Source: Nitrospirota bacterium
GTDB lineage: Bacteria > Nitrospirota > UBA9217
DNA: 64,000 bases
Assembly (NCBI GenBank): GCA_963754875.1
Contig: CAVWHO010000016.1
Coordinates: 320,001 to 384,000, forward strand
Reading direction: 5' to 3'
Positions 1 to 64,000 of this stretch are shown one piece after another (positions within the stretch are counted from its first letter, which is position 1; the number at the start of each line of letters is the position of its first letter). Position numbers and translations under genes: made by a program. The notes beneath the pieces are model-generated. The model saw only the letters and a list, made by a program, of their open reading frames with translations. It searched no databases and had not been told where the DNA came from.

Positions 1-21
1 CTCGACGCGGCGGATCCCGGT

Positions 22-660
22 GTGGAAAAGACGCTGTCTGCAATATTACGAAAGGCGCTTAACGACCTGGATGCGGCGAGGCGTGACGATCCGAAGGACC
101 CCCGTGCTCATTATTATTATGCCTACGCCGCAGCCGCAAAAGGAAATTGGCAGGAGGCGCTCGACGAAATTGATAAAGGAATCGAGTTGAATGGCCTGGA
201 CAGCACTTTTCTGAAAGCAAAAGGATTGTTTTCTCTAGAGCTAGGAAAGTTGAAGCAGGCTGAAGCAGCGTACCACGCGTGCATTGAAAAAGACGCTTCA
301 GACTGGGACTGCTATAAGTCCTTGGCCGTGGTTTATATAAGAATGGGCAAGCCGGAACAGGGGCTTGAGGCCGCGCTCCGGGCGGCTGAATTAAACCCAG
401 ACGCTATTGGCGTTCAGGCCGTTCTCGGAATCGCCTATGCAAAAAACAATGCGCAAGAAAAGGCTCTTGCCGCGTTTCAACGGGCAGTCTCGCTAGGCGG
501 ATCAAATCCGCTCCTCTATTTTGACTTGGCGGTAACAAACTTTGTGCTGAGAGAATACGACGCCTCCTGGGAATATGCTCGGAGAGCGGAATATCTCGGC
601 TACCCTAAGGGGAGTCCCCTTATCAAAATGCTCAAGGATGTGTCTCAAGAACCTAATTGA
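22..660 (+). CDS. Tetratricopeptide-repeat protein (probably 5'-truncated by the window edge)
   Basis: Several TPR-like helical repeats (AHYYYAYAAAAKGNWQEAL, CYKSLAVVYIRMGKPEQGL, LGIAYAKNNAQEKAL); the frame is open to the window start. Confidence 0.8.
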   Translation: MEKTLSAILRKALNDLDAARRDDPKDPRAHYYYAYAAAAKGNWQEALDEIDKGIELNGLDSTFLKAKGLFSLELGKLKQAEAAYHACIEKDASDWDCYKSLAVVYIRMGKPEQGLEAALRAAELNPDAIGVQAVLGIAYAKNNAQEKALAAFQRAVSLGGSNPLLYFDLAVTNFVLREYDASWEYARRAEYLGYPKGSPLIKMLKDVSQEPN

Positions 661-785
661 CGCTGATGGCTCGGCCGTATTTATTTGGGGGTATTTTAGT
701 GCGTTAATGAAGGCAGAGCAGGTGAACTTAGTCGGATAGAGAGTTTGAGCTGGTACGCAGAGGCACTGATGGAATAGGAGTGACA

Positions 786-1040
786 ATGTGGAAAAGGCTA
801 AGTATAGAATTTAAATATTTCTTATTGATTCTCCTCGTAATGTGTGTTTTGGCGGGGGCTGTATATCTCACAAAATACGGGAATCCCTTTATAGGGATTC
901 CGTTGTTGCTACTATTTGTTTTCCTGATATTTGGCGGTTGGCATTGGATAAAAGATGATAAAAAGAATGCGCTATTATATCTAGCTATATTATTGGTTAT
1001 TTACTTAATTATTATTTATGCTGCAATCCGAAATAGTTGA
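786..1040 (+). CDS. Small membrane protein, three predicted TM helices, AT-rich
   Basis: AGGAG RBS at 776-780 before ATG 786; three hydrophobic segments. Confidence 0.6.
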   Translation: MWKRLSIEFKYFLLILLVMCVLAGAVYLTKYGNPFIGIPLLLLFVFLIFGGWHWIKDDKKNALLYLAILLVIYLIIIYAAIRNS

Positions 1041-1095
1041 AAAAAATGGAATTACGACTTAAAGCAATAACAAAAATCCCACAGGAGGATGGAAA

Positions 1096-2025
1096 ATGCC
1101 GCAACGATCAATTTTAGTTGCTGACGACATTGAAAATCTGACAGACTCCGGCAAGAGACGTTCGCAAGCAATACGGAACGCTGCCATTTTTTTAGCCCAG
1201 CGGCTTAAAACAGGCATCAATTTACTTTATGTGGAAGATCTAAAAACTTATCCATCCAGTAAACTCAGTTTATTCCGTTACAAGGCATGGCACACAACGC
1301 ATCAGGAAAGACTCGAAAAAATAGGCAGGCAATATACCATACCGGTTTCATCTTCCATAATGAGCGGTTCTCCGGCTGAACAGATCCTGAAGGTATTACG
1401 CTCCAGGCCATCACCTGAGCTTGTCGTTGTGGGAACGCAAGGACGGAAAGGTGTGAAGCGTTTGTTCATAGGTAGTGTTGCGGAAGAAGTGGTCCGTCAC
1501 TCCAAGCGACCTGTGATGGTGATCGGACCAATAGCCCAGGAAGTGGGCCGGGATATTTCCGGCCAAAAGCAGCTAAAAATACTCGTGCCGACTGATCTCG
1601 GAAAAAACAGCCGGGCAGCCGAGCACTATGCACTTTCATTAGCAAAACGCATTGGTGCGAGAGTAAGCCTGTTTCATTGTCTGTGGGACAGTATCAATGC
1701 CATTATAGTCAATACTGGAGCCTCGGAAATGGCCGCCTACAATCTGGATGCGATTTTCGACGAGTCTCGGTATTATGCGGTCAAATCTATGAAACGGAAG
1801 GCTGGCTTCTTTCAGGAGCGCGGCGTGCCGTGTGAATACAAGGTCGAAGAGAAGAAGATCGTTTCCCAGTGCGCGGTGTATCAGGAGGTCGAAAGCGGCT
1901 ATTCATTCGTAGTCATGGGAACTCATGGAAGAAATGTGGCGCTCAATGCCTTTTTCGGAAGCACGGCCCGGGAAACGATCTTGAACGCGGCAATTCCGGT
2001 GATTGTCGTTCACTCCGGAAGATAG
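1096..2025 (+). CDS. Universal stress protein with tandem Usp domains
   Basis: Two Usp motifs: VVVGTQGRKGVKRLFIGSVAEEVVR and VVMGTHGRNVALNAFFGSTARETI; AGGAGG RBS. Confidence 0.93.
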   Translation: MPQRSILVADDIENLTDSGKRRSQAIRNAAIFLAQRLKTGINLLYVEDLKTYPSSKLSLFRYKAWHTTHQERLEKIGRQYTIPVSSSIMSGSPAEQILKVLRSRPSPELVVVGTQGRKGVKRLFIGSVAEEVVRHSKRPVMVIGPIAQEVGRDISGQKQLKILVPTDLGKNSRAAEHYALSLAKRIGARVSLFHCLWDSINAIIVNTGASEMAAYNLDAIFDESRYYAVKSMKRKAGFFQERGVPCEYKVEEKKIVSQCAVYQEVESGYSFVVMGTHGRNVALNAFFGSTARETILNAAIPVIVVHSGR

Positions 2026-2068
2026 GTTTTCCGGATCTTAAAGATTCAGAAAACGGGGTAAAAGAAAA

Positions 2069-2905
2069 ATGAAAGATCAGCATCGAGACGATAAAACGGA
2101 CTTCACAAGCGACCTCGCCATTCAGACGATGAACCTGACTCGAAAGTTCGGCCAACAAACAGCAGTCGATGGGGTCAATCTCCAGGTCAAGTACGGCCAA
2201 ATCTACGGTCTCCTCGGTCCGAACGGCGCCGGCAAAAGCACGACGATTAAAATGCTCACGACTATCCTTGATCCGACTTCCGGAGAGGCAACCATAGCCG
2301 GCTTTAATATTGTCACTCAGCCCGCTCAGGTACGGAGGCGGATCGGGTATGTTCCGCAAATGCTTTCCGCAGATGGCGCATTGACAGGACGTGAGAATTT
2401 AGTGCTCTCAGCCAAACTCTATCGAATGCCGAGATCAGAGAGAGCTGACCGCATCGACGAAGCTTTGAAGTTTATGGGACTCGAAGACTCGGCAAGCAAG
2501 CTCGTCAAGACGTATTCGGGTGGGATGATTAGAAGACTGGAACTTGCACAGGCGATGATCCACCATCCCACGGTCCTCTTTCTTGATGAGCCGACTATTG
2601 GGCTCGACCCGGTGGCGAAGCGGATTGTATGGGACCGGTTGCTGGATCTAAGACAGGATTACAACATGACGGTCCTCATCACGACGCACGATATGGAAGA
2701 GGCGGACCATCTCTGCGATGAGCTTGCTATTTTGCATGAAGGAATAATTGCCATCACCGGCCGACCGAACGATTTAAAAACAGCGATCAGCCCCACGGCC
2801 ACACTGGATGATGTTTTTGCTCAGTGCTGCGGGGTCCTGATCACAGAAGGAGGAAACTATCGTGACGTCCGGCAAACACGAAGTACGGTCACTCGACTCG
2901 GCTGA
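2069..2905 (+). CDS. ABC exporter ATP-binding subunit (DrrA-like)
   Basis: Walker A GPNGAGKST, signature YSGGM, Walker B VLFLDEPT, TTHDM switch. Confidence 0.95.
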   Translation: MKDQHRDDKTDFTSDLAIQTMNLTRKFGQQTAVDGVNLQVKYGQIYGLLGPNGAGKSTTIKMLTTILDPTSGEATIAGFNIVTQPAQVRRRIGYVPQMLSADGALTGRENLVLSAKLYRMPRSERADRIDEALKFMGLEDSASKLVKTYSGGMIRRLELAQAMIHHPTVLFLDEPTIGLDPVAKRIVWDRLLDLRQDYNMTVLITTHDMEEADHLCDELAILHEGIIAITGRPNDLKTAISPTATLDDVFAQCCGVLITEGGNYRDVRQTRSTVTRLG

Positions 2906-3686
2906 CACCTTTTCCCTTGCCGACTTCATAGGACAGAGCATTGCGATAGGAGAATCCGAGCTGAAGAAGCTCCTCCGCGATCCTACCGAACTTTTTTCTC
3001 GCGCTGTCCAGCCAATCCTCTGGCTGGTGATTTTCGGCCAGGTTTTCAGCCGGGTCCGGGGCATACCCACCGGCAACATCAGTTACCTGGCCTTTATGTG
3101 CCCCGGCATTTTGGCGCAAAGCGTACTGTTCAGCGCGATCTTTTACGGGATTGCGGTCATTTGGGAGCGGGACCTGGGGATCGTTCATAAACTTCTGGTG
3201 AGTCCGGCCTATCGGGGCGCTCTGGTATTTGGAAAGGCAATTTCCGCCGGATTCCGAGGGTTGATCCAGACGCTTATCATCTACGTTGTCGCTTTCATCA
3301 TGCGGATCGAGATCAGCTTGAGCCCGCATACAATCCTGGGCGTGCTTTTGGCCGTTATGCTCGGATCGGCGATCTTTTCGACTTTTTCTCTCATTATCGC
3401 CTGTATCGTGAAGACACGGGAACGCTTCATGGGAATAGGTCAAGTGCTCACCATGCCCCTTTTTTTTGCAAGCAACGCCATTTACCCGCTCGAACTCATG
3501 CCAGGATGGTTACTGGTGTTTGCGAGGATTAACCCTCTCACCTATTTGGTGGATATATTACGAGGACTCATGATTCAGGGCGGTCACAGCGTGTACGGGT
3601 TCGCGTTCGATTTTGGCGTTCTCGGACTGATCTATGTAGTCTTAGTAGCTATCGCGTCGAAGCTTTATCCCACTTTAATTCAATGA
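2862..3686 (+). CDS. ABC-2 type permease (DrrB-like)
   Basis: Six TM segments; YLAFMCPGILAQ and INPLTYLVD motifs; overlaps the ATPase gene. Confidence 0.93.
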   Translation: MTSGKHEVRSLDSADTFSLADFIGQSIAIGESELKKLLRDPTELFSRAVQPILWLVIFGQVFSRVRGIPTGNISYLAFMCPGILAQSVLFSAIFYGIAVIWERDLGIVHKLLVSPAYRGALVFGKAISAGFRGLIQTLIIYVVAFIMRIEISLSPHTILGVLLAVMLGSAIFSTFSLIIACIVKTRERFMGIGQVLTMPLFFASNAIYPLELMPGWLLVFARINPLTYLVDILRGLMIQGGHSVYGFAFDFGVLGLIYVVLVAIASKLYPTLIQ

Positions 3687-4000
3687 GGCTCGTCTCTTCG
3701 GGAAAGTTCGACAGCAATCTCTGCTATTTCATCAGAAACTTGTAAAGCAGTCATACACCTTGACGTGGAAGGACAAACGCCATGCTTTGTCCTTTCTCAA
3801 CTGGTTATGTTGTCTCGCTCCTGACTTGACTAACCATTGTCGGATCCTTAGAATCGAAATTATTATAACATGAATTTCAAATAAGACGGTTATGCCTTTT
3901 TGTCCGACTCTCTCTTTGCAGCATCGATGTTTGTGCGGAGGGCCTGTTTTATAACGGCGGGGCAGGAGACCAGTTTACATCCCGCGCCTGATTGTTGAAT

Positions 4001-4993
4001 TCAAGGAAAAACAGTTTCTGTTTGTTCCACCTTTTTCCATGTTTTATCAGGGTCATACTCTGTAATAGCCTTTGCTATCTCTTCTGTCTTGGGCCCAAGG
4101 TTTTTTTCGTATACAACACCCTGTTGGTTTACCATGAAGGTCATAATTCCCGAAACGCCGTACTGTGCAGGGTATGCCACCAGGCCAAAACCTTTTACCA
4201 TTTTGCCGTTGACTACGTAATCGAGTTCACCACCGGGAGCATTGCTGCCCTGACTTTTCAGGATCTTGTAATAATACCCGTGGTAAGGTGAGGGCTTTTC
4301 TCCTTTCCTAAATGTGTATCCTTCTTCCGTTGCACGGGCAATTAGTGGCCCCAGAGGGCTACTTTTTTCTCCGGATGCAGCTTCCCAGTAGAGACCATCC
4401 TTCTTCTCCTTCTGGCTCAGAAAGTGTTGCGCGTATTGTAATACTGCGTCGCCATTGCGGTCCTTGCTGGCATACTCACGCTGGGCATCCACATAAGCGA
4501 GAGAAACCTGAATGGTATTCAATTCGTTTTTGCCTATTCTCCGATTTATAATCTCTTCCTTGCCATCTTCTGTAGAAAAAGTCCATCCCTGTCCTGACTT
4601 CACAATGGGGATGGGGAAGCACCATTCGTCTTTTCCGATGAGTACTAATTGTGTCTCGTCGTCATATTTTGAAAACTTAACTCCTTCTGCCGCAGCCATA
4701 GAGAAATGTTCACGGGCCTGCGTATCGGCAACAACATCGCCAGAGGATATGACATCCTTACTCTCTGGCCCGAAGACGGCCAGTAATCCTTTGGTGTCAT
4801 TGTTCTTGGCAGCCTCCAAGAGTGCATTGAATGCATCTTGTGGAGACTTGAACTCTCTTTGCCTTATATCCTGAGCAGAGGCGAGAATACCAAAAGTCGT
4901 TACTACGATTAAGACTATGAAAGCTGCTACATCACGGCAAAAGAGACGGTTTTTGGGTTTTGCTACACTCCTAAGCATTGTTCCTTCCTCCAT
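4001..4993 (-). CDS. DUF2950 family exported protein
   Basis: Signal peptide; RRIGKNEL, YVDAQREYA, DGLYW, PYHGYYYKIL, GFGLVAYPAQYGVSGIMTF motifs. Confidence 0.88.
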   Translation of the reverse strand: MEEGTMLRSVAKPKNRLFCRDVAAFIVLIVVTTFGILASAQDIRQREFKSPQDAFNALLEAAKNNDTKGLLAVFGPESKDVISSGDVVADTQAREHFSMAAAEGVKFSKYDDETQLVLIGKDEWCFPIPIVKSGQGWTFSTEDGKEEIINRRIGKNELNTIQVSLAYVDAQREYASKDRNGDAVLQYAQHFLSQKEKKDGLYWEAASGEKSSPLGPLIARATEEGYTFRKGEKPSPYHGYYYKILKSQGSNAPGGELDYVVNGKMVKGFGLVAYPAQYGVSGIMTFMVNQQGVVYEKNLGPKTEEIAKAITEYDPDKTWKKVEQTETVFP

Positions 4994-5069
4994 AAATCGG
5001 GCCCCTGATAATTCTCATTTATAGTTACATCCGAAAGATGCCGGCGGGACGCCGAGACGCTACCTAGTC

Positions 5070-6131
5070 TCACCTGGAACGCCCGCTACCATGGTATCCT
5101 CCACCACCGCCACCACCACGGGGAACTCGCCCACTGCCACCGCGGACAACTCCCCCACGGGTGGAGCCTCTAGCGGGGATTTGACCGGCCCTGGAGCGGC
5201 TTTGGAATCCACGATCGCTCGCGGCCCGCTCAAACCGGCTGTTAGGGGAGCGCTCAAAGACACTTGAGCGAGTTGCAGCAGAAGGTCTTGATATACCGTA
5301 GCCCCGGGATTGTCTATATGCTTCTGGCCTGTTAAGAATTCCCTGTGCACCTCTCTGCGCAGAAGGACTGGTCCTTCGCGTTCTTCCCGTTTCCGCGAAA
5401 GTTCCACCACGAACTCTGTTTGTGGGATCTATGCGCGATATCCTGCCAGTCCTGCGATCGCGAAAATGATTGCTGATGAATTCTCCTCCGTGCCAGCGCT
5501 CATGCTCATGCCTATGCACTCTCATGTCAAAGTCAACGAGAACAAAGAACCCCGGGTACCAGAAATCCCACCACCAAAATGGATAAGGCACCCACGTATA
5601 AAGGTATGCATAATCAGGAGGCGGAGCGTAGTACGTTACAGGGGGGGCGCCTTCATTAGAGTAATAGTTGTTTATAACTGTGGATTCAGGGGAGTTCATG
5701 GGGGCGGGCGTCTCACCCGACCTCTGGCCCTCGGCAGCCCTGACAGGCATATTATATCCCTTTATTACCTCCCCGAATGCCGCCATTGCCGCATCTTTTC
5801 CCATGGATAATTTGCCGGAATCAGCAGTCGTACTAATTGAATCCTGTACCTCTCCTATAATGTCCGGCGTAACCGGGTAATCGGCGATCCATCCGTTCCG
5901 GGGTGTAATGCCGACAGAACTCAATGCACTCTCCGCCTCGGCTTCACTCGTCGCCGTGCCAAGTTTAAGTGCTTCCGCGAGATCTGCCGCAAAATCTCCT
6001 TCACGGATAAGGGGCTGTGCTATAGGCGGGTTTGCGGCTGTCGTCTGCTCTGATTGTGCAGTCGCCACCGCAGGGATAAATAAAAAAACACCAACGATGA
6101 TAATAAATGCTCTGAACAATGAACTCTTCAT
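5070..6131 (-). CDS. Exported hypothetical protein with a Trp/Tyr-rich core and an Arg/Gly-rich tail
   Basis: GAAGGAG RBS before ATG 6131; signal peptide; YAYLYTWVPYPFWWWDFWYPG; low-complexity RG tail; directly upstream of DUF2950. Confidence 0.75.
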   Translation of the reverse strand: MKSSLFRAFIIIVGVFLFIPAVATAQSEQTTAANPPIAQPLIREGDFAADLAEALKLGTATSEAEAESALSSVGITPRNGWIADYPVTPDIIGEVQDSISTTADSGKLSMGKDAAMAAFGEVIKGYNMPVRAAEGQRSGETPAPMNSPESTVINNYYSNEGAPPVTYYAPPPDYAYLYTWVPYPFWWWDFWYPGFFVLVDFDMRVHRHEHERWHGGEFISNHFRDRRTGRISRIDPTNRVRGGTFAETGRTRRTSPSAQRGAQGILNRPEAYRQSRGYGISRPSAATRSSVFERSPNSRFERAASDRGFQSRSRAGQIPARGSTRGGVVRGGSGRVPRGGGGGGGYHGSGRSR

Positions 6132-6295
6132 ACCCATTCTCCTTCGCCTGCTGAACCACCTATATTCTATCAAATAAAACGTCACCTGCGATAATTACAT
6201 ACAGCAGTTTTCCTTTGGAGTAGAAGTAAGTCTTTTTAGGTAACAACGGGAGTATGTGAACTTTCGTAAAGTGAGTCTGAGAAGCAACAGCTATT

Positions 6296-7159
6296 TTTGC
6301 AGTCTGCAACGTGTTGTACTTTATAAATCCTATTTTTACAGTCACATGTCAATGTGCTTGGATGTTACCTTAGTACACGGGAGGATATCCAGGCACGAAA
6401 AAGTAATCTCTGGAAATATGCTATCATTAAAAAAGTTTTATGATGGCGGGTATAAATAAGTTGCAATGTATTTTAATTCACGCATAAAAGGAGACGAATA
6501 TGGCAGCGTTAGAGGTCGTCAAGAGCATGAAGGGGTCCCTTACCAGACGTCCAACTATGAACACAAAGCATGAGGTTGAGTTTTCATTTGCTGCTCCAAA
6601 AGCCAAGAAAGTCTGCATCGCGGGGAATTTCAATGATTGGAATATGACATCGATGCCAATGAAAAAAAGCGCCGACGGTACCTGGAAAATAAAGCTTAAG
6701 TTTTCACCGGGGAAGTACGAGTATAAGTATGTGGCGGACGGGATGTGGGTTCAGGACATGTCGTGCTCCGAGACAGTGCTGAATCCTTACGGCACATGTA
6801 ATAACGTCATTGGCATCGAGTAAAAAAGCAGGGGGGAGTTAAATTCTTCGTGAGGAACGCGACAAGTTCATGTTAATCAGCGACCACCATTCCAAAACTC
6901 AATGGCTCTTTACAGACAAGCCCAGTACGGCGGTTTATACAGCTCGGGATATCATCGAGCTCTGGAACCCAATTTTGTTCGTTACCCATGACCCAGACGA
7001 TGGGTCATGGCATTTTTTCTCGGGTCCAACTGTTCCAGACACTGATGCTAGGATCGTTGCTCTTGATGAAATCATCTACGGTGATCCGAGCGTGATCGAG
7101 CTGGCTGATCTGCCGCGCGGATGGATTGCTGTTCGAGGGACCATTGAGACGCCTTGGCA
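6296..7159 (+). repeat. Direct duplication, copy 1 (copy 2 at 41604-42470)
   Basis: Aligns by eye with 41604-42470; identical from ~6910 to the end, more diverged in the upstream promoter part. Confidence 0.95.
6500..6823 (+). CDS. Stand-alone CBM48 / AMPK-beta-like glycogen-binding (isoamylase early set) domain protein, copy 1
   Basis: AKKVCIAGNFNDW...GTWKIKLKFSPGKYEYKYVADGMW...NPYG..NNVI; AGGAG RBS. Confidence 0.88.
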   Translation: MAALEVVKSMKGSLTRRPTMNTKHEVEFSFAAPKAKKVCIAGNFNDWNMTSMPMKKSADGTWKIKLKFSPGKYEYKYVADGMWVQDMSCSETVLNPYGTCNNVIGIE

Positions 7160-7226
7160 ACGGACAAATTTTTCCCACTACATCTTGCACACGATGTGCG
7201 CAAGTTCCTTGGAAAATGTCTCATAA
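6870..7226 (+). CDS. Hypothetical protein (DUF2185/Imm33-like), copy 1; C-terminus replaced by sequence antisense to the adjacent gene
   Basis: VTHDPDDGSWHFFSG...DPSVIELADLPRGW; matches 42181-42528 up to ETPW, then diverges and overlaps the convergent gene by 49 nt. Confidence 0.65.
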   Translation: MLISDHHSKTQWLFTDKPSTAVYTARDIIELWNPILFVTHDPDDGSWHFFSGPTVPDTDARIVALDEIIYGDPSVIELADLPRGWIAVRGTIETPWQRTNFSHYILHTMCASSLENVS

Positions 7227-8812
7227 TTGACCGAATAGTCGATAGGGCATTCGATGAGGACCACTGTTTTCAGGGAGAATGCCTTTCGCAGCAGTTCCGA
7301 TAAATCATCGCCCTGCCTCACTTTCATGCCCACGGCCCCGTAGCTTTCGGCGTACTTTACGAAGTCAGGGTTCCGGTAGTCGAGGCCGAAGTTCTCAAAT
7401 CCCTTGGCCTGCTGTTCCCACTTGATGAACCCGTAAGCATTGTCATTCAGCACCAGCACGACGATCGGAATCGAGTAACGAAGCGCGAGCTCGAGCTCGC
7501 GCGAGTTCATCATGAACCCGCCGTCGCCCACCACGGCGAGCACGTTCCGGTCGGGTCTCACCATCTTGGCCGCTATGCCGGTAGAAAGGCCCGCTCCCAT
7601 GGTTGCAAGGGCATTGTCCAGTAGAAAGGTATTGGGTTTATACGTACGATAGAGCCTTGAGAACCACAGTTTGTAGATCCCGTTGTCCAGGGTCACGATA
7701 TCCTCGTGCGACAGAACCTCACGCACGTGCCAGACGACTTCCTGCGGCGTCAGGGGATACTGTTTCTTAAAATCGAGCGACAGTTTTTCATCCAGGAATT
7801 CCCGGACCGCCGAAAAGGTTTCTCCGCTCTTTCTTCCCGCTATCAGCTCCCCGAGTTGCCGGAGGGAGCAGGAAATGTCGCCGATAATCTCGATGTCCGG
7901 GTTGTAGAAGGCATCGATTTCCGCGGCTGCAAAGTCGATGTTGATGATCTTTTTATCGAGGTCGCGGTTCCAGACAAAGGGCGGATACTCTACGATGTTG
8001 TACCCGATCGTGATGATGAGGTCTGCCAGGTCGATCCCGCAGTTCACATAATCGCGCCGGTGGATGCCTGTTGCGAAAAGGCTGTATTTCGATGCATCGC
8101 TCACCACGCCCTTACCCATTTGCGTATGGACCGCGTAAATGCCGGTCTTCTCGATGAATTGCATGAGCTGGCGCGTGATCAGGTTGCGGTTCGCGCCCGA
8201 TGAGAGAATGATGAGCGGATTTTTTGATTGATTGATCAGCTCTGCGGCCCGCAGGAGGGCCTTGGGATCGGGTGCAGGTCTGCGTACGAGACCACGCTTC
8301 TGCACCCGCGCTTCGGTCTTGCTTTCCGCGACATCTTCGGGAAGCTCAATGTGCACTGCGCCGGGCCGTTCGGCCTGGGCGAGTTTAAATGCGTTCCTAA
8401 CGATCGTCGGGACAGTCCCCGGGTCGATTATGGAGACGGCTTCCTTTGTAATCGGCCGCATCATGCTTACAATGTCGATAAGCTGGAACCGGGCCTGCCG
8501 GTTCCCGCGGACCGCCTTTTGTCCCGAGATGGAGATGAACGGCGCGCCGATCAGTTGGGCATGGGCAACGCCCGTCACCAGGTTCGTCGCCCCCGGGCCG
8601 AGGGTCGAAAAGCACACGCCGGCTTTTCCCGTCAAGCGGCCGTAGGTGGCCGCCATGAACGCCGCGGTCTGCTCGTGGCGCGTGACAATGAGCTTGATCT
8701 TCGACGTACGGAGCGACTCGAGAAAATCGAGGTTCTCCTCCCCGGGCACACCGAAGATGTATTCCACGCCCTCTTCCTCCAGCTGCCTCACGAACAGGTC
8801 CGATGCTTTCAT
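7178..8812 (-). CDS. ThDP-dependent acetolactate-synthase-large-subunit family enzyme; candidate 2-oxoglutarate decarboxylase
   Basis: FGVPGEENL, RHEQTAAFMA, STLGPGATNL, ThDP motif GDGGFMMN...NDNAYG; last gene of the acn-gltA-SSADH operon; no ilvN or ilvC nearby. Confidence 0.85.
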   Translation of the reverse strand: MKASDLFVRQLEEEGVEYIFGVPGEENLDFLESLRTSKIKLIVTRHEQTAAFMAATYGRLTGKAGVCFSTLGPGATNLVTGVAHAQLIGAPFISISGQKAVRGNRQARFQLIDIVSMMRPITKEAVSIIDPGTVPTIVRNAFKLAQAERPGAVHIELPEDVAESKTEARVQKRGLVRRPAPDPKALLRAAELINQSKNPLIILSSGANRNLITRQLMQFIEKTGIYAVHTQMGKGVVSDASKYSLFATGIHRRDYVNCGIDLADLIITIGYNIVEYPPFVWNRDLDKKIINIDFAAAEIDAFYNPDIEIIGDISCSLRQLGELIAGRKSGETFSAVREFLDEKLSLDFKKQYPLTPQEVVWHVREVLSHEDIVTLDNGIYKLWFSRLYRTYKPNTFLLDNALATMGAGLSTGIAAKMVRPDRNVLAVVGDGGFMMNSRELELALRYSIPIVVLVLNDNAYGFIKWEQQAKGFENFGLDYRNPDFVKYAESYGAVGMKVRQGDDLSELLRKAFSLKTVVLIECPIDYSVNYETFSKELAHIVCKM

Positions 8813-8952
8813 GAAATCTCCCTATAAAAAAGTAGAAGGACGATAGACGACCGCTTGTTTCACGCGCTAAGACGATGGACGTGTAAAGCATGACCCTGCC
8901 CTTTGGTCCACTGCGTCCATCTTCCCTCGTCCCTCGTCCTTCGTCTGCTATG

Positions 8953-10458
8953 CTACTCCCGCACCAGGACCGTCTTGATATTCACGAACTCCTTCAGGCC
9001 GAAATGCGAAAGTTCCCTTCCGATGCCGGACTTCTTCACGCCGCCAAAAGGCAGCCGCGGGTCAGATTTTACCATATCGTTGATCGTCACGGTCCCGGTC
9101 TCGATCTGCGTTGCAAGCCGTTCTGCCCGGTCGATATTTCTGCTCCAAATCGAAGCTCCGAGCCCGAATTCGGTGTTGTTCGCCACTTTGATCGCTTCAT
9201 CCTCGCTCTTAACTGTGATTATCGGAGCGATCGGTCCAAACACCTCTTCGGTCATGATCTTCATGCTGTCCGAGGCGTTCACCACCGCGCAGGGCGAAAA
9301 GAAATATCCCTTCTTGAAGGGAGCTTGGTCCGTCTGCAGCACCTTTGCGCCTTTCGCCTTGGCGTCTTTGAGCTGCTCGTTCAGGGACTGGAGAATGTCC
9401 TTCCTGGACAGCGGGCCCACGTCCGTGGTCTCGTTCATGGGATCGCCGACCTTGAGCTCCTTGAGCCGCGCCATAAAGTGCTTCGTGAATTCATCGGCCA
9501 CCTTGTCCATGACGATGAAACGCTTTGCCGCGATGCAACTCTGGCCCGCATTGATCATGCGCGCATTGGCCGCCGTCCGCGCCGACTTCTCGATGTCCGC
9601 GTCGTCAAGCACGATATAGGGGTCCGAACCGCCGAGTTCTAGCACGACCTTCTTGATTCTGGCCCCTGCATGGGCGCCGACCTCTTCACCGGCCTTGTTG
9701 CTGCCCGTGAGCGACACCGCGTCCACCTTGTCCTCGTCGATGAGTCTCAACGTTTCCACCGAGTTTATAAGCAGGGTCTTGAAGACACTCTCCGGGAAGC
9801 CCGCCTTCTTGAAGGAATCTTCGATGGCAAGCGCCGTCATCGGGACGTTTGACGCATGCTTCAGGACGACCACGTTCCCGGCTGCGATCGACGGCACGCC
9901 GAACCGGAAGGCCTGCCAGAACGGAAAGTTCCAGGGCATGATCGCGAGCACGACGCCGAGGGGCTGGAACATGACATAGCTCTTCTTTGCCTCCGTCTTG
10001 ATCTCCTCGGGCTTCAGAAACGCCTCCGCATTGTCGGCATAATAATCCGCGAGCCAGGCGCACTTCTCGACCTCGGCGAGCGATTCTTTAATGGGCTTGC
10101 CCATTTCCTTCGTAATGAGCTCGGCGTAATTGCGTTTCTCCGCCCTGAGCACCTCAGCCAGCTTCTTCACGTATTTCACGCGCTCGGTCACCGGGATGTC
10201 GCGCCATTTCAAAAATGCGTTTCGCGAGGCGTTCAGTTGCCAGTCAACCTCCTGCCTGCTCATGAGATTGAATTCTTTTATAATCTGTTCTGTATAAGGA
10301 TTAATCGACTGTATTTTCGTCGGTTTCCGAACAACTGATTTTAACGCAGATCCTGTTTTCATTTTTTTCACCCCCTGGGAGGATACGGCTCGTTTCTTTT
10401 TGGGGCGTGCAGTTCCTTTTTTCATTGCCGCCTTAGTACGTGCTTTCGTAGTCGCCAT
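8953..10458 (-). CDS. NAD(P)-dependent succinate-semialdehyde dehydrogenase (Sad/GabD1 type) with a basic N-terminal extension
   Basis: IMPWNFPFWQ, LKHASNVP, LELGGSDPYIV, NAGQSCIAAKRF, EEVFGP, SDPRLPFGGVKKSG. Confidence 0.9.
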   Translation of the reverse strand: MATTKARTKAAMKKGTARPKKKRAVSSQGVKKMKTGSALKSVVRKPTKIQSINPYTEQIIKEFNLMSRQEVDWQLNASRNAFLKWRDIPVTERVKYVKKLAEVLRAEKRNYAELITKEMGKPIKESLAEVEKCAWLADYYADNAEAFLKPEEIKTEAKKSYVMFQPLGVVLAIMPWNFPFWQAFRFGVPSIAAGNVVVLKHASNVPMTALAIEDSFKKAGFPESVFKTLLINSVETLRLIDEDKVDAVSLTGSNKAGEEVGAHAGARIKKVVLELGGSDPYIVLDDADIEKSARTAANARMINAGQSCIAAKRFIVMDKVADEFTKHFMARLKELKVGDPMNETTDVGPLSRKDILQSLNEQLKDAKAKGAKVLQTDQAPFKKGYFFSPCAVVNASDSMKIMTEEVFGPIAPIITVKSEDEAIKVANNTEFGLGASIWSRNIDRAERLATQIETGTVTINDMVKSDPRLPFGGVKKSGIGRELSHFGLKEFVNIKTVLVRE

Positions 10459-10555
10459 CTGCGCCCTCCCTAGAAATAGTTCAAAGTTTAAAAAGCAAAA
10501 AAGCAGAAATATGATTCAACCGCAAATTGCATCCGCTTGTGACTCACATCAACTT

Positions 10556-11776
10556 CTACTTCCTCTTCTCCATCGGCTCATACGTGCACCCTATCTTGCC
10601 GCAGTAGTTGCCGATGTACTCTGACGACGGCCGGTAGAGCGCCGGTTTTCCCTGGGCGTCGCCGAACTTCTCCTCGATGATGTGCGCGGTCCAGCCCGCG
10701 ATCCGGGCCACGGCAAAGACCGGCGTCATCAGGTCCTGCGGGATGCCCATCATGTGGTAGACCGAAGCGCTGTAAAAGTCCACATTCGGCTTGATCGTGG
10801 TCTTCCCGCGTTTCTTGAATTCGGCCACCGCAGTCTCCTCGATCTGCGTGGAGAGACGGTACCACTGCTCCTGTTCCAGCTTCTCCCCAAGCCGTTTGCC
10901 CATCTCCTTCAGGAATTTCGCCCTTGGGTCGGTTGTCTTGTACACGGCGTGGCCCATGCCCATGATCTTCCGGCCGCTGTCGAGCTGCTTTTTCACCCAA
11001 CCAGCGACATCCTTCTCATTTTGAAGCTCCATCAGCATCTTCATGACCTGCGCATTGGCCCCGCCGTGCAGGCTTCCGGAAAGGGCGCCCACTCCTGCGG
11101 CGACGCCGGCGTACATGTGCGCCTGCGTCGAGACCACCTCTCGGCAGGCAAAGGTCGAGGCATTGAATGAATGGTCCGCATGGAGCACGAGCGCGGTATC
11201 GAGGTCTTTCGCCGTCTCCGGATCCGGCTTGATCCCGCTCAGTTGCCAAAGAAAGTTCGCGGCATGAGAAAGCTTGTCATCGGACGGGAGCGGTTCCAGT
11301 TCCAATCGTATCCTCTGCCAGGAGGAGACGATTTCAGCTACCCGCGCGATGAGCCGGATGGCCTTCGACATGTTCGCCTCCCGCGTTTCCAGCACAAGCT
11401 CGGGATCAGTCGTTGCCAGCAGCGGTATCGATGCCTGGAGCACATCCATGGGTTGCGCCGCTGGGGGCAGTCGCTTCATGTTCTCAATCACGAAGCCCGG
11501 CAAGCGCCTCGCCTCGACGAGCCGCCGTGAAAAATCCTTGAGTTGCTCAGGCGTGGGCAGGCTGTCGTGGAGCAGGAGATAAGTGGTTTCTTCGAACGTA
11601 GAATATCTTGCCAGGTCTTCTATCCGATAACCGCGATAGATAAGAACGCCATTCTCACCATCCACGTCGGAGATCTTCGTATCCGCAATGGTGACACCGC
11701 GCAGGCCGACGTTTTTTGTTGTTGCATCCTCGGTTGTTCTCTGTTTCATTTCTCTTGTTTGAGCATTTGCAACCAT
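10556..11776 (-). CDS. gltA: Citrate synthase (citrate/2-methylcitrate synthase family)
   Basis: GLRGV, LIYRGY, HADHSFNAST, GSLHGGAN, MGMGHAVYKTTDPR, PNVDFYS. Confidence 0.93.
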   Translation of the reverse strand: MVANAQTREMKQRTTEDATTKNVGLRGVTIADTKISDVDGENGVLIYRGYRIEDLARYSTFEETTYLLLHDSLPTPEQLKDFSRRLVEARRLPGFVIENMKRLPPAAQPMDVLQASIPLLATTDPELVLETREANMSKAIRLIARVAEIVSSWQRIRLELEPLPSDDKLSHAANFLWQLSGIKPDPETAKDLDTALVLHADHSFNASTFACREVVSTQAHMYAGVAAGVGALSGSLHGGANAQVMKMLMELQNEKDVAGWVKKQLDSGRKIMGMGHAVYKTTDPRAKFLKEMGKRLGEKLEQEQWYRLSTQIEETAVAEFKKRGKTTIKPNVDFYSASVYHMMGIPQDLMTPVFAVARIAGWTAHIIEEKFGDAQGKPALYRPSSEYIGNYCGKIGCTYEPMEKRK

Positions 11777-11798
11777 GGCTGACACCTTCCTTTTTGAA

Positions 11799-13742
11799 CT
11801 AAGCTGCCATGAGCAGTTCTCTCTTCACAAAATTCAGCGTGCCGCCTGCCAGCAAATGCCTGCGCTGGCGGTCGGACACGTCCAGGAACGTGATGATCGT
11901 TTCTCCGTCCACCTCGACCGGGATCTCCCGATCTCCCCGCTCCAGCCGTCGTTTTACATCGGGAAACGCGACCTTCGTGCCTTTGTTCAGCCTTTCGTAG
12001 TCCGCAGGATCTTTGAACGTGAGCGGGAGGATGCCGAAGTTGCAGAGATTGGACTTGTGGATCCGGGCAAAGCTCTTGACGATCTTTGCGCGTACGCCGA
12101 GATAGCGCGGCGCCAGGGCCGCATGCTCGCGGCTCGATCCCTGGCCGTAGTTCTCGCCGCCCACGACGACCACCGTACCCCGGGCCCGGCACTCTTTCGC
12201 GAAATCGGGATCGACCTGGGAAAACACGAACTCGGACAGCGCTTCGATGTTCGAACGGAACGGCAACACGCGGTTGCCTGCCGGCATGATCCCGTCCGTC
12301 GACATGTTGTCTCCCACTTTCAACACGACCTCGGCTGCGAGCGTGTCAGGCAGCGGACCGAGCTCCGGCAGCGGCTTGATGTTCGGCCCGCGGACGATCT
12401 CCGTCTTTTTGAGTTCGTCTGATGGGAAGACAATCGACTTCTCGTCGATCAGATACTGTTTCGGGTCTTCGATCGCAGGATACGCCATCTCTTTTGCCAG
12501 ATCGCGGGGATCGGTTATGACGCCCTTAATGGCTGCCGCGGTCGCTGTCTCGGGCGAGCAGAGATAGATCTTGTCGTCCTTGGTCCCGCTTCTTCCCGGA
12601 AAGTTCCGCGGAAACGTTCGCAGGCTCACTTCGCCGGTGCCCGGCGCCTGGCCCATGCCGATGCATCCCTGGCACCCGGGCTCGTGCACCCGCGCGCCCG
12701 AGGTGAGAAAGGAGAGGAGACCGCCTGCCTGATAGACATTTTCGAGCACCTGACGGCTGCCGGGGTTCACGTGGAACGACGTGTCGGGATGAACGCGCCT
12801 GCCTTCGAGCATCTTGGCGGCGATCATCAGGTCCCGGAAGGAGGAGTTCACGCTGCTGCCCACGATGGCCTGGTCGACTTTGAGGCCTGCGATCTCCCGC
12901 ACCGGCACAATATTTCCCGGCGACGACGGCTTGGCAATCAGGGGCTCCAGCTTCGAAAGATCGATCTCGGCATATTCATTGTACAGGGCGCCTTCGTCGG
13001 CAGAAAGCGGGACCCAGGAAGCGCCCCGTCCCTGGGCGATCATATACTCCCGCGTACGTTCATCGGACGGGAAGATCGAGGTCGTGGCGCCCGTCTCGGT
13101 TCCCATGTTGCCGATGGTTTCCCGGTCCGTGGCTGAAAGGGTTTTCACGCCCGGTCCGTAATACTCGATGATCTTTCCCACGCATCCCTTGACGTCGTAG
13201 CGCCTGAGCATTTCGAGGATCACGTCTTTCGCACTCACCCAATCGGGAAGCTTCCCAATGAGCTTCACCCCGAGGACTTTGGGGCAGGGGAGAAAGTAAG
13301 GGTAACCGGCCATGGCCAGTGCCACGTCCAGCCCGCCTGCGCCGATGCCGAGCATCGAGATGCCGGCGGCCCCCGGGGTATGACTGTCCGCGCCGAGGAG
13401 GGTCTTGCCCGGGACGCCGAAACGCTCCATATGCACCTGGTGGGAAACGCCGTTACCGGGCCTGCTGAAATTGACGCCGTACCGGGCGGCCGCGGTCTGG
13501 AGAAATTTATGGTCGTCCGCGTTCTTATTGTCCGTCTGGAGGAGGTTGTGGTCCACATACTGCGCGGCGAGCTCGGCTTTCACCCGGTCGATGCCGATTG
13601 CTTCAAACTCCAGCATCGCAAGTGTGCCGGTCGCGTCCTGCAGTAAGGTATGGTCGATCGTGATGCCGATCTCCCTGCCCGGGACCAGCTCTCCCTCCTT
13701 CAGATGGGCTTCCAAAATCTTATTCGTAAGGTTTTTTTTCAA
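11799..13742 (-). CDS. Aconitate hydratase (short, ~650-aa type)
   Basis: LQDATGT, YVDHN, GADSHT, GCQGCIGMGQAP, TFPRNFPGRSG, NYGQGSSREHAALAP; TTG start. Confidence 0.93.
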   Translation of the reverse strand: MKKNLTNKILEAHLKEGELVPGREIGITIDHTLLQDATGTLAMLEFEAIGIDRVKAELAAQYVDHNLLQTDNKNADDHKFLQTAAARYGVNFSRPGNGVSHQVHMERFGVPGKTLLGADSHTPGAAGISMLGIGAGGLDVALAMAGYPYFLPCPKVLGVKLIGKLPDWVSAKDVILEMLRRYDVKGCVGKIIEYYGPGVKTLSATDRETIGNMGTETGATTSIFPSDERTREYMIAQGRGASWVPLSADEGALYNEYAEIDLSKLEPLIAKPSSPGNIVPVREIAGLKVDQAIVGSSVNSSFRDLMIAAKMLEGRRVHPDTSFHVNPGSRQVLENVYQAGGLLSFLTSGARVHEPGCQGCIGMGQAPGTGEVSLRTFPRNFPGRSGTKDDKIYLCSPETATAAAIKGVITDPRDLAKEMAYPAIEDPKQYLIDEKSIVFPSDELKKTEIVRGPNIKPLPELGPLPDTLAAEVVLKVGDNMSTDGIMPAGNRVLPFRSNIEALSEFVFSQVDPDFAKECRARGTVVVVGGENYGQGSSREHAALAPRYLGVRAKIVKSFARIHKSNLCNFGILPLTFKDPADYERLNKGTKVAFPDVKRRLERGDREIPVEVDGETIITFLDVSDRQRRHLLAGGTLNFVKRELLMAA

Positions 13743-14098
13743 TCCTGAGCACCCGCTTTCTTGATCGCCGTCCCTTTAACAGGGATTGAATTTGTCCTTT
13801 TTTCAAGTATCTGCATCCGTAGCACTCAAAACGGCCGTACGCTTGTTCGTTTTTTTTCTTTAATATAATTTTACCACGGTTAGAAGCCCTTTGGGGAACA
13901 AGGCTGGATATTGCGGCGGGCTGATGCCGATCCTATCCGGAAAAGCGACATGACCGCTCAAAAAATGGTCATAAGGGGTCACAGCGGCACGGCGCGCCGG
14001 ACGTTTCCGCGGTACGTAGTTCCTCGTGAGCTTGGTGTCTTCGTATGAGAATATGGTTGCAGGATCCCGAGTACATTCCGCAAACCCTTTAGCGTTCC

Positions 14099-16768
14099 CT
14101 ACTCCGGATTCGGCCCGACCGTAATCTGGACGAAATCCGCGGGCCGGACCCATTTGGCAAATGCGTCTCGCACCTGGTCCGCTGTTGTCTCCAGAAACTT
14201 TCCCGCAGCCCGGACAGACTCGTCGAGCGGCAGATCGTCGAGTGAACGGGAGAGCAGCGTTCCGGCGATGCCGTCCATGCTCGCTTCCCCGAGCGGGACC
14301 TGTCTTACCAGGAGCGTCTTGGCACGCCGCAGTTCCTCCTCCGTGACCGGCGTCGTCTGCATCTCGCGCAGGTTGCGCTCCACCATGGCCCGTGCTTTGG
14401 ACGCATTCGGCGGGTCACAGGCATAGGCGACGCCAAAGAGTGACCTGTTCTTTCCCGCCTCAATGAACGAGTCCACGGTATAGACCAGGCCAGCCTTCTC
14501 GCGCAGGTCGCGGTACAGCCGCGTGGCATAGAATGCGCCGGACAGCACGTGGTTGCCGAGCTGGAGTTTATAATAGTCGGGATGTGTGCGCGTCACCCCG
14601 ACCGTCTCGGCGAGCGTCACCTGGTCCTGGACCCTGCTCGCGTCGGGTATGACGGGACGTTGATGGTTTGTTCGGCGGCACCGGCGGGAGGTCTGTTTGA
14701 GGCTTTTTCCCCGCTGCTTTCCATGCGCCGAAATATTTTTCAACCGCTGCCCGCGCCCGCTCAGGCGTCACCTGCCCGATGATCACGATGGTCGTCATGT
14801 CCGGACGGAAGGCCTTTGCGTAATAGGCCTTTACGTCCTTGAGAGTAAGCGTTGCCACAGACTTCGGCGTGGCGTCGCGGAGGACCGGGTCGTCCTTGGG
14901 ATAGAGAGCTTCGCGCAGCGCTCGTTGCGAAAGATAGGCTGGGCTCTGGATCTGCCCCTGAAGAGAGCCGATCGTTTCCTGCTGACTCACGGTAAATGCT
15001 GATTCGGGAAGCGCCGGGTGCAGCAGGTTGTCTGCAAGGAGCTCCATTCCGCGCTCGAATCGGTCCGAAAGGACCCTGAGCGAGAACGACGTGCCCGCTG
15101 ATATGTCCGCCGCAATGTCGTCCTGGGCCTTCTGGAAGGCGATCCGATCAAGGGACGTCGTCCCGTATGAGAAAAGGCCCCCCAGCACGTCCGAAACCCC
15201 TTCTTTGTCCATCGGCTCCTCAAGATCGTCGTTGTTTTTCACCTGCCCGATGAGGCTGACGGTGGGGCTTACACTCTCCGGCTGAACGATCAAGCGGATC
15301 CCGTTGGGGAGGATGGTCACGACGGGGCTTAACTTCGACGTTGGAAGGACAGGCACTGCCTCCGCCTTCTTGGCCCAGGCGGGAAGTTCAACCGGCTTGG
15401 TGCCGCTCGGCGCGAAGGACTCCCTGCCCCCGAAGCCCTTCGAAGCCACGGGTTTGCCCGAGGGGCGAGGTGTGAGAACGGCCGTGATGGCCGTATCGTT
15501 AATCAGGTACTGTCTGGCCACGCGCTTCACGTCCTCTACCGTCACCTTCCTGATCGCATTGATGTCGTCATCAGGAGAGCTGCGGCCCTCGATTGCGACG
15601 GCCTCGGACCAGGCGGATGCAAGTCCTGCCACGGAATTCTTCTGGAATTCCGCATCTGCTATTTCATGCCGCTTGGACGCTTCGACAAGGTCGGCCGGCA
15701 CGCCGTTCTTCAGGTACCCGGCAATGATGTTCTTTAGCATGCTTACCAGCGCCGCTCCGTCCCCTCCCTGGGGAAACGCAGCGAGCGCATAGCCATACCC
15801 TGCCTTGGGCAGAATGCCTCCGTCGAAGGTGGTAAAGAGCGCTTTCCCCTCAGGGACCAGGGCGTAGAGATTTCCTCTCTTACTGTCCAGCACATCGGCA
15901 AGAATCGTTCCTGCAGCGAAATCCGGGCTGTCATATCCCGGCAGACGATAGGCCACGACCGCAAGTCCGTAGGGAAGATCGGTATCGAGGGCGATGGACG
16001 CCGCCTTGGGCGGCTGCAGAGTGATTGCTGGCCGTGCTGGCACGAGACCGCCGGGGGATCGGCTCGAACAGTTCCTTCACCTTTGCCAGCGTTTTCTGCG
16101 GGTCTGACGTCGCCTACGATGACGAGGACGGCATTGTTCGGAGCGTACCAGGTATCATAGAACTGCTTCAGCATGGCGCCCGTTGTCTTCTGGAACGAGG
16201 GGCGCGTGCCGAGCGCGTCATGGGCATAGGGCGTCCCCGTGAACATCGCCGCCAGGAGCTGCATGGAAAAAAGATAATCCGGGCTCGACAGATCCTGCGC
16301 CACCTCCTGTTCGATCGCACCCCGTTCCTGCTCCCAGAGCTCCTGCGAGTCGAGCACGCCGTGCATACGCATGGCTTCCACGTTCAGGGCCACGTCGAGG
16401 TCGTCCTTCGGCACGGTAAAAAAATACTGGGTCACGGTCTGCTGCGTGTCGGCGTTAAACTCGCCGCCCATGAGCGCCATGATGTTCGAGAGCTGGGCCG
16501 CGGACAGCCCCGGGCTCCCGCGAAACATCATGTGTTCCTGCGCGTGCGCCGTGCCCGGGAACCCCTCCGGCGCTTCATTGGAACCGACGAGATAGTTCAC
16601 CTCCGTGGTCACCACCGGCGCCAGTTGGTTTTCCACGATCACGACGCGCAGGCCGTTTTCTAAAGTCGCGCGCAGCACAGCACCGTTCGCGGCATACAAT
16701 GTTGAAACAATGACTATCAGAAATAATGTACTGAACGAAAAGAAGAGAAGTGACTTACAAGTCTTCAT
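14099..16768 (-). CDS. M16 family zinc peptidase (pitrilysin/PqqL-like), split by two frameshifts
   Basis: Inverted zinc motif HAQEH; ORFs 15743-16768, 14568-16043 and 14099-14743 carry consecutive M16 domains. Confidence 0.88.
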
Positions 16769-16823
16769 GATGATCTCCTGCGGGAAGGCAAGGTACTTAC
16801 GCCGGGATAAACGCGTATACTAA

Positions 16824-16851
16824 ATTGTAGCGCAGACGAACGGAATGTCAA
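16824..16851 (-). promoter_or_regulatory. Sigma70-type promoter of the M16 peptidase gene
   Basis: TTGACA-16 nt-TACAAT on the minus strand. Confidence 0.6.
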
Positions 16852-16907
16852 CAACGGAGAGAGTGGCTATGGGCAAATAAAAAGTATGCCTCGATTTTAT
16901 GTCTGTA

Positions 16908-17444
16908 TCAATTCGGGAGGAGAGTAATCTGGGCGGCCTCGATGACTGGCTTCCCCTTCCTCGTGGTAATCACCCTGCCCTTCACGAGGACACGCTCGCC
17001 CTTCGGCTGTACAGGGGAAAGAGAATTCGGGATCCGTCCGGTTATATAGATGCACCCCGTTTCATCTTCCAACACCCAGTCGCTTCGGGTGATGAACGGC
17101 GAAACACATTTGCCTGTCCATCCACGGAACACGCCTTCCAGCACGATCTCCTTTTCGGTGAAAAGAGTTGGATTTTCCTGGATTGCCCTGACCGTTACAC
17201 CACTGCCCGAACGTGCAGGCTGCGAGGGTGGAACAGCGTCTTTGCTTTGTTCCACGGGTTGCTTCGCACCCATTGCGAACAGCGGTGTGGCCGGCATGAT
17301 GACAAGCGCTGCCACTGCAGCTGCCTGGATGATGCTCATGGCAAAGCATCGAGCGCCGCCGACAAGGTCGCCTATGTTCGCTCCGGCCCCCTCCTTCACA
17401 GGGAGAGGGCCGGAAGGCGGTGATGTGATCCTATTGTTCTTCAA
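16908..17444 (-). CDS. Exported hypothetical protein, probable OB-fold (start uncertain)
   Basis: Hydrophobic signal-like segment; TRSDWVLEDETGCIYITG; follows the clostripain gene. Confidence 0.6.
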   Translation of the reverse strand: MKNNRITSPPSGPLPVKEGAGANIGDLVGGARCFAMSIIQAAAVAALVIMPATPLFAMGAKQPVEQSKDAVPPSQPARSGSGVTVRAIQENPTLFTEKEIVLEGVFRGWTGKCVSPFITRSDWVLEDETGCIYITGRIPNSLSPVQPKGERVLVKGRVITTRKGKPVIEAAQITLLPN

Positions 17445-17472
17445 AGCCCGATTACCTCATTGTCCCGAGCTC

Positions 17473-19365
17473 TCACTTCCCCAACCCGAACAGCAGTCGA
17501 GACCCCTTTTTGTAACGAAGGATATACTGGCTGCTCTTGTCGACAGTCGGCGGATTACTCCCCAGGGGGAACGAGGAAGTCAATGCTTTCGTAATCGAGA
17601 AAGGGACCCACCAGTCGGAGTAGTTATTCAAATCTGCCACGCTCGTAAGGGCCTGCCCCTGCCACGGACTCGAAAGATTCAGGATTATCGGGGAAGGATA
17701 TTGCAAGGTCACTCCGAGGCCTGCGGTGTTTGCTTCATGCCAGTTACTGTCTCCCAAATTTACCGGATCATACATATAGAGACGCGCGAGGGCCGTCGTG
17801 CAGGTGGGTCCGCTGGCATAATCGTTGACTAAGAAGTAGTAGTCCCCTGCCAGTACCTGGTCGTTGGCAAGATAATATTCCTCCGACTTGTCGGAAACGC
17901 TGGAATCCTGCGAGAAGAATCCATTGGGGCTCGTTTGCCCCATATAGGGAGCATGCAGGCTGCCGTTACCGGTCGTAGCAAAATCGACAGCAGGCTCCCA
18001 CACATAGAGGTCAAGATCGGCATCGCAAGCCTGACCGCTCACGTAATTGGTCCAGGTAATCTTGATGCCGAAGTTGCCCGGCTTGTAGACAGCCGTACCT
18101 CCGCCGGAGCCGGTCAGAAGGTAATTGATGTATGATCCCCACGTGCCGCTTGCCGACGTTCGTGAAGTGAGATTACACTTGAGCTGACTATACTGGGCAA
18201 GTTCGGTTGAATTTGTTTCATTAGCCTGAGGCACGTAGATCGCCAAACCATGGGAGTTCGCTACGCTAGTCCCTGTCGTTTTACTGTCAACCACGACACT
18301 GCCCATCAAGGTCATGATTTCCGCACTGAGCGTTTTTGCCGTTCCCGATGTCCCGGAGGAAAGATTTGTGTTCAGGCTCTTGCAAAATTCATAGAGATCA
18401 TGGTTCGCGGTATACTCATAATTCTGGGTATTATTCTGTGCGTTTTGCACCGCTGCCGTTGCCGTAGTATCGTTTGTCAGCGCCTTGGCGAGTGCGACGA
18501 CTTTAGCGTCCAGCGCGTCGATCTGTGACATGTCAATAGCCGACTTTGTCGTACCTTCCCGCGTGTCGGGAACGTAAAAAGCATTGTAGTTGTCAACGAT
18601 CGTGGCCGCCAGGGTTCGGCCTGTCATGGATGGATTTGCCGACAAGGCGCCCAGGATCGTATCGTAGGGGTCCCCGGTTCCCGGCTCGGTCTGCTCGGAG
18701 AGGGCCATATAGTCTGTCAAGCCTCGGAACTCATAGGCGACTTCATACATGGCCATGAGGCAGGCGTCAAAGTTGATAACGTCGAAATGGACGCCGGAAT
18801 CCGCAACGCCTTTTGCCAAATCGGGAAGGCTCATAAAGTTACCGCTCGTGTCATCCAGGACCGCTCCTTTCAGCGGGCTCCGCAGCTTGTTCGTTTTCCA
18901 GCCGCCGCCGTGGTCCCAGATAACCAGGGCATAGTGCTGTGCCGGATAGTTCGTTTTGGCCCAGTTGATGAAATCCGTCAAGGCCGCAGGCGTAGCCATA
19001 TCGACATACCCGATGCCCGTACCGGCATTCAGATTCACGGCGTTCGGATTGCCGTCGTTCTCGACATAGATCCTGCCGGCAACAGCTTGTGTTATGCCGG
19101 AAGCGGCAGAGTATTGCGGGCTGAATTCCGCCTGCACAACGATCGCAAGTGGACCCGACGAGCCGACCTTTTCCATGTCGTTCAAGTTATACAGGCCCGC
19201 ATCGGACAAATTGTTGTTCGCGCCCATATAGACCATGTAGGTCCACTGGCGCGTACCCGAATTTGTTGACGGTGAAGAACTGCCACCTCCACCGCCGCAA
19301 GACCACACACCAAGAGATAGGAACAGGATACCAATGATATGCAGATGCAATCTTCGTCTTTTCAT
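17473..19365 (-). CDS. Clostripain-family (peptidase C11) lipoprotein with an extra C-terminal domain
   Basis: Lipobox-like VWSC followed by a G/S linker; WTYMVYMGANNNL, catalytic WDHGGGW and FDACLM; C-terminal DADLDLYVWEP. Confidence 0.88.
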   Translation of the reverse strand: MKRRRLHLHIIGILFLSLGVWSCGGGGGSSSPSTNSGTRQWTYMVYMGANNNLSDAGLYNLNDMEKVGSSGPLAIVVQAEFSPQYSAASGITQAVAGRIYVENDGNPNAVNLNAGTGIGYVDMATPAALTDFINWAKTNYPAQHYALVIWDHGGGWKTNKLRSPLKGAVLDDTSGNFMSLPDLAKGVADSGVHFDVINFDACLMAMYEVAYEFRGLTDYMALSEQTEPGTGDPYDTILGALSANPSMTGRTLAATIVDNYNAFYVPDTREGTTKSAIDMSQIDALDAKVVALAKALTNDTTATAAVQNAQNNTQNYEYTANHDLYEFCKSLNTNLSSGTSGTAKTLSAEIMTLMGSVVVDSKTTGTSVANSHGLAIYVPQANETNSTELAQYSQLKCNLTSRTSASGTWGSYINYLLTGSGGGTAVYKPGNFGIKITWTNYVSGQACDADLDLYVWEPAVDFATTGNGSLHAPYMGQTSPNGFFSQDSSVSDKSEEYYLANDQVLAGDYYFLVNDYASGPTCTTALARLYMYDPVNLGDSNWHEANTAGLGVTLQYPSPIILNLSSPWQGQALTSVADLNNYSDWWVPFSITKALTSSFPLGSNPPTVDKSSQYILRYKKGSRLLFGLGK

Positions 19366-19580
19366 ACCAGCCTCTCCCTTCGAATACCATAAGGTTGCGA
19401 TGGTGAGCCTGATTCTATACTGGACAATCGAACTGGTCAAGGAAAGAAGTAGGGTATTTTTAGGGTAGGCAATGATTAAGGAGGGGAGGGCACAAATGCA
19501 AAATCACAATTTTACCCATGGCCAGGCAGGCGCTTTTTCAAGATCTCGCAGGCGCCCCTCCCTGCATCAAGAGTGTCGGA

Positions 19581-19946
19581 CTAATTCTCTTCCGATAGTT
19601 CGGTCCGTACGAGCGCCAGTATTGCCGAATGCGGGACGATGAGGTACTTCTTTTCTTCAAACTCGATCTCCATGGCAGAGTCCTTGAGAAAGATCGCATA
19701 GTCGCCCTCCGCTGCCTGGAGAGGAACATATTTTACGTCCTTCTTCCCCGTTTGCCACGACTCATCGGGCGTTGTATCTGGGATCGCATAGCCGGGACCG
19801 GTCTTCACGACGTGGCCGCCCAGGACCTTCTCCTTTTCCTTGACTGTGGGCGGGAGGTAGAGCCCCGAAGGGGTCTTGTCCATGCGCTCGTCAGGATCGA
19901 TGAGGACACGATCTCCGACAATAATAAGGTTCTTCTTCGTTTTCAT
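19581..19946 (-). CDS. Stand-alone GroES-family co-chaperonin
   Basis: GDRVLIDP...KTPSGLYLP...G.VVKTGPG...GDYAIF...YLIVPHSAIL; no groEL adjacent. Confidence 0.85.
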   Translation of the reverse strand: MKTKKNLIIVGDRVLIDPDERMDKTPSGLYLPPTVKEKEKVLGGHVVKTGPGYAIPDTTPDESWQTGKKDVKYVPLQAAEGDYAIFLKDSAMEIEFEEKKYLIVPHSAILALVRTELSEEN

Positions 19947-20150
19947 GATCAGCATTATAATCGTTTTTTTAAATACCGCAAGAGTCGTATCACGGGGGTC
20001 AGAAACGTTGACACGAACGAATGCGGAGAAGAGTCGGATAAGATCGGAACTTTTCCCGGAAAAGGATTCATGCTAGTCCTTGTCTTTTTTTTCCGCCTTT
20101 AGAAGTTAATCCGATTTTTCTGTATCCAAAATGCTCTTTAGGTTTATGTA

Positions 20151-20543
20151 CTATCGTTTTTTTGTAATGCCCATGAAGTGTGACAGGATCGCCGCAATTT
20201 TGTATCTCCGGTCCGCGAACCATTGGTATGAGACGCGGGAGATCGTCCGTGCACCGGGAAGTTTGAATAGGAGGACTGCGAAGCGATAGTGTTTGAGCCG
20301 TGTGAAGACTTCGGGCAGGGCTTGTTCGCCGACGAGGACCGTGCCGTCGGGAAGGACTAGGTGCATCGCGTTCATGCAAGCCGCGCGCTCTATATCAGGG
20401 AACCGGGACGCAGTCTCTTCGGCTTGGCACAGCAATAGGGTAAAGGAGTTTTCAATCTCGTTCTCCCTGATCCACCCGATAGCCCCGGAGCAAAGCGGAC
20501 AGGACCCGTCGTAGATGAGCGTTGCCTGCTCCTGTTTTTTCAT
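20151..20543 (-). CDS. DUF393 / DCC1-like thiol-disulfide oxidoreductase family protein
   Basis: LIYDGSCPLC motif; YQWFADRRY. Confidence 0.88.
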   Translation of the reverse strand: MKKQEQATLIYDGSCPLCSGAIGWIRENEIENSFTLLLCQAEETASRFPDIERAACMNAMHLVLPDGTVLVGEQALPEVFTRLKHYRFAVLLFKLPGARTISRVSYQWFADRRYKIAAILSHFMGITKKR

Positions 20544-20593
20544 GGTTCTGCCTCATAACGGAATATGTTTCATCCCGCTATGCCCCTGGAAAC

Positions 20594-20944
20594 TCAGCAG
20601 TAGACATAGGTCCGAGCCAGCTTCGGCAATGACTCATCGTCGACGATGAAGGAACAACTGCGGAAATCATCCCGCAGCCCGTCAAGCGCCTGAATAAAAT
20701 CAAAGAGCCGCAGGTTCGGGTGTGCGTTCAAGCCGGCCCGGAGCAAAGGAATGCTTTTGATCAGCAGTTCGAACGCCCCCTTGCATTCGCGCCGGATGTA
20801 GTGATGAAACGAGCCGGTCACCATTAGCAGCCCCTGGAGGAAGTTTGTCTCATCCGGGTCTTTTTCATCGAGCCAGATGTCCTCCCACGCTTCATGGGCA
20901 TCGAAATATTTTCCATCATTGAACAGGGAAATGCCTTTCTCCAA
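20594..20944 (-). CDS. DUF309 family protein (start uncertain, possible 5' indel)
   Basis: GISLFNDGKYFDAHEAWEDIW...FLQGLL. Confidence 0.88.
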   Translation of the reverse strand: MEKGISLFNDGKYFDAHEAWEDIWLDEKDPDETNFLQGLLMVTGSFHHYIRRECKGAFELLIKSIPLLRAGLNAHPNLRLFDFIQALDGLRDDFRSCSFIVDDESLPKLARTYVYC

Positions 20945-21009
20945 TCGCCTGCTTCAGATCTCATGGTTTTCACTGCCTTTTCCCCCCTTCTTCTTTTGCG
21001 TCTCCAGAG

Positions 21010-21053
21010 AAAAAAACCGGGATGCCCGATCGAACTGTCCTTCGGCAACCCGG
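21010..21053 (-). terminator. Intrinsic terminator forming the riboswitch expression platform
   Basis: CCGGGTTGCCGA pairs with TCGGGCATCCCGG, followed by T7; overlaps the 3' strand of the aptamer. Confidence 0.75.
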
Positions 21054-21121
21054 CATCTTTCGGAAAGGGAAGATCCACGACTTTCCGCCCCCTCCTCACG
21101 AAGGGTTGGGTTTTATCGGGA
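21039..21121 (-). ncRNA. GEMM-I (c-di-GMP-I family) riboswitch, probably the 3',3'-cGAMP-sensing GEMM-Ib subclass
   Basis: Minus strand CCGATAAAACCCAACCCTTC-GTGA-GGAGGGGGCGGAAAGTCGTGGATCTT...AAGATGCCGGGTTGCCGAA: P2 with GNRA-type GTGA loop, GGAAAG junction, P3, and the GCCGA 3' end; A at the position equivalent to G20. Confidence 0.85.
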
Positions 21122-21140
21122 TGGCGTCTATCCTGATTTA

Positions 21141-21170
21141 TTTATAGCTCTCCGGGGTCCACGCTGTCAA
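21141..21170 (-). promoter_or_regulatory. Sigma70-type promoter upstream of the riboswitch
   Basis: TTGACA-18 nt-TATAAA, ending ~20 nt before the aptamer. Confidence 0.6.
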
Positions 21171-21237
21171 GTTCCGGTTCGGGGCGAGTGGACCTTGTAA
21201 GCTCGAAGCCTGAATCGGGGGGAAGATTACCCCTAGA

Positions 21238-21681
21238 TTACGCCGCGTTTCGTTCGCCTTGTACGGCATAGCTCCGGAAATCCTGCTCGATGCCCTTGAT
21301 AAAATTTTCGCGCCGTCTCTTGTAAGAAAAGGTCTTGATCCCGATAAACATCCGGTAATCGATGTAAAAATAGAGTTCAAAACTGCTCACTGCCACTGCC
21401 GACAGGATGAAGCCGCTCTTGAGCCTCAACAATTCCGTATGGACCTGGAAATCCACGTTGAACAGCACAATTACGGCCAGGACCAGAGCGGCGAGAATGA
21501 GATTGAAGACAGTGAAGAACCTGCGCTCGAGCTCCCTGAACTCGATGGACTCCACATAATCGAACAGCCTTCCGGCCTTCTCATCAAACGTTTCCCAATC
21601 GCGTTTTCGCGCGTAATAGAGCAGCCCATTGCGGTAACTCTCCACTTCCTGATTGAATAGTTCGGCAAGCTCCTTTTTCAT
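21238..21681 (-). CDS. Hypothetical membrane protein, two TM helices
   Basis: 147-aa ORF with AGGTG RBS and two hydrophobic segments. Confidence 0.7.
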   Translation of the reverse strand: MKKELAELFNQEVESYRNGLLYYARKRDWETFDEKAGRLFDYVESIEFRELERRFFTVFNLILAALVLAVIVLFNVDFQVHTELLRLKSGFILSAVAVSSFELYFYIDYRMFIGIKTFSYKRRRENFIKGIEQDFRSYAVQGERNAA

Positions 21682-21726
21682 GCCAAATCACCTGCACTTT
21701 CCTTCAAAGTTGATTTAACAGGAGTA

Positions 21727-22074
21727 TCAACAATGCCCGCTATATTGTATGTTTTCCTCCGTTGGAACGTGCTCGACGGTCCCGCTGCTGCCACACTCGC
21801 TGCACCGTTCTATACCTTGGATGATCAGCTTTGCGGCGCATTCCCGGTATTCCTCAATAAGCCCCCGGTCCGAAAGGCTCTTCAGCAACAGGGCCTTGGG
21901 TTCTATGTAGGAAGCACCACAATGCATGCAGACCCAGATAAAGTTCTGTTTTGCTGATGCAAGACACTTTGTACAAACAAAGATATGCTGCCTTGGCGCG
22001 ATCTCCGTACTGATCGGCGTCATCTCTTCCCTGCAAATATGGCAAAGGGTTGTGAAATATCGGTTGTCCACCAA
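21727..22074 (-). CDS. Small protein with four CxxC motifs (two putative zinc ribbons)
   Basis: CHIC, CTKC, CMHC, CSEC; TTG/GTG start after a GTGAGG RBS, downstream of a sigma54 promoter. Confidence 0.7.
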   Translation of the reverse strand: MVDNRYFTTLCHICREEMTPISTEIAPRQHIFVCTKCLASAKQNFIWVCMHCGASYIEPKALLLKSLSDRGLIEEYRECAAKLIIQGIERCSECGSSGTVEHVPTEENIQYSGHC

Positions 22075-22125
22075 GTACGCCTCACTTTCACGATAGAGAT
22101 ACATAATATATATATTATACAAAAA

Positions 22126-22141
22126 AGCAAAAACCATGCCT
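22126..22141 (-). promoter_or_regulatory. Sigma54 (-24/-12) promoter
   Basis: AGGCATGGTTTTTGCT = GG-N10-GC, ~50 nt before the CxxC gene. Confidence 0.75.
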
Positions 22142-22285
22142 GACTAGATTTGAGATAGGCGGGTGGAAAAGGGGGCGGGTTGAAATAAACCAGTTCTTCG
22201 GTTTATCAAAGGGATAATTCGTTTCAATAATCAGGGCATTGTTAACAGCAGCATACATCGAGAAAAATAGCCCAAAATAGGTAGG

Positions 22286-23615
22286 TCAAAATTTTTCTCC
22301 TGTGGGAAAATTGACACTATATTCTGTTCCGTAATGGGCAGTTACAAGGTTTCCCCTCAACTTCTCGGCATGCAATATCCGTTTTACAGCCAGTTCGTAT
22401 GCCGCCTTGCGCATTCTGCATCGGGTTTCCCGACAGCGGCTCTGGACGTCGTTGAAGGCCGTGGTCATGATCTCCTTCAGCCGGGCAAGTACTTTTTCTT
22501 CAGGCCAGGCGTCTCCGTTCAGGTTCTGGCTCCATTCGAAGTAGCTGACCACAACGCCTCCCGCGTTGGCGAGAATGTCCGGGATGAGGAGGATGTCCCG
22601 GTTAAAGAGAATATCATCAGCTGCCGCAGTCGTCGGCGCATTGGCGAGTTCAAGAATGAACTGCGCTTTCACGTCCTTTGCATTGTTCGCGTCGAGCTGG
22701 TTCGAAAGCGCCGCGGGTATCAGCACATCGCAATCGATTGTAAGGAGCTCGGAGTTGGTGATGTCCCGTGCGCCGGGAAAGTGAACGATGGTGCCCGTCT
22801 TTTTTTTGTGCTCTCTGATCGCCGGGATGTCGAGGCCCTGCGGGTTCAGGATGCCGCCGTTGACATCGCTCACGGCCATGACGTTGTAGCCTCGTTCATG
22901 AAGGATACGCGCTGCGTTTTCACCCACGTTGCCGAACCCCTGGACCGCAACGCGAAGCCCGCGGGGATCCATGCCGCGGTCCTTCAGGGCCTGTTCGAGC
23001 ACATGGATACCACCCAGGGCAGTGGAATATCTGCGCGCCACGATGCCGCCCAGTTCCGGAGGTTTGCCCGTGACCACGGCGGGCACATGCTCGCGCTTGA
23101 TCCGTTCGAATTCATCGAGGATCCACGCCATGATCTGTTCGTCGGTGTAGACGTCCGGCGCGGGAATATCTTTGAACGGGCCGATGTAGTCGGCGATGGC
23201 CCGGATGTAGCCGCGCGTCACAAGTTCGAGGTCCCGCCGGGAGATGTCCATCGGGATTGACGACCACGCCGCCTTTTGCGCCGCCGAAGGGAATGTTCAC
23301 GACCGCGCACTTGAGTGCCATGAGAAAGGCCAGTTCGCTGGCATGCTCTGCGTTCATCTCCGGGTGGAACCGGATGCCGCCCTTGGCCGGCCCGCGGGCG
23401 TCGTTGTACTGCACGCGAAAGCCCGTGAACATCTGCGTCTTGCCGGTCGTCATCTTGACCGGAAAGCTTACCGTAAAGGACTGCCGCGGCACGGACAGGA
23501 GATCAAGTGCGTCCTGGGTAAGTCCCAAGTCGGTGTAGATCGTCTGCAGTTCGGTCATGCCGACGCTGCGGAGATCTTTTTCGTCTCGGTGGAGCCGGTC
23601 GTGGTTGCGGTTCAT
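22286..23615 (-). CDS. gdhA: Glutamate dehydrogenase (Glu/Leu/Phe/Val family), one frameshift near 23250
   Basis: [59 protein letters not shown]; the 3' end may be extended by an indel. Confidence 0.88.
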
Positions 23616-23711
23616 GAACACCTCGAAGGCAGTTCAAAGTTCAGCGATCATAGTGCAAAGTAAAAATCTTGCTTCTTCAACTCGGAACTGTGAACTTTGA
23701 ACTCTGAACTA

Positions 23712-25135
23712 TTATTTTGTCAGTCCCGTCTTCTTCGCCGTTTCAGAAACGGCCGCGGCAACGCGGGCCGGGACTTCCCGGTCAAAGGGGCTGGGAATGA
23801 TGTAATCTTCGTGCAGCTCTTCGGTCTCGATACACATGGGCTATGGCCTTGGCAGCCGCGAGTTTCACGGCTTCGTTCACGCCATGGGCCCGCACGTCGA
23901 GGAGCCCGCGGAACATGCCGGGGAAGCCGAGCATGTTGTTGATCTGGTTCGGGTAGTCGGACCGTCCCGTTGCCATGACCCGCACCAGGTCGTGGACATC
24001 CTCGGGCGAGATCTCCGGGTCAGGGTTTGCAAGGGCGAAGACAACGGGGTCCTTTGCCATTTTCCTCACGTCGTCGGCGGAGATCACGTTCGGAGCCGAA
24101 AGACCGATGAAGACGTCAGCTCCCTTCATGGCGTCCGAAATGCGGCCTTTCAGTTTCCGCGGGTTCGTCACTTTCGCGAGCTCGCGCTTGGCGGGGTCCA
24201 TACCCTGCTTTCTGCCGACGGAGAGGACGCCGGTGCTGTCGCACACGGTGATGTCCTTGACGCCCGAGGCCAGGAGGATTTTGGTCACTGCCGTGCCCGC
24301 GGCGCCTGCGCCGACCACGACGACCTTGAACTTTTTGATGTCCCGCTTCAAGAGCCGCGAGACGTTGATGAGCGCGGCCAGCGCAACGACCGCGGTCCCG
24401 TGCTGGTCGTCATGGAACACGGGGATGTCGAGCAGCTTTCTGAGCCTTTTTTCGACCTCAAAACAGTGGGGCGCGGAAAAATCTTCCAGGTTGATGCCGC
24501 CGAAGGCCGGCGCTATGTTCTTCACGGTCTCGACGATCTCGTCCACGTTCTGTCGTGGCGAGCACGATCGGGAAGGCATCGATATTGGCGAACTCCTTGA
24601 AGATCATCGCCTTGCCTTCCATGACGGGAAGCGCTGCTTCGGGCCCGATGTCGCCGAGGCCCAGGACAGCAGTGCCGTCGGATATGACGGCAACGGAATT
24701 GCCTTTTATGGTGTAGCGGTAGGCATGCTCTTTATTCTGAAAGATGTCCATGCACACGCGCGCCACACCCGGGGTATAGACCTTGGAGAGGTCGTTCCGG
24801 TCCCGTAGCGGCAGCTTGTTTTTGATCTCGATCTTTCCGCCTTCATGGGCCAGGAACGTGCGGTCCGAGACCCTGATGACCTTGACGCCCGTAACGGTCC
24901 TGATCGCTTTTACAATGGCCTTTTCGTGTTCTTCGTTCTGGGCGTTTACGGTGATGTCGCGGATGATCTTGCCCTTTTCCACGCGCACGATGTCCACGGA
25001 GCCCAGGTCGCCGCCTGCGCTCGAAATGGCCGTGGCGATCCTCGCGAACATCCCGATCCTGTTCTCAATCTCCACTCTGATGCTGATGCTGTAGCTGGGA
25101 CTGCAGCTGTAGTCGGACGTGCATGCGTCGCTCAT
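23712..25135 (-). CDS. NAD-dependent malic enzyme with N-terminal ACT domain, two frameshifts
   Basis: YTPGVA, DGTAVLGLGDIGP, VMEGKA, GINLEDF, FHDDQHGTA, GAGAAG, ATGRSDYPNQINN; the C-terminus (YIIPSPFDR) ends at TAA 23712 in another frame. Confidence 0.9.
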
Positions 25136-25155
25136 AGATGGTCTCCTTTTGACTA

Positions 25156-25184
25156 ATTATAGAAGCAATATCCCCGATGGTCAA
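25156..25184 (-). promoter_or_regulatory. Sigma70-type promoter of the malic enzyme-gdh unit
   Basis: TTGACC-17 nt-TATAAT. Confidence 0.7.
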
Positions 25185-25467
25185 CTCTGGTTCGCATTAT
25201 AATAATAAATAATAGAGGAAGACGAACGACGTCTTGTCGGCAATAATTCCAAGTTGAGTTTTTCTCTTTTTTAAAAATCACGGTGCAAAAAATAAATGAA
25301 GCAGGTATAATTCCCTCCGTAATTTTTTCGTACGGCGTTTTATTGCAAAGATGCGCGGCTTCGAAACCAATCCGAAGCCGTTCCTCTGGACATTTTTTGA
25401 CTTTGCGATTATACTGCCATTGTTCCGCGATTCATTATTCCGGCGCCGGAAGTGATAAAGGACGACT

Positions 25468-26863
25468 ATGACCGACTTTCGCATCGAAAAAGATTCCCTC
25501 GGGGAAGTAAAGGTCCCGAAAGATGCGCTCTACAGCGCCCAGACGCAGCGGGCTGTAGAAAACTTTCCCGTGAGCGGCATCGGCTTTTCCCGCGCCTTCC
25601 TCCGCGCCCTCGGGCTCATCAAGGCCACGGCCGCAGAGGTGAACGCCGGGCTCGGGTCTGCTCGATGCCACGATCGCCCATGCAATTCATCTCGCTGCTC
25701 TCGAAGTGTCTGACGGAAAATGGGACGACCAGTTCCCGCTCGACATTTACCAGACCGGCTCCGGCACGTCCACAAACATGAACGCAAACGAGGTGATCGC
25801 GAGCCGCGCGACCCAGATCCTCGGCGCTTCGGCAAAGCCCGTCCATCCGAATAATCATGTGAACATGGGCCAGTCGTCGAACGACGTCATTCCTGCCGCC
25901 ATCCATGTGAGCGCTTATCTCGAAGTAAGCGAAAAACTTCTGCCTGCGCTCAGGCACCTTCAGGGAACGCTCAAGAAGCGCGAAGCGGAGTTTCATGATA
26001 TAGTAAAAACGGGCAGGACCCATTTAATGGACGCCATGCCGGTAAGGCTCAGCCAGGAGATAAGCGGCTGGGCGTACCAGGTTGAGCTTGCAGTCGCCAG
26101 GATAGAATCCACCCTGCCCCGCCTGGCACAGCTCGCTATCGGCGGCACTGCCGTAGGCACGGGCATCAACGCACCTAAGGAGTTCGGCAAGATCGTGGCG
26201 AGCAGGCTTGCAGGCAGCACCAAGCTCCCCTTTGTCGAAACAGCGAATCATTTTGCCGCGCAGGCAACCATGGATTCCGCAGTCGAGCTCTCCGGGCAGT
26301 TGAAGACCACTGCATCGTCATTCATGAAGATGGCCAACGACCTCCGCTGGATGAACAGCGGTCCTATCGCAGGACTGGGTGAGATCTCCCTGCCGTCACT
26401 GCAGCCGGGATCGAGCATCATGCCCGGCAAGGTAAACCCCGTTATGTGCGAGATGATGATGATGGTCTGCGCCCAGGTCACGGGGAATGACGCCGCGATC
26501 ACGATCTGCAACCAGCAGGGCAATTTCGAGCTGAACGTCATGCTCCCGGCCGTAGCGCATAACCTGCTGCAGTCCATACAACTCATGGGGAACGCGGCGC
26601 GGCTTCTTGCGGACAAGGCCGTTGCCGGCTTTATTGTGAACAAGGAACGCATTGCGGGCCTGGTGGACCAGAACCCGATCCTCGTGACAGCGCTCAATCC
26701 CGTGATCGGTTACGACAAGGCCGCGCAGATCGCAAAAAAGGCTTATGCAGAAAAACGGTCCGTAAAAGACGTTGCCGCGGAAATGACGGGTCTGTCGAAG
26801 GCTGAATTGAACAAACTTCTCGATCCCGTGCCCATGACCGAGGGCGGGATCACCCAGGAGTAG
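25468..26863 (+). CDS. fumC: Class II fumarate hydratase, frameshifted near 25660-25710
   Basis: [39 protein letters not shown], signature [11 protein letters not shown]. Confidence 0.92.
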
Positions 26864-26890
26864 TTTATCTTTTTCATTCGAGGGAACAGG

Positions 26891-27567
26891 ATGAACTATC
26901 TTACCCACTTCCACAGTAAGCAGAAAGATCCTCATGGCCGTTTCCGGCCAGATACTCGTCTTCTTCATCCTCTTTCACATCGTTGGCAACTCTACGATTT
27001 TTTTCCACATGCTGAATGCCTACGTCGTCGGCCTCCACCATTTGCCGCTTCTGGTCTGGGGAGGCAGGCTCGTTCTCCTCGCTGCCTTCGCAATCCACAT
27101 CTATTACGGCATTGTGCTCAAGCTCGAAGAATTATGCCGCAAAGCCCCAGGCCTACGCCATGACCCGTTTCCGTCAGGCCACGTTCTCAGGCAGATACCA
27201 GATCTGGTCCGGCGTCGTGCTCCTTGCGTTTGTCGTTTACCATCTGCTCCAGTTCACCTTCCTGGTCCTCATCGACCCCTCGATCGCGCCGGCATCCCAT
27301 CCGGACGCGATGGGCAAGCCCGACGTGTTCACGATGGTCGTACGCAGTTTCCAGGAACCGGGAATCTCTCTGGCGTACCTCATCGCCCTGGGGGCGCTGA
27401 TGCTGCACCTGCTCCACGGCATCCAGAGTTCGTTCCAGACCTGGGGCCTCACCAGCGAGACAGCGCTCCCGGTGATCGAAACGTCCGGGACCATCGCGTC
27501 GATCATGCTGTTTCTGTGGTATATAGCGATCCCCGGCGTGATTGTTTTGGGAATATTGAAAGGTTGA
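26891..27567 (+). CDS. sdhC: Succinate dehydrogenase/fumarate reductase cytochrome b subunit, frameshifted
   Basis: [32 protein letters not shown] and [15 protein letters not shown] heme-His segments lie across frames. Confidence 0.85.
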
Positions 27568-27661
27568 AGAAGCAGAGCGCATGGCGCAGAGAGCAGAGGG
27601 GATGAGGAATCAGGCTACCCCATGCTCCATGCGCTATGCTCCCTGCACGGAGCATACGACT

Positions 27662-29575
<1,914 letters not shown>

Positions 29576-29660
29576 CGAACCGTTTAAACGTTAAAACGGT
29601 CAAGCGTCAAACGATCTACACCTTAAAGAACGAACACACTTTTTTCGAAGAGGTTGAAAC

Positions 29661-30401
29661 ATGAATCTGACATTATACGTCTGGCGACAACGCAACTCCG
29701 CGGACAAAGGCAAACTCGTTCAGTACGAAGCGAAGGACATCGAGAGCGACGTGTCCTTTCTTGAAATGCTCGATGTCCTGAACCAGGAATTGATTAAAAA
29801 GGGTGAAGAGCCCATCGCCTTCGACAGCGACTGCCGGGAAGGCATCTGCGGCATGTGCGGTCAGGTCGTGAACGGCATACCGCACGGCCCGCAGAAAAAG
29901 ACGACCGTCTGCCAGCTTCACATGCGCCACTTCAAGGACGGCGATACGATCTACATCGAACCCTTCCGCGCCAAGGCCTTCCCGGTCATAAAGGACCTCA
30001 TCGTTGACCGCGGCGCCTTTGACAAGATCATCCAGGCCGGAGGCTACGTCTCGGTCCACACCGGAGGCGTGCCTGACGGGAACACCATCCTGATTCCCAA
30101 ACAGGACGCGGACACGGCCATGGATGCTGCCGAGTGCATCGGCTGCGGGGCCTGCGTTGCTGCCTGTCCGAACGGCTCGGCAATGCTCTTTACCTCGGCC
30201 AAGGTGTCCCATCTCGCTCTGCTGCCGCAGGGAAAAGTAGAGGCCGCCAGACGCGTCTGTGCCATGACCGAGGAAATGCTGAACCAGGGCTTCGGCAACT
30301 GCAGCAATCATTATGAGTGCGAAGCGGTCTGTCCCAAGGGCATCAAAGTCAAATTTATCGCAAAGCTGAACCGGGAGTTCATCAAGGCCCAGATCACGTA
30401 G
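29661..30401 (+). CDS. sdhB: Succinate dehydrogenase/fumarate reductase iron-sulfur subunit
   Basis: [37 protein letters not shown]. Confidence 0.95.
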
Positions 30402-30475
30402 AGCTGCCTTCCAGCATCGCCGTGTTGCTGGCTTTTCCGCTTTACTTCCCGTTCGGCTTATATTATCATTGCCCT

Positions 30476-30866
30476 ATGAGAAAGACGCGGAAAACTTCGT
30501 GATTTCTGCGGAATATGACATCGTCACTGCCGAGCACATGCATAAACCGGACGGTATATTTATGTGGTCTTTATGTGCCATCTGGCAATCGAGAAGATGT
30601 TTAAAGCTGTAGCCGTCGAAGTCACGAACAAGCCTGCGCCAAGGACTCACAACCTTCTCTATTTAACGAAGCTCACAGAAATCAATTTCCCCTCTAAACA
30701 CATTGAATTCGTGTCCAAGATAAACAACGCAAGCATTATCACGCGATATCCGGAAGACTTTTCAAAACTCGTTGAAGTATATCCTGCCGACGTTTCAGCC
30801 TCATACCTGGAGCAGACAAAGGATGTGATCGTATGGTTAAAACAGAACGAGAGATTAAAGAAATAA
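30476..30866 (+). CDS. HEPN domain protein (putative toxin); 5' part disrupted by homopolymer indels
   Basis: Reconstructed MRKDAENF..SAEYD..AEHM..GRYIYVVFMCHLAIEK; RTHNL and TRYP motifs. Confidence 0.82.
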
Positions 30867-31147
30867 TCGACAAATACCAGAAGGAAATCGAAAAGCTGGG
30901 CGTGCAGCCGAAGAAGATCATCCTTTACGGTTCTTACGCAGGCGGTACGCCGCGAGAAGACAGCGATATCGACGTCATCGTGGTCGCCGATGAGTTCAGA
31001 AAGATGAATCTGCGAGAGCGGCTTGAACTCCTCGGCCTCGCAGCAGGCAGGGTCTTAGAGCCCATCGAGGCCCTTGGCTATACGCAGGAAGAACTGGATT
31101 CCCGAAAGAAAGAATCGTTTCTGGAAGCTATACTAAAGTCCAAGTAA
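30833..31147 (+). CDS. Minimal nucleotidyltransferase (MNT; putative antitoxin)
   Basis: LYGSYAGGTPREDSDIDV (GS-x10-DxD); overlaps the HEPN gene. Confidence 0.9.
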   Translation: MVKTEREIKEIIDKYQKEIEKLGVQPKKIILYGSYAGGTPREDSDIDVIVVADEFRKMNLRERLELLGLAAGRVLEPIEALGYTQEELDSRKKESFLEAILKSK

Positions 31148-31281
31148 TGCTTTTCTAAACAAAACGTTGATTTCACGCTAACCATGATATCATAAAACTG
31201 CAGCTTTGCAGTATTTGACACGACGGTTCATAAATTGATGAGAAGGCCCACACCATAAATACCATCAGGGAGTGTAACATC

Positions 31282-31848
31282 ATGGCCCAAATCTTTCGTA
31301 TTTTCGGCTTTGCCGGCAGTTTAAGAAAAGGTTCTTACAACAAAGCCCTCCTGCGCGCTGCAGCAGAACTTCTTCCAGGCAGCGTAGAGCTCGAGGTCTT
31401 CGACCTCGAAGGCATCCCTCCGTTTAATCAGGATTTGGAGCAACAGCCCCCGACGAAGGTAAGGGAATTCAAGACAAAGATCAGGGCAGCTGATGCGCTC
31501 CTGATCGCAACACCGGAATATAATTATTCGATTCCCGGCGTCTTGAAGAACGCCATCGACTGCGGCTCTCGGCCCCATGGCGATAATGTCTTCGACGATA
31601 AGCCCGTGGCCATCATGGGCGCTTCCATCGGCATGCTCGGCACTGCCCGTGCCCAGTACCACCTCCGCCAGTCCTGCGTGTATCTCAACATGCATCCTCT
31701 GAACAAGCCGGAAGTCATGGTGACCTTTATTAAAGACAAGATCGACGCCGGCGGCAGGCTGACCGACGAGCCGACCCGGGCAAAGATAAGAGAGTTGATA
31801 GAAGCCCTCGTGGCCTGGACCCAGCGGCTGAAGAAAGCACAGAATTAA
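31282..31848 (+). CDS. NAD(P)H-dependent FMN reductase (ChrR/YieF-like)
   Basis: GSLRKGSYN, ATPEYNYSIPGVLKNAID, GTARAQYHLRQ. Confidence 0.92.
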   Translation: MAQIFRIFGFAGSLRKGSYNKALLRAAAELLPGSVELEVFDLEGIPPFNQDLEQQPPTKVREFKTKIRAADALLIATPEYNYSIPGVLKNAIDCGSRPHGDNVFDDKPVAIMGASIGMLGTARAQYHLRQSCVYLNMHPLNKPEVMVTFIKDKIDAGGRLTDEPTRAKIRELIEALVAWTQRLKKAQN

Positions 31849-32029
31849 GGCCGTCGGGTCTTTAAAAAAACCTTTAAGCCTTCCCGCACTTTTCCACATC
31901 CATGCTACAATAATAGTAGGTGCTTGCCTCAAGACCGATAGATCCTTCTTCGTTTCTAACCGTGTTCATCTGTGGTTTAAAAAGTTTTTCGAGAAGTTAA
32001 AATTTCCTCTCCCTTCGGAGGTGTAAATC

Positions 32030-32674
32030 ATGTACGTTTCAAACTGGATGACTACAAAAGTGTTTACGGTCAATACCGAAGACTACCTTTCCGATGCTCT
32101 TACGCTGATGAAGGAGAAATGCATCAAGCACGTTCCCGTTATGAAAAACGGCAAGCTGAAAGGCATCATCTCCGACCGCGACATCAAGGAGTACAGTCCT
32201 TCAAAGGCCACCTCGCTGGACATCTACGAGCTCCACTACCTTTTGGCGAAAACGAAGATCAAGGACATCATGATCGAAAAAGTCATAACGACATCCCCTG
32301 TCACGCCGGTGGAAGAGGCGGCAATGATCCTGCTTGACCAAAACATCGGCTGCCTGCCGGTGCTGGGCAAAGGTGAGCTCGTCGGCATCATCTCGGACCG
32401 TGACATTTACCATGCGCTGGTGGATATCACCGGTGTGAGGCACGGCGGCCACCGGATCTGCGTCACCATCGAAGACAGGCCGGGATCGATCAAGGAAGTG
32501 GCTGATATTATCAGGAAGAACGGTTTCCGTCTTCAGAGCATTCTCACTTCTTACGAAAATGTCAAGAAGGGATATCGCCAAGTGGTGATCCGCACAACCG
32601 GAGATGGTGTGTACAGGGGTCTGAAGGAGGATCTGGAAACTGCGTACAGAAACGTACAAGTTGTGAAGGGGTGA
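32030..32674 (+). CDS. CBS-pair plus ACT domain protein (AcuB-like)
   Basis: Two CBS repeats (KHVPV..GIISDRD; GCLPV..GIISDRD); SKATSLDIYEL; ACT domain EDRPGSI. Confidence 0.88.
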   Translation: MYVSNWMTTKVFTVNTEDYLSDALTLMKEKCIKHVPVMKNGKLKGIISDRDIKEYSPSKATSLDIYELHYLLAKTKIKDIMIEKVITTSPVTPVEEAAMILLDQNIGCLPVLGKGELVGIISDRDIYHALVDITGVRHGGHRICVTIEDRPGSIKEVADIIRKNGFRLQSILTSYENVKKGYRQVVIRTTGDGVYRGLKEDLETAYRNVQVVKG

Positions 32675-32749
32675 AGGGGAGTTCTCATCCCGTCCGGCGG
32701 TCCATGCCGGGCATAGCATTTTTCTGATGATTACTGCAGTACTTTTTTT

Positions 32750-34492
32750 TCATTTCACTTTTTTCATCTTCACGGCGCGCCGCGTCTTCAGCCGCCTCAT
32801 GAGCTCTTCATACTCCAGCGCATTCAACACGTCTTTCTTCTCGACCCATCCCCTTCTTGCAAGCGAAACACCGTAGGTCATGAAATCGAATTGGCTCGTC
32901 ACGTGCATGTCCGTACTGATGACGAGCTGGACCCCGAATTGCTTCGCCATCCTGATATGCTGGTCGTTCAAATCGAGCCGTAAAGGATAGGAATTGATCT
33001 CCATGGCCACGCCGCGCTGGGCAGCCTCCTTCAGCACTGCCTCCATATCCACGGCGTATGCGTCGCGCTCGCCGATGAGCCGGCCAGTAGGATGGGCGAT
33101 CACGCTCACGAGAGGGTTTCTGATCGCAGACAAGAGCCGTTTCGTGATTTGCTCCTGCGCTTGTTTAAATCCCGAGTGGATGGACGCAACGACGATATCT
33201 AGCCTGGCAAGGGCTTCATCAGGGAGGTCGAGCCTGCCGTCGGCACGGATATCGATCTCGGTACCTTTGAGTATCCTGAACCTTGAAAGCTTTTTGTTCG
33301 TTTCATCGATGAGCTTGGTCTCCTCAGCAAGTCGTTTTTCATCAAGTCCACGAGCTACGCCGAGCCCCTTGGTATGGTCGGTGATTGCAATGTATTCGTA
33401 ACCTTTCTTCTTTGCCGCCTCCACGATGGCGTCGAGATCGTGGCTTCCGTCGGACCAGTTCGAGTGAACATGGAGGTCGCCCTTGATGTCACTAAGCGTC
33501 ACAAGATCGGGGAGCTTTCCCTGTAGGGCCGCGTCGATCTCGCCCGTGTCCTCCCGGAGCTCAGGCGGAATATAAGCAAGCTTAAGCGCCTTGTAAACAT
33601 CCTCCTCATGCTTGCCGCCGATTTTTTTCTCACCCGGTTCTTTGAAAACACCGTACTCGTTGATCTTGAGCCCGGCACGCACCGCCATCTCCCGGAGTTT
33701 GATGTTGTGCTGCTTGCTGCCCGTGAAGTACTGAAGCGCTGCGCCGAAAGAATCTTCATCAACAACCCGAAGGTCCACCTGGATGCCGTCGTCGGTTATG
33801 ATGGAGGATTTCGTTGGCCCTTGCGCAAGAACTCGGCTCACGTGAGGGTTTTTCACAAAAATATCCATGACTTTTTCCGGCTCTTTCGAAGTCGTCAGGA
33901 TATCGATGTCTTTTACCGTCTCCCTCCAGCGTCTGATGCTGCCGGCGACCTCGATCTTATCCACGGGCGCGTGGTCCTTGATGCTTCGTATGATGTCCTC
34001 AGCCAGGGGCAATACCCTGCCGAGGGGCCGTCGCTCTGTTCCGCGCTTTACAAATCCGATTCCCTGAAGGATATTGTCCTCTGTTTTTTTCTGGATTCCC
34101 GGCATTCCCTTGAGCTTCCCTGATTTAATTGCCGCTTCAAGTTCGTCAACGTTCTTTATTTTGAGCTTGTCAAAAAATAATTTGACTTTTTTCGGCCCTA
34201 ATCCGGGAACACGAAGGAGGGCGAGAACACCGGCCGGGATTTCCTTCTTTAGTTCCTCGTGCTTCGCGACAGAGCCTTTCTCGAGATATTCATGGATTTT
34301 CCCGACCAGGTCTTTTCCGATCCCCGGGATCGCAATCAGTTCCTCATCCGAGAGCGTGGACACGTCCTTTGCCAGACCGTCGATGTTCTGCGCAGCCCTT
34401 TGGTATGCACGGATTCGAAAAACATTCTCGCCCTTGAGCTCCAGGAGTTCGGCGATTTCAGTGAATATTTTTGCTATTTGCTGGTTTTTCAT
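32750..34492 (-). CDS. polX: DNA polymerase X / PHP-domain 3'-5' exonuclease
   Basis: ENVFRIRAY, IPGIGK, AGSIRR..KDIDI, YFTGSKQHN, PHP motifs DLHVHSNWSDG, TDH, AHPTGR. Confidence 0.95.
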   Translation of the reverse strand: MKNQQIAKIFTEIAELLELKGENVFRIRAYQRAAQNIDGLAKDVSTLSDEELIAIPGIGKDLVGKIHEYLEKGSVAKHEELKKEIPAGVLALLRVPGLGPKKVKLFFDKLKIKNVDELEAAIKSGKLKGMPGIQKKTEDNILQGIGFVKRGTERRPLGRVLPLAEDIIRSIKDHAPVDKIEVAGSIRRWRETVKDIDILTTSKEPEKVMDIFVKNPHVSRVLAQGPTKSSIITDDGIQVDLRVVDEDSFGAALQYFTGSKQHNIKLREMAVRAGLKINEYGVFKEPGEKKIGGKHEEDVYKALKLAYIPPELREDTGEIDAALQGKLPDLVTLSDIKGDLHVHSNWSDGSHDLDAIVEAAKKKGYEYIAITDHTKGLGVARGLDEKRLAEETKLIDETNKKLSRFRILKGTEIDIRADGRLDLPDEALARLDIVVASIHSGFKQAQEQITKRLLSAIRNPLVSVIAHPTGRLIGERDAYAVDMEAVLKEAAQRGVAMEINSYPLRLDLNDQHIRMAKQFGVQLVISTDMHVTSQFDFMTYGVSLARRGWVEKKDVLNALEYEELMRRLKTRRAVKMKKVK

Positions 34493-34571
34493 AGCAACTC
34501 CAAAAAAAGCTAAACTTTGCATGAACAACAATCAATGCTGATGATCTATTTTTATTGTAGCACCAGGGAAA

Positions 34572-34599
34572 CAAGAAAGCCGGGGAACTCGCCCCGGCT
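34572..34599 (-). terminator. Intrinsic terminator after the FBP aldolase/phosphatase gene
   Basis: AGCCGGGG/CCCCGGCT hairpin followed by TTCTTGT on the minus strand. Confidence 0.6.
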
Positions 34600-34643
34600 C
34601 TTCATCCTTGCTCTGTATCCTCTGCTTGAAATTATCTGCGGCT

Positions 34644-35759
34644 TTACGCCGCTTTCTTCACGCTCCGCAGGGTGAACCGCTTTTCCAGTACCGCAAGCTT
34701 ATCCATAATGCCGGTGTACTCCAGCTCGTTCATCGGCAGCATGGCTGCGCCGAAGAAACCTTGTCTTCGCATGTCCATTGCCTTATCGGCAACATGGTCC
34801 CGCACGCGGTCCCAGAAAGGATGGTCGAAAGCATCGATCCCTTCAGTCAGCTTGCCCTCGCGCAAGCAGAACGCGGTGCAGCTCACGATAGGCGGTCCGT
34901 CGAAATAGCTGATCGGCGAATTCAGTTTCACCGGCATAAGCGGCATGGTGTGCGAGCCGCGCATGCAGCCTGCGACAAAGTGGCCGACGGCGAACGGTTG
35001 CAAGACCTCACCCGTGGCCGGGAAATCCATCTGGCTCCGGACGAGCATCACGGGGTCGTCCTTGCCCGTGTACTTGCCCGCGATATTGTGGAGCCGCGAC
35101 GTCGCAACCGACACCGCCTGCGTCCCTGCTGCCCGGGACCAGATCGATTCGACCACGTACCGTTCAGGATCGCGAAGGAGCGTTGCGATCTCGTACATCT
35201 CCTCAGGCGCGTTCAGTTCTATGACCCGGTCGCCCTCGGTATGGTTTACATCCATAATCACGAACCGGAAGCCTTTTCCCATCTTGGGAGAGAGCATCAG
35301 CCCTGGAGTGTTCATAGCATCGGCAAAAGCCATGTACAGCGGGAAGTTGTACGCTCCGGGATCGGTCTTGTCTGCTGCGAAAAACATGATAGGTTCCCCG
35401 GGTCGCTCCTCGAACTCCATCTCGGTGACCGCCGGCCCCATGCCGTGAACGTTTCCGGAGAAGGCGTCCTTCAGGAGGTCCTGCCCAGCGCCGTACAGAC
35501 CCTGCGATTTCGCCACAGCTGTTCCTGCCACGAATGCGTCCCAAGCCAGTTTATGCACCTGTTCGTTCCCCTCGCCTTTGGTATGGGTCATGAGGATCGC
35601 AATATCGTCGCCCGTATAGCTCACATAGTTGTCGATAAGAAAACCTTTGCCTTTTTCCTGCACATGCTTTTTCACGGTTTCAAGTAATTTCATCGACGGT
35701 GCAATATGACCGCCCACGGACCCGATATCGGCCTTTATGACGCTCACGGTTATCTTCAT
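34644..35759 (-). CDS. fbp: Class V fructose-1,6-bisphosphate aldolase/phosphatase
   Basis: IKADIGSVGGH, GDD, GLYGAGQDLLKDAFSGNV, ADKTDPGAYN, YTGKDDPV (catalytic Tyr/Lys), RGSH, RRQGFF. Confidence 0.93.
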   Translation of the reverse strand: MKITVSVIKADIGSVGGHIAPSMKLLETVKKHVQEKGKGFLIDNYVSYTGDDIAILMTHTKGEGNEQVHKLAWDAFVAGTAVAKSQGLYGAGQDLLKDAFSGNVHGMGPAVTEMEFEERPGEPIMFFAADKTDPGAYNFPLYMAFADAMNTPGLMLSPKMGKGFRFVIMDVNHTEGDRVIELNAPEEMYEIATLLRDPERYVVESIWSRAAGTQAVSVATSRLHNIAGKYTGKDDPVMLVRSQMDFPATGEVLQPFAVGHFVAGCMRGSHTMPLMPVKLNSPISYFDGPPIVSCTAFCLREGKLTEGIDAFDHPFWDRVRDHVADKAMDMRRQGFFGAAMLPMNELEYTGIMDKLAVLEKRFTLRSVKKAA

Positions 35760-35944
35760 GACAGCCTCCTTTTCCCGAGAGAGATGAAATGCATACTTCA
35801 ATCATAGCACAGCCGGATCCAGGGCTTGAGGCAGGAAATTGCAGATTGGTCAGTGAAAATGAGGCAGAATGAGGGATAGACCGGCAGAGGAACCGGTGCG
35901 GCAGCATGTGGGTAACCGTTGCCAAACGCCCAGCTTGGCATTTG

Positions 35945-36877
35945 CTACTGTGTCACTTCAGGATTGAACACGCCCTTGAAAAGGGCAATAATTTCCGGGG
36001 AGACCTCCAACAACCTCATCTTCTTGCTCTTCCAGTCCGTATCGCTCCACTGACCTGTCTTAATGTAGTCCTCAGAACTGCTTCCGCTGGCGAGTATTTC
36101 TTCCCCGATGTAGGCGAACTCCTCCACTCCCTTATCCGCCGACCGGTACCTTTCCCCATATTGCATATTCTTCCAGCTCTCATCCTGAGGCACATCGCTT
36201 AACCTTTGATAATTGTACAACTGATGCCATACAATATATTTCATTCTATTGATCGCGAGTGTATCAGGTCTTCCGTCTTTCGTCGCGCCGGCACGGACTA
36301 TGCCATTCGGAGACGGTATGCCATACCGCGGATCCAGATACCATCTCGCAACAGCTTCGTAACACGAACGGCTGTCAATTCCCTGATGCACCTGGAGTAC
36401 GTGCAAGAATTCATGTATCAACAAAGCCGTCTTGAAGCGATACACAAATACGGGGTCTTCCGGCCTCATTCCCCTCTGTTCATAAATCGCCTTGTACTGT
36501 GATTGGCCCACAGTATTGTCCCAGTCCGGACTAACTCCAATGTAGCCTTTTGCTTGATACGCCTTCGCGGTATTTGCCGAGGAATCCAGAATTATCGGCA
36601 CCGTTTTCAGAAAAGATCTCAGTGATGGGTCGAACACCTCATACACATTTTTTAATATACTGGCGTTGCTTTCTCGCGAGATTGACACTGCACCTCTATC
36701 GAGAAACCATCTGGGCAAAAACGAGAAGACGGGAGTCTCAACAATCCGCCGGCCAACGCCGTAAGAACCAAGCCCGGCGAAAACGTGATTCTTCATGTTT
36801 GCGAGTGTCACGCAACCAAGAAGTAACACCGCAACCAAGACTGCATTTCTCATACCGTGAGATTTAGTGGTACTCAT
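35945..36877 (-). CDS. Exported or membrane-anchored hypothetical protein with an HExxH motif (putative zinc metalloprotease)
   Basis: N-terminal hydrophobic segment; LLIHEFLHVLQ and a distal EEFA. Confidence 0.65.
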   Translation of the reverse strand: MSTTKSHGMRNAVLVAVLLLGCVTLANMKNHVFAGLGSYGVGRRIVETPVFSFLPRWFLDRGAVSISRESNASILKNVYEVFDPSLRSFLKTVPIILDSSANTAKAYQAKGYIGVSPDWDNTVGQSQYKAIYEQRGMRPEDPVFVYRFKTALLIHEFLHVLQVHQGIDSRSCYEAVARWYLDPRYGIPSPNGIVRAGATKDGRPDTLAINRMKYIVWHQLYNYQRLSDVPQDESWKNMQYGERYRSADKGVEEFAYIGEEILASGSSSEDYIKTGQWSDTDWKSKKMRLLEVSPEIIALFKGVFNPEVTQ

Positions 36878-36929
36878 GTCTATCCTTCCGCCAATGACAA
36901 AGCGCAGTCGCGTAGGCCCCCAGATAATT

Positions 36930-37262
36930 TCATATTCCTTGAAGCAGCTTGTAGTACTCCTCAATCGTCCGAATGGATTCCATCGTGGACCGGTACAATA
37001 TCCAGCTGAGAACAAGGATTCCTATGGTGAGCCCGATCTTCCATGCACGCGACGTTTGCGGTCGCCACCAAATCAGGGGCAACGCCAGCGGCCCCACAGA
37101 GCAGACTGCGATGATAATAAAGGATTTCCGGAAATACCATGGTATTTTTTCTTCTGCAACTCGTGGGCGGGCGGAGGCATCCAGAAACTCACCACAGTGC
37201 TTGCACTTTATCGCTTCGTCTTGAATCTCTTCAGCGCAGAATGGACACTTTTTCATTATCAT
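36930..37262 (-). CDS. Zinc-ribbon membrane protein
   Basis: [24 protein letters not shown] followed by two TM helices. Confidence 0.85.
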
Positions 37263-37331
37263 CTCTCTTGGCAGAACGAAGTGATACCCAACATGTCCAA
37301 AGCAATGATACCAGGTCGTTCAAAATCGACG

Positions 37332-37362
37332 CCTCGGGTTTCCACCGCTCTACCCGACCTGC
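37332..37362 (-). repeat. Degenerate REP-like palindrome
   Basis: GCAGGTCGGGTAGAGCGGTGGAAACCCGAGG resembles GTAG-family REP hairpins; single copy. Confidence 0.4.
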
Positions 37363-37425
37363 ACAACTGATTGATACTTCGAGTCAGGTCCCTACCAATC
37401 TCCGTCTGAGCCGCAGCGAGCAGAC

Positions 37426-39161
37426 TCAGGGGGCTTGCGTCCGATCTGCGATCTTCCAGATGACCTCGAAATTGCAGATAATAATGTCCGGTTCTCCGCT
37501 TTGGTCGGTCACGATCTTTTCTTTGGAGTCGAGGGCAATAAGGAGGTCGTTCGCCTTCAGCAGCGATCCGTCATAGCCCGTCTCACGCAGCCGGGCGCAA
37601 GTCTTTTCTACAAATCTTCTGCATTGCGCTTCATCGATGATCTTTCTCCGGACCGCCTTAATCAGGTCCGTGGGCGTGAACAATTCATTCTCATGCTGCG
37701 AAACCCATTCATCGGGGCCGTTGTAGTAGCCGCGGATCGTAATGTAGTTGTGATCTGCGGCCAAAACGGGATTGCCGTCGCTGTCGACGATCTCCTGATG
37801 TGACTGATACTTTCGGGAATCGACCGACACTTCAACCTTCAAGCTGCCGGTCTCGTAGATCGCGCGTACATAGACCGCATGGATCCCCAGCTGATTGAGC
37901 GCCTCGGAAATAGCAAACTCTTCGAAGGGGCTGTTGATCCCGTAGTGCCTGATCTTCTCGATCTCTTCGGCATTATATTTTTTGTCCGCGGGGATCTCGC
38001 CCACGCGCGACGTCTCCCAGACGAGATGGATATTGTCCTTCGTGACCGTGTAATACACCTCGTTGGCATCGGAAAGGCTCAGACACGGCGTCTTCCGCCA
38101 GCGTTCGGGAAGGAAATAATCGAACAGCCGCGCCGTTCCTCCCCACGACCCACATGCGGCCGCCGGTGCTCTCGGCATGGCCGAAGGTGTAGGGCACGCC
38201 GAAGATCTCCGTGCGGGAGAGGTGCGAAGGAAGCGGCGCAGGTTCCAGTCGGTCCCGCATATCGTCAAGGTAGGAGTGCCGCCTCGACGCCTTGACCCGG
38301 TCTTCGTGCTCGGGCGTGCGGAAGAGCAGCTCGTAGTCGATGACCGAGTATTTGCCGGCGTTCAACAGATGGTAGACCGCGTCCACCTGCTTCTTTGCCG
38401 CGTCTGCCGCTTTGCCCGTACCAGCCTTCTCGATGACCTCGCAGTCCTCTTCGTCGAGGATGACGTGCTCGGGCTTCATGTCCGCCATGAGATACCCTTT
38501 TTTCGTCAAGTCGTCGAAGGCCTTCTTCTGCATGGTTTGCAGATGATAGACCAGGTCCGGCATTTCGACCGTGATGTGCTCGAAGATCTCCACGAGGTTC
38601 TTGCCGCGGATCCACTCGTAAATGAGCTTGTACTGTTTGAGGATGTCGAGGTCGATGCCGGGATGGCGCGCACGGATGCGGTTGATCCTGGCCCGGGACC
38701 TGCCGCTCTGCCACAGCTGCATCCGCTGCGGCGGGACATAGATCGCCAGAGGCCGCTGCACTCTGATCCATCCGATGCGCTGGCCGATCTGCCGGTCGCC
38801 CATCTCCATGACCAGGGCGAACTCTTCCCAGGGGCTGTTGAACTCGGCGCTGACGAACTCCTCGAGCGTGTGGGTATTGATCGGAACGTCTTCGCCCACG
38901 CGGCAGTTCTTGACCACGAGGTCCAGGCTGGTGTTGTCCACGGGCTTCGTGGGCACGCGGTACACGGAGCTGGTCCCCAGAAGCCGGACCCTTGTGCTGA
39001 TTGAACCAGTTTTCTTCGTACCAGTTATTGACAGCGAGATGTTCCTGATAGGATTCGGCGAACCGGGTGAGATAGAGGTCGCCGCCGTCCTCGGTTTTGG
39101 AGTGAAGGTATACGACGCCCAGCACGTTCACGAGGGCTTTATGTGGAGCGGTTCTTTGCAT
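37426..39161 (-). CDS. Uncharacterised ~575-aa protein with two protein-kinase-like domains, two frameshifts
   Basis: Domain 1: GTSSVYRV, LVVK, NSPWEEF, LIYEWIRG, ADMKPEHVI, VIDYE; domain 2 repeats SRVGE and NSPFEEF but lacks the catalytic K and D. Confidence 0.7.
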
Positions 39162-39195
39162 GGTTTTTGAAGAGTCGAGTCATGGGAATGAGAAT

Positions 39196-39272
39196 CACCC
39201 CACCTGACCTCCCCTTGGTAAGGGGAGGAATTTTTTACTCCCCTCCTTGGCAAGGAGGGGATGGGGGCGGTT
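39196..39272. repeat. Intergenic double-hairpin repeat (REP/MITE-like)
   Basis: CCTCCCCTT-GGT-AAGGGGAGG and CCCCTCCTT-GGC-AAGGAGGGG hairpins in tandem. Confidence 0.6.
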
Positions 39273-39301
39273 GGTTCGAAGTCTCGATTGACCAGCAACT
39301 T

Positions 39302-41089
39302 TTACTTCAGCCGTTTTCTGAATTCGTCGAGCTGTTTTGTAAGCCTCACGGGCAGCCGCTTCCCGAACAAAGCAAAGTGTTTCTCGATGTCGGGAATCTC
39401 GGCTTTCCAGGAAGCGATGTCCACGTTCATGAGTGCCTGCAGGTTCCCGGACGAGATCGTGAGGCCCGTCAGATCGAGATCCCCGTCCTTGGGCATGAGG
39501 CCGATCGGTGTCTCCTTGGCGCCGATCTTGTTGTCGACGCGGTCGCACATCCATTTAAGCACGCTGCTGTTGTCGCTGAAACCGGGCCATAGGAACTTGC
39601 CTTCGGCGCTCTTCCGGAACCAGTTGACGTAAAAGATCCGCGGGGCTTTCGCACCAAGGCGGTCGCCCATCGCAAGCCAGTGCTGGAAATAGTCGCCCAT
39701 GTGATAGCCGAGGAACGGCTTCATCGCAAAGGGGTCGCGCCTGAGGTTGCCCACTGCGCCGATGTTCGCGGAGGTGGTCTCCGAGGCTGCCGTGGCGCCC
39801 ATGAACACGCCGTGGTCCCAGGAATAGGCCTCGGTCACGAGCGGGACGACCGTGCTTCTCCTCCCGCCGAAGATGAAGATGTCGATGGGCACGCCCTCGG
39901 GGTCGTCCCAGCAATCGCAGATCACCGGGCATTGCGCTGCCGGCGCGGTAAAGCGCGCGTTCGCGTGGGCAGCGTCTTCGCGGCTTTCCGGGGGCCAGTC
40001 CCGGCCTTTCCAGTCGATCACGTGGGCCGGCGTTTCCTCGGTCATGCCCTCCCACCACACGTCGCCGTCGTCCGTGAGCGCGCAGTTCGTGAAAATGATG
40101 TTCTCCTTGAGCGTGTCCATGGCCATGGGATTGGTATTGTAGGACGTGCCGGGCGCAACGCCGAAGAAACCGGTTTCGGGGTTTAGCGCGTGGAGCCTGC
40201 CGTCGCTCTTGATCTTCATCCAGGCGATGTCGTCGCCGACGCACTCGCACTTCCACCCTTTGAGGGACGGCTGCATCATGGACAAGGTTCGTCTTGCCGC
40301 AGGCTGAGGGGAACGCCGCTGCGATGTTGTAGCGTTTTCCCACCGGGCTGGTCAGGCGAAGGATCAGCATGTGCTCCGCCAGCCATCCTTCGCGCCTCGC
40401 CATGTTCGAGGCGATCCTGAGGGCGAGGCACTTTTTCCCCAAAAGGGCGTTGCCGCCGTAGCCGGAGCCGTAGGACCAGATCAGGTTCTCCTCGGGGAAA
40501 TGGCTGATGTATTTCTGCTCGATCGGGGCACAGGGCCAAGAACTGTCCTTTTGTCCCTTTTCAAGCGGAGCGCCGATGGAATGGAGGCAGGGGATAAACT
40601 CTCCCTTTTCTCCGAGCACGTCCAGGACTTTCGTGCCGACACGGGTCATGATATGCATATTGCAGACGACATAAGGGCTGTCGGTCAGCTCGACGCCGAT
40701 CTTCGAAATCGGCGAGCCGATGGGCCCCATGGAGAAAGGGATCACGTACATCGTGCGGCCCTTCATACAGCCCTGGTACAAGCCCCGCATGGTTTTCTTG
40801 AGCTCGTCGGGTGCACCCAGTTGTTCGTGGGGCCAGCCTCTTCCCGGGAGGTCGTGCTGATGTACGTTCGGTCCTCAACGCGGGCAACGTCGCTGGGGTC
40901 GGTGCGGAAGAGAAAACTATTCGGTCTTTTCTTGAGAGGGATCGCCATGCCAAGGTCCTGCATGAGCTTCATCAGCCTGTCGTATTCTGCCTTTGATCCG
41001 TCGCACCAGACGACCGAGTCAGGCTTGCACAGTTCTACGACCTCGTGGACCCAGCTGTTCAGTTTTTCATTTTTCGATCCGCTTTTCAT
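39302..41089 (-). CDS. pckG: Phosphoenolpyruvate carboxykinase (GTP), two frameshifts
   Basis: [66 protein letters not shown]. Confidence 0.93.
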
Positions 41090-41603
41090 GGATAGTCACC
41101 TCGATTCCCGGCTGCCTGTTGCCTGACAGTCACCTCATACAATGGTTGCAGCGCTTGTTCAGTGTTTGAGAGTTATGGAAAGGTATTATGCACAATTGGT
41201 TGAAAAAAGTAAAGCGATGTTTGGCCTGCGGGGAGAGACTTTCGTCCCTGCTCAAGGCTGGGTAGCAGATCGAAGGAATCAGGAAACCACGGAATGAAAA
41301 GCCCGGCAGGAATAATATTATAGGGGGGAGACTCCCCGAAAAAGATGCGTCTGAGCACGGGAAGGAGCATCTTCACATTTCAACTAAAATAAGATCAAAA
41401 TAATATTCTGAAAGCACAGCTTCACTTATGATCATGCACTGCCAATATTAGTAAGGGCTTGCACACCGCATCGAGCGAGGCGATTGAAAATGTGTTATCT
41501 CTGCCTCAAAACCCGGGGTATTTCAAATCAATGAATGGCTGTTATATCCCATCGTGCTTAGGATGGCCGCCGATGGTCTTAATCGCAAGGCAGGTAGCGC
41601 ATA

Positions 41604-42470
41604 TTTGCAGTCTGCAACGTGTTGCACTTTCGTGAATCCCATTTGTACAGTCTCATGTCGATGTGCTGGGATGTTACCTTAGTACACAGAAGAACATTCA
41701 GGCGCGAAAACGTGAGCTCTGAAAATATGCTATCATTAAAAAAGTTTCTTTATGATGGCGGGTATAAATATGTTGCAATGTATTTTAATTCACGCATAAA
41801 AGGAGACGAATATGGCAGCGTTAGAGGTCGTCAAGAGCATGAAGGAGTCCCTTAGCAGGCGTCCGACCATCGGCACAAAGCATGAGGTTGAGTTTTCATT
41901 TGCTGCTCCAAAAGCCAAGAAAGTCTGCATCGCGGGGGTTTTCAATGATTGGAATATGACATCGATGCCAATGAAAAAAAGCGCCGACGGTACCTGGAAA
42001 ATAAAGCTTAAGCTTTCACCGGGGAAGTACGAGTATAAGTATGTGGCGGACGGGATGTGGGTTCAGGACATGTCGTGCTCCGAGACAGTGCTGAATCCTT
42101 ACGGCACATGTAATAACGTCATTGGCATCGAGTAAAAAGCAGGGGGGAGTTAAATTCTTCGTGAGGAACGCGACAAGTTCATGTTAATCAGCGACCACCA
42201 TTCCAAAACTCAATGGCCCTTTACAGACAAGCCCAGTACGGCGGTTTATACAGCTCGGGATATCATCGAGCTCTGGAACCCAATTTTGTTCGTTACCCAT
42301 GACCCAGACGATGGGTCATGGCATTTTTTCTCGGGTCCAACTGTTCCAGACACTGATGCTAGGATCGTTGCTCTTGATGAAATCATCTACGGTGATCCGA
42401 GCGTGATCGAGCTGGCTGATCTGCCGCGCGGATGGATTGCTGTTCGAGGGACCATTGAGACGCCTTGGCA
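41604..42470 (+). repeat. Direct duplication, copy 2 (copy 1 at 6296-7159)
   Basis: Near-identical to 6296-7159. Confidence 0.95.
41812..42135 (+). CDS. Stand-alone CBM48 / glycogen-binding domain protein, copy 2
   Basis: Differs from 6500-6823 at six residues. Confidence 0.88.
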   Translation: MAALEVVKSMKESLSRRPTIGTKHEVEFSFAAPKAKKVCIAGVFNDWNMTSMPMKKSADGTWKIKLKLSPGKYEYKYVADGMWVQDMSCSETVLNPYGTCNNVIGIE

Positions 42471-42528
42471 TCGTCATCCGATTGCAACGAAGAACTGTGC
42501 CGGCGATGATGCACTCATGAGAACCTAA
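42181..42528 (+). CDS. Hypothetical protein (DUF2185/Imm33-like), copy 2, probably the intact one
   Basis: Same core as 6870-7226 with its own non-overlapping C-terminus. Confidence 0.7.
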   Translation: MLISDHHSKTQWPFTDKPSTAVYTARDIIELWNPILFVTHDPDDGSWHFFSGPTVPDTDARIVALDEIIYGDPSVIELADLPRGWIAVRGTIETPWHRHPIATKNCAGDDALMRT

Positions 42529-42746
42529 TTTGAAGAACCATTCTTTAGATCGCGGCATGTTACTTAATAGAATCAGAACGTTCTTTGCAAACTACCCACC
42601 TCGCGCACTAGCCCCATGCTTTACCCATAGATAACGCTAACAAATTCTAACTTTAGCTGTTTAGAAAAACGGAAATTCCAACATACAGGATGTAATTGCG
42701 CGTGTTTAAACTCGATTAAAATCTATCAACATTTATAATCGAGAAT

Positions 42747-43208
42747 CTATTTGTCATCCAGGGGAATATTTCGTCCCGGCGAATGAACGAGGGATCCGCC
42801 TACGTCTCTCTTAATGCCAGCGATCAGCATTGCGATGATCTGTTTCGGATCTTGGATCCGTTTAAAGTACCGCATCTGTTCAACCTGCTGCCGAATGTAT
42901 TCTTCTTGTTCACGGGTTAAGGAAATGAACTGGATGCCAGCCCGATAACGGACCTCGCTTTTTTTACACCACACCAAAGAGCCACACTTTTGTCCATAAA
43001 GGTTTTCCTTGAACCAGATGACGCCCGGTTCGATCGGCAGATCGGACTCGATGCCGATGCCGATCACACTGTAATCCACTATCTTGACGAGATGATCTGA
43101 CCACTCGAAATTATTTAAGGAGATGACCCCGAGAGAACACTCACGCTCAAGGGAGATGGAGCGCCGTTTCACGCCGTTTCTTTGATTATTATTGCTTTTT
43201 TCAGTCAT
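42747..43208 (-). CDS. PilZ-like domain protein
   Basis: KRRSI...IVDYSVIGIGI (DxSxxG)...LVWC...YRAGIQF; the RxxxR motif is imperfect. Confidence 0.55.
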   Translation of the reverse strand: MTEKSNNNQRNGVKRRSISLERECSLGVISLNNFEWSDHLVKIVDYSVIGIGIESDLPIEPGVIWFKENLYGQKCGSLVWCKKSEVRYRAGIQFISLTREQEEYIRQQVEQMRYFKRIQDPKQIIAMLIAGIKRDVGGSLVHSPGRNIPLDDK

Positions 43209-43503
43209 GATGCGCCTTCTGCCAGAAGAAAAAGGGGCTGATCTGTTAAAAATCGTCTGTAAACTAATCTAACAGCATAGAATGGGATAGGCAAGCCATA
43301 GAGATGCTTTAGCAAAAATTGTTTCAAACCAGACCATCGCGTCGGAATAAATCTGAAATTCTATGAGTTTTTAACACGTGCGCAAATGGCAACGACTGAA
43401 CCCAGCTCAGGGTATTTGCCGACACTCGCAAGCAGGTTCTTGGGCCAGCCGTGACGTCGGCTAAAAAACGTGCAATATGCATTGTTCGACTTTAAACGCT
43501 CGC

Positions 43504-43587
43504 TCACGTCATCTGCGCACGGTGTACGAATAAATCGACCGTGGTCCCCCGTCCTGGCGCACTCGTGACCGTAATGTCGCCGTTCAT
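43504..43587 (-). pseudogene. Remnant resembling the C-terminal end of a histidine-kinase HATPase domain
   Basis: Translates to MNGDITVTSAPGRGTTVDLFV. Confidence 0.45.
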
Positions 43588-43700
43588 GTCTTGAAGGTAT
43601 CCGCAGATAACAACAATTATAGCAAAAGAAAAACGATGACGGAAAGAGCGGACGGTCTGCCTTTTTTACAAAAAAGCGAACAATGTCACATTCTGTCGTC

Positions 43701-43729
43701 TTGACAGGGAAACCAGCTGTACTTATACT
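43701..43729 (+). promoter_or_regulatory. Sigma70-type promoter of cydAB
   Basis: TTGACA-17 nt-TATACT, ~200 nt before cydA. Confidence 0.7.
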
Positions 43730-43927
43730 TTCAATTGTTATACTCTCTCCTCTCCTTTGCAGAAGGCCGCGGAATATTGTTTACAGACCGCAGAAAATAT
43801 CATATTCCTGCGAGAGTATGCAGCTGCTGTTCGGTGAAGTCGACTTGACGGAATAGAGCGGAGCACGAAAACAGAATCGGGCGCGGGGTGAGGCACCCGC
43901 GTTTCTGCTGAAAAGGGGGTTTAAACC

Positions 43928-45277
43928 ATGGATACCATTGCATTGAGCAGGCTGCAGTTCGCGATAACGAGCATGTTCCATTTCATCTTCGTGCCGCTCA
44001 CACTGGGACTCTCCATTTTGACGGCGTACATGGAGACACGGTATGTTAAGAGCGGCGACGAGATGTATCTCCGCATGACGAAGTTCTGGGGCAAGCTGTT
44101 CCTCATCAATTTCGCCCTGGGCGTGGTAACGGGCATCACGATGGAGTTCCAGTTCGGCATGAACTGGGCGGACTACTCCAAGTACGTGGGAGACATATTC
44201 GGCGCGCCCCTGGCCATTGAAGCGACGATGGCTTTCTTCCTCGAATCCGTGTTCATCGGGGTCTGGATCTTCGGCTGGAAGAGGGTTTCGAAGAAGGCCC
44301 ACGCCGTTTCCATCTGGCTGGTGGCGCTCGCAACGAACCTGTCGGCGCTCTGGATCCTGCTGGCGAACGCCTGGATGCAGAAGCCCGTGGGGTATGTGCT
44401 CCGCAACAACCGGGCGGAGATGGTGGATTTCGGGGCCGTGCTCCTGAACCCCTACGGATGGCTCAAGTTCATCCATACGGTTTCCTCGGGCTACGTGATT
44501 GCCGCCTTTTTTGTCATGGGGATATCTGCCTATCATCTCTTGAGGAAAAACGAGACGGACTTCTTCCGCCGCTCCTTCAAGATGGCGGCCGCTTTCGGCC
44601 TGGTAGCCACGCTCGTTGTGGCCGTGCTCGGGGATCTGAACGCCGTGCAGGTGGCCCGCTATCAGCCGACGAAATTCGCTGCCATGGAGGCGGTCTGGGA
44701 CACGCAGAAAGGCGCCGGGTTCAATATCTTTATCATTCCCGACACGGAGAAGGAGTGCAATTCGCTGGAAGGTCCCTGCATACCCAATATGCTCAGCTAT
44801 CTTGCCTTCCATAACGCAGACGCCGAGATCAGGGGCTTAAAGACATTCGCGAAAGAGGACCGGCCGCCGGTCTGGCCCACCTTCGTCAGCTTCCGGCTGA
44901 TGATCCTGATCGGTTTTGTTCTGATCGTTCTGGCCGCTTTCGGTCTCTTCTATGCCAGACGCGGGACGCTCGAACTCCATCCAAAGTTCCTCTTGCTCAT
45001 GCTCTTTTCGATCCCCTTGCCCTATATCGCGGGCCAGCTCGGCTGGATCGTGGCCGAGGTGGGAAGGCAGCCGTGGATCGTGTACGGCGTGCTCAGGACG
45101 TCCCAGGCCGTATCAAAATCGATCAGCGTCGTGCAGGTCTATGCGTCGCTCCTGGGATTCACTCTTCTTTACGGTGGGCTCGGCGTGGTGGATATCTACC
45201 TGCTGTCCAAGTTCGCCAGGAAAGGTCCTGACAACGACCTTTCTCACCTACTCAAGCCGGCAGAAAAGGAGGCGTAA
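43928..45277 (+). CDS. cydA: Cytochrome bd ubiquinol oxidase subunit I
   Basis: LSRLQFA..MFHFIFVPLT, GVVTGITMEFQFGMNW, QPTKFAAME, EVGRQPW. Confidence 0.96.
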   Translation: MDTIALSRLQFAITSMFHFIFVPLTLGLSILTAYMETRYVKSGDEMYLRMTKFWGKLFLINFALGVVTGITMEFQFGMNWADYSKYVGDIFGAPLAIEATMAFFLESVFIGVWIFGWKRVSKKAHAVSIWLVALATNLSALWILLANAWMQKPVGYVLRNNRAEMVDFGAVLLNPYGWLKFIHTVSSGYVIAAFFVMGISAYHLLRKNETDFFRRSFKMAAAFGLVATLVVAVLGDLNAVQVARYQPTKFAAMEAVWDTQKGAGFNIFIIPDTEKECNSLEGPCIPNMLSYLAFHNADAEIRGLKTFAKEDRPPVWPTFVSFRLMILIGFVLIVLAAFGLFYARRGTLELHPKFLLLMLFSIPLPYIAGQLGWIVAEVGRQPWIVYGVLRTSQAVSKSISVVQVYASLLGFTLLYGGLGVVDIYLLSKFARKGPDNDLSHLLKPAEKEA

Positions 45278-45278
45278 C

Positions 45279-46307
45279 ATGATACTCCAAATCATCTGGT
45301 TCGTTCTCTGGGCTGTTCTCTGGGCGGTCTACTTCATGCTCGACGGATTCGTACTCGGCATGGGCATGCTCTATCCCTATCTTGCGAAAAGCGACCAGGA
45401 CCGGAAGATCCTGATCACCACCGTGGGACCGGTGTGGAACGGCAATGAGGTCTGGCTTCTGACGGCGGGAGGAGCGACCTTTGCCGCATTCCCGGGGACC
45501 TACGCGCTCATGTTCAGCTATCTCTATACGGCCCTGCTGCTCCTGCTTTTCTCGCTCATCATCCGGGGCGTTTCACTCGAATTCCGGGGCAAGCTCGACT
45601 CTGCAGGATGGAAGAAGGCGTGGGACGCGGGCATCTTCATCGGCAGCGCGCTTCCGGCCCTCCTTCTGGGCGTGGCCTTCGGGAACATTTTCAGCGGCCT
45701 GCCCATGGACGCGGCGGGCTACCACGGATCGCTCCTGTCGCTTTTAAACCCCTACGGCCTCCTGACCGGCGCGCTGTTCGTCCTGCTCTTCTTGACCCAT
45801 GGGAGTCTGTACGTCTGCGTCAAGACCGAAGGGGCACTGTGCGATAAGTCTTCGGCAGCGGCGGGAAAAATCTGGACGGCCGAACTGCTCTTCGCCGTCG
45901 CCTTTTTGATCGCTACGGCCTTTGCCACGAAGCTCTACGACAACTACATGAGCACGCCGATTCTTTTGATCGTACCGCTCGTGGCCGTGGCGGCACTGAT
46001 CGGGATCAGGATTTTCCTCGCCCGCGGAAAACCGCTTCTGGCCTTTACCTCATCCTGCGTGACCATCGTCGCGGTCGTCTTCACGGGAGTGATCGGGCTC
46101 TTCCCGAACCTGATTCCTTCCAGCATCGACCCGGCCCATAGCCTCACGATCTATAACTCGTCATCGAGCGCCTACACCCTCATGATCATGACCGTGGTGG
46201 CGCTCGTGTTCGTGCCGATCGTGATCGGCTATAAGATCTGGGTCTACCGGATCTTCCGCTTCCGCGTGACCGCGGACACGGTCATGAAGAATGAACAGGC
46301 CTACTAA
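45279..46307 (+). CDS. cydB: Cytochrome bd ubiquinol oxidase subunit II
   Basis: YFMLDGF, GPVWNGNEVWL, GGATFAAFP, RGVSLEFR; ATG at 45279. Confidence 0.95.
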   Translation: MILQIIWFVLWAVLWAVYFMLDGFVLGMGMLYPYLAKSDQDRKILITTVGPVWNGNEVWLLTAGGATFAAFPGTYALMFSYLYTALLLLLFSLIIRGVSLEFRGKLDSAGWKKAWDAGIFIGSALPALLLGVAFGNIFSGLPMDAAGYHGSLLSLLNPYGLLTGALFVLLFLTHGSLYVCVKTEGALCDKSSAAAGKIWTAELLFAVAFLIATAFATKLYDNYMSTPILLIVPLVAVAALIGIRIFLARGKPLLAFTSSCVTIVAVVFTGVIGLFPNLIPSSIDPAHSLTIYNSSSSAYTLMIMTVVALVFVPIVIGYKIWVYRIFRFRVTADTVMKNEQAY

Positions 46308-46325
46308 GAATTGAAAAACGATCAC

Positions 46326-46360
46326 GGGAAGCCCCCCAAAGGGGCTTCCCCATTTCTTTC
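46326..46360 (+). terminator. Intrinsic terminator after cydB
   Basis: GGGAAGCCCC/GGGGCTTCCC 10-bp stem followed by a T-rich tail. Confidence 0.75.
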
Positions 46361-46585
46361 TCATCCCCTCCGGTTGATATATTTTGTCACAAATATATGC
46401 CTGACGCAGGGAGAATAACGATATCGATTGGGTATCTTGAGGGGAGGCTAACAAATACGGAATGGAACATGAAGCGTTTCAAAGACTGGAAACTGCAACT
46501 ACTTCAGGTATTCTTGACTGAAGATTCACTCGGCATTCTTATATCTCGCATTACCCCCCCGCGATGCGAAGAATTCCCAGAACAA

Positions 46586-47629
46586 TCATTCTGTGAACTC
46601 TTGTCTTAAAAATCCCCGATATAGTGTCGGGGCTTCTTCAAACTTAGACCAGAAGCCTTCATCATTTGCGAGGTCAGAGGCCTGATCGATTGCCGCAGTG
46701 ATGTCTCCTTTTAGACACTTACGAGTGCACAAGCTTGAAATCGGGCTGGTCGGTGTCAGGAAAACAATGCGACGCGGAGTAGAATTATTTTCCGGATCGC
46801 CTGAGAGTGCTTTTTTCACTTTGTTGATGATTTTTTTCAGTTTTTTATCTCCACGCTTATTAAGTGGATGGACGTTACTGAAAGCCGGGCAAGGATTGTT
46901 TTCAACTAATTCGTATCCGTGATAAATTCCCTGTCTAATAGCACGGATTTCCAAGAGGTCGTTAGCAAATTCAACCCTTAGGATTAATCGGAGATACCAT
47001 GGCAGCCGTCCAGTATCAGTACAAGTATTGTAGCAGAGGCGACTATTTGACAGAATGAAAATTGTGTCGCACTTGGCTTTGATCGCTTCGCCGAGAACGA
47101 ATGTTCCGCCATCCGAATGCCACTCCCCGTTAATCAATACCGGCGGCAAGAATCCTTGTAACCCGATAGCGGCAAGCATCAACTGCTTCAGTAATTTCGG
47201 ATTTTGACGTAAGTTTGGATCATGATTAGAAAAAATCTGGTGCCTTAACTTATTTTCGTTATAGGTTACAATTTGAAATTCTATCGGCGAAGCCACAATC
47301 GCTTCCAGATCAAGCTTCTCTACCAAATATTTAGATGCACCATCATTAGAAAAAAGATTCGGCCCCCTGAAATTTTTTAAAAAACCCGTCAAACTGTGCC
47401 CGAAGATCTTTTTTGATCCGAGTTGCTCAGTTTCCTTCCATTTTTTTTCTAAGGCATCAACATCCCAATTGGTGCCGATGAGATCGCCTCCAGAGAACAC
47501 TCCGACTGAAACGCTTTGGACAAAGACCGGTTTAATTCCCTTAACCGCCAGTGCTTTGGCAAAGCCAACGCCGTAAGCTCCTGTGAAACCTCCCCCGTTT
47601 AAAATCACCCCGACTTTACCAAGATTCAT
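46586..47629 (-). CDS. Patatin-like phospholipase (AT-rich gene)
   Basis: LNGGGFTGAYGVG, nucleophile elbow SVSVG (non-canonical first residue), SDGG. Confidence 0.8.
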   Translation of the reverse strand: MNLGKVGVILNGGGFTGAYGVGFAKALAVKGIKPVFVQSVSVGVFSGGDLIGTNWDVDALEKKWKETEQLGSKKIFGHSLTGFLKNFRGPNLFSNDGASKYLVEKLDLEAIVASPIEFQIVTYNENKLRHQIFSNHDPNLRQNPKLLKQLMLAAIGLQGFLPPVLINGEWHSDGGTFVLGEAIKAKCDTIFILSNSRLCYNTCTDTGRLPWYLRLILRVEFANDLLEIRAIRQGIYHGYELVENNPCPAFSNVHPLNKRGDKKLKKIINKVKKALSGDPENNSTPRRIVFLTPTSPISSLCTRKCLKGDITAAIDQASDLANDEGFWSKFEEAPTLYRGFLRQEFTE

Positions 47630-47852
47630 AATCGCCACTTCCTTTGTTCCTAGAATACTCGTTCAGGGAACTCATGTCTACAAGACACCCTTCCCGCGTT
47701 AGCTTGTGAAGGTTGAGTAGTTGTCACTCTACGAACCAACGAATTTGAATTTTAACCTCAGGTCAGAAACATATTTGTCTTCTCCAACGACTCTCGCTTC
47801 GTTGCAAGATTTATTTGAAAATGAACAATAACGGTTTCTTTAGTACAAATAC

Positions 47853-47868
47853 TGCAATGATTGTGCCT
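47853..47868 (-). promoter_or_regulatory. Sigma54 promoter, proximal, toward the patatin gene
   Basis: AGGCACAATCATTGCA = GG-N10-GC. Confidence 0.7.
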
Positions 47869-48117
47869 AAGCTAGAATCGTAGTCTTCTCGGTATGTTAA
47901 GTGATAACAAACCTGAATCCGGTGTCAAAAAAAAGACAAGCATTAAACGAGAAACCGTTCTCCCTTTTATGTAACCCGTAATCAGACCACAAGAAACGTT
48001 TCGATAAATCTAGAAAAAAAATATTTCCTAAGATATTCCCGGCATTTAAATCAACACATTCGTTGAAATATATGTCACGATCAGCGTTTCTTTTCGATCT
48101 GATTGCAGATGTTGTCC

Positions 48118-48133
48118 AGCAATGAACATGCCA
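48118..48133 (-). promoter_or_regulatory. Sigma54 promoter, distal, toward the patatin gene
   Basis: TGGCATGTTCATTGCT = GG-N10-GC. Confidence 0.72.
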
Positions 48134-48583
48134 CACAATTCACAATATTTCAGTCGAATATATACCTGATTTAATTCTATGTCAAACGTCGATGGGTATT
48201 TTTAGGGGAGATGCCAAAGAATTCTGAATGAATCTATACGAGTTTGGCGCACCTGAGAATGGAAACCTCAACGGCTAGGATGTAGTGTCGCACGAGATCA
48301 TGATTCCGGTAGGAACTGCGATCTCATGAATTCGATTTAGTCTTGGCCAGAAATCTCTCGTCTGGCCTGCATCTATTCGATTTCAAATTTTTAATTCCGG
48401 CCTGTCTGCGTCCGAAACGCACAGGAAGATTTGATGCATTAACCATAAAATTACTAAAAAGTGGCAGCCAAAAAGTGATATTGTGACAAAATTTGTCAAG
48501 AAAGACTTCCAAAAATTGTCCGTCCTTGTGAAAGAATACGACAAAATCTACTGAAAATCTTCCAAAACCAGCAACTCACTCAC

Positions 48584-48599
48584 AGGCATGCATATTGCT
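48584..48599 (+). promoter_or_regulatory. Sigma54 promoter of the small Cys-rich gene
   Basis: AGGCATGCATATTGCT = GG-N10-GC, ~60 nt before ATG 48658. Confidence 0.75.
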
Positions 48600-48657
48600 T
48601 TACAATGGTTTGTTATATGCCTTTTCTTGGTATGCCTGCTATGAAAGGGGGACAAGA

Positions 48658-48918
48658 ATGAATTGCTGGGAGTATAAAAACTGTCGGGAAGAGGTGTTCA
48701 AGATCTGCCCTGCATATCCTGAAAGCGGTTCCGCCTGCTATACGGTCACGGGTGTCAAGTGCGGCGAAGGCAAGGTAGAGTTTGCAAGCCTGGACGAGCA
48801 GGTCGCCCATTGCGGCAGGTGCGAGTTCTATGCGCACCAGCGCAATGGGATCAAGTACAGGATCGCGAGCACCGAAATCGTGCTAAATGACAACAGTAAT
48901 CCTGCAATACCGGATTAA
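48658..48918 (+). CDS. Small Cys-rich protein (NCWE...CPAY...C..V.G..C...C..CEFY; 'two-CW'-type domain)
   Basis: MNCWEYKNC...CPAYP...CYTVTGVKC...CGRCEFY; AGGGGG RBS. Confidence 0.75.
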   Translation: MNCWEYKNCREEVFKICPAYPESGSACYTVTGVKCGEGKVEFASLDEQVAHCGRCEFYAHQRNGIKYRIASTEIVLNDNSNPAIPD

Positions 48919-49110
48919 AGCATGTTCTCCAAGTCAAGCCCGGCGAGATTTCCCATTCGTTGCAACAGGGGATGTTTTTTTGGTTGCAAACTTCAGCCTA
49001 CGTTGTATACCGGCGGGTGCTCAGCTCGATGTTTTCATACAGCAAGGACTACCCAGATAAAACAAAACCGGGCTTAATTTAATTACTTGTACGGAAAGTT
49101 CCCGGTCCCT

Positions 49111-51168
49111 TCACGCCCTGTTCGTTTCTGTTCGTATTGACGTCTTTTCGATCACGAACAGAAGCTGGCCTTCCTGCACGGTCTCATTGAGCCTGGCGCA
49201 GACCTCGACGATCTGTCCGTCCAGGGGGGCCAGGATCGCGTTCTCCATCTTCATGGCCTCGAGGTTTGCGATCTCCTCGCCTTTGTGCACGATATCGCCG
49301 GCCTTGATCGGTCCGCGCGAGGGGTTGCCGATACGCCAGAGATTGCCGTTGATCCGCGCGCCGACGTTGTTCGGGCCTTTTGCCATCCTGGTCTCGGCCT
49401 TCTTGGCACGCGGGGTCATGACGGAATAAACCCGCGTCTTATTATTGACCCGCATCACCACGTGGATAACGCCTTCATGCTCGGCGCCGATCGACACGAG
49501 CTCGATGGCATAGGGCTTGCCCCAGTGCTCGAAATCCACGCGGTCCCCTGGCTTGGTAAGCCCTTTTCGCCAGACATTGGTCGGCAACGCAAGTGGTGCC
49601 TCGCCGAATTTTGCCCGGAACTTCAGGAACTCCAGGGCGTCCTTCGGGTGCATGAGATAGAGAATGAACTCTTCCTCGGTGCTCTCCCTGCCAATGTCCT
49701 CCTTCAAATTCCTGCGCAGTTTGTCCAGGTCGTCAACAGGCATCGAGTCGAGTGGCGATACTTCCTTGCGCTCCTTGATCCTGGCCTCCCATTCCTCGCC
49801 GAAGGTGCTTTTGTAGACCCATTCCGCCGGCCATCCCACCGGGAGTTTGCCGTAATTGCCGAGCAGTAGACTTTTGAAGTCCCCGGGAGCGGCACGGAAG
49901 AGCAGGAGCAGCTCGTCCTGTTCAGCTGCGTTCATGGCATCAAAGCTCTGTGCTTTGTCGAGGACGAATTTCGTTAAAAGGTCAATGATATGCTTTACTC
50001 CACGGTCACCCTGCTCTTTCGCATAGCGGTTCACGATCCCGCTGCAGGTGACCCAAGTGATCTGAGAGCCCGGCGTCACATCAAAATATTTCACGATCCT
50101 GTTATACAGGGACATCACCTTCAAAATCGCAGGCATGAGATGAAGGAATTCTCCCTGGTGGGCCTGCTCAAAAGAACTGGGGAAGGCGCCTCCCGGCATA
50201 CGGTGAAGCGTTACCATATGGTCGAGTCCTTTGAACGGCGACTCGGCCCACTCGTAATGGCCGATCCACTCCCGCACTTTTTGGACCGCGGACTCTGCCT
50301 GGGGCCTGTTCAGATGTACCGGGATGCCGGACTCCTCAAAAATCGCCTGGACTGCAAGGATCGGCGAATGGCCGTAGAAACGGACGAGCGAGTCTTCCTC
50401 CACGTCGAAGATCGTGGCGCCGGCCTTTGCAGCGGAGAGGAAAGCAGGCACAGCGAGGCCGTCTGTAATATGGCGGTGATAGTTGATCACGAGCTTCGGA
50501 TACTTCTGCTTGATCGCGTCGATGAGATTACCGATCCTGCTCACGTCGCCGACGCCTGCCATGTCCTTGACGCACAGCACGATCTCGTCGATCCCGCCGC
50601 ACAGGTCCACCATGTCCTTGACCACGCCGAGGTAGTACTCGTTCGTGGCCCAATCTGCCGAGGTGAAAGAGATGGTCGGCTCGAACAACCGTCCCCGCTT
50701 CATGACCACTTCGGCAACGGAGCGCATGTTCCGCACGTCGTTCAGGAACGAGAAGCACCGCCAGACATCGATGTCCACGTTGGAAACGGCATACTCAATG
50801 ACGTTCTTCGGATAGGGTCGGTACCCCCAGAGGTTCGTCTCTCGGATCAGGGTCTGCTGCAGCACGTTCGGCATGAGCTCCCGGAGGATGTGCACCTCTT
50901 CGAAGGGGCTCTCCCGTCGGTTCATGATGCCCACGTGCCAGCGCGCGCCGCCGTGCGTCTCTGCACTGAAGAGGCCCATGATATTGTAGAACGGCGCCAG
51001 GGTCTTCAGGTCGTAGATACGGTGACGGTTCTTAAAGTCCGACTGGCCCGCGTCTCGCATGCCGACCGAGGTGAGACAGACCCCTTTCAGTGAGCGGACC
51101 GCAGAGACAATCTCTTTCGGCGACATGCCGGGTTTGACGAAGACACTATTGCCCATTCTTTCCCTCAC
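49111..51168 (-). CDS. Carboxyltransferase plus biotin-carrier subunit of a pyruvate-carboxylase-like enzyme
   Basis: RDAGQS, VKDMAG, YHRH metal site, HRMPGG, DVTPGSQ, biotinylation motif EAMKME. Confidence 0.88.
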   Translation of the reverse strand: MRERMGNSVFVKPGMSPKEIVSAVRSLKGVCLTSVGMRDAGQSDFKNRHRIYDLKTLAPFYNIMGLFSAETHGGARWHVGIMNRRESPFEEVHILRELMPNVLQQTLIRETNLWGYRPYPKNVIEYAVSNVDIDVWRCFSFLNDVRNMRSVAEVVMKRGRLFEPTISFTSADWATNEYYLGVVKDMVDLCGGIDEIVLCVKDMAGVGDVSRIGNLIDAIKQKYPKLVINYHRHITDGLAVPAFLSAAKAGATIFDVEEDSLVRFYGHSPILAVQAIFEESGIPVHLNRPQAESAVQKVREWIGHYEWAESPFKGLDHMVTLHRMPGGAFPSSFEQAHQGEFLHLMPAILKVMSLYNRIVKYFDVTPGSQITWVTCSGIVNRYAKEQGDRGVKHIIDLLTKFVLDKAQSFDAMNAAEQDELLLLFRAAPGDFKSLLLGNYGKLPVGWPAEWVYKSTFGEEWEARIKERKEVSPLDSMPVDDLDKLRRNLKEDIGRESTEEEFILYLMHPKDALEFLKFRAKFGEAPLALPTNVWRKGLTKPGDRVDFEHWGKPYAIELVSIGAEHEGVIHVVMRVNNKTRVYSVMTPRAKKAETRMAKGPNNVGARINGNLWRIGNPSRGPIKAGDIVHKGEEIANLEAMKMENAILAPLDGQIVEVCARLNETVQEGQLLFVIEKTSIRTETNRA

Positions 51169-51305
51169 ATAAAACTTGGTCCGGACAAACCGGTGCTAAA
51201 TAAACTTATGTAACCACAGATGAACACGGTAATGCTTTTAGGAAATAGGTCATAGATTAAAACCGTGAACGTTTTTACCGTCTGCGACGCAGTCGCCTGT
51301 GGTTA

Positions 51306-52763
51306 TTACATCCACTTCTGCGGACCCAAAGCCGAGATCTCCGCCACATATCGTGCGATCTTCAGCACTTCGTCTTCGCTGTTCCGCTCCTGGAACATGG
51401 AAATCAGCTCGTTCATGTGCTCCTCGATGAACCGCGTCGAAAAATCCCCGGCGATAAAGGCAGGGTGCCGGATGATGCTGAGCAAAAGCGGCGCAAGGGT
51501 CTTCACGCCCTCGACGCGAAGGTTGCTGCTGATCGAGCGGTCCATTGCCCGCACCGCGTCTTCCCGATCGGCGCCCGCGGTCATCAGGAGCATGAACAGC
51601 GAATCGTAATAGGGCGGGATGTCGGCGCCCTCGTAAATGCCGGAAGCCACGCGCACACCGGGCCCCATCGGTGTCTGGAGCCGGGTGACCGTGCCGAAGG
51701 ACGGGCTGAAGGTCTTCGGGTCCTCGGCATTCAAACGGACTTCCAATGCCCACCGGTTCGGCCGTATGTCGGACTGCTGGAAGGGCAGCTTTTTACCGGT
51801 CACCGCATCCAGCATAATGCTGACGATGTCCAAACCGGTGATCAGTTCCGTGATGCCGTGCTCCACCTGCAGCCGTGTGTTCACTTCCAGAAAATAAAAC
51901 TTGCGTGTCGCGGAGTCAAAGATGAACTCCACAGTGCCGGCCGTGGTATAGCCGATGTCGCGCATCAAACGCGTTGCGGTGAAGCAGATCTCCTGCCGCA
52001 GGCCGTCATCGAGGGTTGGAGAGGGCGCTTCTTCCATGATCTTCTGGTTCCGGCGCTGGAGTGTGCATTCCCGTTCGTAGAGATGGACCACGTTGCCCTG
52101 TTCGTCGGCTACGATCTGGACCTCGATATGCCTGCCGCGTTCGATATATTTTTCGACCAGGATGGTCTCGTCTCCGAAGGCCTTCTTGGCCTCCGAACGC
52201 GCCTGCGCAAGGCCCTGGGCCATCTGGTCATCGTTCTCGACCTTTACCATCCCCTTGCCGCCTCCGCCAGCAGCAGCCTTGATCATGATCGGGAACACGA
52301 CCTTCTCGTCGCGCATCCACTTTTTGATCTGCTCGATGTCGCTGACATTGCTGATGCCCGGAATCGTGGGAACATTTGCCTTCTGGGCAAGCACCTTTGC
52401 CTGGATTTTGTCCCCCATCATCCTTATGACCTTGGGTGAAGGCCCCACCCACGTGAGCCCCGCGTCAATCACCTTTTGCGCAAAGATCTCGTTTTCAGCA
52501 AGGAACCCCCAGCCCGGGTGGATCGCATCGGACTTGCTCCGAAGCGCGGCATCGATCATTTTGTCCATATTGAGATAGGACTCGACCGGCGGCGCCTCGC
52601 CGATGTGCACGGCGGCGTCGGCCATGAACACGTGGTGCGCCAGCCGGTCAGGCGTGCTATAAACGGCCGTGGTCAGTATCCTCCGGTCCCTGCAGGTATG
52701 CATGATCCGGACAGCGGGAACACCGCGATTAGCAATCAACAACTTTTTTATCGTTCTGTTCAT
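51306..52763 (-). CDS. Biotin carboxylase subunit (PycA/AccC family)
   Basis: LLIANRG, IHPGWGFLAEN, KAAAGGGGKGM, ERECTLQRRNQK, FLEVNTRLQVEH, PPYYDS. Confidence 0.93.
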   Translation of the reverse strand: MNRTIKKLLIANRGVPAVRIMHTCRDRRILTTAVYSTPDRLAHHVFMADAAVHIGEAPPVESYLNMDKMIDAALRSKSDAIHPGWGFLAENEIFAQKVIDAGLTWVGPSPKVIRMMGDKIQAKVLAQKANVPTIPGISNVSDIEQIKKWMRDEKVVFPIMIKAAAGGGGKGMVKVENDDQMAQGLAQARSEAKKAFGDETILVEKYIERGRHIEVQIVADEQGNVVHLYERECTLQRRNQKIMEEAPSPTLDDGLRQEICFTATRLMRDIGYTTAGTVEFIFDSATRKFYFLEVNTRLQVEHGITELITGLDIVSIMLDAVTGKKLPFQQSDIRPNRWALEVRLNAEDPKTFSPSFGTVTRLQTPMGPGVRVASGIYEGADIPPYYDSLFMLLMTAGADREDAVRAMDRSISSNLRVEGVKTLAPLLLSIIRHPAFIAGDFSTRFIEEHMNELISMFQERNSEDEVLKIARYVAEISALGPQKWM

Positions 52764-52999
52764 TACCTGACACCTTTCCGGAGGGACTGTTCCGTCGTTT
52801 CGTGAACAATGATTTTTTCCCAAATCGTTCTCTTTGTCAAGAACTGATTTTAAAAAAGTGCTTTTTTTGCAGCGACTCGGGTCCGAACCCAGAGAAAAAT
52901 GGAATAAAAGGGAGCACAGTTTGGACGGTATTGCCGTTTCTCTCTTTCGGCCTTCTCTCCCCCCGTTCTCCTGACGGGATTGTTTGGCCTGCCGAAAGT

Positions 53000-53031
53000 A
53001 AAAAAAAGCCCTGTGCAGGTTGCACAGGGCT
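53000..53031 (-). terminator. Intrinsic terminator
   Basis: AGCCCTGTGCA/TGCACAGGGCT 11-bp stem with a poly-T tail on the minus strand. Confidence 0.8.
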
Positions 53032-53057
53032 GAAAAGACTTTGTTCTCTGCTACGGA

Positions 53058-53822
53058 TCACCGCTGAACTTTTGCCTGTTCCATGATCACGCTGTATTTA
53101 TAACCTGCGCCGAAATCCTTGTCCTTATAGACCGTACCTTTGACCGTTACGATATCGCCGACTGCCGGGGAGTCCTGGGAGGTTGCAATCAGCTCGTTGG
53201 TGCCTTTCGACGCTTCGCCGGTGCCGTCCTTCAAATGTATCCAATTTTTACCCATGATCCCTGAAGAGACCTTAACGACCTTACCACGGATGACGGCCGA
53301 TTTTTGATTCAATGATTCCTTTTTTGCAAATACTTCAGCAACCGTGTAAGCATTTTCCCCTACAGCTTTTTTCACGCTGATTTTAGCATTGGTTGCTGCG
53401 GGCGCTGCTTTTTTTGCCCCGTGGCTTGCAGGCGCGGTTTTGTTCGCTCCCTCGGGATTTGCAGTAATCGGTCCGTCGACAAAATATATGCTGTCAAAGG
53501 TCCTGTTCAGCGTCTTGCTCGTGAAATTCCTCATTTCCATACCAAGCTCAAACGTCATGACCTGCCCCTTCGTGACGGTCATTTGCGGGACAGCAAACCA
53601 GGTTTTCTTGCCCCTCTGCTCCAGACAGATATACGAGTAGCCCCCGGCATTCATGGTTTCTGCCACTTTACCGGTAAGAGTCCGCTCGCTATCTGCTTTC
53701 GTATTCACCTCGGCATTCGGTTTTGACGCGGCTTTCTCTGTTGCGCCAAATGCGCACACAGCGACTAGTGAAAAAATAACTGCAATCGAACAAACTGAGG
53801 CTGCATAAGAAAATCGTTTCAT
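53058..53822 (-). CDS. Exported double OB-fold protein (NrfJ-related)
   Basis: Signal peptide; GKVAETMNAGGYSY, NFTSKTLNRTF, GIMGKNWIHLKDG, KDFGAGYKY. Confidence 0.75.
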   Translation of the reverse strand: MKRFSYAASVCSIAVIFSLVAVCAFGATEKAASKPNAEVNTKADSERTLTGKVAETMNAGGYSYICLEQRGKKTWFAVPQMTVTKGQVMTFELGMEMRNFTSKTLNRTFDSIYFVDGPITANPEGANKTAPASHGAKKAAPAATNAKISVKKAVGENAYTVAEVFAKKESLNQKSAVIRGKVVKVSSGIMGKNWIHLKDGTGEASKGTNELIATSQDSPAVGDIVTVKGTVYKDKDFGAGYKYSVIMEQAKVQR

Positions 53823-53960
53823 TTTGCACTCCCTAATTTTTATTGATATGATTCGGACAGGCAGGCGAATCAGCATTAAAGTAGCTGGAGTTTACTGCTT
53901 TTGGGGAAAATAAGCAAGTCTGTTTTTCCGGGCAAGCGGGCAATTTTTTTGTCTGCAAAG

Positions 53961-55085
53961 TCATGCGGATTTATAGAACAAATCATGTTTTACGCCACGG
54001 CTGATAAGGTAACTGATGACATCGGACGGCTTGAAGAACATCCTGAGCTTCCAGGCGTTTTTCTTGGTTTTGCTGAACACCCGCTCATCAAGCGTATCGA
54101 TAAATCGCAAGATCTCTTCCCGCTCGTCATCGCTGAAATCAAAAGACCCTCCTTTTTTGCCCTCCTCAATCGGGCCGCTCTTCGTGATCCGGTCAACGAT
54201 CTTCCTGATTGCGGCATAGTAGCCTGCTCCCTCGGGACGGTCGAAGAATTTCGGAACGTTCAGGAGATGGTTCGTGAGCTCCCGTGCTTCGGGGAGGTCT
54301 CCGACATGTTCGAGGTTGATGCCCAGCTTATCAGAGCAGAGTGAGATCAGGTTCTTGACGAGCAGGTGGGTCTGCCCCTCCGGCGCGCGATTGATGATGA
54401 GCGCGGGAGTGAATGACGCTTCAATTTCATCGATGAGCGGCAGCAGGTCGGGGGCCGACTTCGTAAGCGCTTCCTTGAACCATTCGACGGTGAACCGCTT
54501 TTCGCTGTCCCCGTTTTTCGTCTCGGCTTCGATGAGCGCTGCGATCTCACGCTGGTTCTTGAAAATGTTCTGAATCTTGCGGAAGATGGCGCCCTTGACA
54601 AAACTGTACGCATTCATCACTGCTCCCGGCTCGGGGGCCGTAATGACCACGCCCCGGTCCGAAATACCGAAAAAATCGAGGGTGTTGAAATGCACGCCCG
54701 CCCCCAGGTCAATGATGATGTAATCCGCCGGAAGCGTACGCAAATGCCGCATGAGCTTGAGTTTCATCCAGTGGGCCGGGTTCGTAATGCCCGGAACAAA
54801 TTCGGCTCCGCTGATAAGCCCGAGGTTATTCACTGAGGTTTCGACGACGAGGTTTTCGAGGGAAGGGACCTTCCCGAGAATGAAATCAGCGATTGTCGGC
54901 GTCCGTCCCAGGATGCCGAGGTAAGTATGCAGATTGGCCGCGCCGAGGTCGAGGTCCGCCAGCACGACGCTCTTGCCGCTCCGGGCGAGCGCAGTGCCCA
55001 GTCCGATTGACAGGATGCTCTTGCCCACGCCTCCCTTGCCGCCGCCCACGGAAATAATTGTCCCCGCTGGATGAGTATCTTTCAT
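53961..55085 (-). CDS. MinD/FlhG-family P-loop ATPase with C-terminal extension
   Basis: GGGKGGVGKS, DLDLGAANLHT, IIDLGAG. Confidence 0.88.
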   Translation of the reverse strand: MKDTHPAGTIISVGGGKGGVGKSILSIGLGTALARSGKSVVLADLDLGAANLHTYLGILGRTPTIADFILGKVPSLENLVVETSVNNLGLISGAEFVPGITNPAHWMKLKLMRHLRTLPADYIIIDLGAGVHFNTLDFFGISDRGVVITAPEPGAVMNAYSFVKGAIFRKIQNIFKNQREIAALIEAETKNGDSEKRFTVEWFKEALTKSAPDLLPLIDEIEASFTPALIINRAPEGQTHLLVKNLISLCSDKLGINLEHVGDLPEARELTNHLLNVPKFFDRPEGAGYYAAIRKIVDRITKSGPIEEGKKGGSFDFSDDEREEILRFIDTLDERVFSKTKKNAWKLRMFFKPSDVISYLISRGVKHDLFYKSA

Positions 55086-55220
55086 GGAGATACTGTAACA
55101 GGTTTTCCGAAGGGCTGTAAAGAGCCCGATAGCAGAAGTGAGAATATCAATGAGCGAAAAAGGTCCTTTCGCAGCCGCCATCATGCGGGCTACGGCCTGC
55201 TATGTACAGCCTGCTGCCCA

Positions 55221-55703
55221 TCACAACTTGTACCCGATCTTCCGCAGGAACCCTTTTCGTTGTTCCCTGTCTGCCGGGGCCTCGACGCCCTTTGGGGAGG
55301 AGCCGTCGATTACGCCGAGAATGCCCTTGCCCAGTTCTGTTGAACCGACTACGACCTCGAGCGGATTGGCTGTTGCGCAAAAGATGCGACAGACCTCGGG
55401 ACAGTTCTTGATCTGGTTAAGGACATTGATGGGGAAGGCGTTCTTGAGATAAATACAGAAGACATGACCCGCGCCAAGGGACCGGAGGACGGTAATACAG
55501 GCGGCGATCAGAGCGTCGTCATTCCCCTCGGTGCGGATGAGGCAAGGGCCGGACGCCTCGTTAAAAGCCACGCCGAACTTTGCCTGCGGCACCGTCGTGG
55601 CGATGATTTCGTAGAGGTCCTCAGCGGTCTTGATGAAATGGGTCTGGCCCAGGATAACATTGCAACCATCGGGGATGTCGACGCGAACGGTAGAGAGTTC
55701 CAT
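55221..55703 (-). CDS. Adenosine-specific kinase / DUF355 family protein
   Basis: ILGQTHFIKTAEDL, FNEASGPCL, FPINVLN, FCATANP, GVIDG. Confidence 0.88.
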   Translation of the reverse strand: MELSTVRVDIPDGCNVILGQTHFIKTAEDLYEIIATTVPQAKFGVAFNEASGPCLIRTEGNDDALIAACITVLRSLGAGHVFCIYLKNAFPINVLNQIKNCPEVCRIFCATANPLEVVVGSTELGKGILGVIDGSSPKGVEAPADREQRKGFLRKIGYKL

Positions 55704-55797
55704 GAGAGCCTCCTCGGCAGGGTTTACATCTCAATGGGGAAACTATAGCAGATTTTCCCGCAGAAAGTAACCCGGGGAGGCGTAGGGACGCAGGTGA

Positions 55798-56490
55798 TTA
55801 AAGCGGTTTCTTTTGGAGCACTGTTGACGCGGTCCCCTGCTGGAGGAGGTCGAGCATACGCGTAATGGACTCTTCATGCAGTTCATGGATGAGCGCCCGA
55901 TCTACTCCGCGCCGCCTCTTCTTGTTGAGAAACGAGAGAAACACCATGCTCTTGTAAATGCGCCTGTTGGTCTTAAAGGAAAAGATGAAGCTGTCGAGGG
56001 AGTTTTCGAGCAGGAGGTCGCTGCGCTGTCGCACTGCCTTGCTGATCAGTACGGTCTGCAGCCAGTAGGTCTTGTCGATGATACTGTCTGCCTTCATCTC
56101 GACCCAGGTATGGCCCATGTTCCCCAGTTCATCAGTCAGTGTCTCGTGGGCCACCGTATCGGCGGCCAGGTGGGCCAGATAGCCGTAGGCGAACGAGCGC
56201 TCGGGCCATGTCTTGGCTTGTTCGAGAAGTTTCAGTCCCACATCCCAGGAGTGCGAGCTTTTTTCATCGGGTAAATATTTTTTCCCGAGGATCATATCTG
56301 CCATGAGATTGCCGTACAGAAAATCCTGCTTGTGTTTTTTCAGAAGGGCATGGATGCCGGCGGGCAGGAGCGTGGCGCAGGAGAGCAGTTCATTGCCGAG
56401 ATACATGTGGGTCATGGGACCCCATGCAAAGGCGAAAGAAGGTATGAGTATGAATCCGGCTGCTAATAATAAAATAAATGACATGATCAC
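55798..56490 (-). CDS. Zinc-dependent phospholipase C family protein
   Basis: Signal peptide then WGPMTH; GYLAHLAADTVAH; HTWVE. Confidence 0.85.
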   Translation of the reverse strand: MIMSFILLLAAGFILIPSFAFAWGPMTHMYLGNELLSCATLLPAGIHALLKKHKQDFLYGNLMADMILGKKYLPDEKSSHSWDVGLKLLEQAKTWPERSFAYGYLAHLAADTVAHETLTDELGNMGHTWVEMKADSIIDKTYWLQTVLISKAVRQRSDLLLENSLDSFIFSFKTNRRIYKSMVFLSFLNKKRRRGVDRALIHELHEESITRMLDLLQQGTASTVLQKKPL

Positions 56491-56702
56491 TTCAATGAAG
56501 ACGCTTGGTTGCGAAAATCATCATTAATGGGATTTATAATACCCCTCTGAAGCTCTCCCCGTCAATACTAAAGTTATCGCGCATGTGATTATTCCTTTTT
56601 CGGGGGGATTCGGGTATGTGCATGGGGGGAAATTCATAGGTCGCAGCCGGGAATCAAACGAGGGAGAGAAATCGACGAAGCCGGGCCGTCAAAAAGGGGC
56701 GG

Positions 56703-56930
56703 CTAATGACAGCCTGCGCAGGAGGACGACGAACAGCCGCCGCACCCGGAGCTTCCGCTCGAGTCGCTCGATGACGACGCTCCCGATGACCGGCCCATGC
56801 CGAAGCGAGACATGAGCTTTTCCGTATTCATCGAGCCGCACTTCTCGCAGGCGACAGAATGATTCGAACCGAAGACGAGTTTTTCGAAATCGGCGTTGCA
56901 GACTCTACAGTGATATTCGTAGATCGGCAT
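56703..56930 (-). CDS. FmdB-family zinc-ribbon protein
   Basis: [11 protein letters not shown]...CEKCGS...[12 protein letters not shown]. Confidence 0.9.
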
Positions 56931-57041
56931 GTATTTTCCTTAACGCGCACAGATGAAACGGTAAAGACGGAATCGGGGCACAATCTACGTTATGCTCTTT
57001 CTCCGTGCCCATCAGTGTCCATCCGTGGTTACGATGTAGTT

Positions 57042-57690
57042 TCATTTCTTTTCCAACTTTGTTCCAGTCCGACAAGAACTTCTCAATCCCGATGTCCGTG
57101 AGCGGGTGCTTCACGAGCTGGTCGATTACACCAAAGGGAATCGTGGCTACGTGGGCGCCTGCCAGGGCCGCGTCTACGACGTGGAGCGGATTTCGCACGC
57201 TCGCGACGATCACCTCGGTGCCGTAGCCGTAATTATTGTAGATCGTTACGATCTGGCGCACGAGGTCCATGCCGTAGTGGCTGATGTCGTCCAGCCTGCC
57301 CACGAAGGGACTCACGTAAGCCGCCCCGACTTTTGCCGCCAGGAGCGCTTGCGAGGGTGAGAAGACCAGCGTCATATTCACGCGGATTCCCTGCTCCGCC
57401 AGCACTTTCGTCGCTTTCAGCCCCTCCTTGGTCATGGGCAGTTTCACCACGATGTTCTTGTGGATCTTCGCAAGGTCCGTCCCCTCGGCTACCATCTTGT
57501 CGGCCTCAAGGCTTACGGCCTCGGCGCTGATCGGTCCGTCGACGATGGAACAGATCTCGGCGATCACCTGCTTGAAGTCCCGGCCTTCCCTGGCGATCAG
57601 CGAGGGATTCGTGGTCACGCCGTCGACAACGCCGAGGCTCGCTGCTTCGCGGATCTCTTTCACATTTGCCGTATCGATAAAAAATTTCAC
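57042..57690 (-). CDS. Transaldolase / fructose-6-phosphate aldolase (short type); an extra A near the 3' end masks the stop
   Basis: [42 protein letters not shown]; removing one A gives VGKK-stop at 57042. Confidence 0.9.
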
Positions 57691-57712
57691 GTTCGTTCCT
57701 TTCCAGTACACA

Positions 57713-59002
57713 TTAATGTGATGCATGATCCATGATGCACGATTCACGATTTTCTATATCAGGCATCCTGCATCCTTGTATAGCTTCTTCCAGCACTTGC
57801 ACGGTATGCAGCACTTCGACGTCTGAGCCGGCAAGTTTTAGAGCATTTGCTATCTGCATGCGGCAGCCGGGGCATCCGGTCACGACTGCGGCAGCCTGTG
57901 TTGCGATGATGGCTTTCGCCTTCTCCTCAGCAATACCGTCGGACAGGTTCTGATGGCTCACCCGCATCACGCCGCCGAAACCACAGCAACGGTCGGCGTT
58001 CCTCATTTCCCTGATCGTCAGCTGAGGGATTGAACGGAGCAGGTTTCTCAGGACGTGCGAAAGCCCCTGCCCCCTGCTGAGATGACAGGGGTCGTGGACG
58101 GTGACGCTTCGTGCGATTGGCGAAAGCCTGATGTCGCCCAGCCGGCTGTACAGAAATTCATGGATATCGAGAACGGTGAGCGCATTTCCGTCCGGCCGCA
58201 GCAGTGTAGGATAATCCTTTTTAAAAGTCAAGCCGCAGGAGGCGCATGCCGTGACGATTGCATCGGCCTGGACGGCTGATAAGACCGCGGCATTATGCGC
58301 CGCGTGCTCCTCCGCAGCAGCACGGTCGCCGAGGGAGAGGAGCGGTCTGCCGCAGCATTTCAACCCCTTCGGAATGATTACTTCATAGCCCAGGGCATTC
58401 AGCACGTTCTTCGTCGCCCTTCCGATCTCGGGCTGAAAATACTCTATGGCGCACCCCGGGAAGAAGACGACCCTGTTGTTTTTTTTATTCCTTGGACTGT
58501 GTACTCTGTACTGTGTACTCTGTTCTCCGGACTTTGAACGTTGAACTCTGAACTCTGAACTTTTGATTTTTGTATAATGCAGCACGAACGGCGCAAGCCA
58601 GGCAGTCGCCCGAAGCGCGGAAGGGTGCTTCAGCACTTCGGAAACGATCCTGTTGATAATGCCGGTCCCCGATTCCCGGACAGCCTGTTCCTTCGCTGCC
58701 TGTACAATTTCCGCAACGGGCACACCGCTCGGACAGGAAGCTTCACAAGCAAGACATCCGGTACACGTCGCGAGGCGATCTTTAAAGATCTCGGAAACCA
58801 TGAGCTTCCCGTCCAGAACTGCTTTTACGAGGGCCATCCTGCCGCGTGCAGAAAGCGATTCCCCCTGCTCCCGCAGGAAGGGAGGGCATACGGCACGGCA
58901 GGCCCCGCACTTTACGCATCGCTCGATGTCCCGGCGAAAGTATTCGAGGTACGGCGTGGGCGATGGCTGGGCAGAACGGGCTCGCTTCATCTGTTTGTTC
59001 AT
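57713..59002 (-). CDS. GlcF-like (Fe-S)-binding protein (two 4Fe-4S motifs plus two CCG domains)
   Basis: [34 protein letters not shown] twice, HDPCHL, GCPGC. Confidence 0.9.
58496..58565. repeat. Ten heptamer units inside the GlcF-like gene
   Basis: actgtgt actctgt actgtgt actctgt tctccgg actttga acgttga actctga actctga acttttg. Confidence 0.85.
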
Positions 59003-59631
59003 GGCAGGATCGTCACCGGCGTGCCGAGCGACACCGCATTGAAGAGTTCATCGACGTCGGCATTGTCCAGCGCAATGCAGCCATCGGTCCAATTCATGCC
59101 TACAAACGATTGCCCTGTTGCGCCGCCTTCCAGGGCCCGCCCATGAATGCCTACGGCACCGCCGAGCCGCGTGTCCCAGGGTGGGGGCTGCCGTTCTTCG
59201 ATGGCCTTTTTGATCGAAACATATTCGGACAGGGAAATCGTCCCGGATTTTAGGCCGTATTCAGCGTGTTTCATATCAGGATAGCTCAGGCCCATGAATT
59301 TGTAGAAACGTTTACTGTGGTTCATGGTACAAATATAGAACTCTCCTTCCGGGGTCCGTTTGTCGCCCTCCATCCGTTTGTCGCCGTCCTGAAATCCCTT
59401 GCCGAACACGGCCCGATAGGTCTTGACAGGCGTATCTCCCTTGTAGAGGGTCACCGTGTACTGCGACTTCCAGATGATAAGCCGGGGTTGCCCGGAAAGG
59501 GCCGAGAGCCGGTCGGCAAAAATATCCGTTTTCGGCGCCGTCGCCTCTGGTGCTGGAGATATGCAGCTGAGAAGCAGGACCGCTGTGAGGAGCCTGATCA
59601 GGAACAGGATTTTTTTTTGAATCTGCGTCAT
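58999..59631 (-). CDS. L,D-transpeptidase (YkuD family), probable lipoprotein
   Basis: GDKRTPEGEFYI, LSYP, IHG, WTDGCIAL; LLLSC lipobox-like. Confidence 0.92.
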   Translation of the reverse strand: MTQIQKKILFLIRLLTAVLLLSCISPAPEATAPKTDIFADRLSALSGQPRLIIWKSQYTVTLYKGDTPVKTYRAVFGKGFQDGDKRMEGDKRTPEGEFYICTMNHSKRFYKFMGLSYPDMKHAEYGLKSGTISLSEYVSIKKAIEERQPPPWDTRLGGAVGIHGRALEGGATGQSFVGMNWTDGCIALDNADVDELFNAVSLGTPVTILP

Positions 59632-59646
59632 TTTTTCCGACCGCGG

Positions 59647-59910
59647 TTACGTGCGGTTCTTGGCTTCATACTGTTTGGCGCAGGTCTCGCTGCAAAACAG
59701 ACAGAGTTTTCCGTTGATGCGTCGGGTCACCGCCCGGCTCTTTACCACATAGGTGCGGCACTCGGGGTCTTGCACCATCTCTTCCCCGGGAAGGACCGTG
59801 CTCTGGCGCCGCTCGTCTGCATAATATCCCCGGACCGCGGAGCGGAAGACGGCCTTGAAAGCGTAGTAGACCAGGAGGAGGGCAAAAAAAATCAGCAGGC
59901 TGCGAATCAT
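59647..59910 (-). CDS. Membrane-anchored YHS/TRASH-like small protein
   Basis: EMVQDPECRTYV...FCSETC. Confidence 0.85.
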   Translation of the reverse strand: MIRSLLIFFALLLVYYAFKAVFRSAVRGYYADERRQSTVLPGEEMVQDPECRTYVVKSRAVTRRINGKLCLFCSETCAKQYEAKNRT

Positions 59911-60484
59911 CTGGTCCTCTCCGGAATCCCTTTTTGCAAGTCCGCTATGTTGGACCTGACGACGTCGGCATTAGGAAAGTTCGGCGCCAGTTTCAGCAGC
60001 TCTTCCCAGATGTGGATGGCGGCCCGATAATTCTTCTTGTCATGGCCAGGACGATCCCCATATTGTATCGGGCATTCAGGTGAGTCGGTTCATGCTCGAG
60101 CGCAAGACGATATTCGGCAAGCGCCCGGTCCGGCATGTTCAGATTCCGGTATGCCGTTCCCATGTCGGTGCGCACGTCGGCATTCCGGGGATCCATCCGC
60201 AGCGCATGCTCGTACATCGTGATCGCATTCTTCCATTGTCCGCTGTCGAAGTATGCGTTTCCCATGGCAACGAGGGCGGAGAAATTATTCGGGTCCTCCG
60301 AAAGGATCGTGCGGTATTCCTCGATCAGACCGTCGTAGTCGGGACCTTGGGCGTTATCGAGCTTATTCGAGTGGTCTATTGCGGCGGGGACGGCATACGT
60401 TTTTTTTCCCTCAATCCGCTGGCACGAGGCCAGAAACGGCACCAAGAGAAAGAGAACGAGCATGATAAATACTTTTTTCATCAT
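59907..60484 (-). CDS. TPR lipoprotein, frameshift near 60045
   Basis: LASC lipobox; GNAYFDSGQW, ADVRTDMGTAY; continues DKKNYRAAIHIWEELL to a TGA overlapping the next ATG. Confidence 0.82.
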
Positions 60485-60576
60485 TATTAAACCTGTGGAG
60501 CTCTTTGCCATCGGACGGTGACGGCAAACTCGTGCGCCTTGCAGGAAGGTCCGGGACCGGCCCGACATTCTTCCCG

Positions 60577-62138
60577 TTAATGCCGGAAGTGCCTCATTCC
60601 CGTCATGACCATGGCAATACCATGCTCCTCGGCGGCCTTGATCACTTCTTCATCCTTAAGTGATCCGCCGGGCTGGATCACGGCCGTCACTCCCGCCCGG
60701 GCCGCTTCGTCCAGGCCGTCACGGAACGGGAAAAAAGCATCGGAAGCGAGTACCGTCCCGGTGAGCGGAAATTGCGCTTTCAGCTTTGCAATCCGAACGG
60801 AATCGAGACGGCTCATCTGTCCAGCACCGATGCCGATGGTCCGATCTTTGGTCGCGAATACAACAGCATTGGACTTCACGTGCTTGCATACTTTCCATGC
60901 AAAAGCCAGCGCCTCATATTCATCGTCACGTGGGTTTCCGCTTCGTGGCCACGCGAAGGGCCTTCACGTCGGCGATCCTCCCGAGATCGCGGTCCTGATA
61001 AATAAGGCCGCCCACGATCTTCTTCAGGTCCATGCCCTCGGGCGTTCCCGAGACCGCGGGCCGATGTCGAGGAGCCCGGAGGTCTTTTTTCTTCTTGAGC
61101 TCATCGAGAGCGTCGGGCGCGAACTCTGGTGCCACAACGACCTCCACAAAGGTCGCCGTCAATTCTTTTGCCGTATCGTAGTCGACCATGCGGTTGAAGG
61201 CGATCACGCCGCCGAAGGCCGAGACCGGATCGCAGTCGCGCGCCTTGCAATATGCCTCGACGAGGGTCGGCGCCGTGGCAACGCCGCAGGGATTGTTGTG
61301 CTTCACGATCACCGCTGCAATCTGGTCGTACTCCTTCGCGAGTTCGAGTCGCGCTGTTCGCGTCAAGGAAGTTGTTGAACGACATTTCCTTGCCCTGGAG
61401 CTGCCTGGCGCTGGACACCGAGGGTTCCTTGCGACCGAACTCACGGTAAAAAGCGCCCTGCTGGTGCGGGTTCTCGCCGTACCGCAGGTTCTGCACCTTC
61501 TCGAACTGGAGCGTCAGGATATTCGGGAACCGGGTCTTTTCCTCCGCCGGGACCTGGCTGTCGAGCCACGCCGAGATGGCGCTGTCGTATCGCGCCGTAT
61601 GCAGGAACACGGTCCGGCAGAGCTCAAAGCGGGTCTTGAGGGATACCTCGCCGGTCTTCCGGATCTCTTCGAGCACCCGTCCGTAATCGCGGGGAGAAAC
61701 CACCACGGCGACGTCGGTGTAGTTTTTCGCCGCCGAACGCAGCATCGTGGGGCCGCCGATGTCGATGTTCTCGATCGCGTCTTCGAGCGTGCAGCCCGGT
61801 TTGGCCACGGTCTGCTCAAAGGGATACAGGTTCACGACCACCAGGTCGATGGGCTCGATGCCGTGCTGCTTCATCTGTTTTACATGCTCGGGATTGTTCC
61901 GTCTTCCGAGCAGCCCGCCGTGGACCTTCGGGTGAAGCGTCTTGACCCGGCCGTCGAGCATTTCGGGAAAACCCGTGAATTCCGAGACGTCCTTGACCTG
62001 CACGCCCGCGTCACGAAGCATCTTCGCCGTGCCGCCGGTCGATAGTATTTCGATCCCGAGCTCGGAAATGCCCCGGGCAAAATCCAGGATGCCGTTCTTG
62101 TTGGAAACACTGATGAGCGCGCGCGTTATTTTACCCAC
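60577..62138 (-). CDS. purH: Bifunctional AICAR transformylase / IMP cyclohydrolase, frameshifted
   Basis: [60 protein letters not shown]. Confidence 0.95.
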
Positions 62139-62187
62139 GAAGGGGACCTCCGATGGACCTGATGGAAAACTAGGCAGAATGAGAGGA

Positions 62188-62216
62188 ATTTTAACCTAAT
62201 GGGCAGGGAAAGTCAA
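62188..62216 (-). promoter_or_regulatory. Sigma70-type promoter of purH
   Basis: TTGACT-17 nt-TAAAAT. Confidence 0.65.
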
Positions 62217-62290
62217 TTTGAATAGGCAGGACATTGAATACGAAGGACGGAGTTTATCGCTTCTCGCTCCGGCAGAAATCCGGAGCGACA

Positions 62291-64000
62291 TTACTCCGTC
62301 ATGACCCGGCACAAGGTCGCGCTGAACAAATCAAGAGTGAAGGGTTTTGCCATGACTCCTTTGAAACCGTAGGACCGGTACTGGGCCATTACAAGATCAT
62401 TCGAATAGCCGCTTGCTACGATAACGCGCGCCGCAGGGTCGAATTCGAGCAACTTCCCTACGGCATCTTTTCCGCCCATGCCGCCCGGGATGGTCAGGTC
62501 CATGATGACGGCGTTGATTGGCCTGCCCTCCTGCGATGCCTCACGGTACTGCTCAAGAGCTTCCGCGCCGTCGCGTACCAGGACCGGCTCGTATCCCAAC
62601 GCCGTGAGCATCTGCCCAGCGACACTCCGCACCGCATCTTCGTCGTCCATGACGAGGACCCTGCCTTTTCCACCGCCCCGCGTAACCTGTCGTGCAGCCT
62701 TCACGGGAAGTTGCCGCAACGAGGCGGGCAGATAAACGTGAAAAACGGAACCGGCGCCGGGTTCGGACTCAACATCGATGAAGCCGCCGTGCTTGTGGAT
62801 AATGGAATAGCTGGTTGCCAGCCCAAGGCCGCTCCCGGTCGGTTTGGTCGTGAAATAGGGATCAAAGATCTTCAAGAGGTTTTCTTTGGGGATGCCGATC
62901 CCCTGGTCTTTTACCGATATTTTTATATGGGGGCCAGTTGAAAGCGGCAACGGGTCTCCCGGCGCGACGATGACGTTCGAGCAGGTCACCTGTACGGCTC
63001 CGCCGTGAGGCATCGCCTGCGCCGCATTGATGATCAGGTTCTGCATCACTTGACTGATCTGGCCGGCGTCGACGTCGGACGGCATGAGGTCCTCGGCAAA
63101 AGATAAATCACATTTTACATTTGAACCACTGAGAGAAAACGAACAGGACTCTCCGACGATGTCACGGATCGAGGAAGTCTTCTTGATCGGCGTGCCGCCC
63201 TTGGCAAACGTCAGCAGCTGTTGGGTAAGTTCCCGTGCCGAGAGAACGGCCTTCTCCACATCCCGGAGCCTGGGGGTCAATTTGTCCGGATACTGCACAT
63301 CAAGCTCTGCCAGTGATATGTTGCCGAGAATGACGGTCAGGAGATTATTGAAATCATGGGCGATCCCGCCGGCGAGGACGCCGATGGATTCCAACTTCTC
63401 GATCTTCACGAGTTCGGTCTCTGTTTTCTTCCGCTCCGTGATGTCACGGACGATTCCGACGGCGTGCCATTGCCCTGTCAACTCCAGCGCCGACGTGGAC
63501 ACTTCCATGGGAAACTCGGTTCCGCCCTTTCGCAGTGCCATGAATTCACGGGTGGTCCCGACGGCCGGACCCAGGCCCGTCCGGACAAAGTGCTCAAATC
63601 CCTTCTGGTAGTTTTCGTGAAACGCCGGGGGGGCGAGGAGCGCATGCAATTCCCTGCCCAGGATTTCCTGCGGCGTGTAGCCGAACATCTTTACCGCGGC
63701 GGAGTTCCAGTAAGTGATTCTACCCCGATTGTTCATGACAATGATTGCATCCGCTGCGGTCGTGGCAATGGCGCGAAATTTATCTTCGCTCTCCTGCAGG
63801 GACTTGAGCGCCTGGTCCAGCGCATGCAGAGGAAACACACGGAGGAGGAAAAACGAGCCGGTTCCCAAAGCGATGCCGAGGAATCCCAGAACAAGCGCGT
63901 TGATCAGGATCGGCCGCTGTGAGCGGCTGATCTCGACCCGCGCAACGACCCTCCCCGAATCATAGAGGACATGGGAACGGGTAATGAGCGGAGACGGCAA
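62291..64000 (-). CDS. Membrane PAS-domain hybrid sensor histidine kinase/receiver (5' end outside the window)
   Basis: TM helix, PAS domain, H-box GGIAHDFNNLL, N/G boxes, FDPYFTTK, receiver VLVMDDE...MDLTIPG. Confidence 0.93.
   Translation of the reverse strand: MPSPLITRSHVLYDSGRVVARVEISRSQRPILINALVLGFLGIALGTGSFFLLRVFPLHALDQALKSLQESEDKFRAIATTAADAIIVMNNRGRITYWNSAAVKMFGYTPQEILGRELHALLAPPAFHENYQKGFEHFVRTGLGPAVGTTREFMALRKGGTEFPMEVSTSALELTGQWHAVGIVRDITERKKTETELVKIEKLESIGVLAGGIAHDFNNLLTVILGNISLAELDVQYPDKLTPRLRDVEKAVLSARELTQQLLTFAKGGTPIKKTSSIRDIVGESCSFSLSGSNVKCDLSFAEDLMPSDVDAGQISQVMQNLIINAAQAMPHGGAVQVTCSNVIVAPGDPLPLSTGPHIKISVKDQGIGIPKENLLKIFDPYFTTKPTGSGLGLATSYSIIHKHGGFIDVESEPGAGSVFHVYLPASLRQLPVKAARQVTRGGGKGRVLVMDDEDAVRSVAGQMLTALGYEPVLVRDGAEALEQYREASQEGRPINAVIMDLTIPGGMGGKDAVGKLLEFDPAARVIVASGYSNDLVMAQYRSYGFKGVMAKPFTLDLFSATLCRVMTE

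Follow-up and report, generated by a model that had tools for sequence, protein, structure and literature searches.

The 64,000-nt window analysed here, part of a contig from a Nitrospirota bacterium, carries four co-oriented genes on its minus strand. The first encodes an aconitase (acn, 11799..13742, 647 aa) of the PRK07229/TIGR01342 type, which exceeds the profile cut-offs of NF005558 (956 bits vs 612) and TIGR01342 (891 bits). It is followed by a type II-like citrate synthase gene (gltA, 10556..11785, 409 aa; TIGR01800 422.0 vs cut-off 421.3, with PF00285 matched too), by an aldehyde dehydrogenase (ALDH) gene whose product is predicted from PDB matches and residues to be a succinic semialdehyde dehydrogenase (SSADH) of the SsaD/Sad type (8953..10458), and by a gene for a ThDP-dependent enzyme of the PRK08322 family (7178..8812, 544 aa, with VPGEENL in its N-terminus), which falls in a clade here called B and is proposed to be a 2-oxoglutarate (2-OG) decarboxylase. 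The citrate synthase gene starts with GTG, an in-frame ATG 9 nt further on being the alternative, and a second, prpC-type paralogue lies elsewhere in the host genome (G000, C8; NF009006 674). According to the ORF coordinates, the intergenic gaps are 13, 97 and 140 nt; this spacing and the conservation of the run suggest co-transcription. A scan for promoters and terminators, uninformative overall, detected no promoter-like site on the minus strand upstream of acn; it gave 6 promoter-like sites, against 2.7 ± 1.7 in shuffled sequence, and 11 terminator-like ones, against 8.0 ± 2.8. Minus-strand ORFs and profile matches confirm the four-gene arrangement described in the original prediction, and inspection of the window ORF lists likewise confirms that no ilvN, ilvC or acetolactate decarboxylase (AlsD) gene is nearby.

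Several genes linked to the TCA cycle are found in the same window. On the plus strand, sdhC-sdhA-sdhB for succinate dehydrogenase/fumarate reductase (26934..30401) are recognized by SdhA (NF005749 1141 vs 866; TIGR01811 920 vs 541) and SdhB (NF005746 434 vs 243) profiles, sdhC being assigned by position and inspection only. The class II fumarase gene upstream of them (25706..26863, plus strand) matches TIGR00979 with 491 bits, below cut-off and from profile position 79; the N-terminus is probably encoded upstream in another frame, and the gene is intact in relatives (ORFs of 462-515 aa). Two minus-strand genes are each split over two frames: a malic enzyme gene (23782..25135; partial match to NF009501) and a glutamate dehydrogenase gene (22286..23621), which consists of two ORFs, the C-terminal part matching GdhA models below cut-off, and which is a single ORF of 423-434 aa in all five family loci checked.

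Since all four genes occur together in 37 of the 44 loci fetched from 43 genomes of the host family, the run is more than a chance assembly. The ALDH gene is directly upstream of the ThDP gene in every one of the 43 genomes examined, so that the synteny on which the original prediction relied is indeed kept. In a co-loss check, 44 of the 45 family genomes that carry the ThDP gene also had the ALDH, and the ThDP enzyme, the ALDH and the citrate synthase are jointly missing in G084, G068 and G088 (97-99% complete) and in G150. In 21 of the 42 genomes in which both genes could be placed, the distance between sdhA and the ThDP gene is 14-27 kb; in the remaining 21 the two are on separate contigs. 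An apparent ALDH-ThDP fusion in G118 is explained by a run of N, and the ThDP gene seemingly missing from G125 is present and frameshifted. Outside the host family, PRK08322 matches belong mostly to other branches, with an ALDH neighbour in 0/20 and 0/3 of the loci inspected.

The identity of the dehydrogenase partner is supported by its best PDB matches and its residues. The 501-aa protein, which has a Lys-rich N-terminal extension of about 45 aa, aligns without gaps over residues 49-499 with 3VZ1/4IT9, titled 'succinate-semialdehyde dehydrogenase' (E 1.7e-131), and keeps the equivalents of all nine residues considered (W130, N131, W135, R139, K154, S157, E228, C262 and S419), among them the W135/R139/S419 triad that binds the carboxylate of succinic semialdehyde (SSA) in SSADH (PMC7510979). 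Among the 43 family ALDH loci, 40 have the entire nine-residue set, two carry S157A and one is truncated. The best profile, NF006915, gives 547 bits, under its cut-off of 730, a threshold also missed by an SsaD from a cyanobacterial locus (670) and by a haloarchaeal ALDH. The ALDH thus appears to be an SsaD-type SSADH, closest to cyanobacterial SsaD and predicted to prefer NADP, and in this respect the original prediction is upheld despite the low profile score.

The ThDP enzyme, which had been predicted to be a 2-OG decarboxylase of the cyanobacterial (OgdA) type, is less straightforward. It scores well with NF006187/PRK08322 (789 vs cut-off 509), falls under the cut-offs for AlsS (NF006378/TIGR02418: 455/510 and 422/551) and IlvB (TIGR00118: 370/538), and has the catalytic Glu and the GDG-x-N cofactor motif (E47, D430, D457, M405). 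It is 44% identical to the assayed 2-OG decarboxylase (KGD) of Microcystis aeruginosa NIES-4325 and nearer to proteobacterial plasmid proteins (49-50%); no cyanobacterial homologue is among the plasmid matches listed. In our trees, OgdA and clade B (DNG-x-x-K) group together to the exclusion of AlsS and IlvB (support 95/90), AlsS-like sequences make up a clade of their own (100/100), and clade B, with the host enzyme, is separate from cyanobacterial OgdA (99/99). An AU test rejects a single clade of the operon enzymes and cyanobacteria (p-AU 1.4e-55), this grouping having been chosen after an earlier tree had been inspected. The phylogeny therefore sets the enzyme apart from IlvB and AlsS, as predicted, but does not place it with cyanobacterial OgdA, of which it is, judging from its sequence, not a close orthologue. 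The clade-B signature LDNGxYK/DNALATMG/FQ also differs from DVGAHK/SNGFAAMG/HQ of OgdA, the HQ motif being common to OgdA and AlsS and FQ being shared with IlvB. Of the six contacts obtained by docking 2-OG on a model of the Microcystis enzyme MaKGD (Q254, V382, K386, A408, L467, K471), two are kept (K381 and A403 in the host enzyme) and four are changed (Q254H, V382N, L467F, K471E). At the K386 position, lysine is found in 51/51 clade-B and 66/70 other PRK08322-like sequences, in 0/5 AlsS-like sequences and not in IlvB; of 120 close homologues, 119 have E at the K471 position. The AlphaFold model (pLDDT 92) has AlsS structures as its closest Foldseek matches (TM 0.91-0.94, 33% identity), with neither a KGD structure nor 13BB among the matches listed; the substrate cannot be told from this fold. 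The closest PDB sequence, 13BB, has clade-B-like motifs and the title 'acetolactate synthase'; a literature search retrieved no paper for 13BB, 9ZGL or 24PI, and the ESM Atlas matches are all 'acetolactate synthase' clusters.

The gene content of the host genome (G000, 90% complete) leaves room for a bypass between 2-OG and succinate. In line with the original prediction, the classical genes were not found: sucA (TIGR00239) was detected in none of 41 genomes searched, including this 90% complete one, sucC is absent from G000, and sucC is present in 7/53 genomes of the host family vs 100/167 in other families. No fused KorA turned up in G000 either, and 1/12 genomes of its genus has one. The remaining TCA-cycle genes form a full set, IDH, Mdh and SdhAB included. 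A separate ilvB lies at C17 (TIGR00118 866 vs cut-off 538) beside genes read as ilvD, ilvN, ilvC and leu. Since neither Gad nor GabT over cut-off was found in G000, there is no other clear source of SSA. The bypass is not strictly compensatory, however, given that fused KorA is found in 28/45 and sucC in 7/45 of the operon-type genomes. Moreover, because G000 has a VorB-type 2-oxoacid oxidoreductase (alpha subunit 549 vs cut-off 399, with probable beta and gamma subunits), a ferredoxin-dependent route through this enzyme and an AcdAB-like acyl-CoA synthetase, also encoded in G000, could carry 2-OG to succinate instead.

From the genes and their families, the synteny, the residues and the searches for alternative routes, we infer the substrate of the ThDP enzyme, the co-transcription of the run and the direction of flux, and we consider it probable that the run encodes an OgdA/SsaD-type bypass from 2-OG to succinate with a variant ThDP enzyme. 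The SsaD-type partner, the conserved synteny and the missing classical genes favour this part of the original prediction, whereas the separate clade and the altered pocket speak against an enzyme of strictly cyanobacterial type. In the proposed scheme, GltA would condense acetyl-CoA and oxaloacetate to citrate, Acn would convert citrate into isocitrate and an NADP-IDH encoded elsewhere in the genome would yield 2-OG; the ThDP enzyme would then release SSA and CO2, and the SSADH would oxidize SSA to succinate with formation of NAD(P)H and without CoA. SdhCAB, whose genes are 13 kb from acn, would produce fumarate, which FumC and Mdh would return to oxaloacetate via malate. The outcome would be a closed oxidative TCA cycle into which glutamate could also be drained through the linked glutamate dehydrogenase.

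The gene contexts of clade B elsewhere, together with a clade-B protein fused to an ALDH (P0122), point to 2-OG as substrate. One locus has the order ThDP-icd-acn-gltA-sdhA (L220), an icd-like gene is directly upstream in L271 and L287, citrate-type transporter genes occur in L262 and L269, and glutamate-synthase-family genes in L238, L277, L279 and L144. An adjacent ALDH gene is found in 30 of 80 metagenome loci, and among 30 clade-B loci whose flanks are long, 14 lack one; some clade-B genes adjoin alcohol dehydrogenase (ADH) genes or another ALDH type without W135/R139/S419. Such neighbours, and the four changed contacts with the loss of K471, would suit a ThDP/ALDH pair that acts on another 2-oxoacid (pyruvate to acetaldehyde and acetate, or 2-oxobutyrate or oxaloacetate) and feeds or trims entry into the TCA cycle. 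We regard this as unlikely: the ALDH of the run retains the SSA-carboxylate triad, clade-B neighbours elsewhere make or supply 2-OG, pyruvate is already served by PDH-like and PorAB-like genes in G000, the triad-less ALDH type has an OgdA-side enzyme as its partner in L147, and the conserved basic residues R108, R253, K381 and K464 could stand in for K471. It is very improbable that the enzyme is a FAD-independent acetolactate synthase whose place in the operon is incidental. The NCBIfam name of PRK08322 ('acetolactate synthase large subunit'), the AlsS folds (TM up to 0.94), the title of 13BB and the IlvB-like FQ motif agree with such an activity, but the identical label is borne by a KGD that has been assayed, that of M. 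aeruginosa NIES-4325, the AlsS and IlvB scores are all below cut-off with AlsS in a clade of its own, a true ilvB is present elsewhere, AlsD (PF03306) has no match in the host genome, and acetolactate formation would have no use for an ALDH as partner. Slimmest of all are the chances of a carboligase that activates 2-OG and mainly ligates ThDP-bound SSA to an acceptor, the ALDH clearing leaked SSA: mycobacterial Kgd does form 2-hydroxy-3-oxoadipate with glyoxylate (PMC10418658) and the pocket is unlike that of OgdA, yet no acceptor-supplying or product-using gene accompanies the run in the family loci inspected, and the fixed pairing with ALDHs, as well as fusion to them, is consistent with an aldehyde that is set free.

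With 2-OG decarboxylation as the preferred reading for the host enzyme, we lean, with some reserve, towards a broader view in which clade B is a second widespread family of 2-OG decarboxylases, one whose active site is built differently and which the name 'acetolactate synthase' has concealed. These enzymes would give the present Wood-Ljungdahl/dsr Nitrospirota family, whose members would otherwise be rated as having an incomplete cycle, a complete CoA-free oxidative TCA cycle, and elsewhere (L271, L287) would feed a path from citrate via 2-OG, SSA and 4-hydroxybutyrate to PHA. The bypass and its chemistry are already known, and the surprise is therefore moderate; the original claim that the operon would be unusually direct evidence of this shunt in a non-phototroph was overstated, as Zhang and Bryant had reported in 2011, according to the account retold in PMC12214013, that methanogens and anaerobic bacteria have closely related genes. 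Our search of the openly accessible literature found neither a published assay of a clade-B enzyme nor an account of the acn-gltA-ALDH-ThDP operon. Surveys rate the TCA cycles of basal Nitrospirota classes as incomplete and also report a horseshoe that lacks SucCD (PMC11033732); the host family presumably represents one of these classes. If our reading is right, metabolic reconstructions of the lineage need correction, the run would allow the host to oxidize acetyl-CoA or glutamate completely with neither OGDH nor succinyl-CoA involved, a large branch of mis-annotated proteins would gain a testable function and a motif signature, and non-cyanobacterial KGD candidates would become available for succinate or 4-hydroxybutyrate engineering.

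Compared with known systems, the ThDP enzyme shares its superfamily and the FQ motif with the biosynthetic AHAS IlvB, but is only 30% identical to the host's own IlvB and lies outside the ilv/leu cluster. AlsS of Bacillus subtilis (4RJJ) and Klebsiella (1OZF) provide the closest solved folds; unlike AlsS, however, the enzyme has no AlsD in its genome and carries K381 and A403, positions at which AlsS-like sequences show Y, Q or H in the first case and Q in the second. The succinyl-CoA:acetate CoA-transferase variant of Desulfurella acetivorans (PMC9768450) is similar in that an anaerobe closes its cycle by a non-classical step to succinate, but it needs succinyl-CoA and a CoA-transferase, and the AarC-type profile TIGR03458 is over cut-off in 0/54 genomes of the host family. 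The nearest parallel is the OgdA/KGD and SsaD bypass of cyanobacteria (A2770/A2771 of Synechococcus sp. PCC 7002, Sll1981 of Synechocystis, MaKGD/MiKGD of Microcystis). As in these systems, the ThDP enzyme is labelled acetolactate synthase; it is 44% identical to MiKGD and has 11 of the 17 residues named in PMC10418658 (E50, K386, A408, M410, G434-G437, D462, Y465, Y531), the gene immediately upstream is of the SsaD type, an arrangement also seen in 25 of 55 cyanobacterial-motif loci, and no OGDH was found. In contrast to the cyanobacterial bypass, the host ThDP enzyme belongs to a separate clade with its own signature, the lineage carries dsrA and acetyl-CoA synthase genes and mostly lacks sucC (PCC 7002 has sucCD), and the pair shares its run with gltA and acn and has sdhCAB, fumC, mae and gdh as further linked genes.

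We consider it likely that the ThDP enzyme of the acn-gltA-ALDH-ThDP run converts 2-oxoglutarate (2-OG) to succinic semialdehyde (SSA) and CO2 and that the run's aldehyde dehydrogenase (ALDH) oxidises SSA to succinate, upon which linked Sdh and fumarase would close a CoA-free oxidative cycle; we infer both the substrate of the ThDP enzyme and the direction of flux. The co-orientation and close spacing claimed in the original prediction are borne out by ORF coordinates and profile matches: four minus-strand ORFs, presumably co-transcribed, occupy 7178-13742 of the window with intergenic gaps of 13, 97 and 140 nt. In profile searches, the aconitase matches NF005558 (956 bits), the citrate synthase TIGR01800 (422.0 bits, cut-off 421.3) and the ThDP enzyme NF006187/PRK08322 (789, cut-off 509), with every AlsS and IlvB model under its cut-off; the top model of the ALDH, NF006915, also remains under its own (547 vs 730). 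Close homologues bear the name 'Nitrospirota bacterium'. A pair of small ORFs, which reads as an AMPK/glycogen-binding-like protein and a 115-118-aa hypothetical protein, is present in two near-identical copies 35 kb apart (6500-7226 and 41812-42528), one copy extending 49 nt into the 3' end of the ThDP gene.

Conservation of the operon, one of the checks proposed at the outset, was surveyed in 43 of the 46 genomes of the same Nitrospirota family that have a match (G115, G145 and G171 were left out), giving 44 loci since G008, whose ThDP gene is split across two contigs, counts twice. All four genes occur together in 37 of these loci; two lack acn, four have only ALDH and ThDP (three of them at contig ends) and one is the 3' fragment. 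G125 also has the run, but its ThDP gene is frameshifted and an extra gene is inserted. Among the 53 family genomes with a completeness of at least 85%, the ThDP gene is found in 45 (counting G125 as positive); of these, 44 also carry the ALDH and 42 carry sdhA. Neither ThDP nor ALDH is present in six genomes, and citrate synthase is missing as well in four of these six, three being 97-99% complete. The run sits within a larger set of TCA genes: in the window, gdh, malic enzyme, fumC and sdhCAB are located 8-17 kb past acn, gdh-mae-fumC-sdhC recurs in 5/5 family loci checked, and sdhA is 14-27 kb from the ThDP gene in 21 of the 42 genomes with both genes placed. All four run genes are unbroken in the window. 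The M16 peptidase-like (14099-16768), GDH (22286-23621), malic enzyme (23782-25135), fumarase (25452-26863) and PEPCK-like (39555-41126) genes are each broken across frames, probably by assembly indels, because the first four are unbroken ORFs in relatives.

Among solved structures, the ALDH matches 3VZ1 and 4IT9 best (E 1.7e-131, with no gap across 451 residues), ahead of Sad proteins. In the numbering of PMC7510979, with the offset set from the PDB alignment, it keeps the equivalents of C262/E228/N131 for catalysis, of K154/S157 as NADP determinants and of W135/R139/S419 as binders of the SSA carboxylate. Of 43 family loci, 40 retain the whole set, of which the W135/R139/S419 triad may not be exclusive to SSADHs. 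A Lys/Arg-rich N-terminal extension of about 45 aa (10315-10458) is variable and missing in some relatives.

The gene neighbourhoods of clade B, the PRK08322 branch holding the window enzyme, were also surveyed in other bacteria. With the nearest outgroup protein as query, the matches listed include 80 metagenome loci, all clade B, with an ALDH within 400 nt in 30; among the 30 clade-B loci with long flanks, 16 have one and 14 do not. Seven of ten SsaD-type neighbours checked were readable in full, six keeping all nine residues and one differing only at S157. Most of the neighbouring ORFs scanned against Pfam (60 of 99 listed) are unrelated, and several indicate 2-OG. Locus L220 reads ThDP (65%)-icd-acn-gltA-sdhA, with icd above the TIGR00183 cut-off and a gene order unlike that of the window run. 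Citrate-type transporters occur at L262 and L269, and a glutamate-synthase-family gene at 3/80 metagenome loci and at Leisingera L144. In L271 and L287, an IDH-like gene (443-448 vs 510) lies immediately upstream of ThDP, followed by PhaE-like and CoA-transferase genes; an Fe-ADH and a PhaC are confirmed in L271, the PhaC being above the TIGR01836 cut-off. These clusters (L271:3846-11647, with a class III PhaC, and L287:3914-11620) are candidates for a natural route from 2-OG through SSA and 4-hydroxybutyrate to PHA. In Skermanella L142, the ThDP gene follows araD, with an ADH and the CoA-transferase type of L271/L287. ThDP-ALDH fusions are seen in P0122, of clade B, and in P0174, only the former having a clade assignment. 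Each ThDP branch pairs with each ALDH type (L144, L146, L147, cyanobacteria and the window run), a pattern that fits one common reaction.

The ThDP enzyme was compared with 55 loci carrying the cyanobacterial OgdA motif. The 550-aa Microcystis aeruginosa NIES-4325 protein, labelled acetolactate synthase in the database, is taken as the assayed MiKGD because of its length and its agreement at each of the 17 MaKGD residues numbered in PMC10418658. It shares 44% identity with the window enzyme; the corresponding values are 49-50% for proteobacterial plasmid proteins, 32% for an AlsS and 30% for IlvB. FastTree (119 rows, after removal of 8 distant ones from 127) and IQ-TREE (40 chosen rows), rooted on one long IlvB row, are concordant: AlsS-like rows form a single clade (100/100), the other PRK08322-like rows group together (95/90), and the window enzyme falls in clade B, a branch supported at 99/99 that lies within the OgdA-like lineages and separate from cyanobacteria (AU p 1e-55). 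The predicted OgdA-type decarboxylase thus stands as regards its position outside AlsS and IlvB, but not its affiliation with cyanobacterial OgdA. Five of six MaKGD residues tested by mutation are identical, L467F differing. K386 is invariant in clade B (51/51) and missing from 5/5 AlsS-like rows and IlvB. Among close homologues, 119/120 have E at the K471 position, and the K two positions before it is conserved. Given the tree and the residue differences, the window enzyme lies outside OgdA in the narrow sense, and its substrate is argued from context. That the ThDP/ALDH pair acts on another 2-oxoacid is unlikely, and an acetolactate synthase or a carboligase is very improbable. The predicted structure (pLDDT 92) has AlsS as best fold matches, a fold that leaves the substrate undecided. 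AlsD was not found in the genome holding the window, where a real IlvB resides in a cluster read as ilvD-ilvB-ilvN-ilvC-leu.

The same genome has a second PRK08322 paralogue (L001:7995-9614, C20:185994), which scores 715 bits and branches on the OgdA side; it carries DVGTCK, lacks H385 and has no ALDH next to it. A prpC-type citrate synthase lies within a few kb of this paralogue in G019, G135, G055 and G012, so a role in propionate or methylcitrate metabolism is possible. Several other Nitrospirota families (L173-L176, L178-L181) have an OgdA-side ThDP gene without ALDH that follows a HAD-like phosphatase gene and/or precedes nadB-like genes, a context that reads as conserved.

The 2-OG decarboxylase reading also draws on the remainder of the genome holding the window (90% complete, with dsrA and, like 49/54 family genomes, acetyl-CoA synthase), whose NADP-IDH, Mdh and SdhAB are above cut-off. 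The search for alternatives to the bypass was favourable in part. SucA was found in 0/41 genomes searched; sucC is not found here, and occurs in 7/53 family genomes vs 100/167 elsewhere in the phylum sample; an AarC-type transferase above cut-off was seen in 0/54 family genomes; and neither Gad nor GabT above cut-off was found in this genome. Fused KorA is likewise not found here and is present in 1/12 genomes of the genus, but in 35/53 of the family and in 28/45 operon-type genomes. However, a VorB-type OFOR alpha with probable beta and gamma subunits (on different contigs, C14:60746-61837 and C21:68939-70293) and an AcdAB-like synthetase are present; together they could in principle carry 2-OG via succinyl-CoA, which counts against a clean pathway gap. 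Two further aconitase loci were noted. On C8, a prpC-prpD-aconitase cluster (L003:6361-12003) has its aconitase split over several frames; on C22 (L004:7521-9461) there is a second PRK07229 aconitase, 54% identical to that of the run.

The pathway itself is known and was foreseen outside cyanobacteria: according to PMC12214013, Zhang and Bryant (2011) identified close homologues in some methanogens and in anaerobic bacteria, so that the novelty first ascribed to a bypass in a non-phototroph was overstated. Our literature search found nothing on an acn-gltA-ALDH-ThDP operon or on an assay of a clade-B enzyme. What is new is the separate enzyme branch, the lineage-wide TCA cluster around it and its varied 2-OG-linked contexts. 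Compared with cyanobacterial OgdA/KGD, the window enzyme has in common K386 and A408, the only identical ones among the six docked 2-OG contacts of MaKGD, and carries the clade-B motifs FQ, DNGxYK and DNALATMG instead of the HQ, DVGAHK and SNGFAAMG of OgdA.
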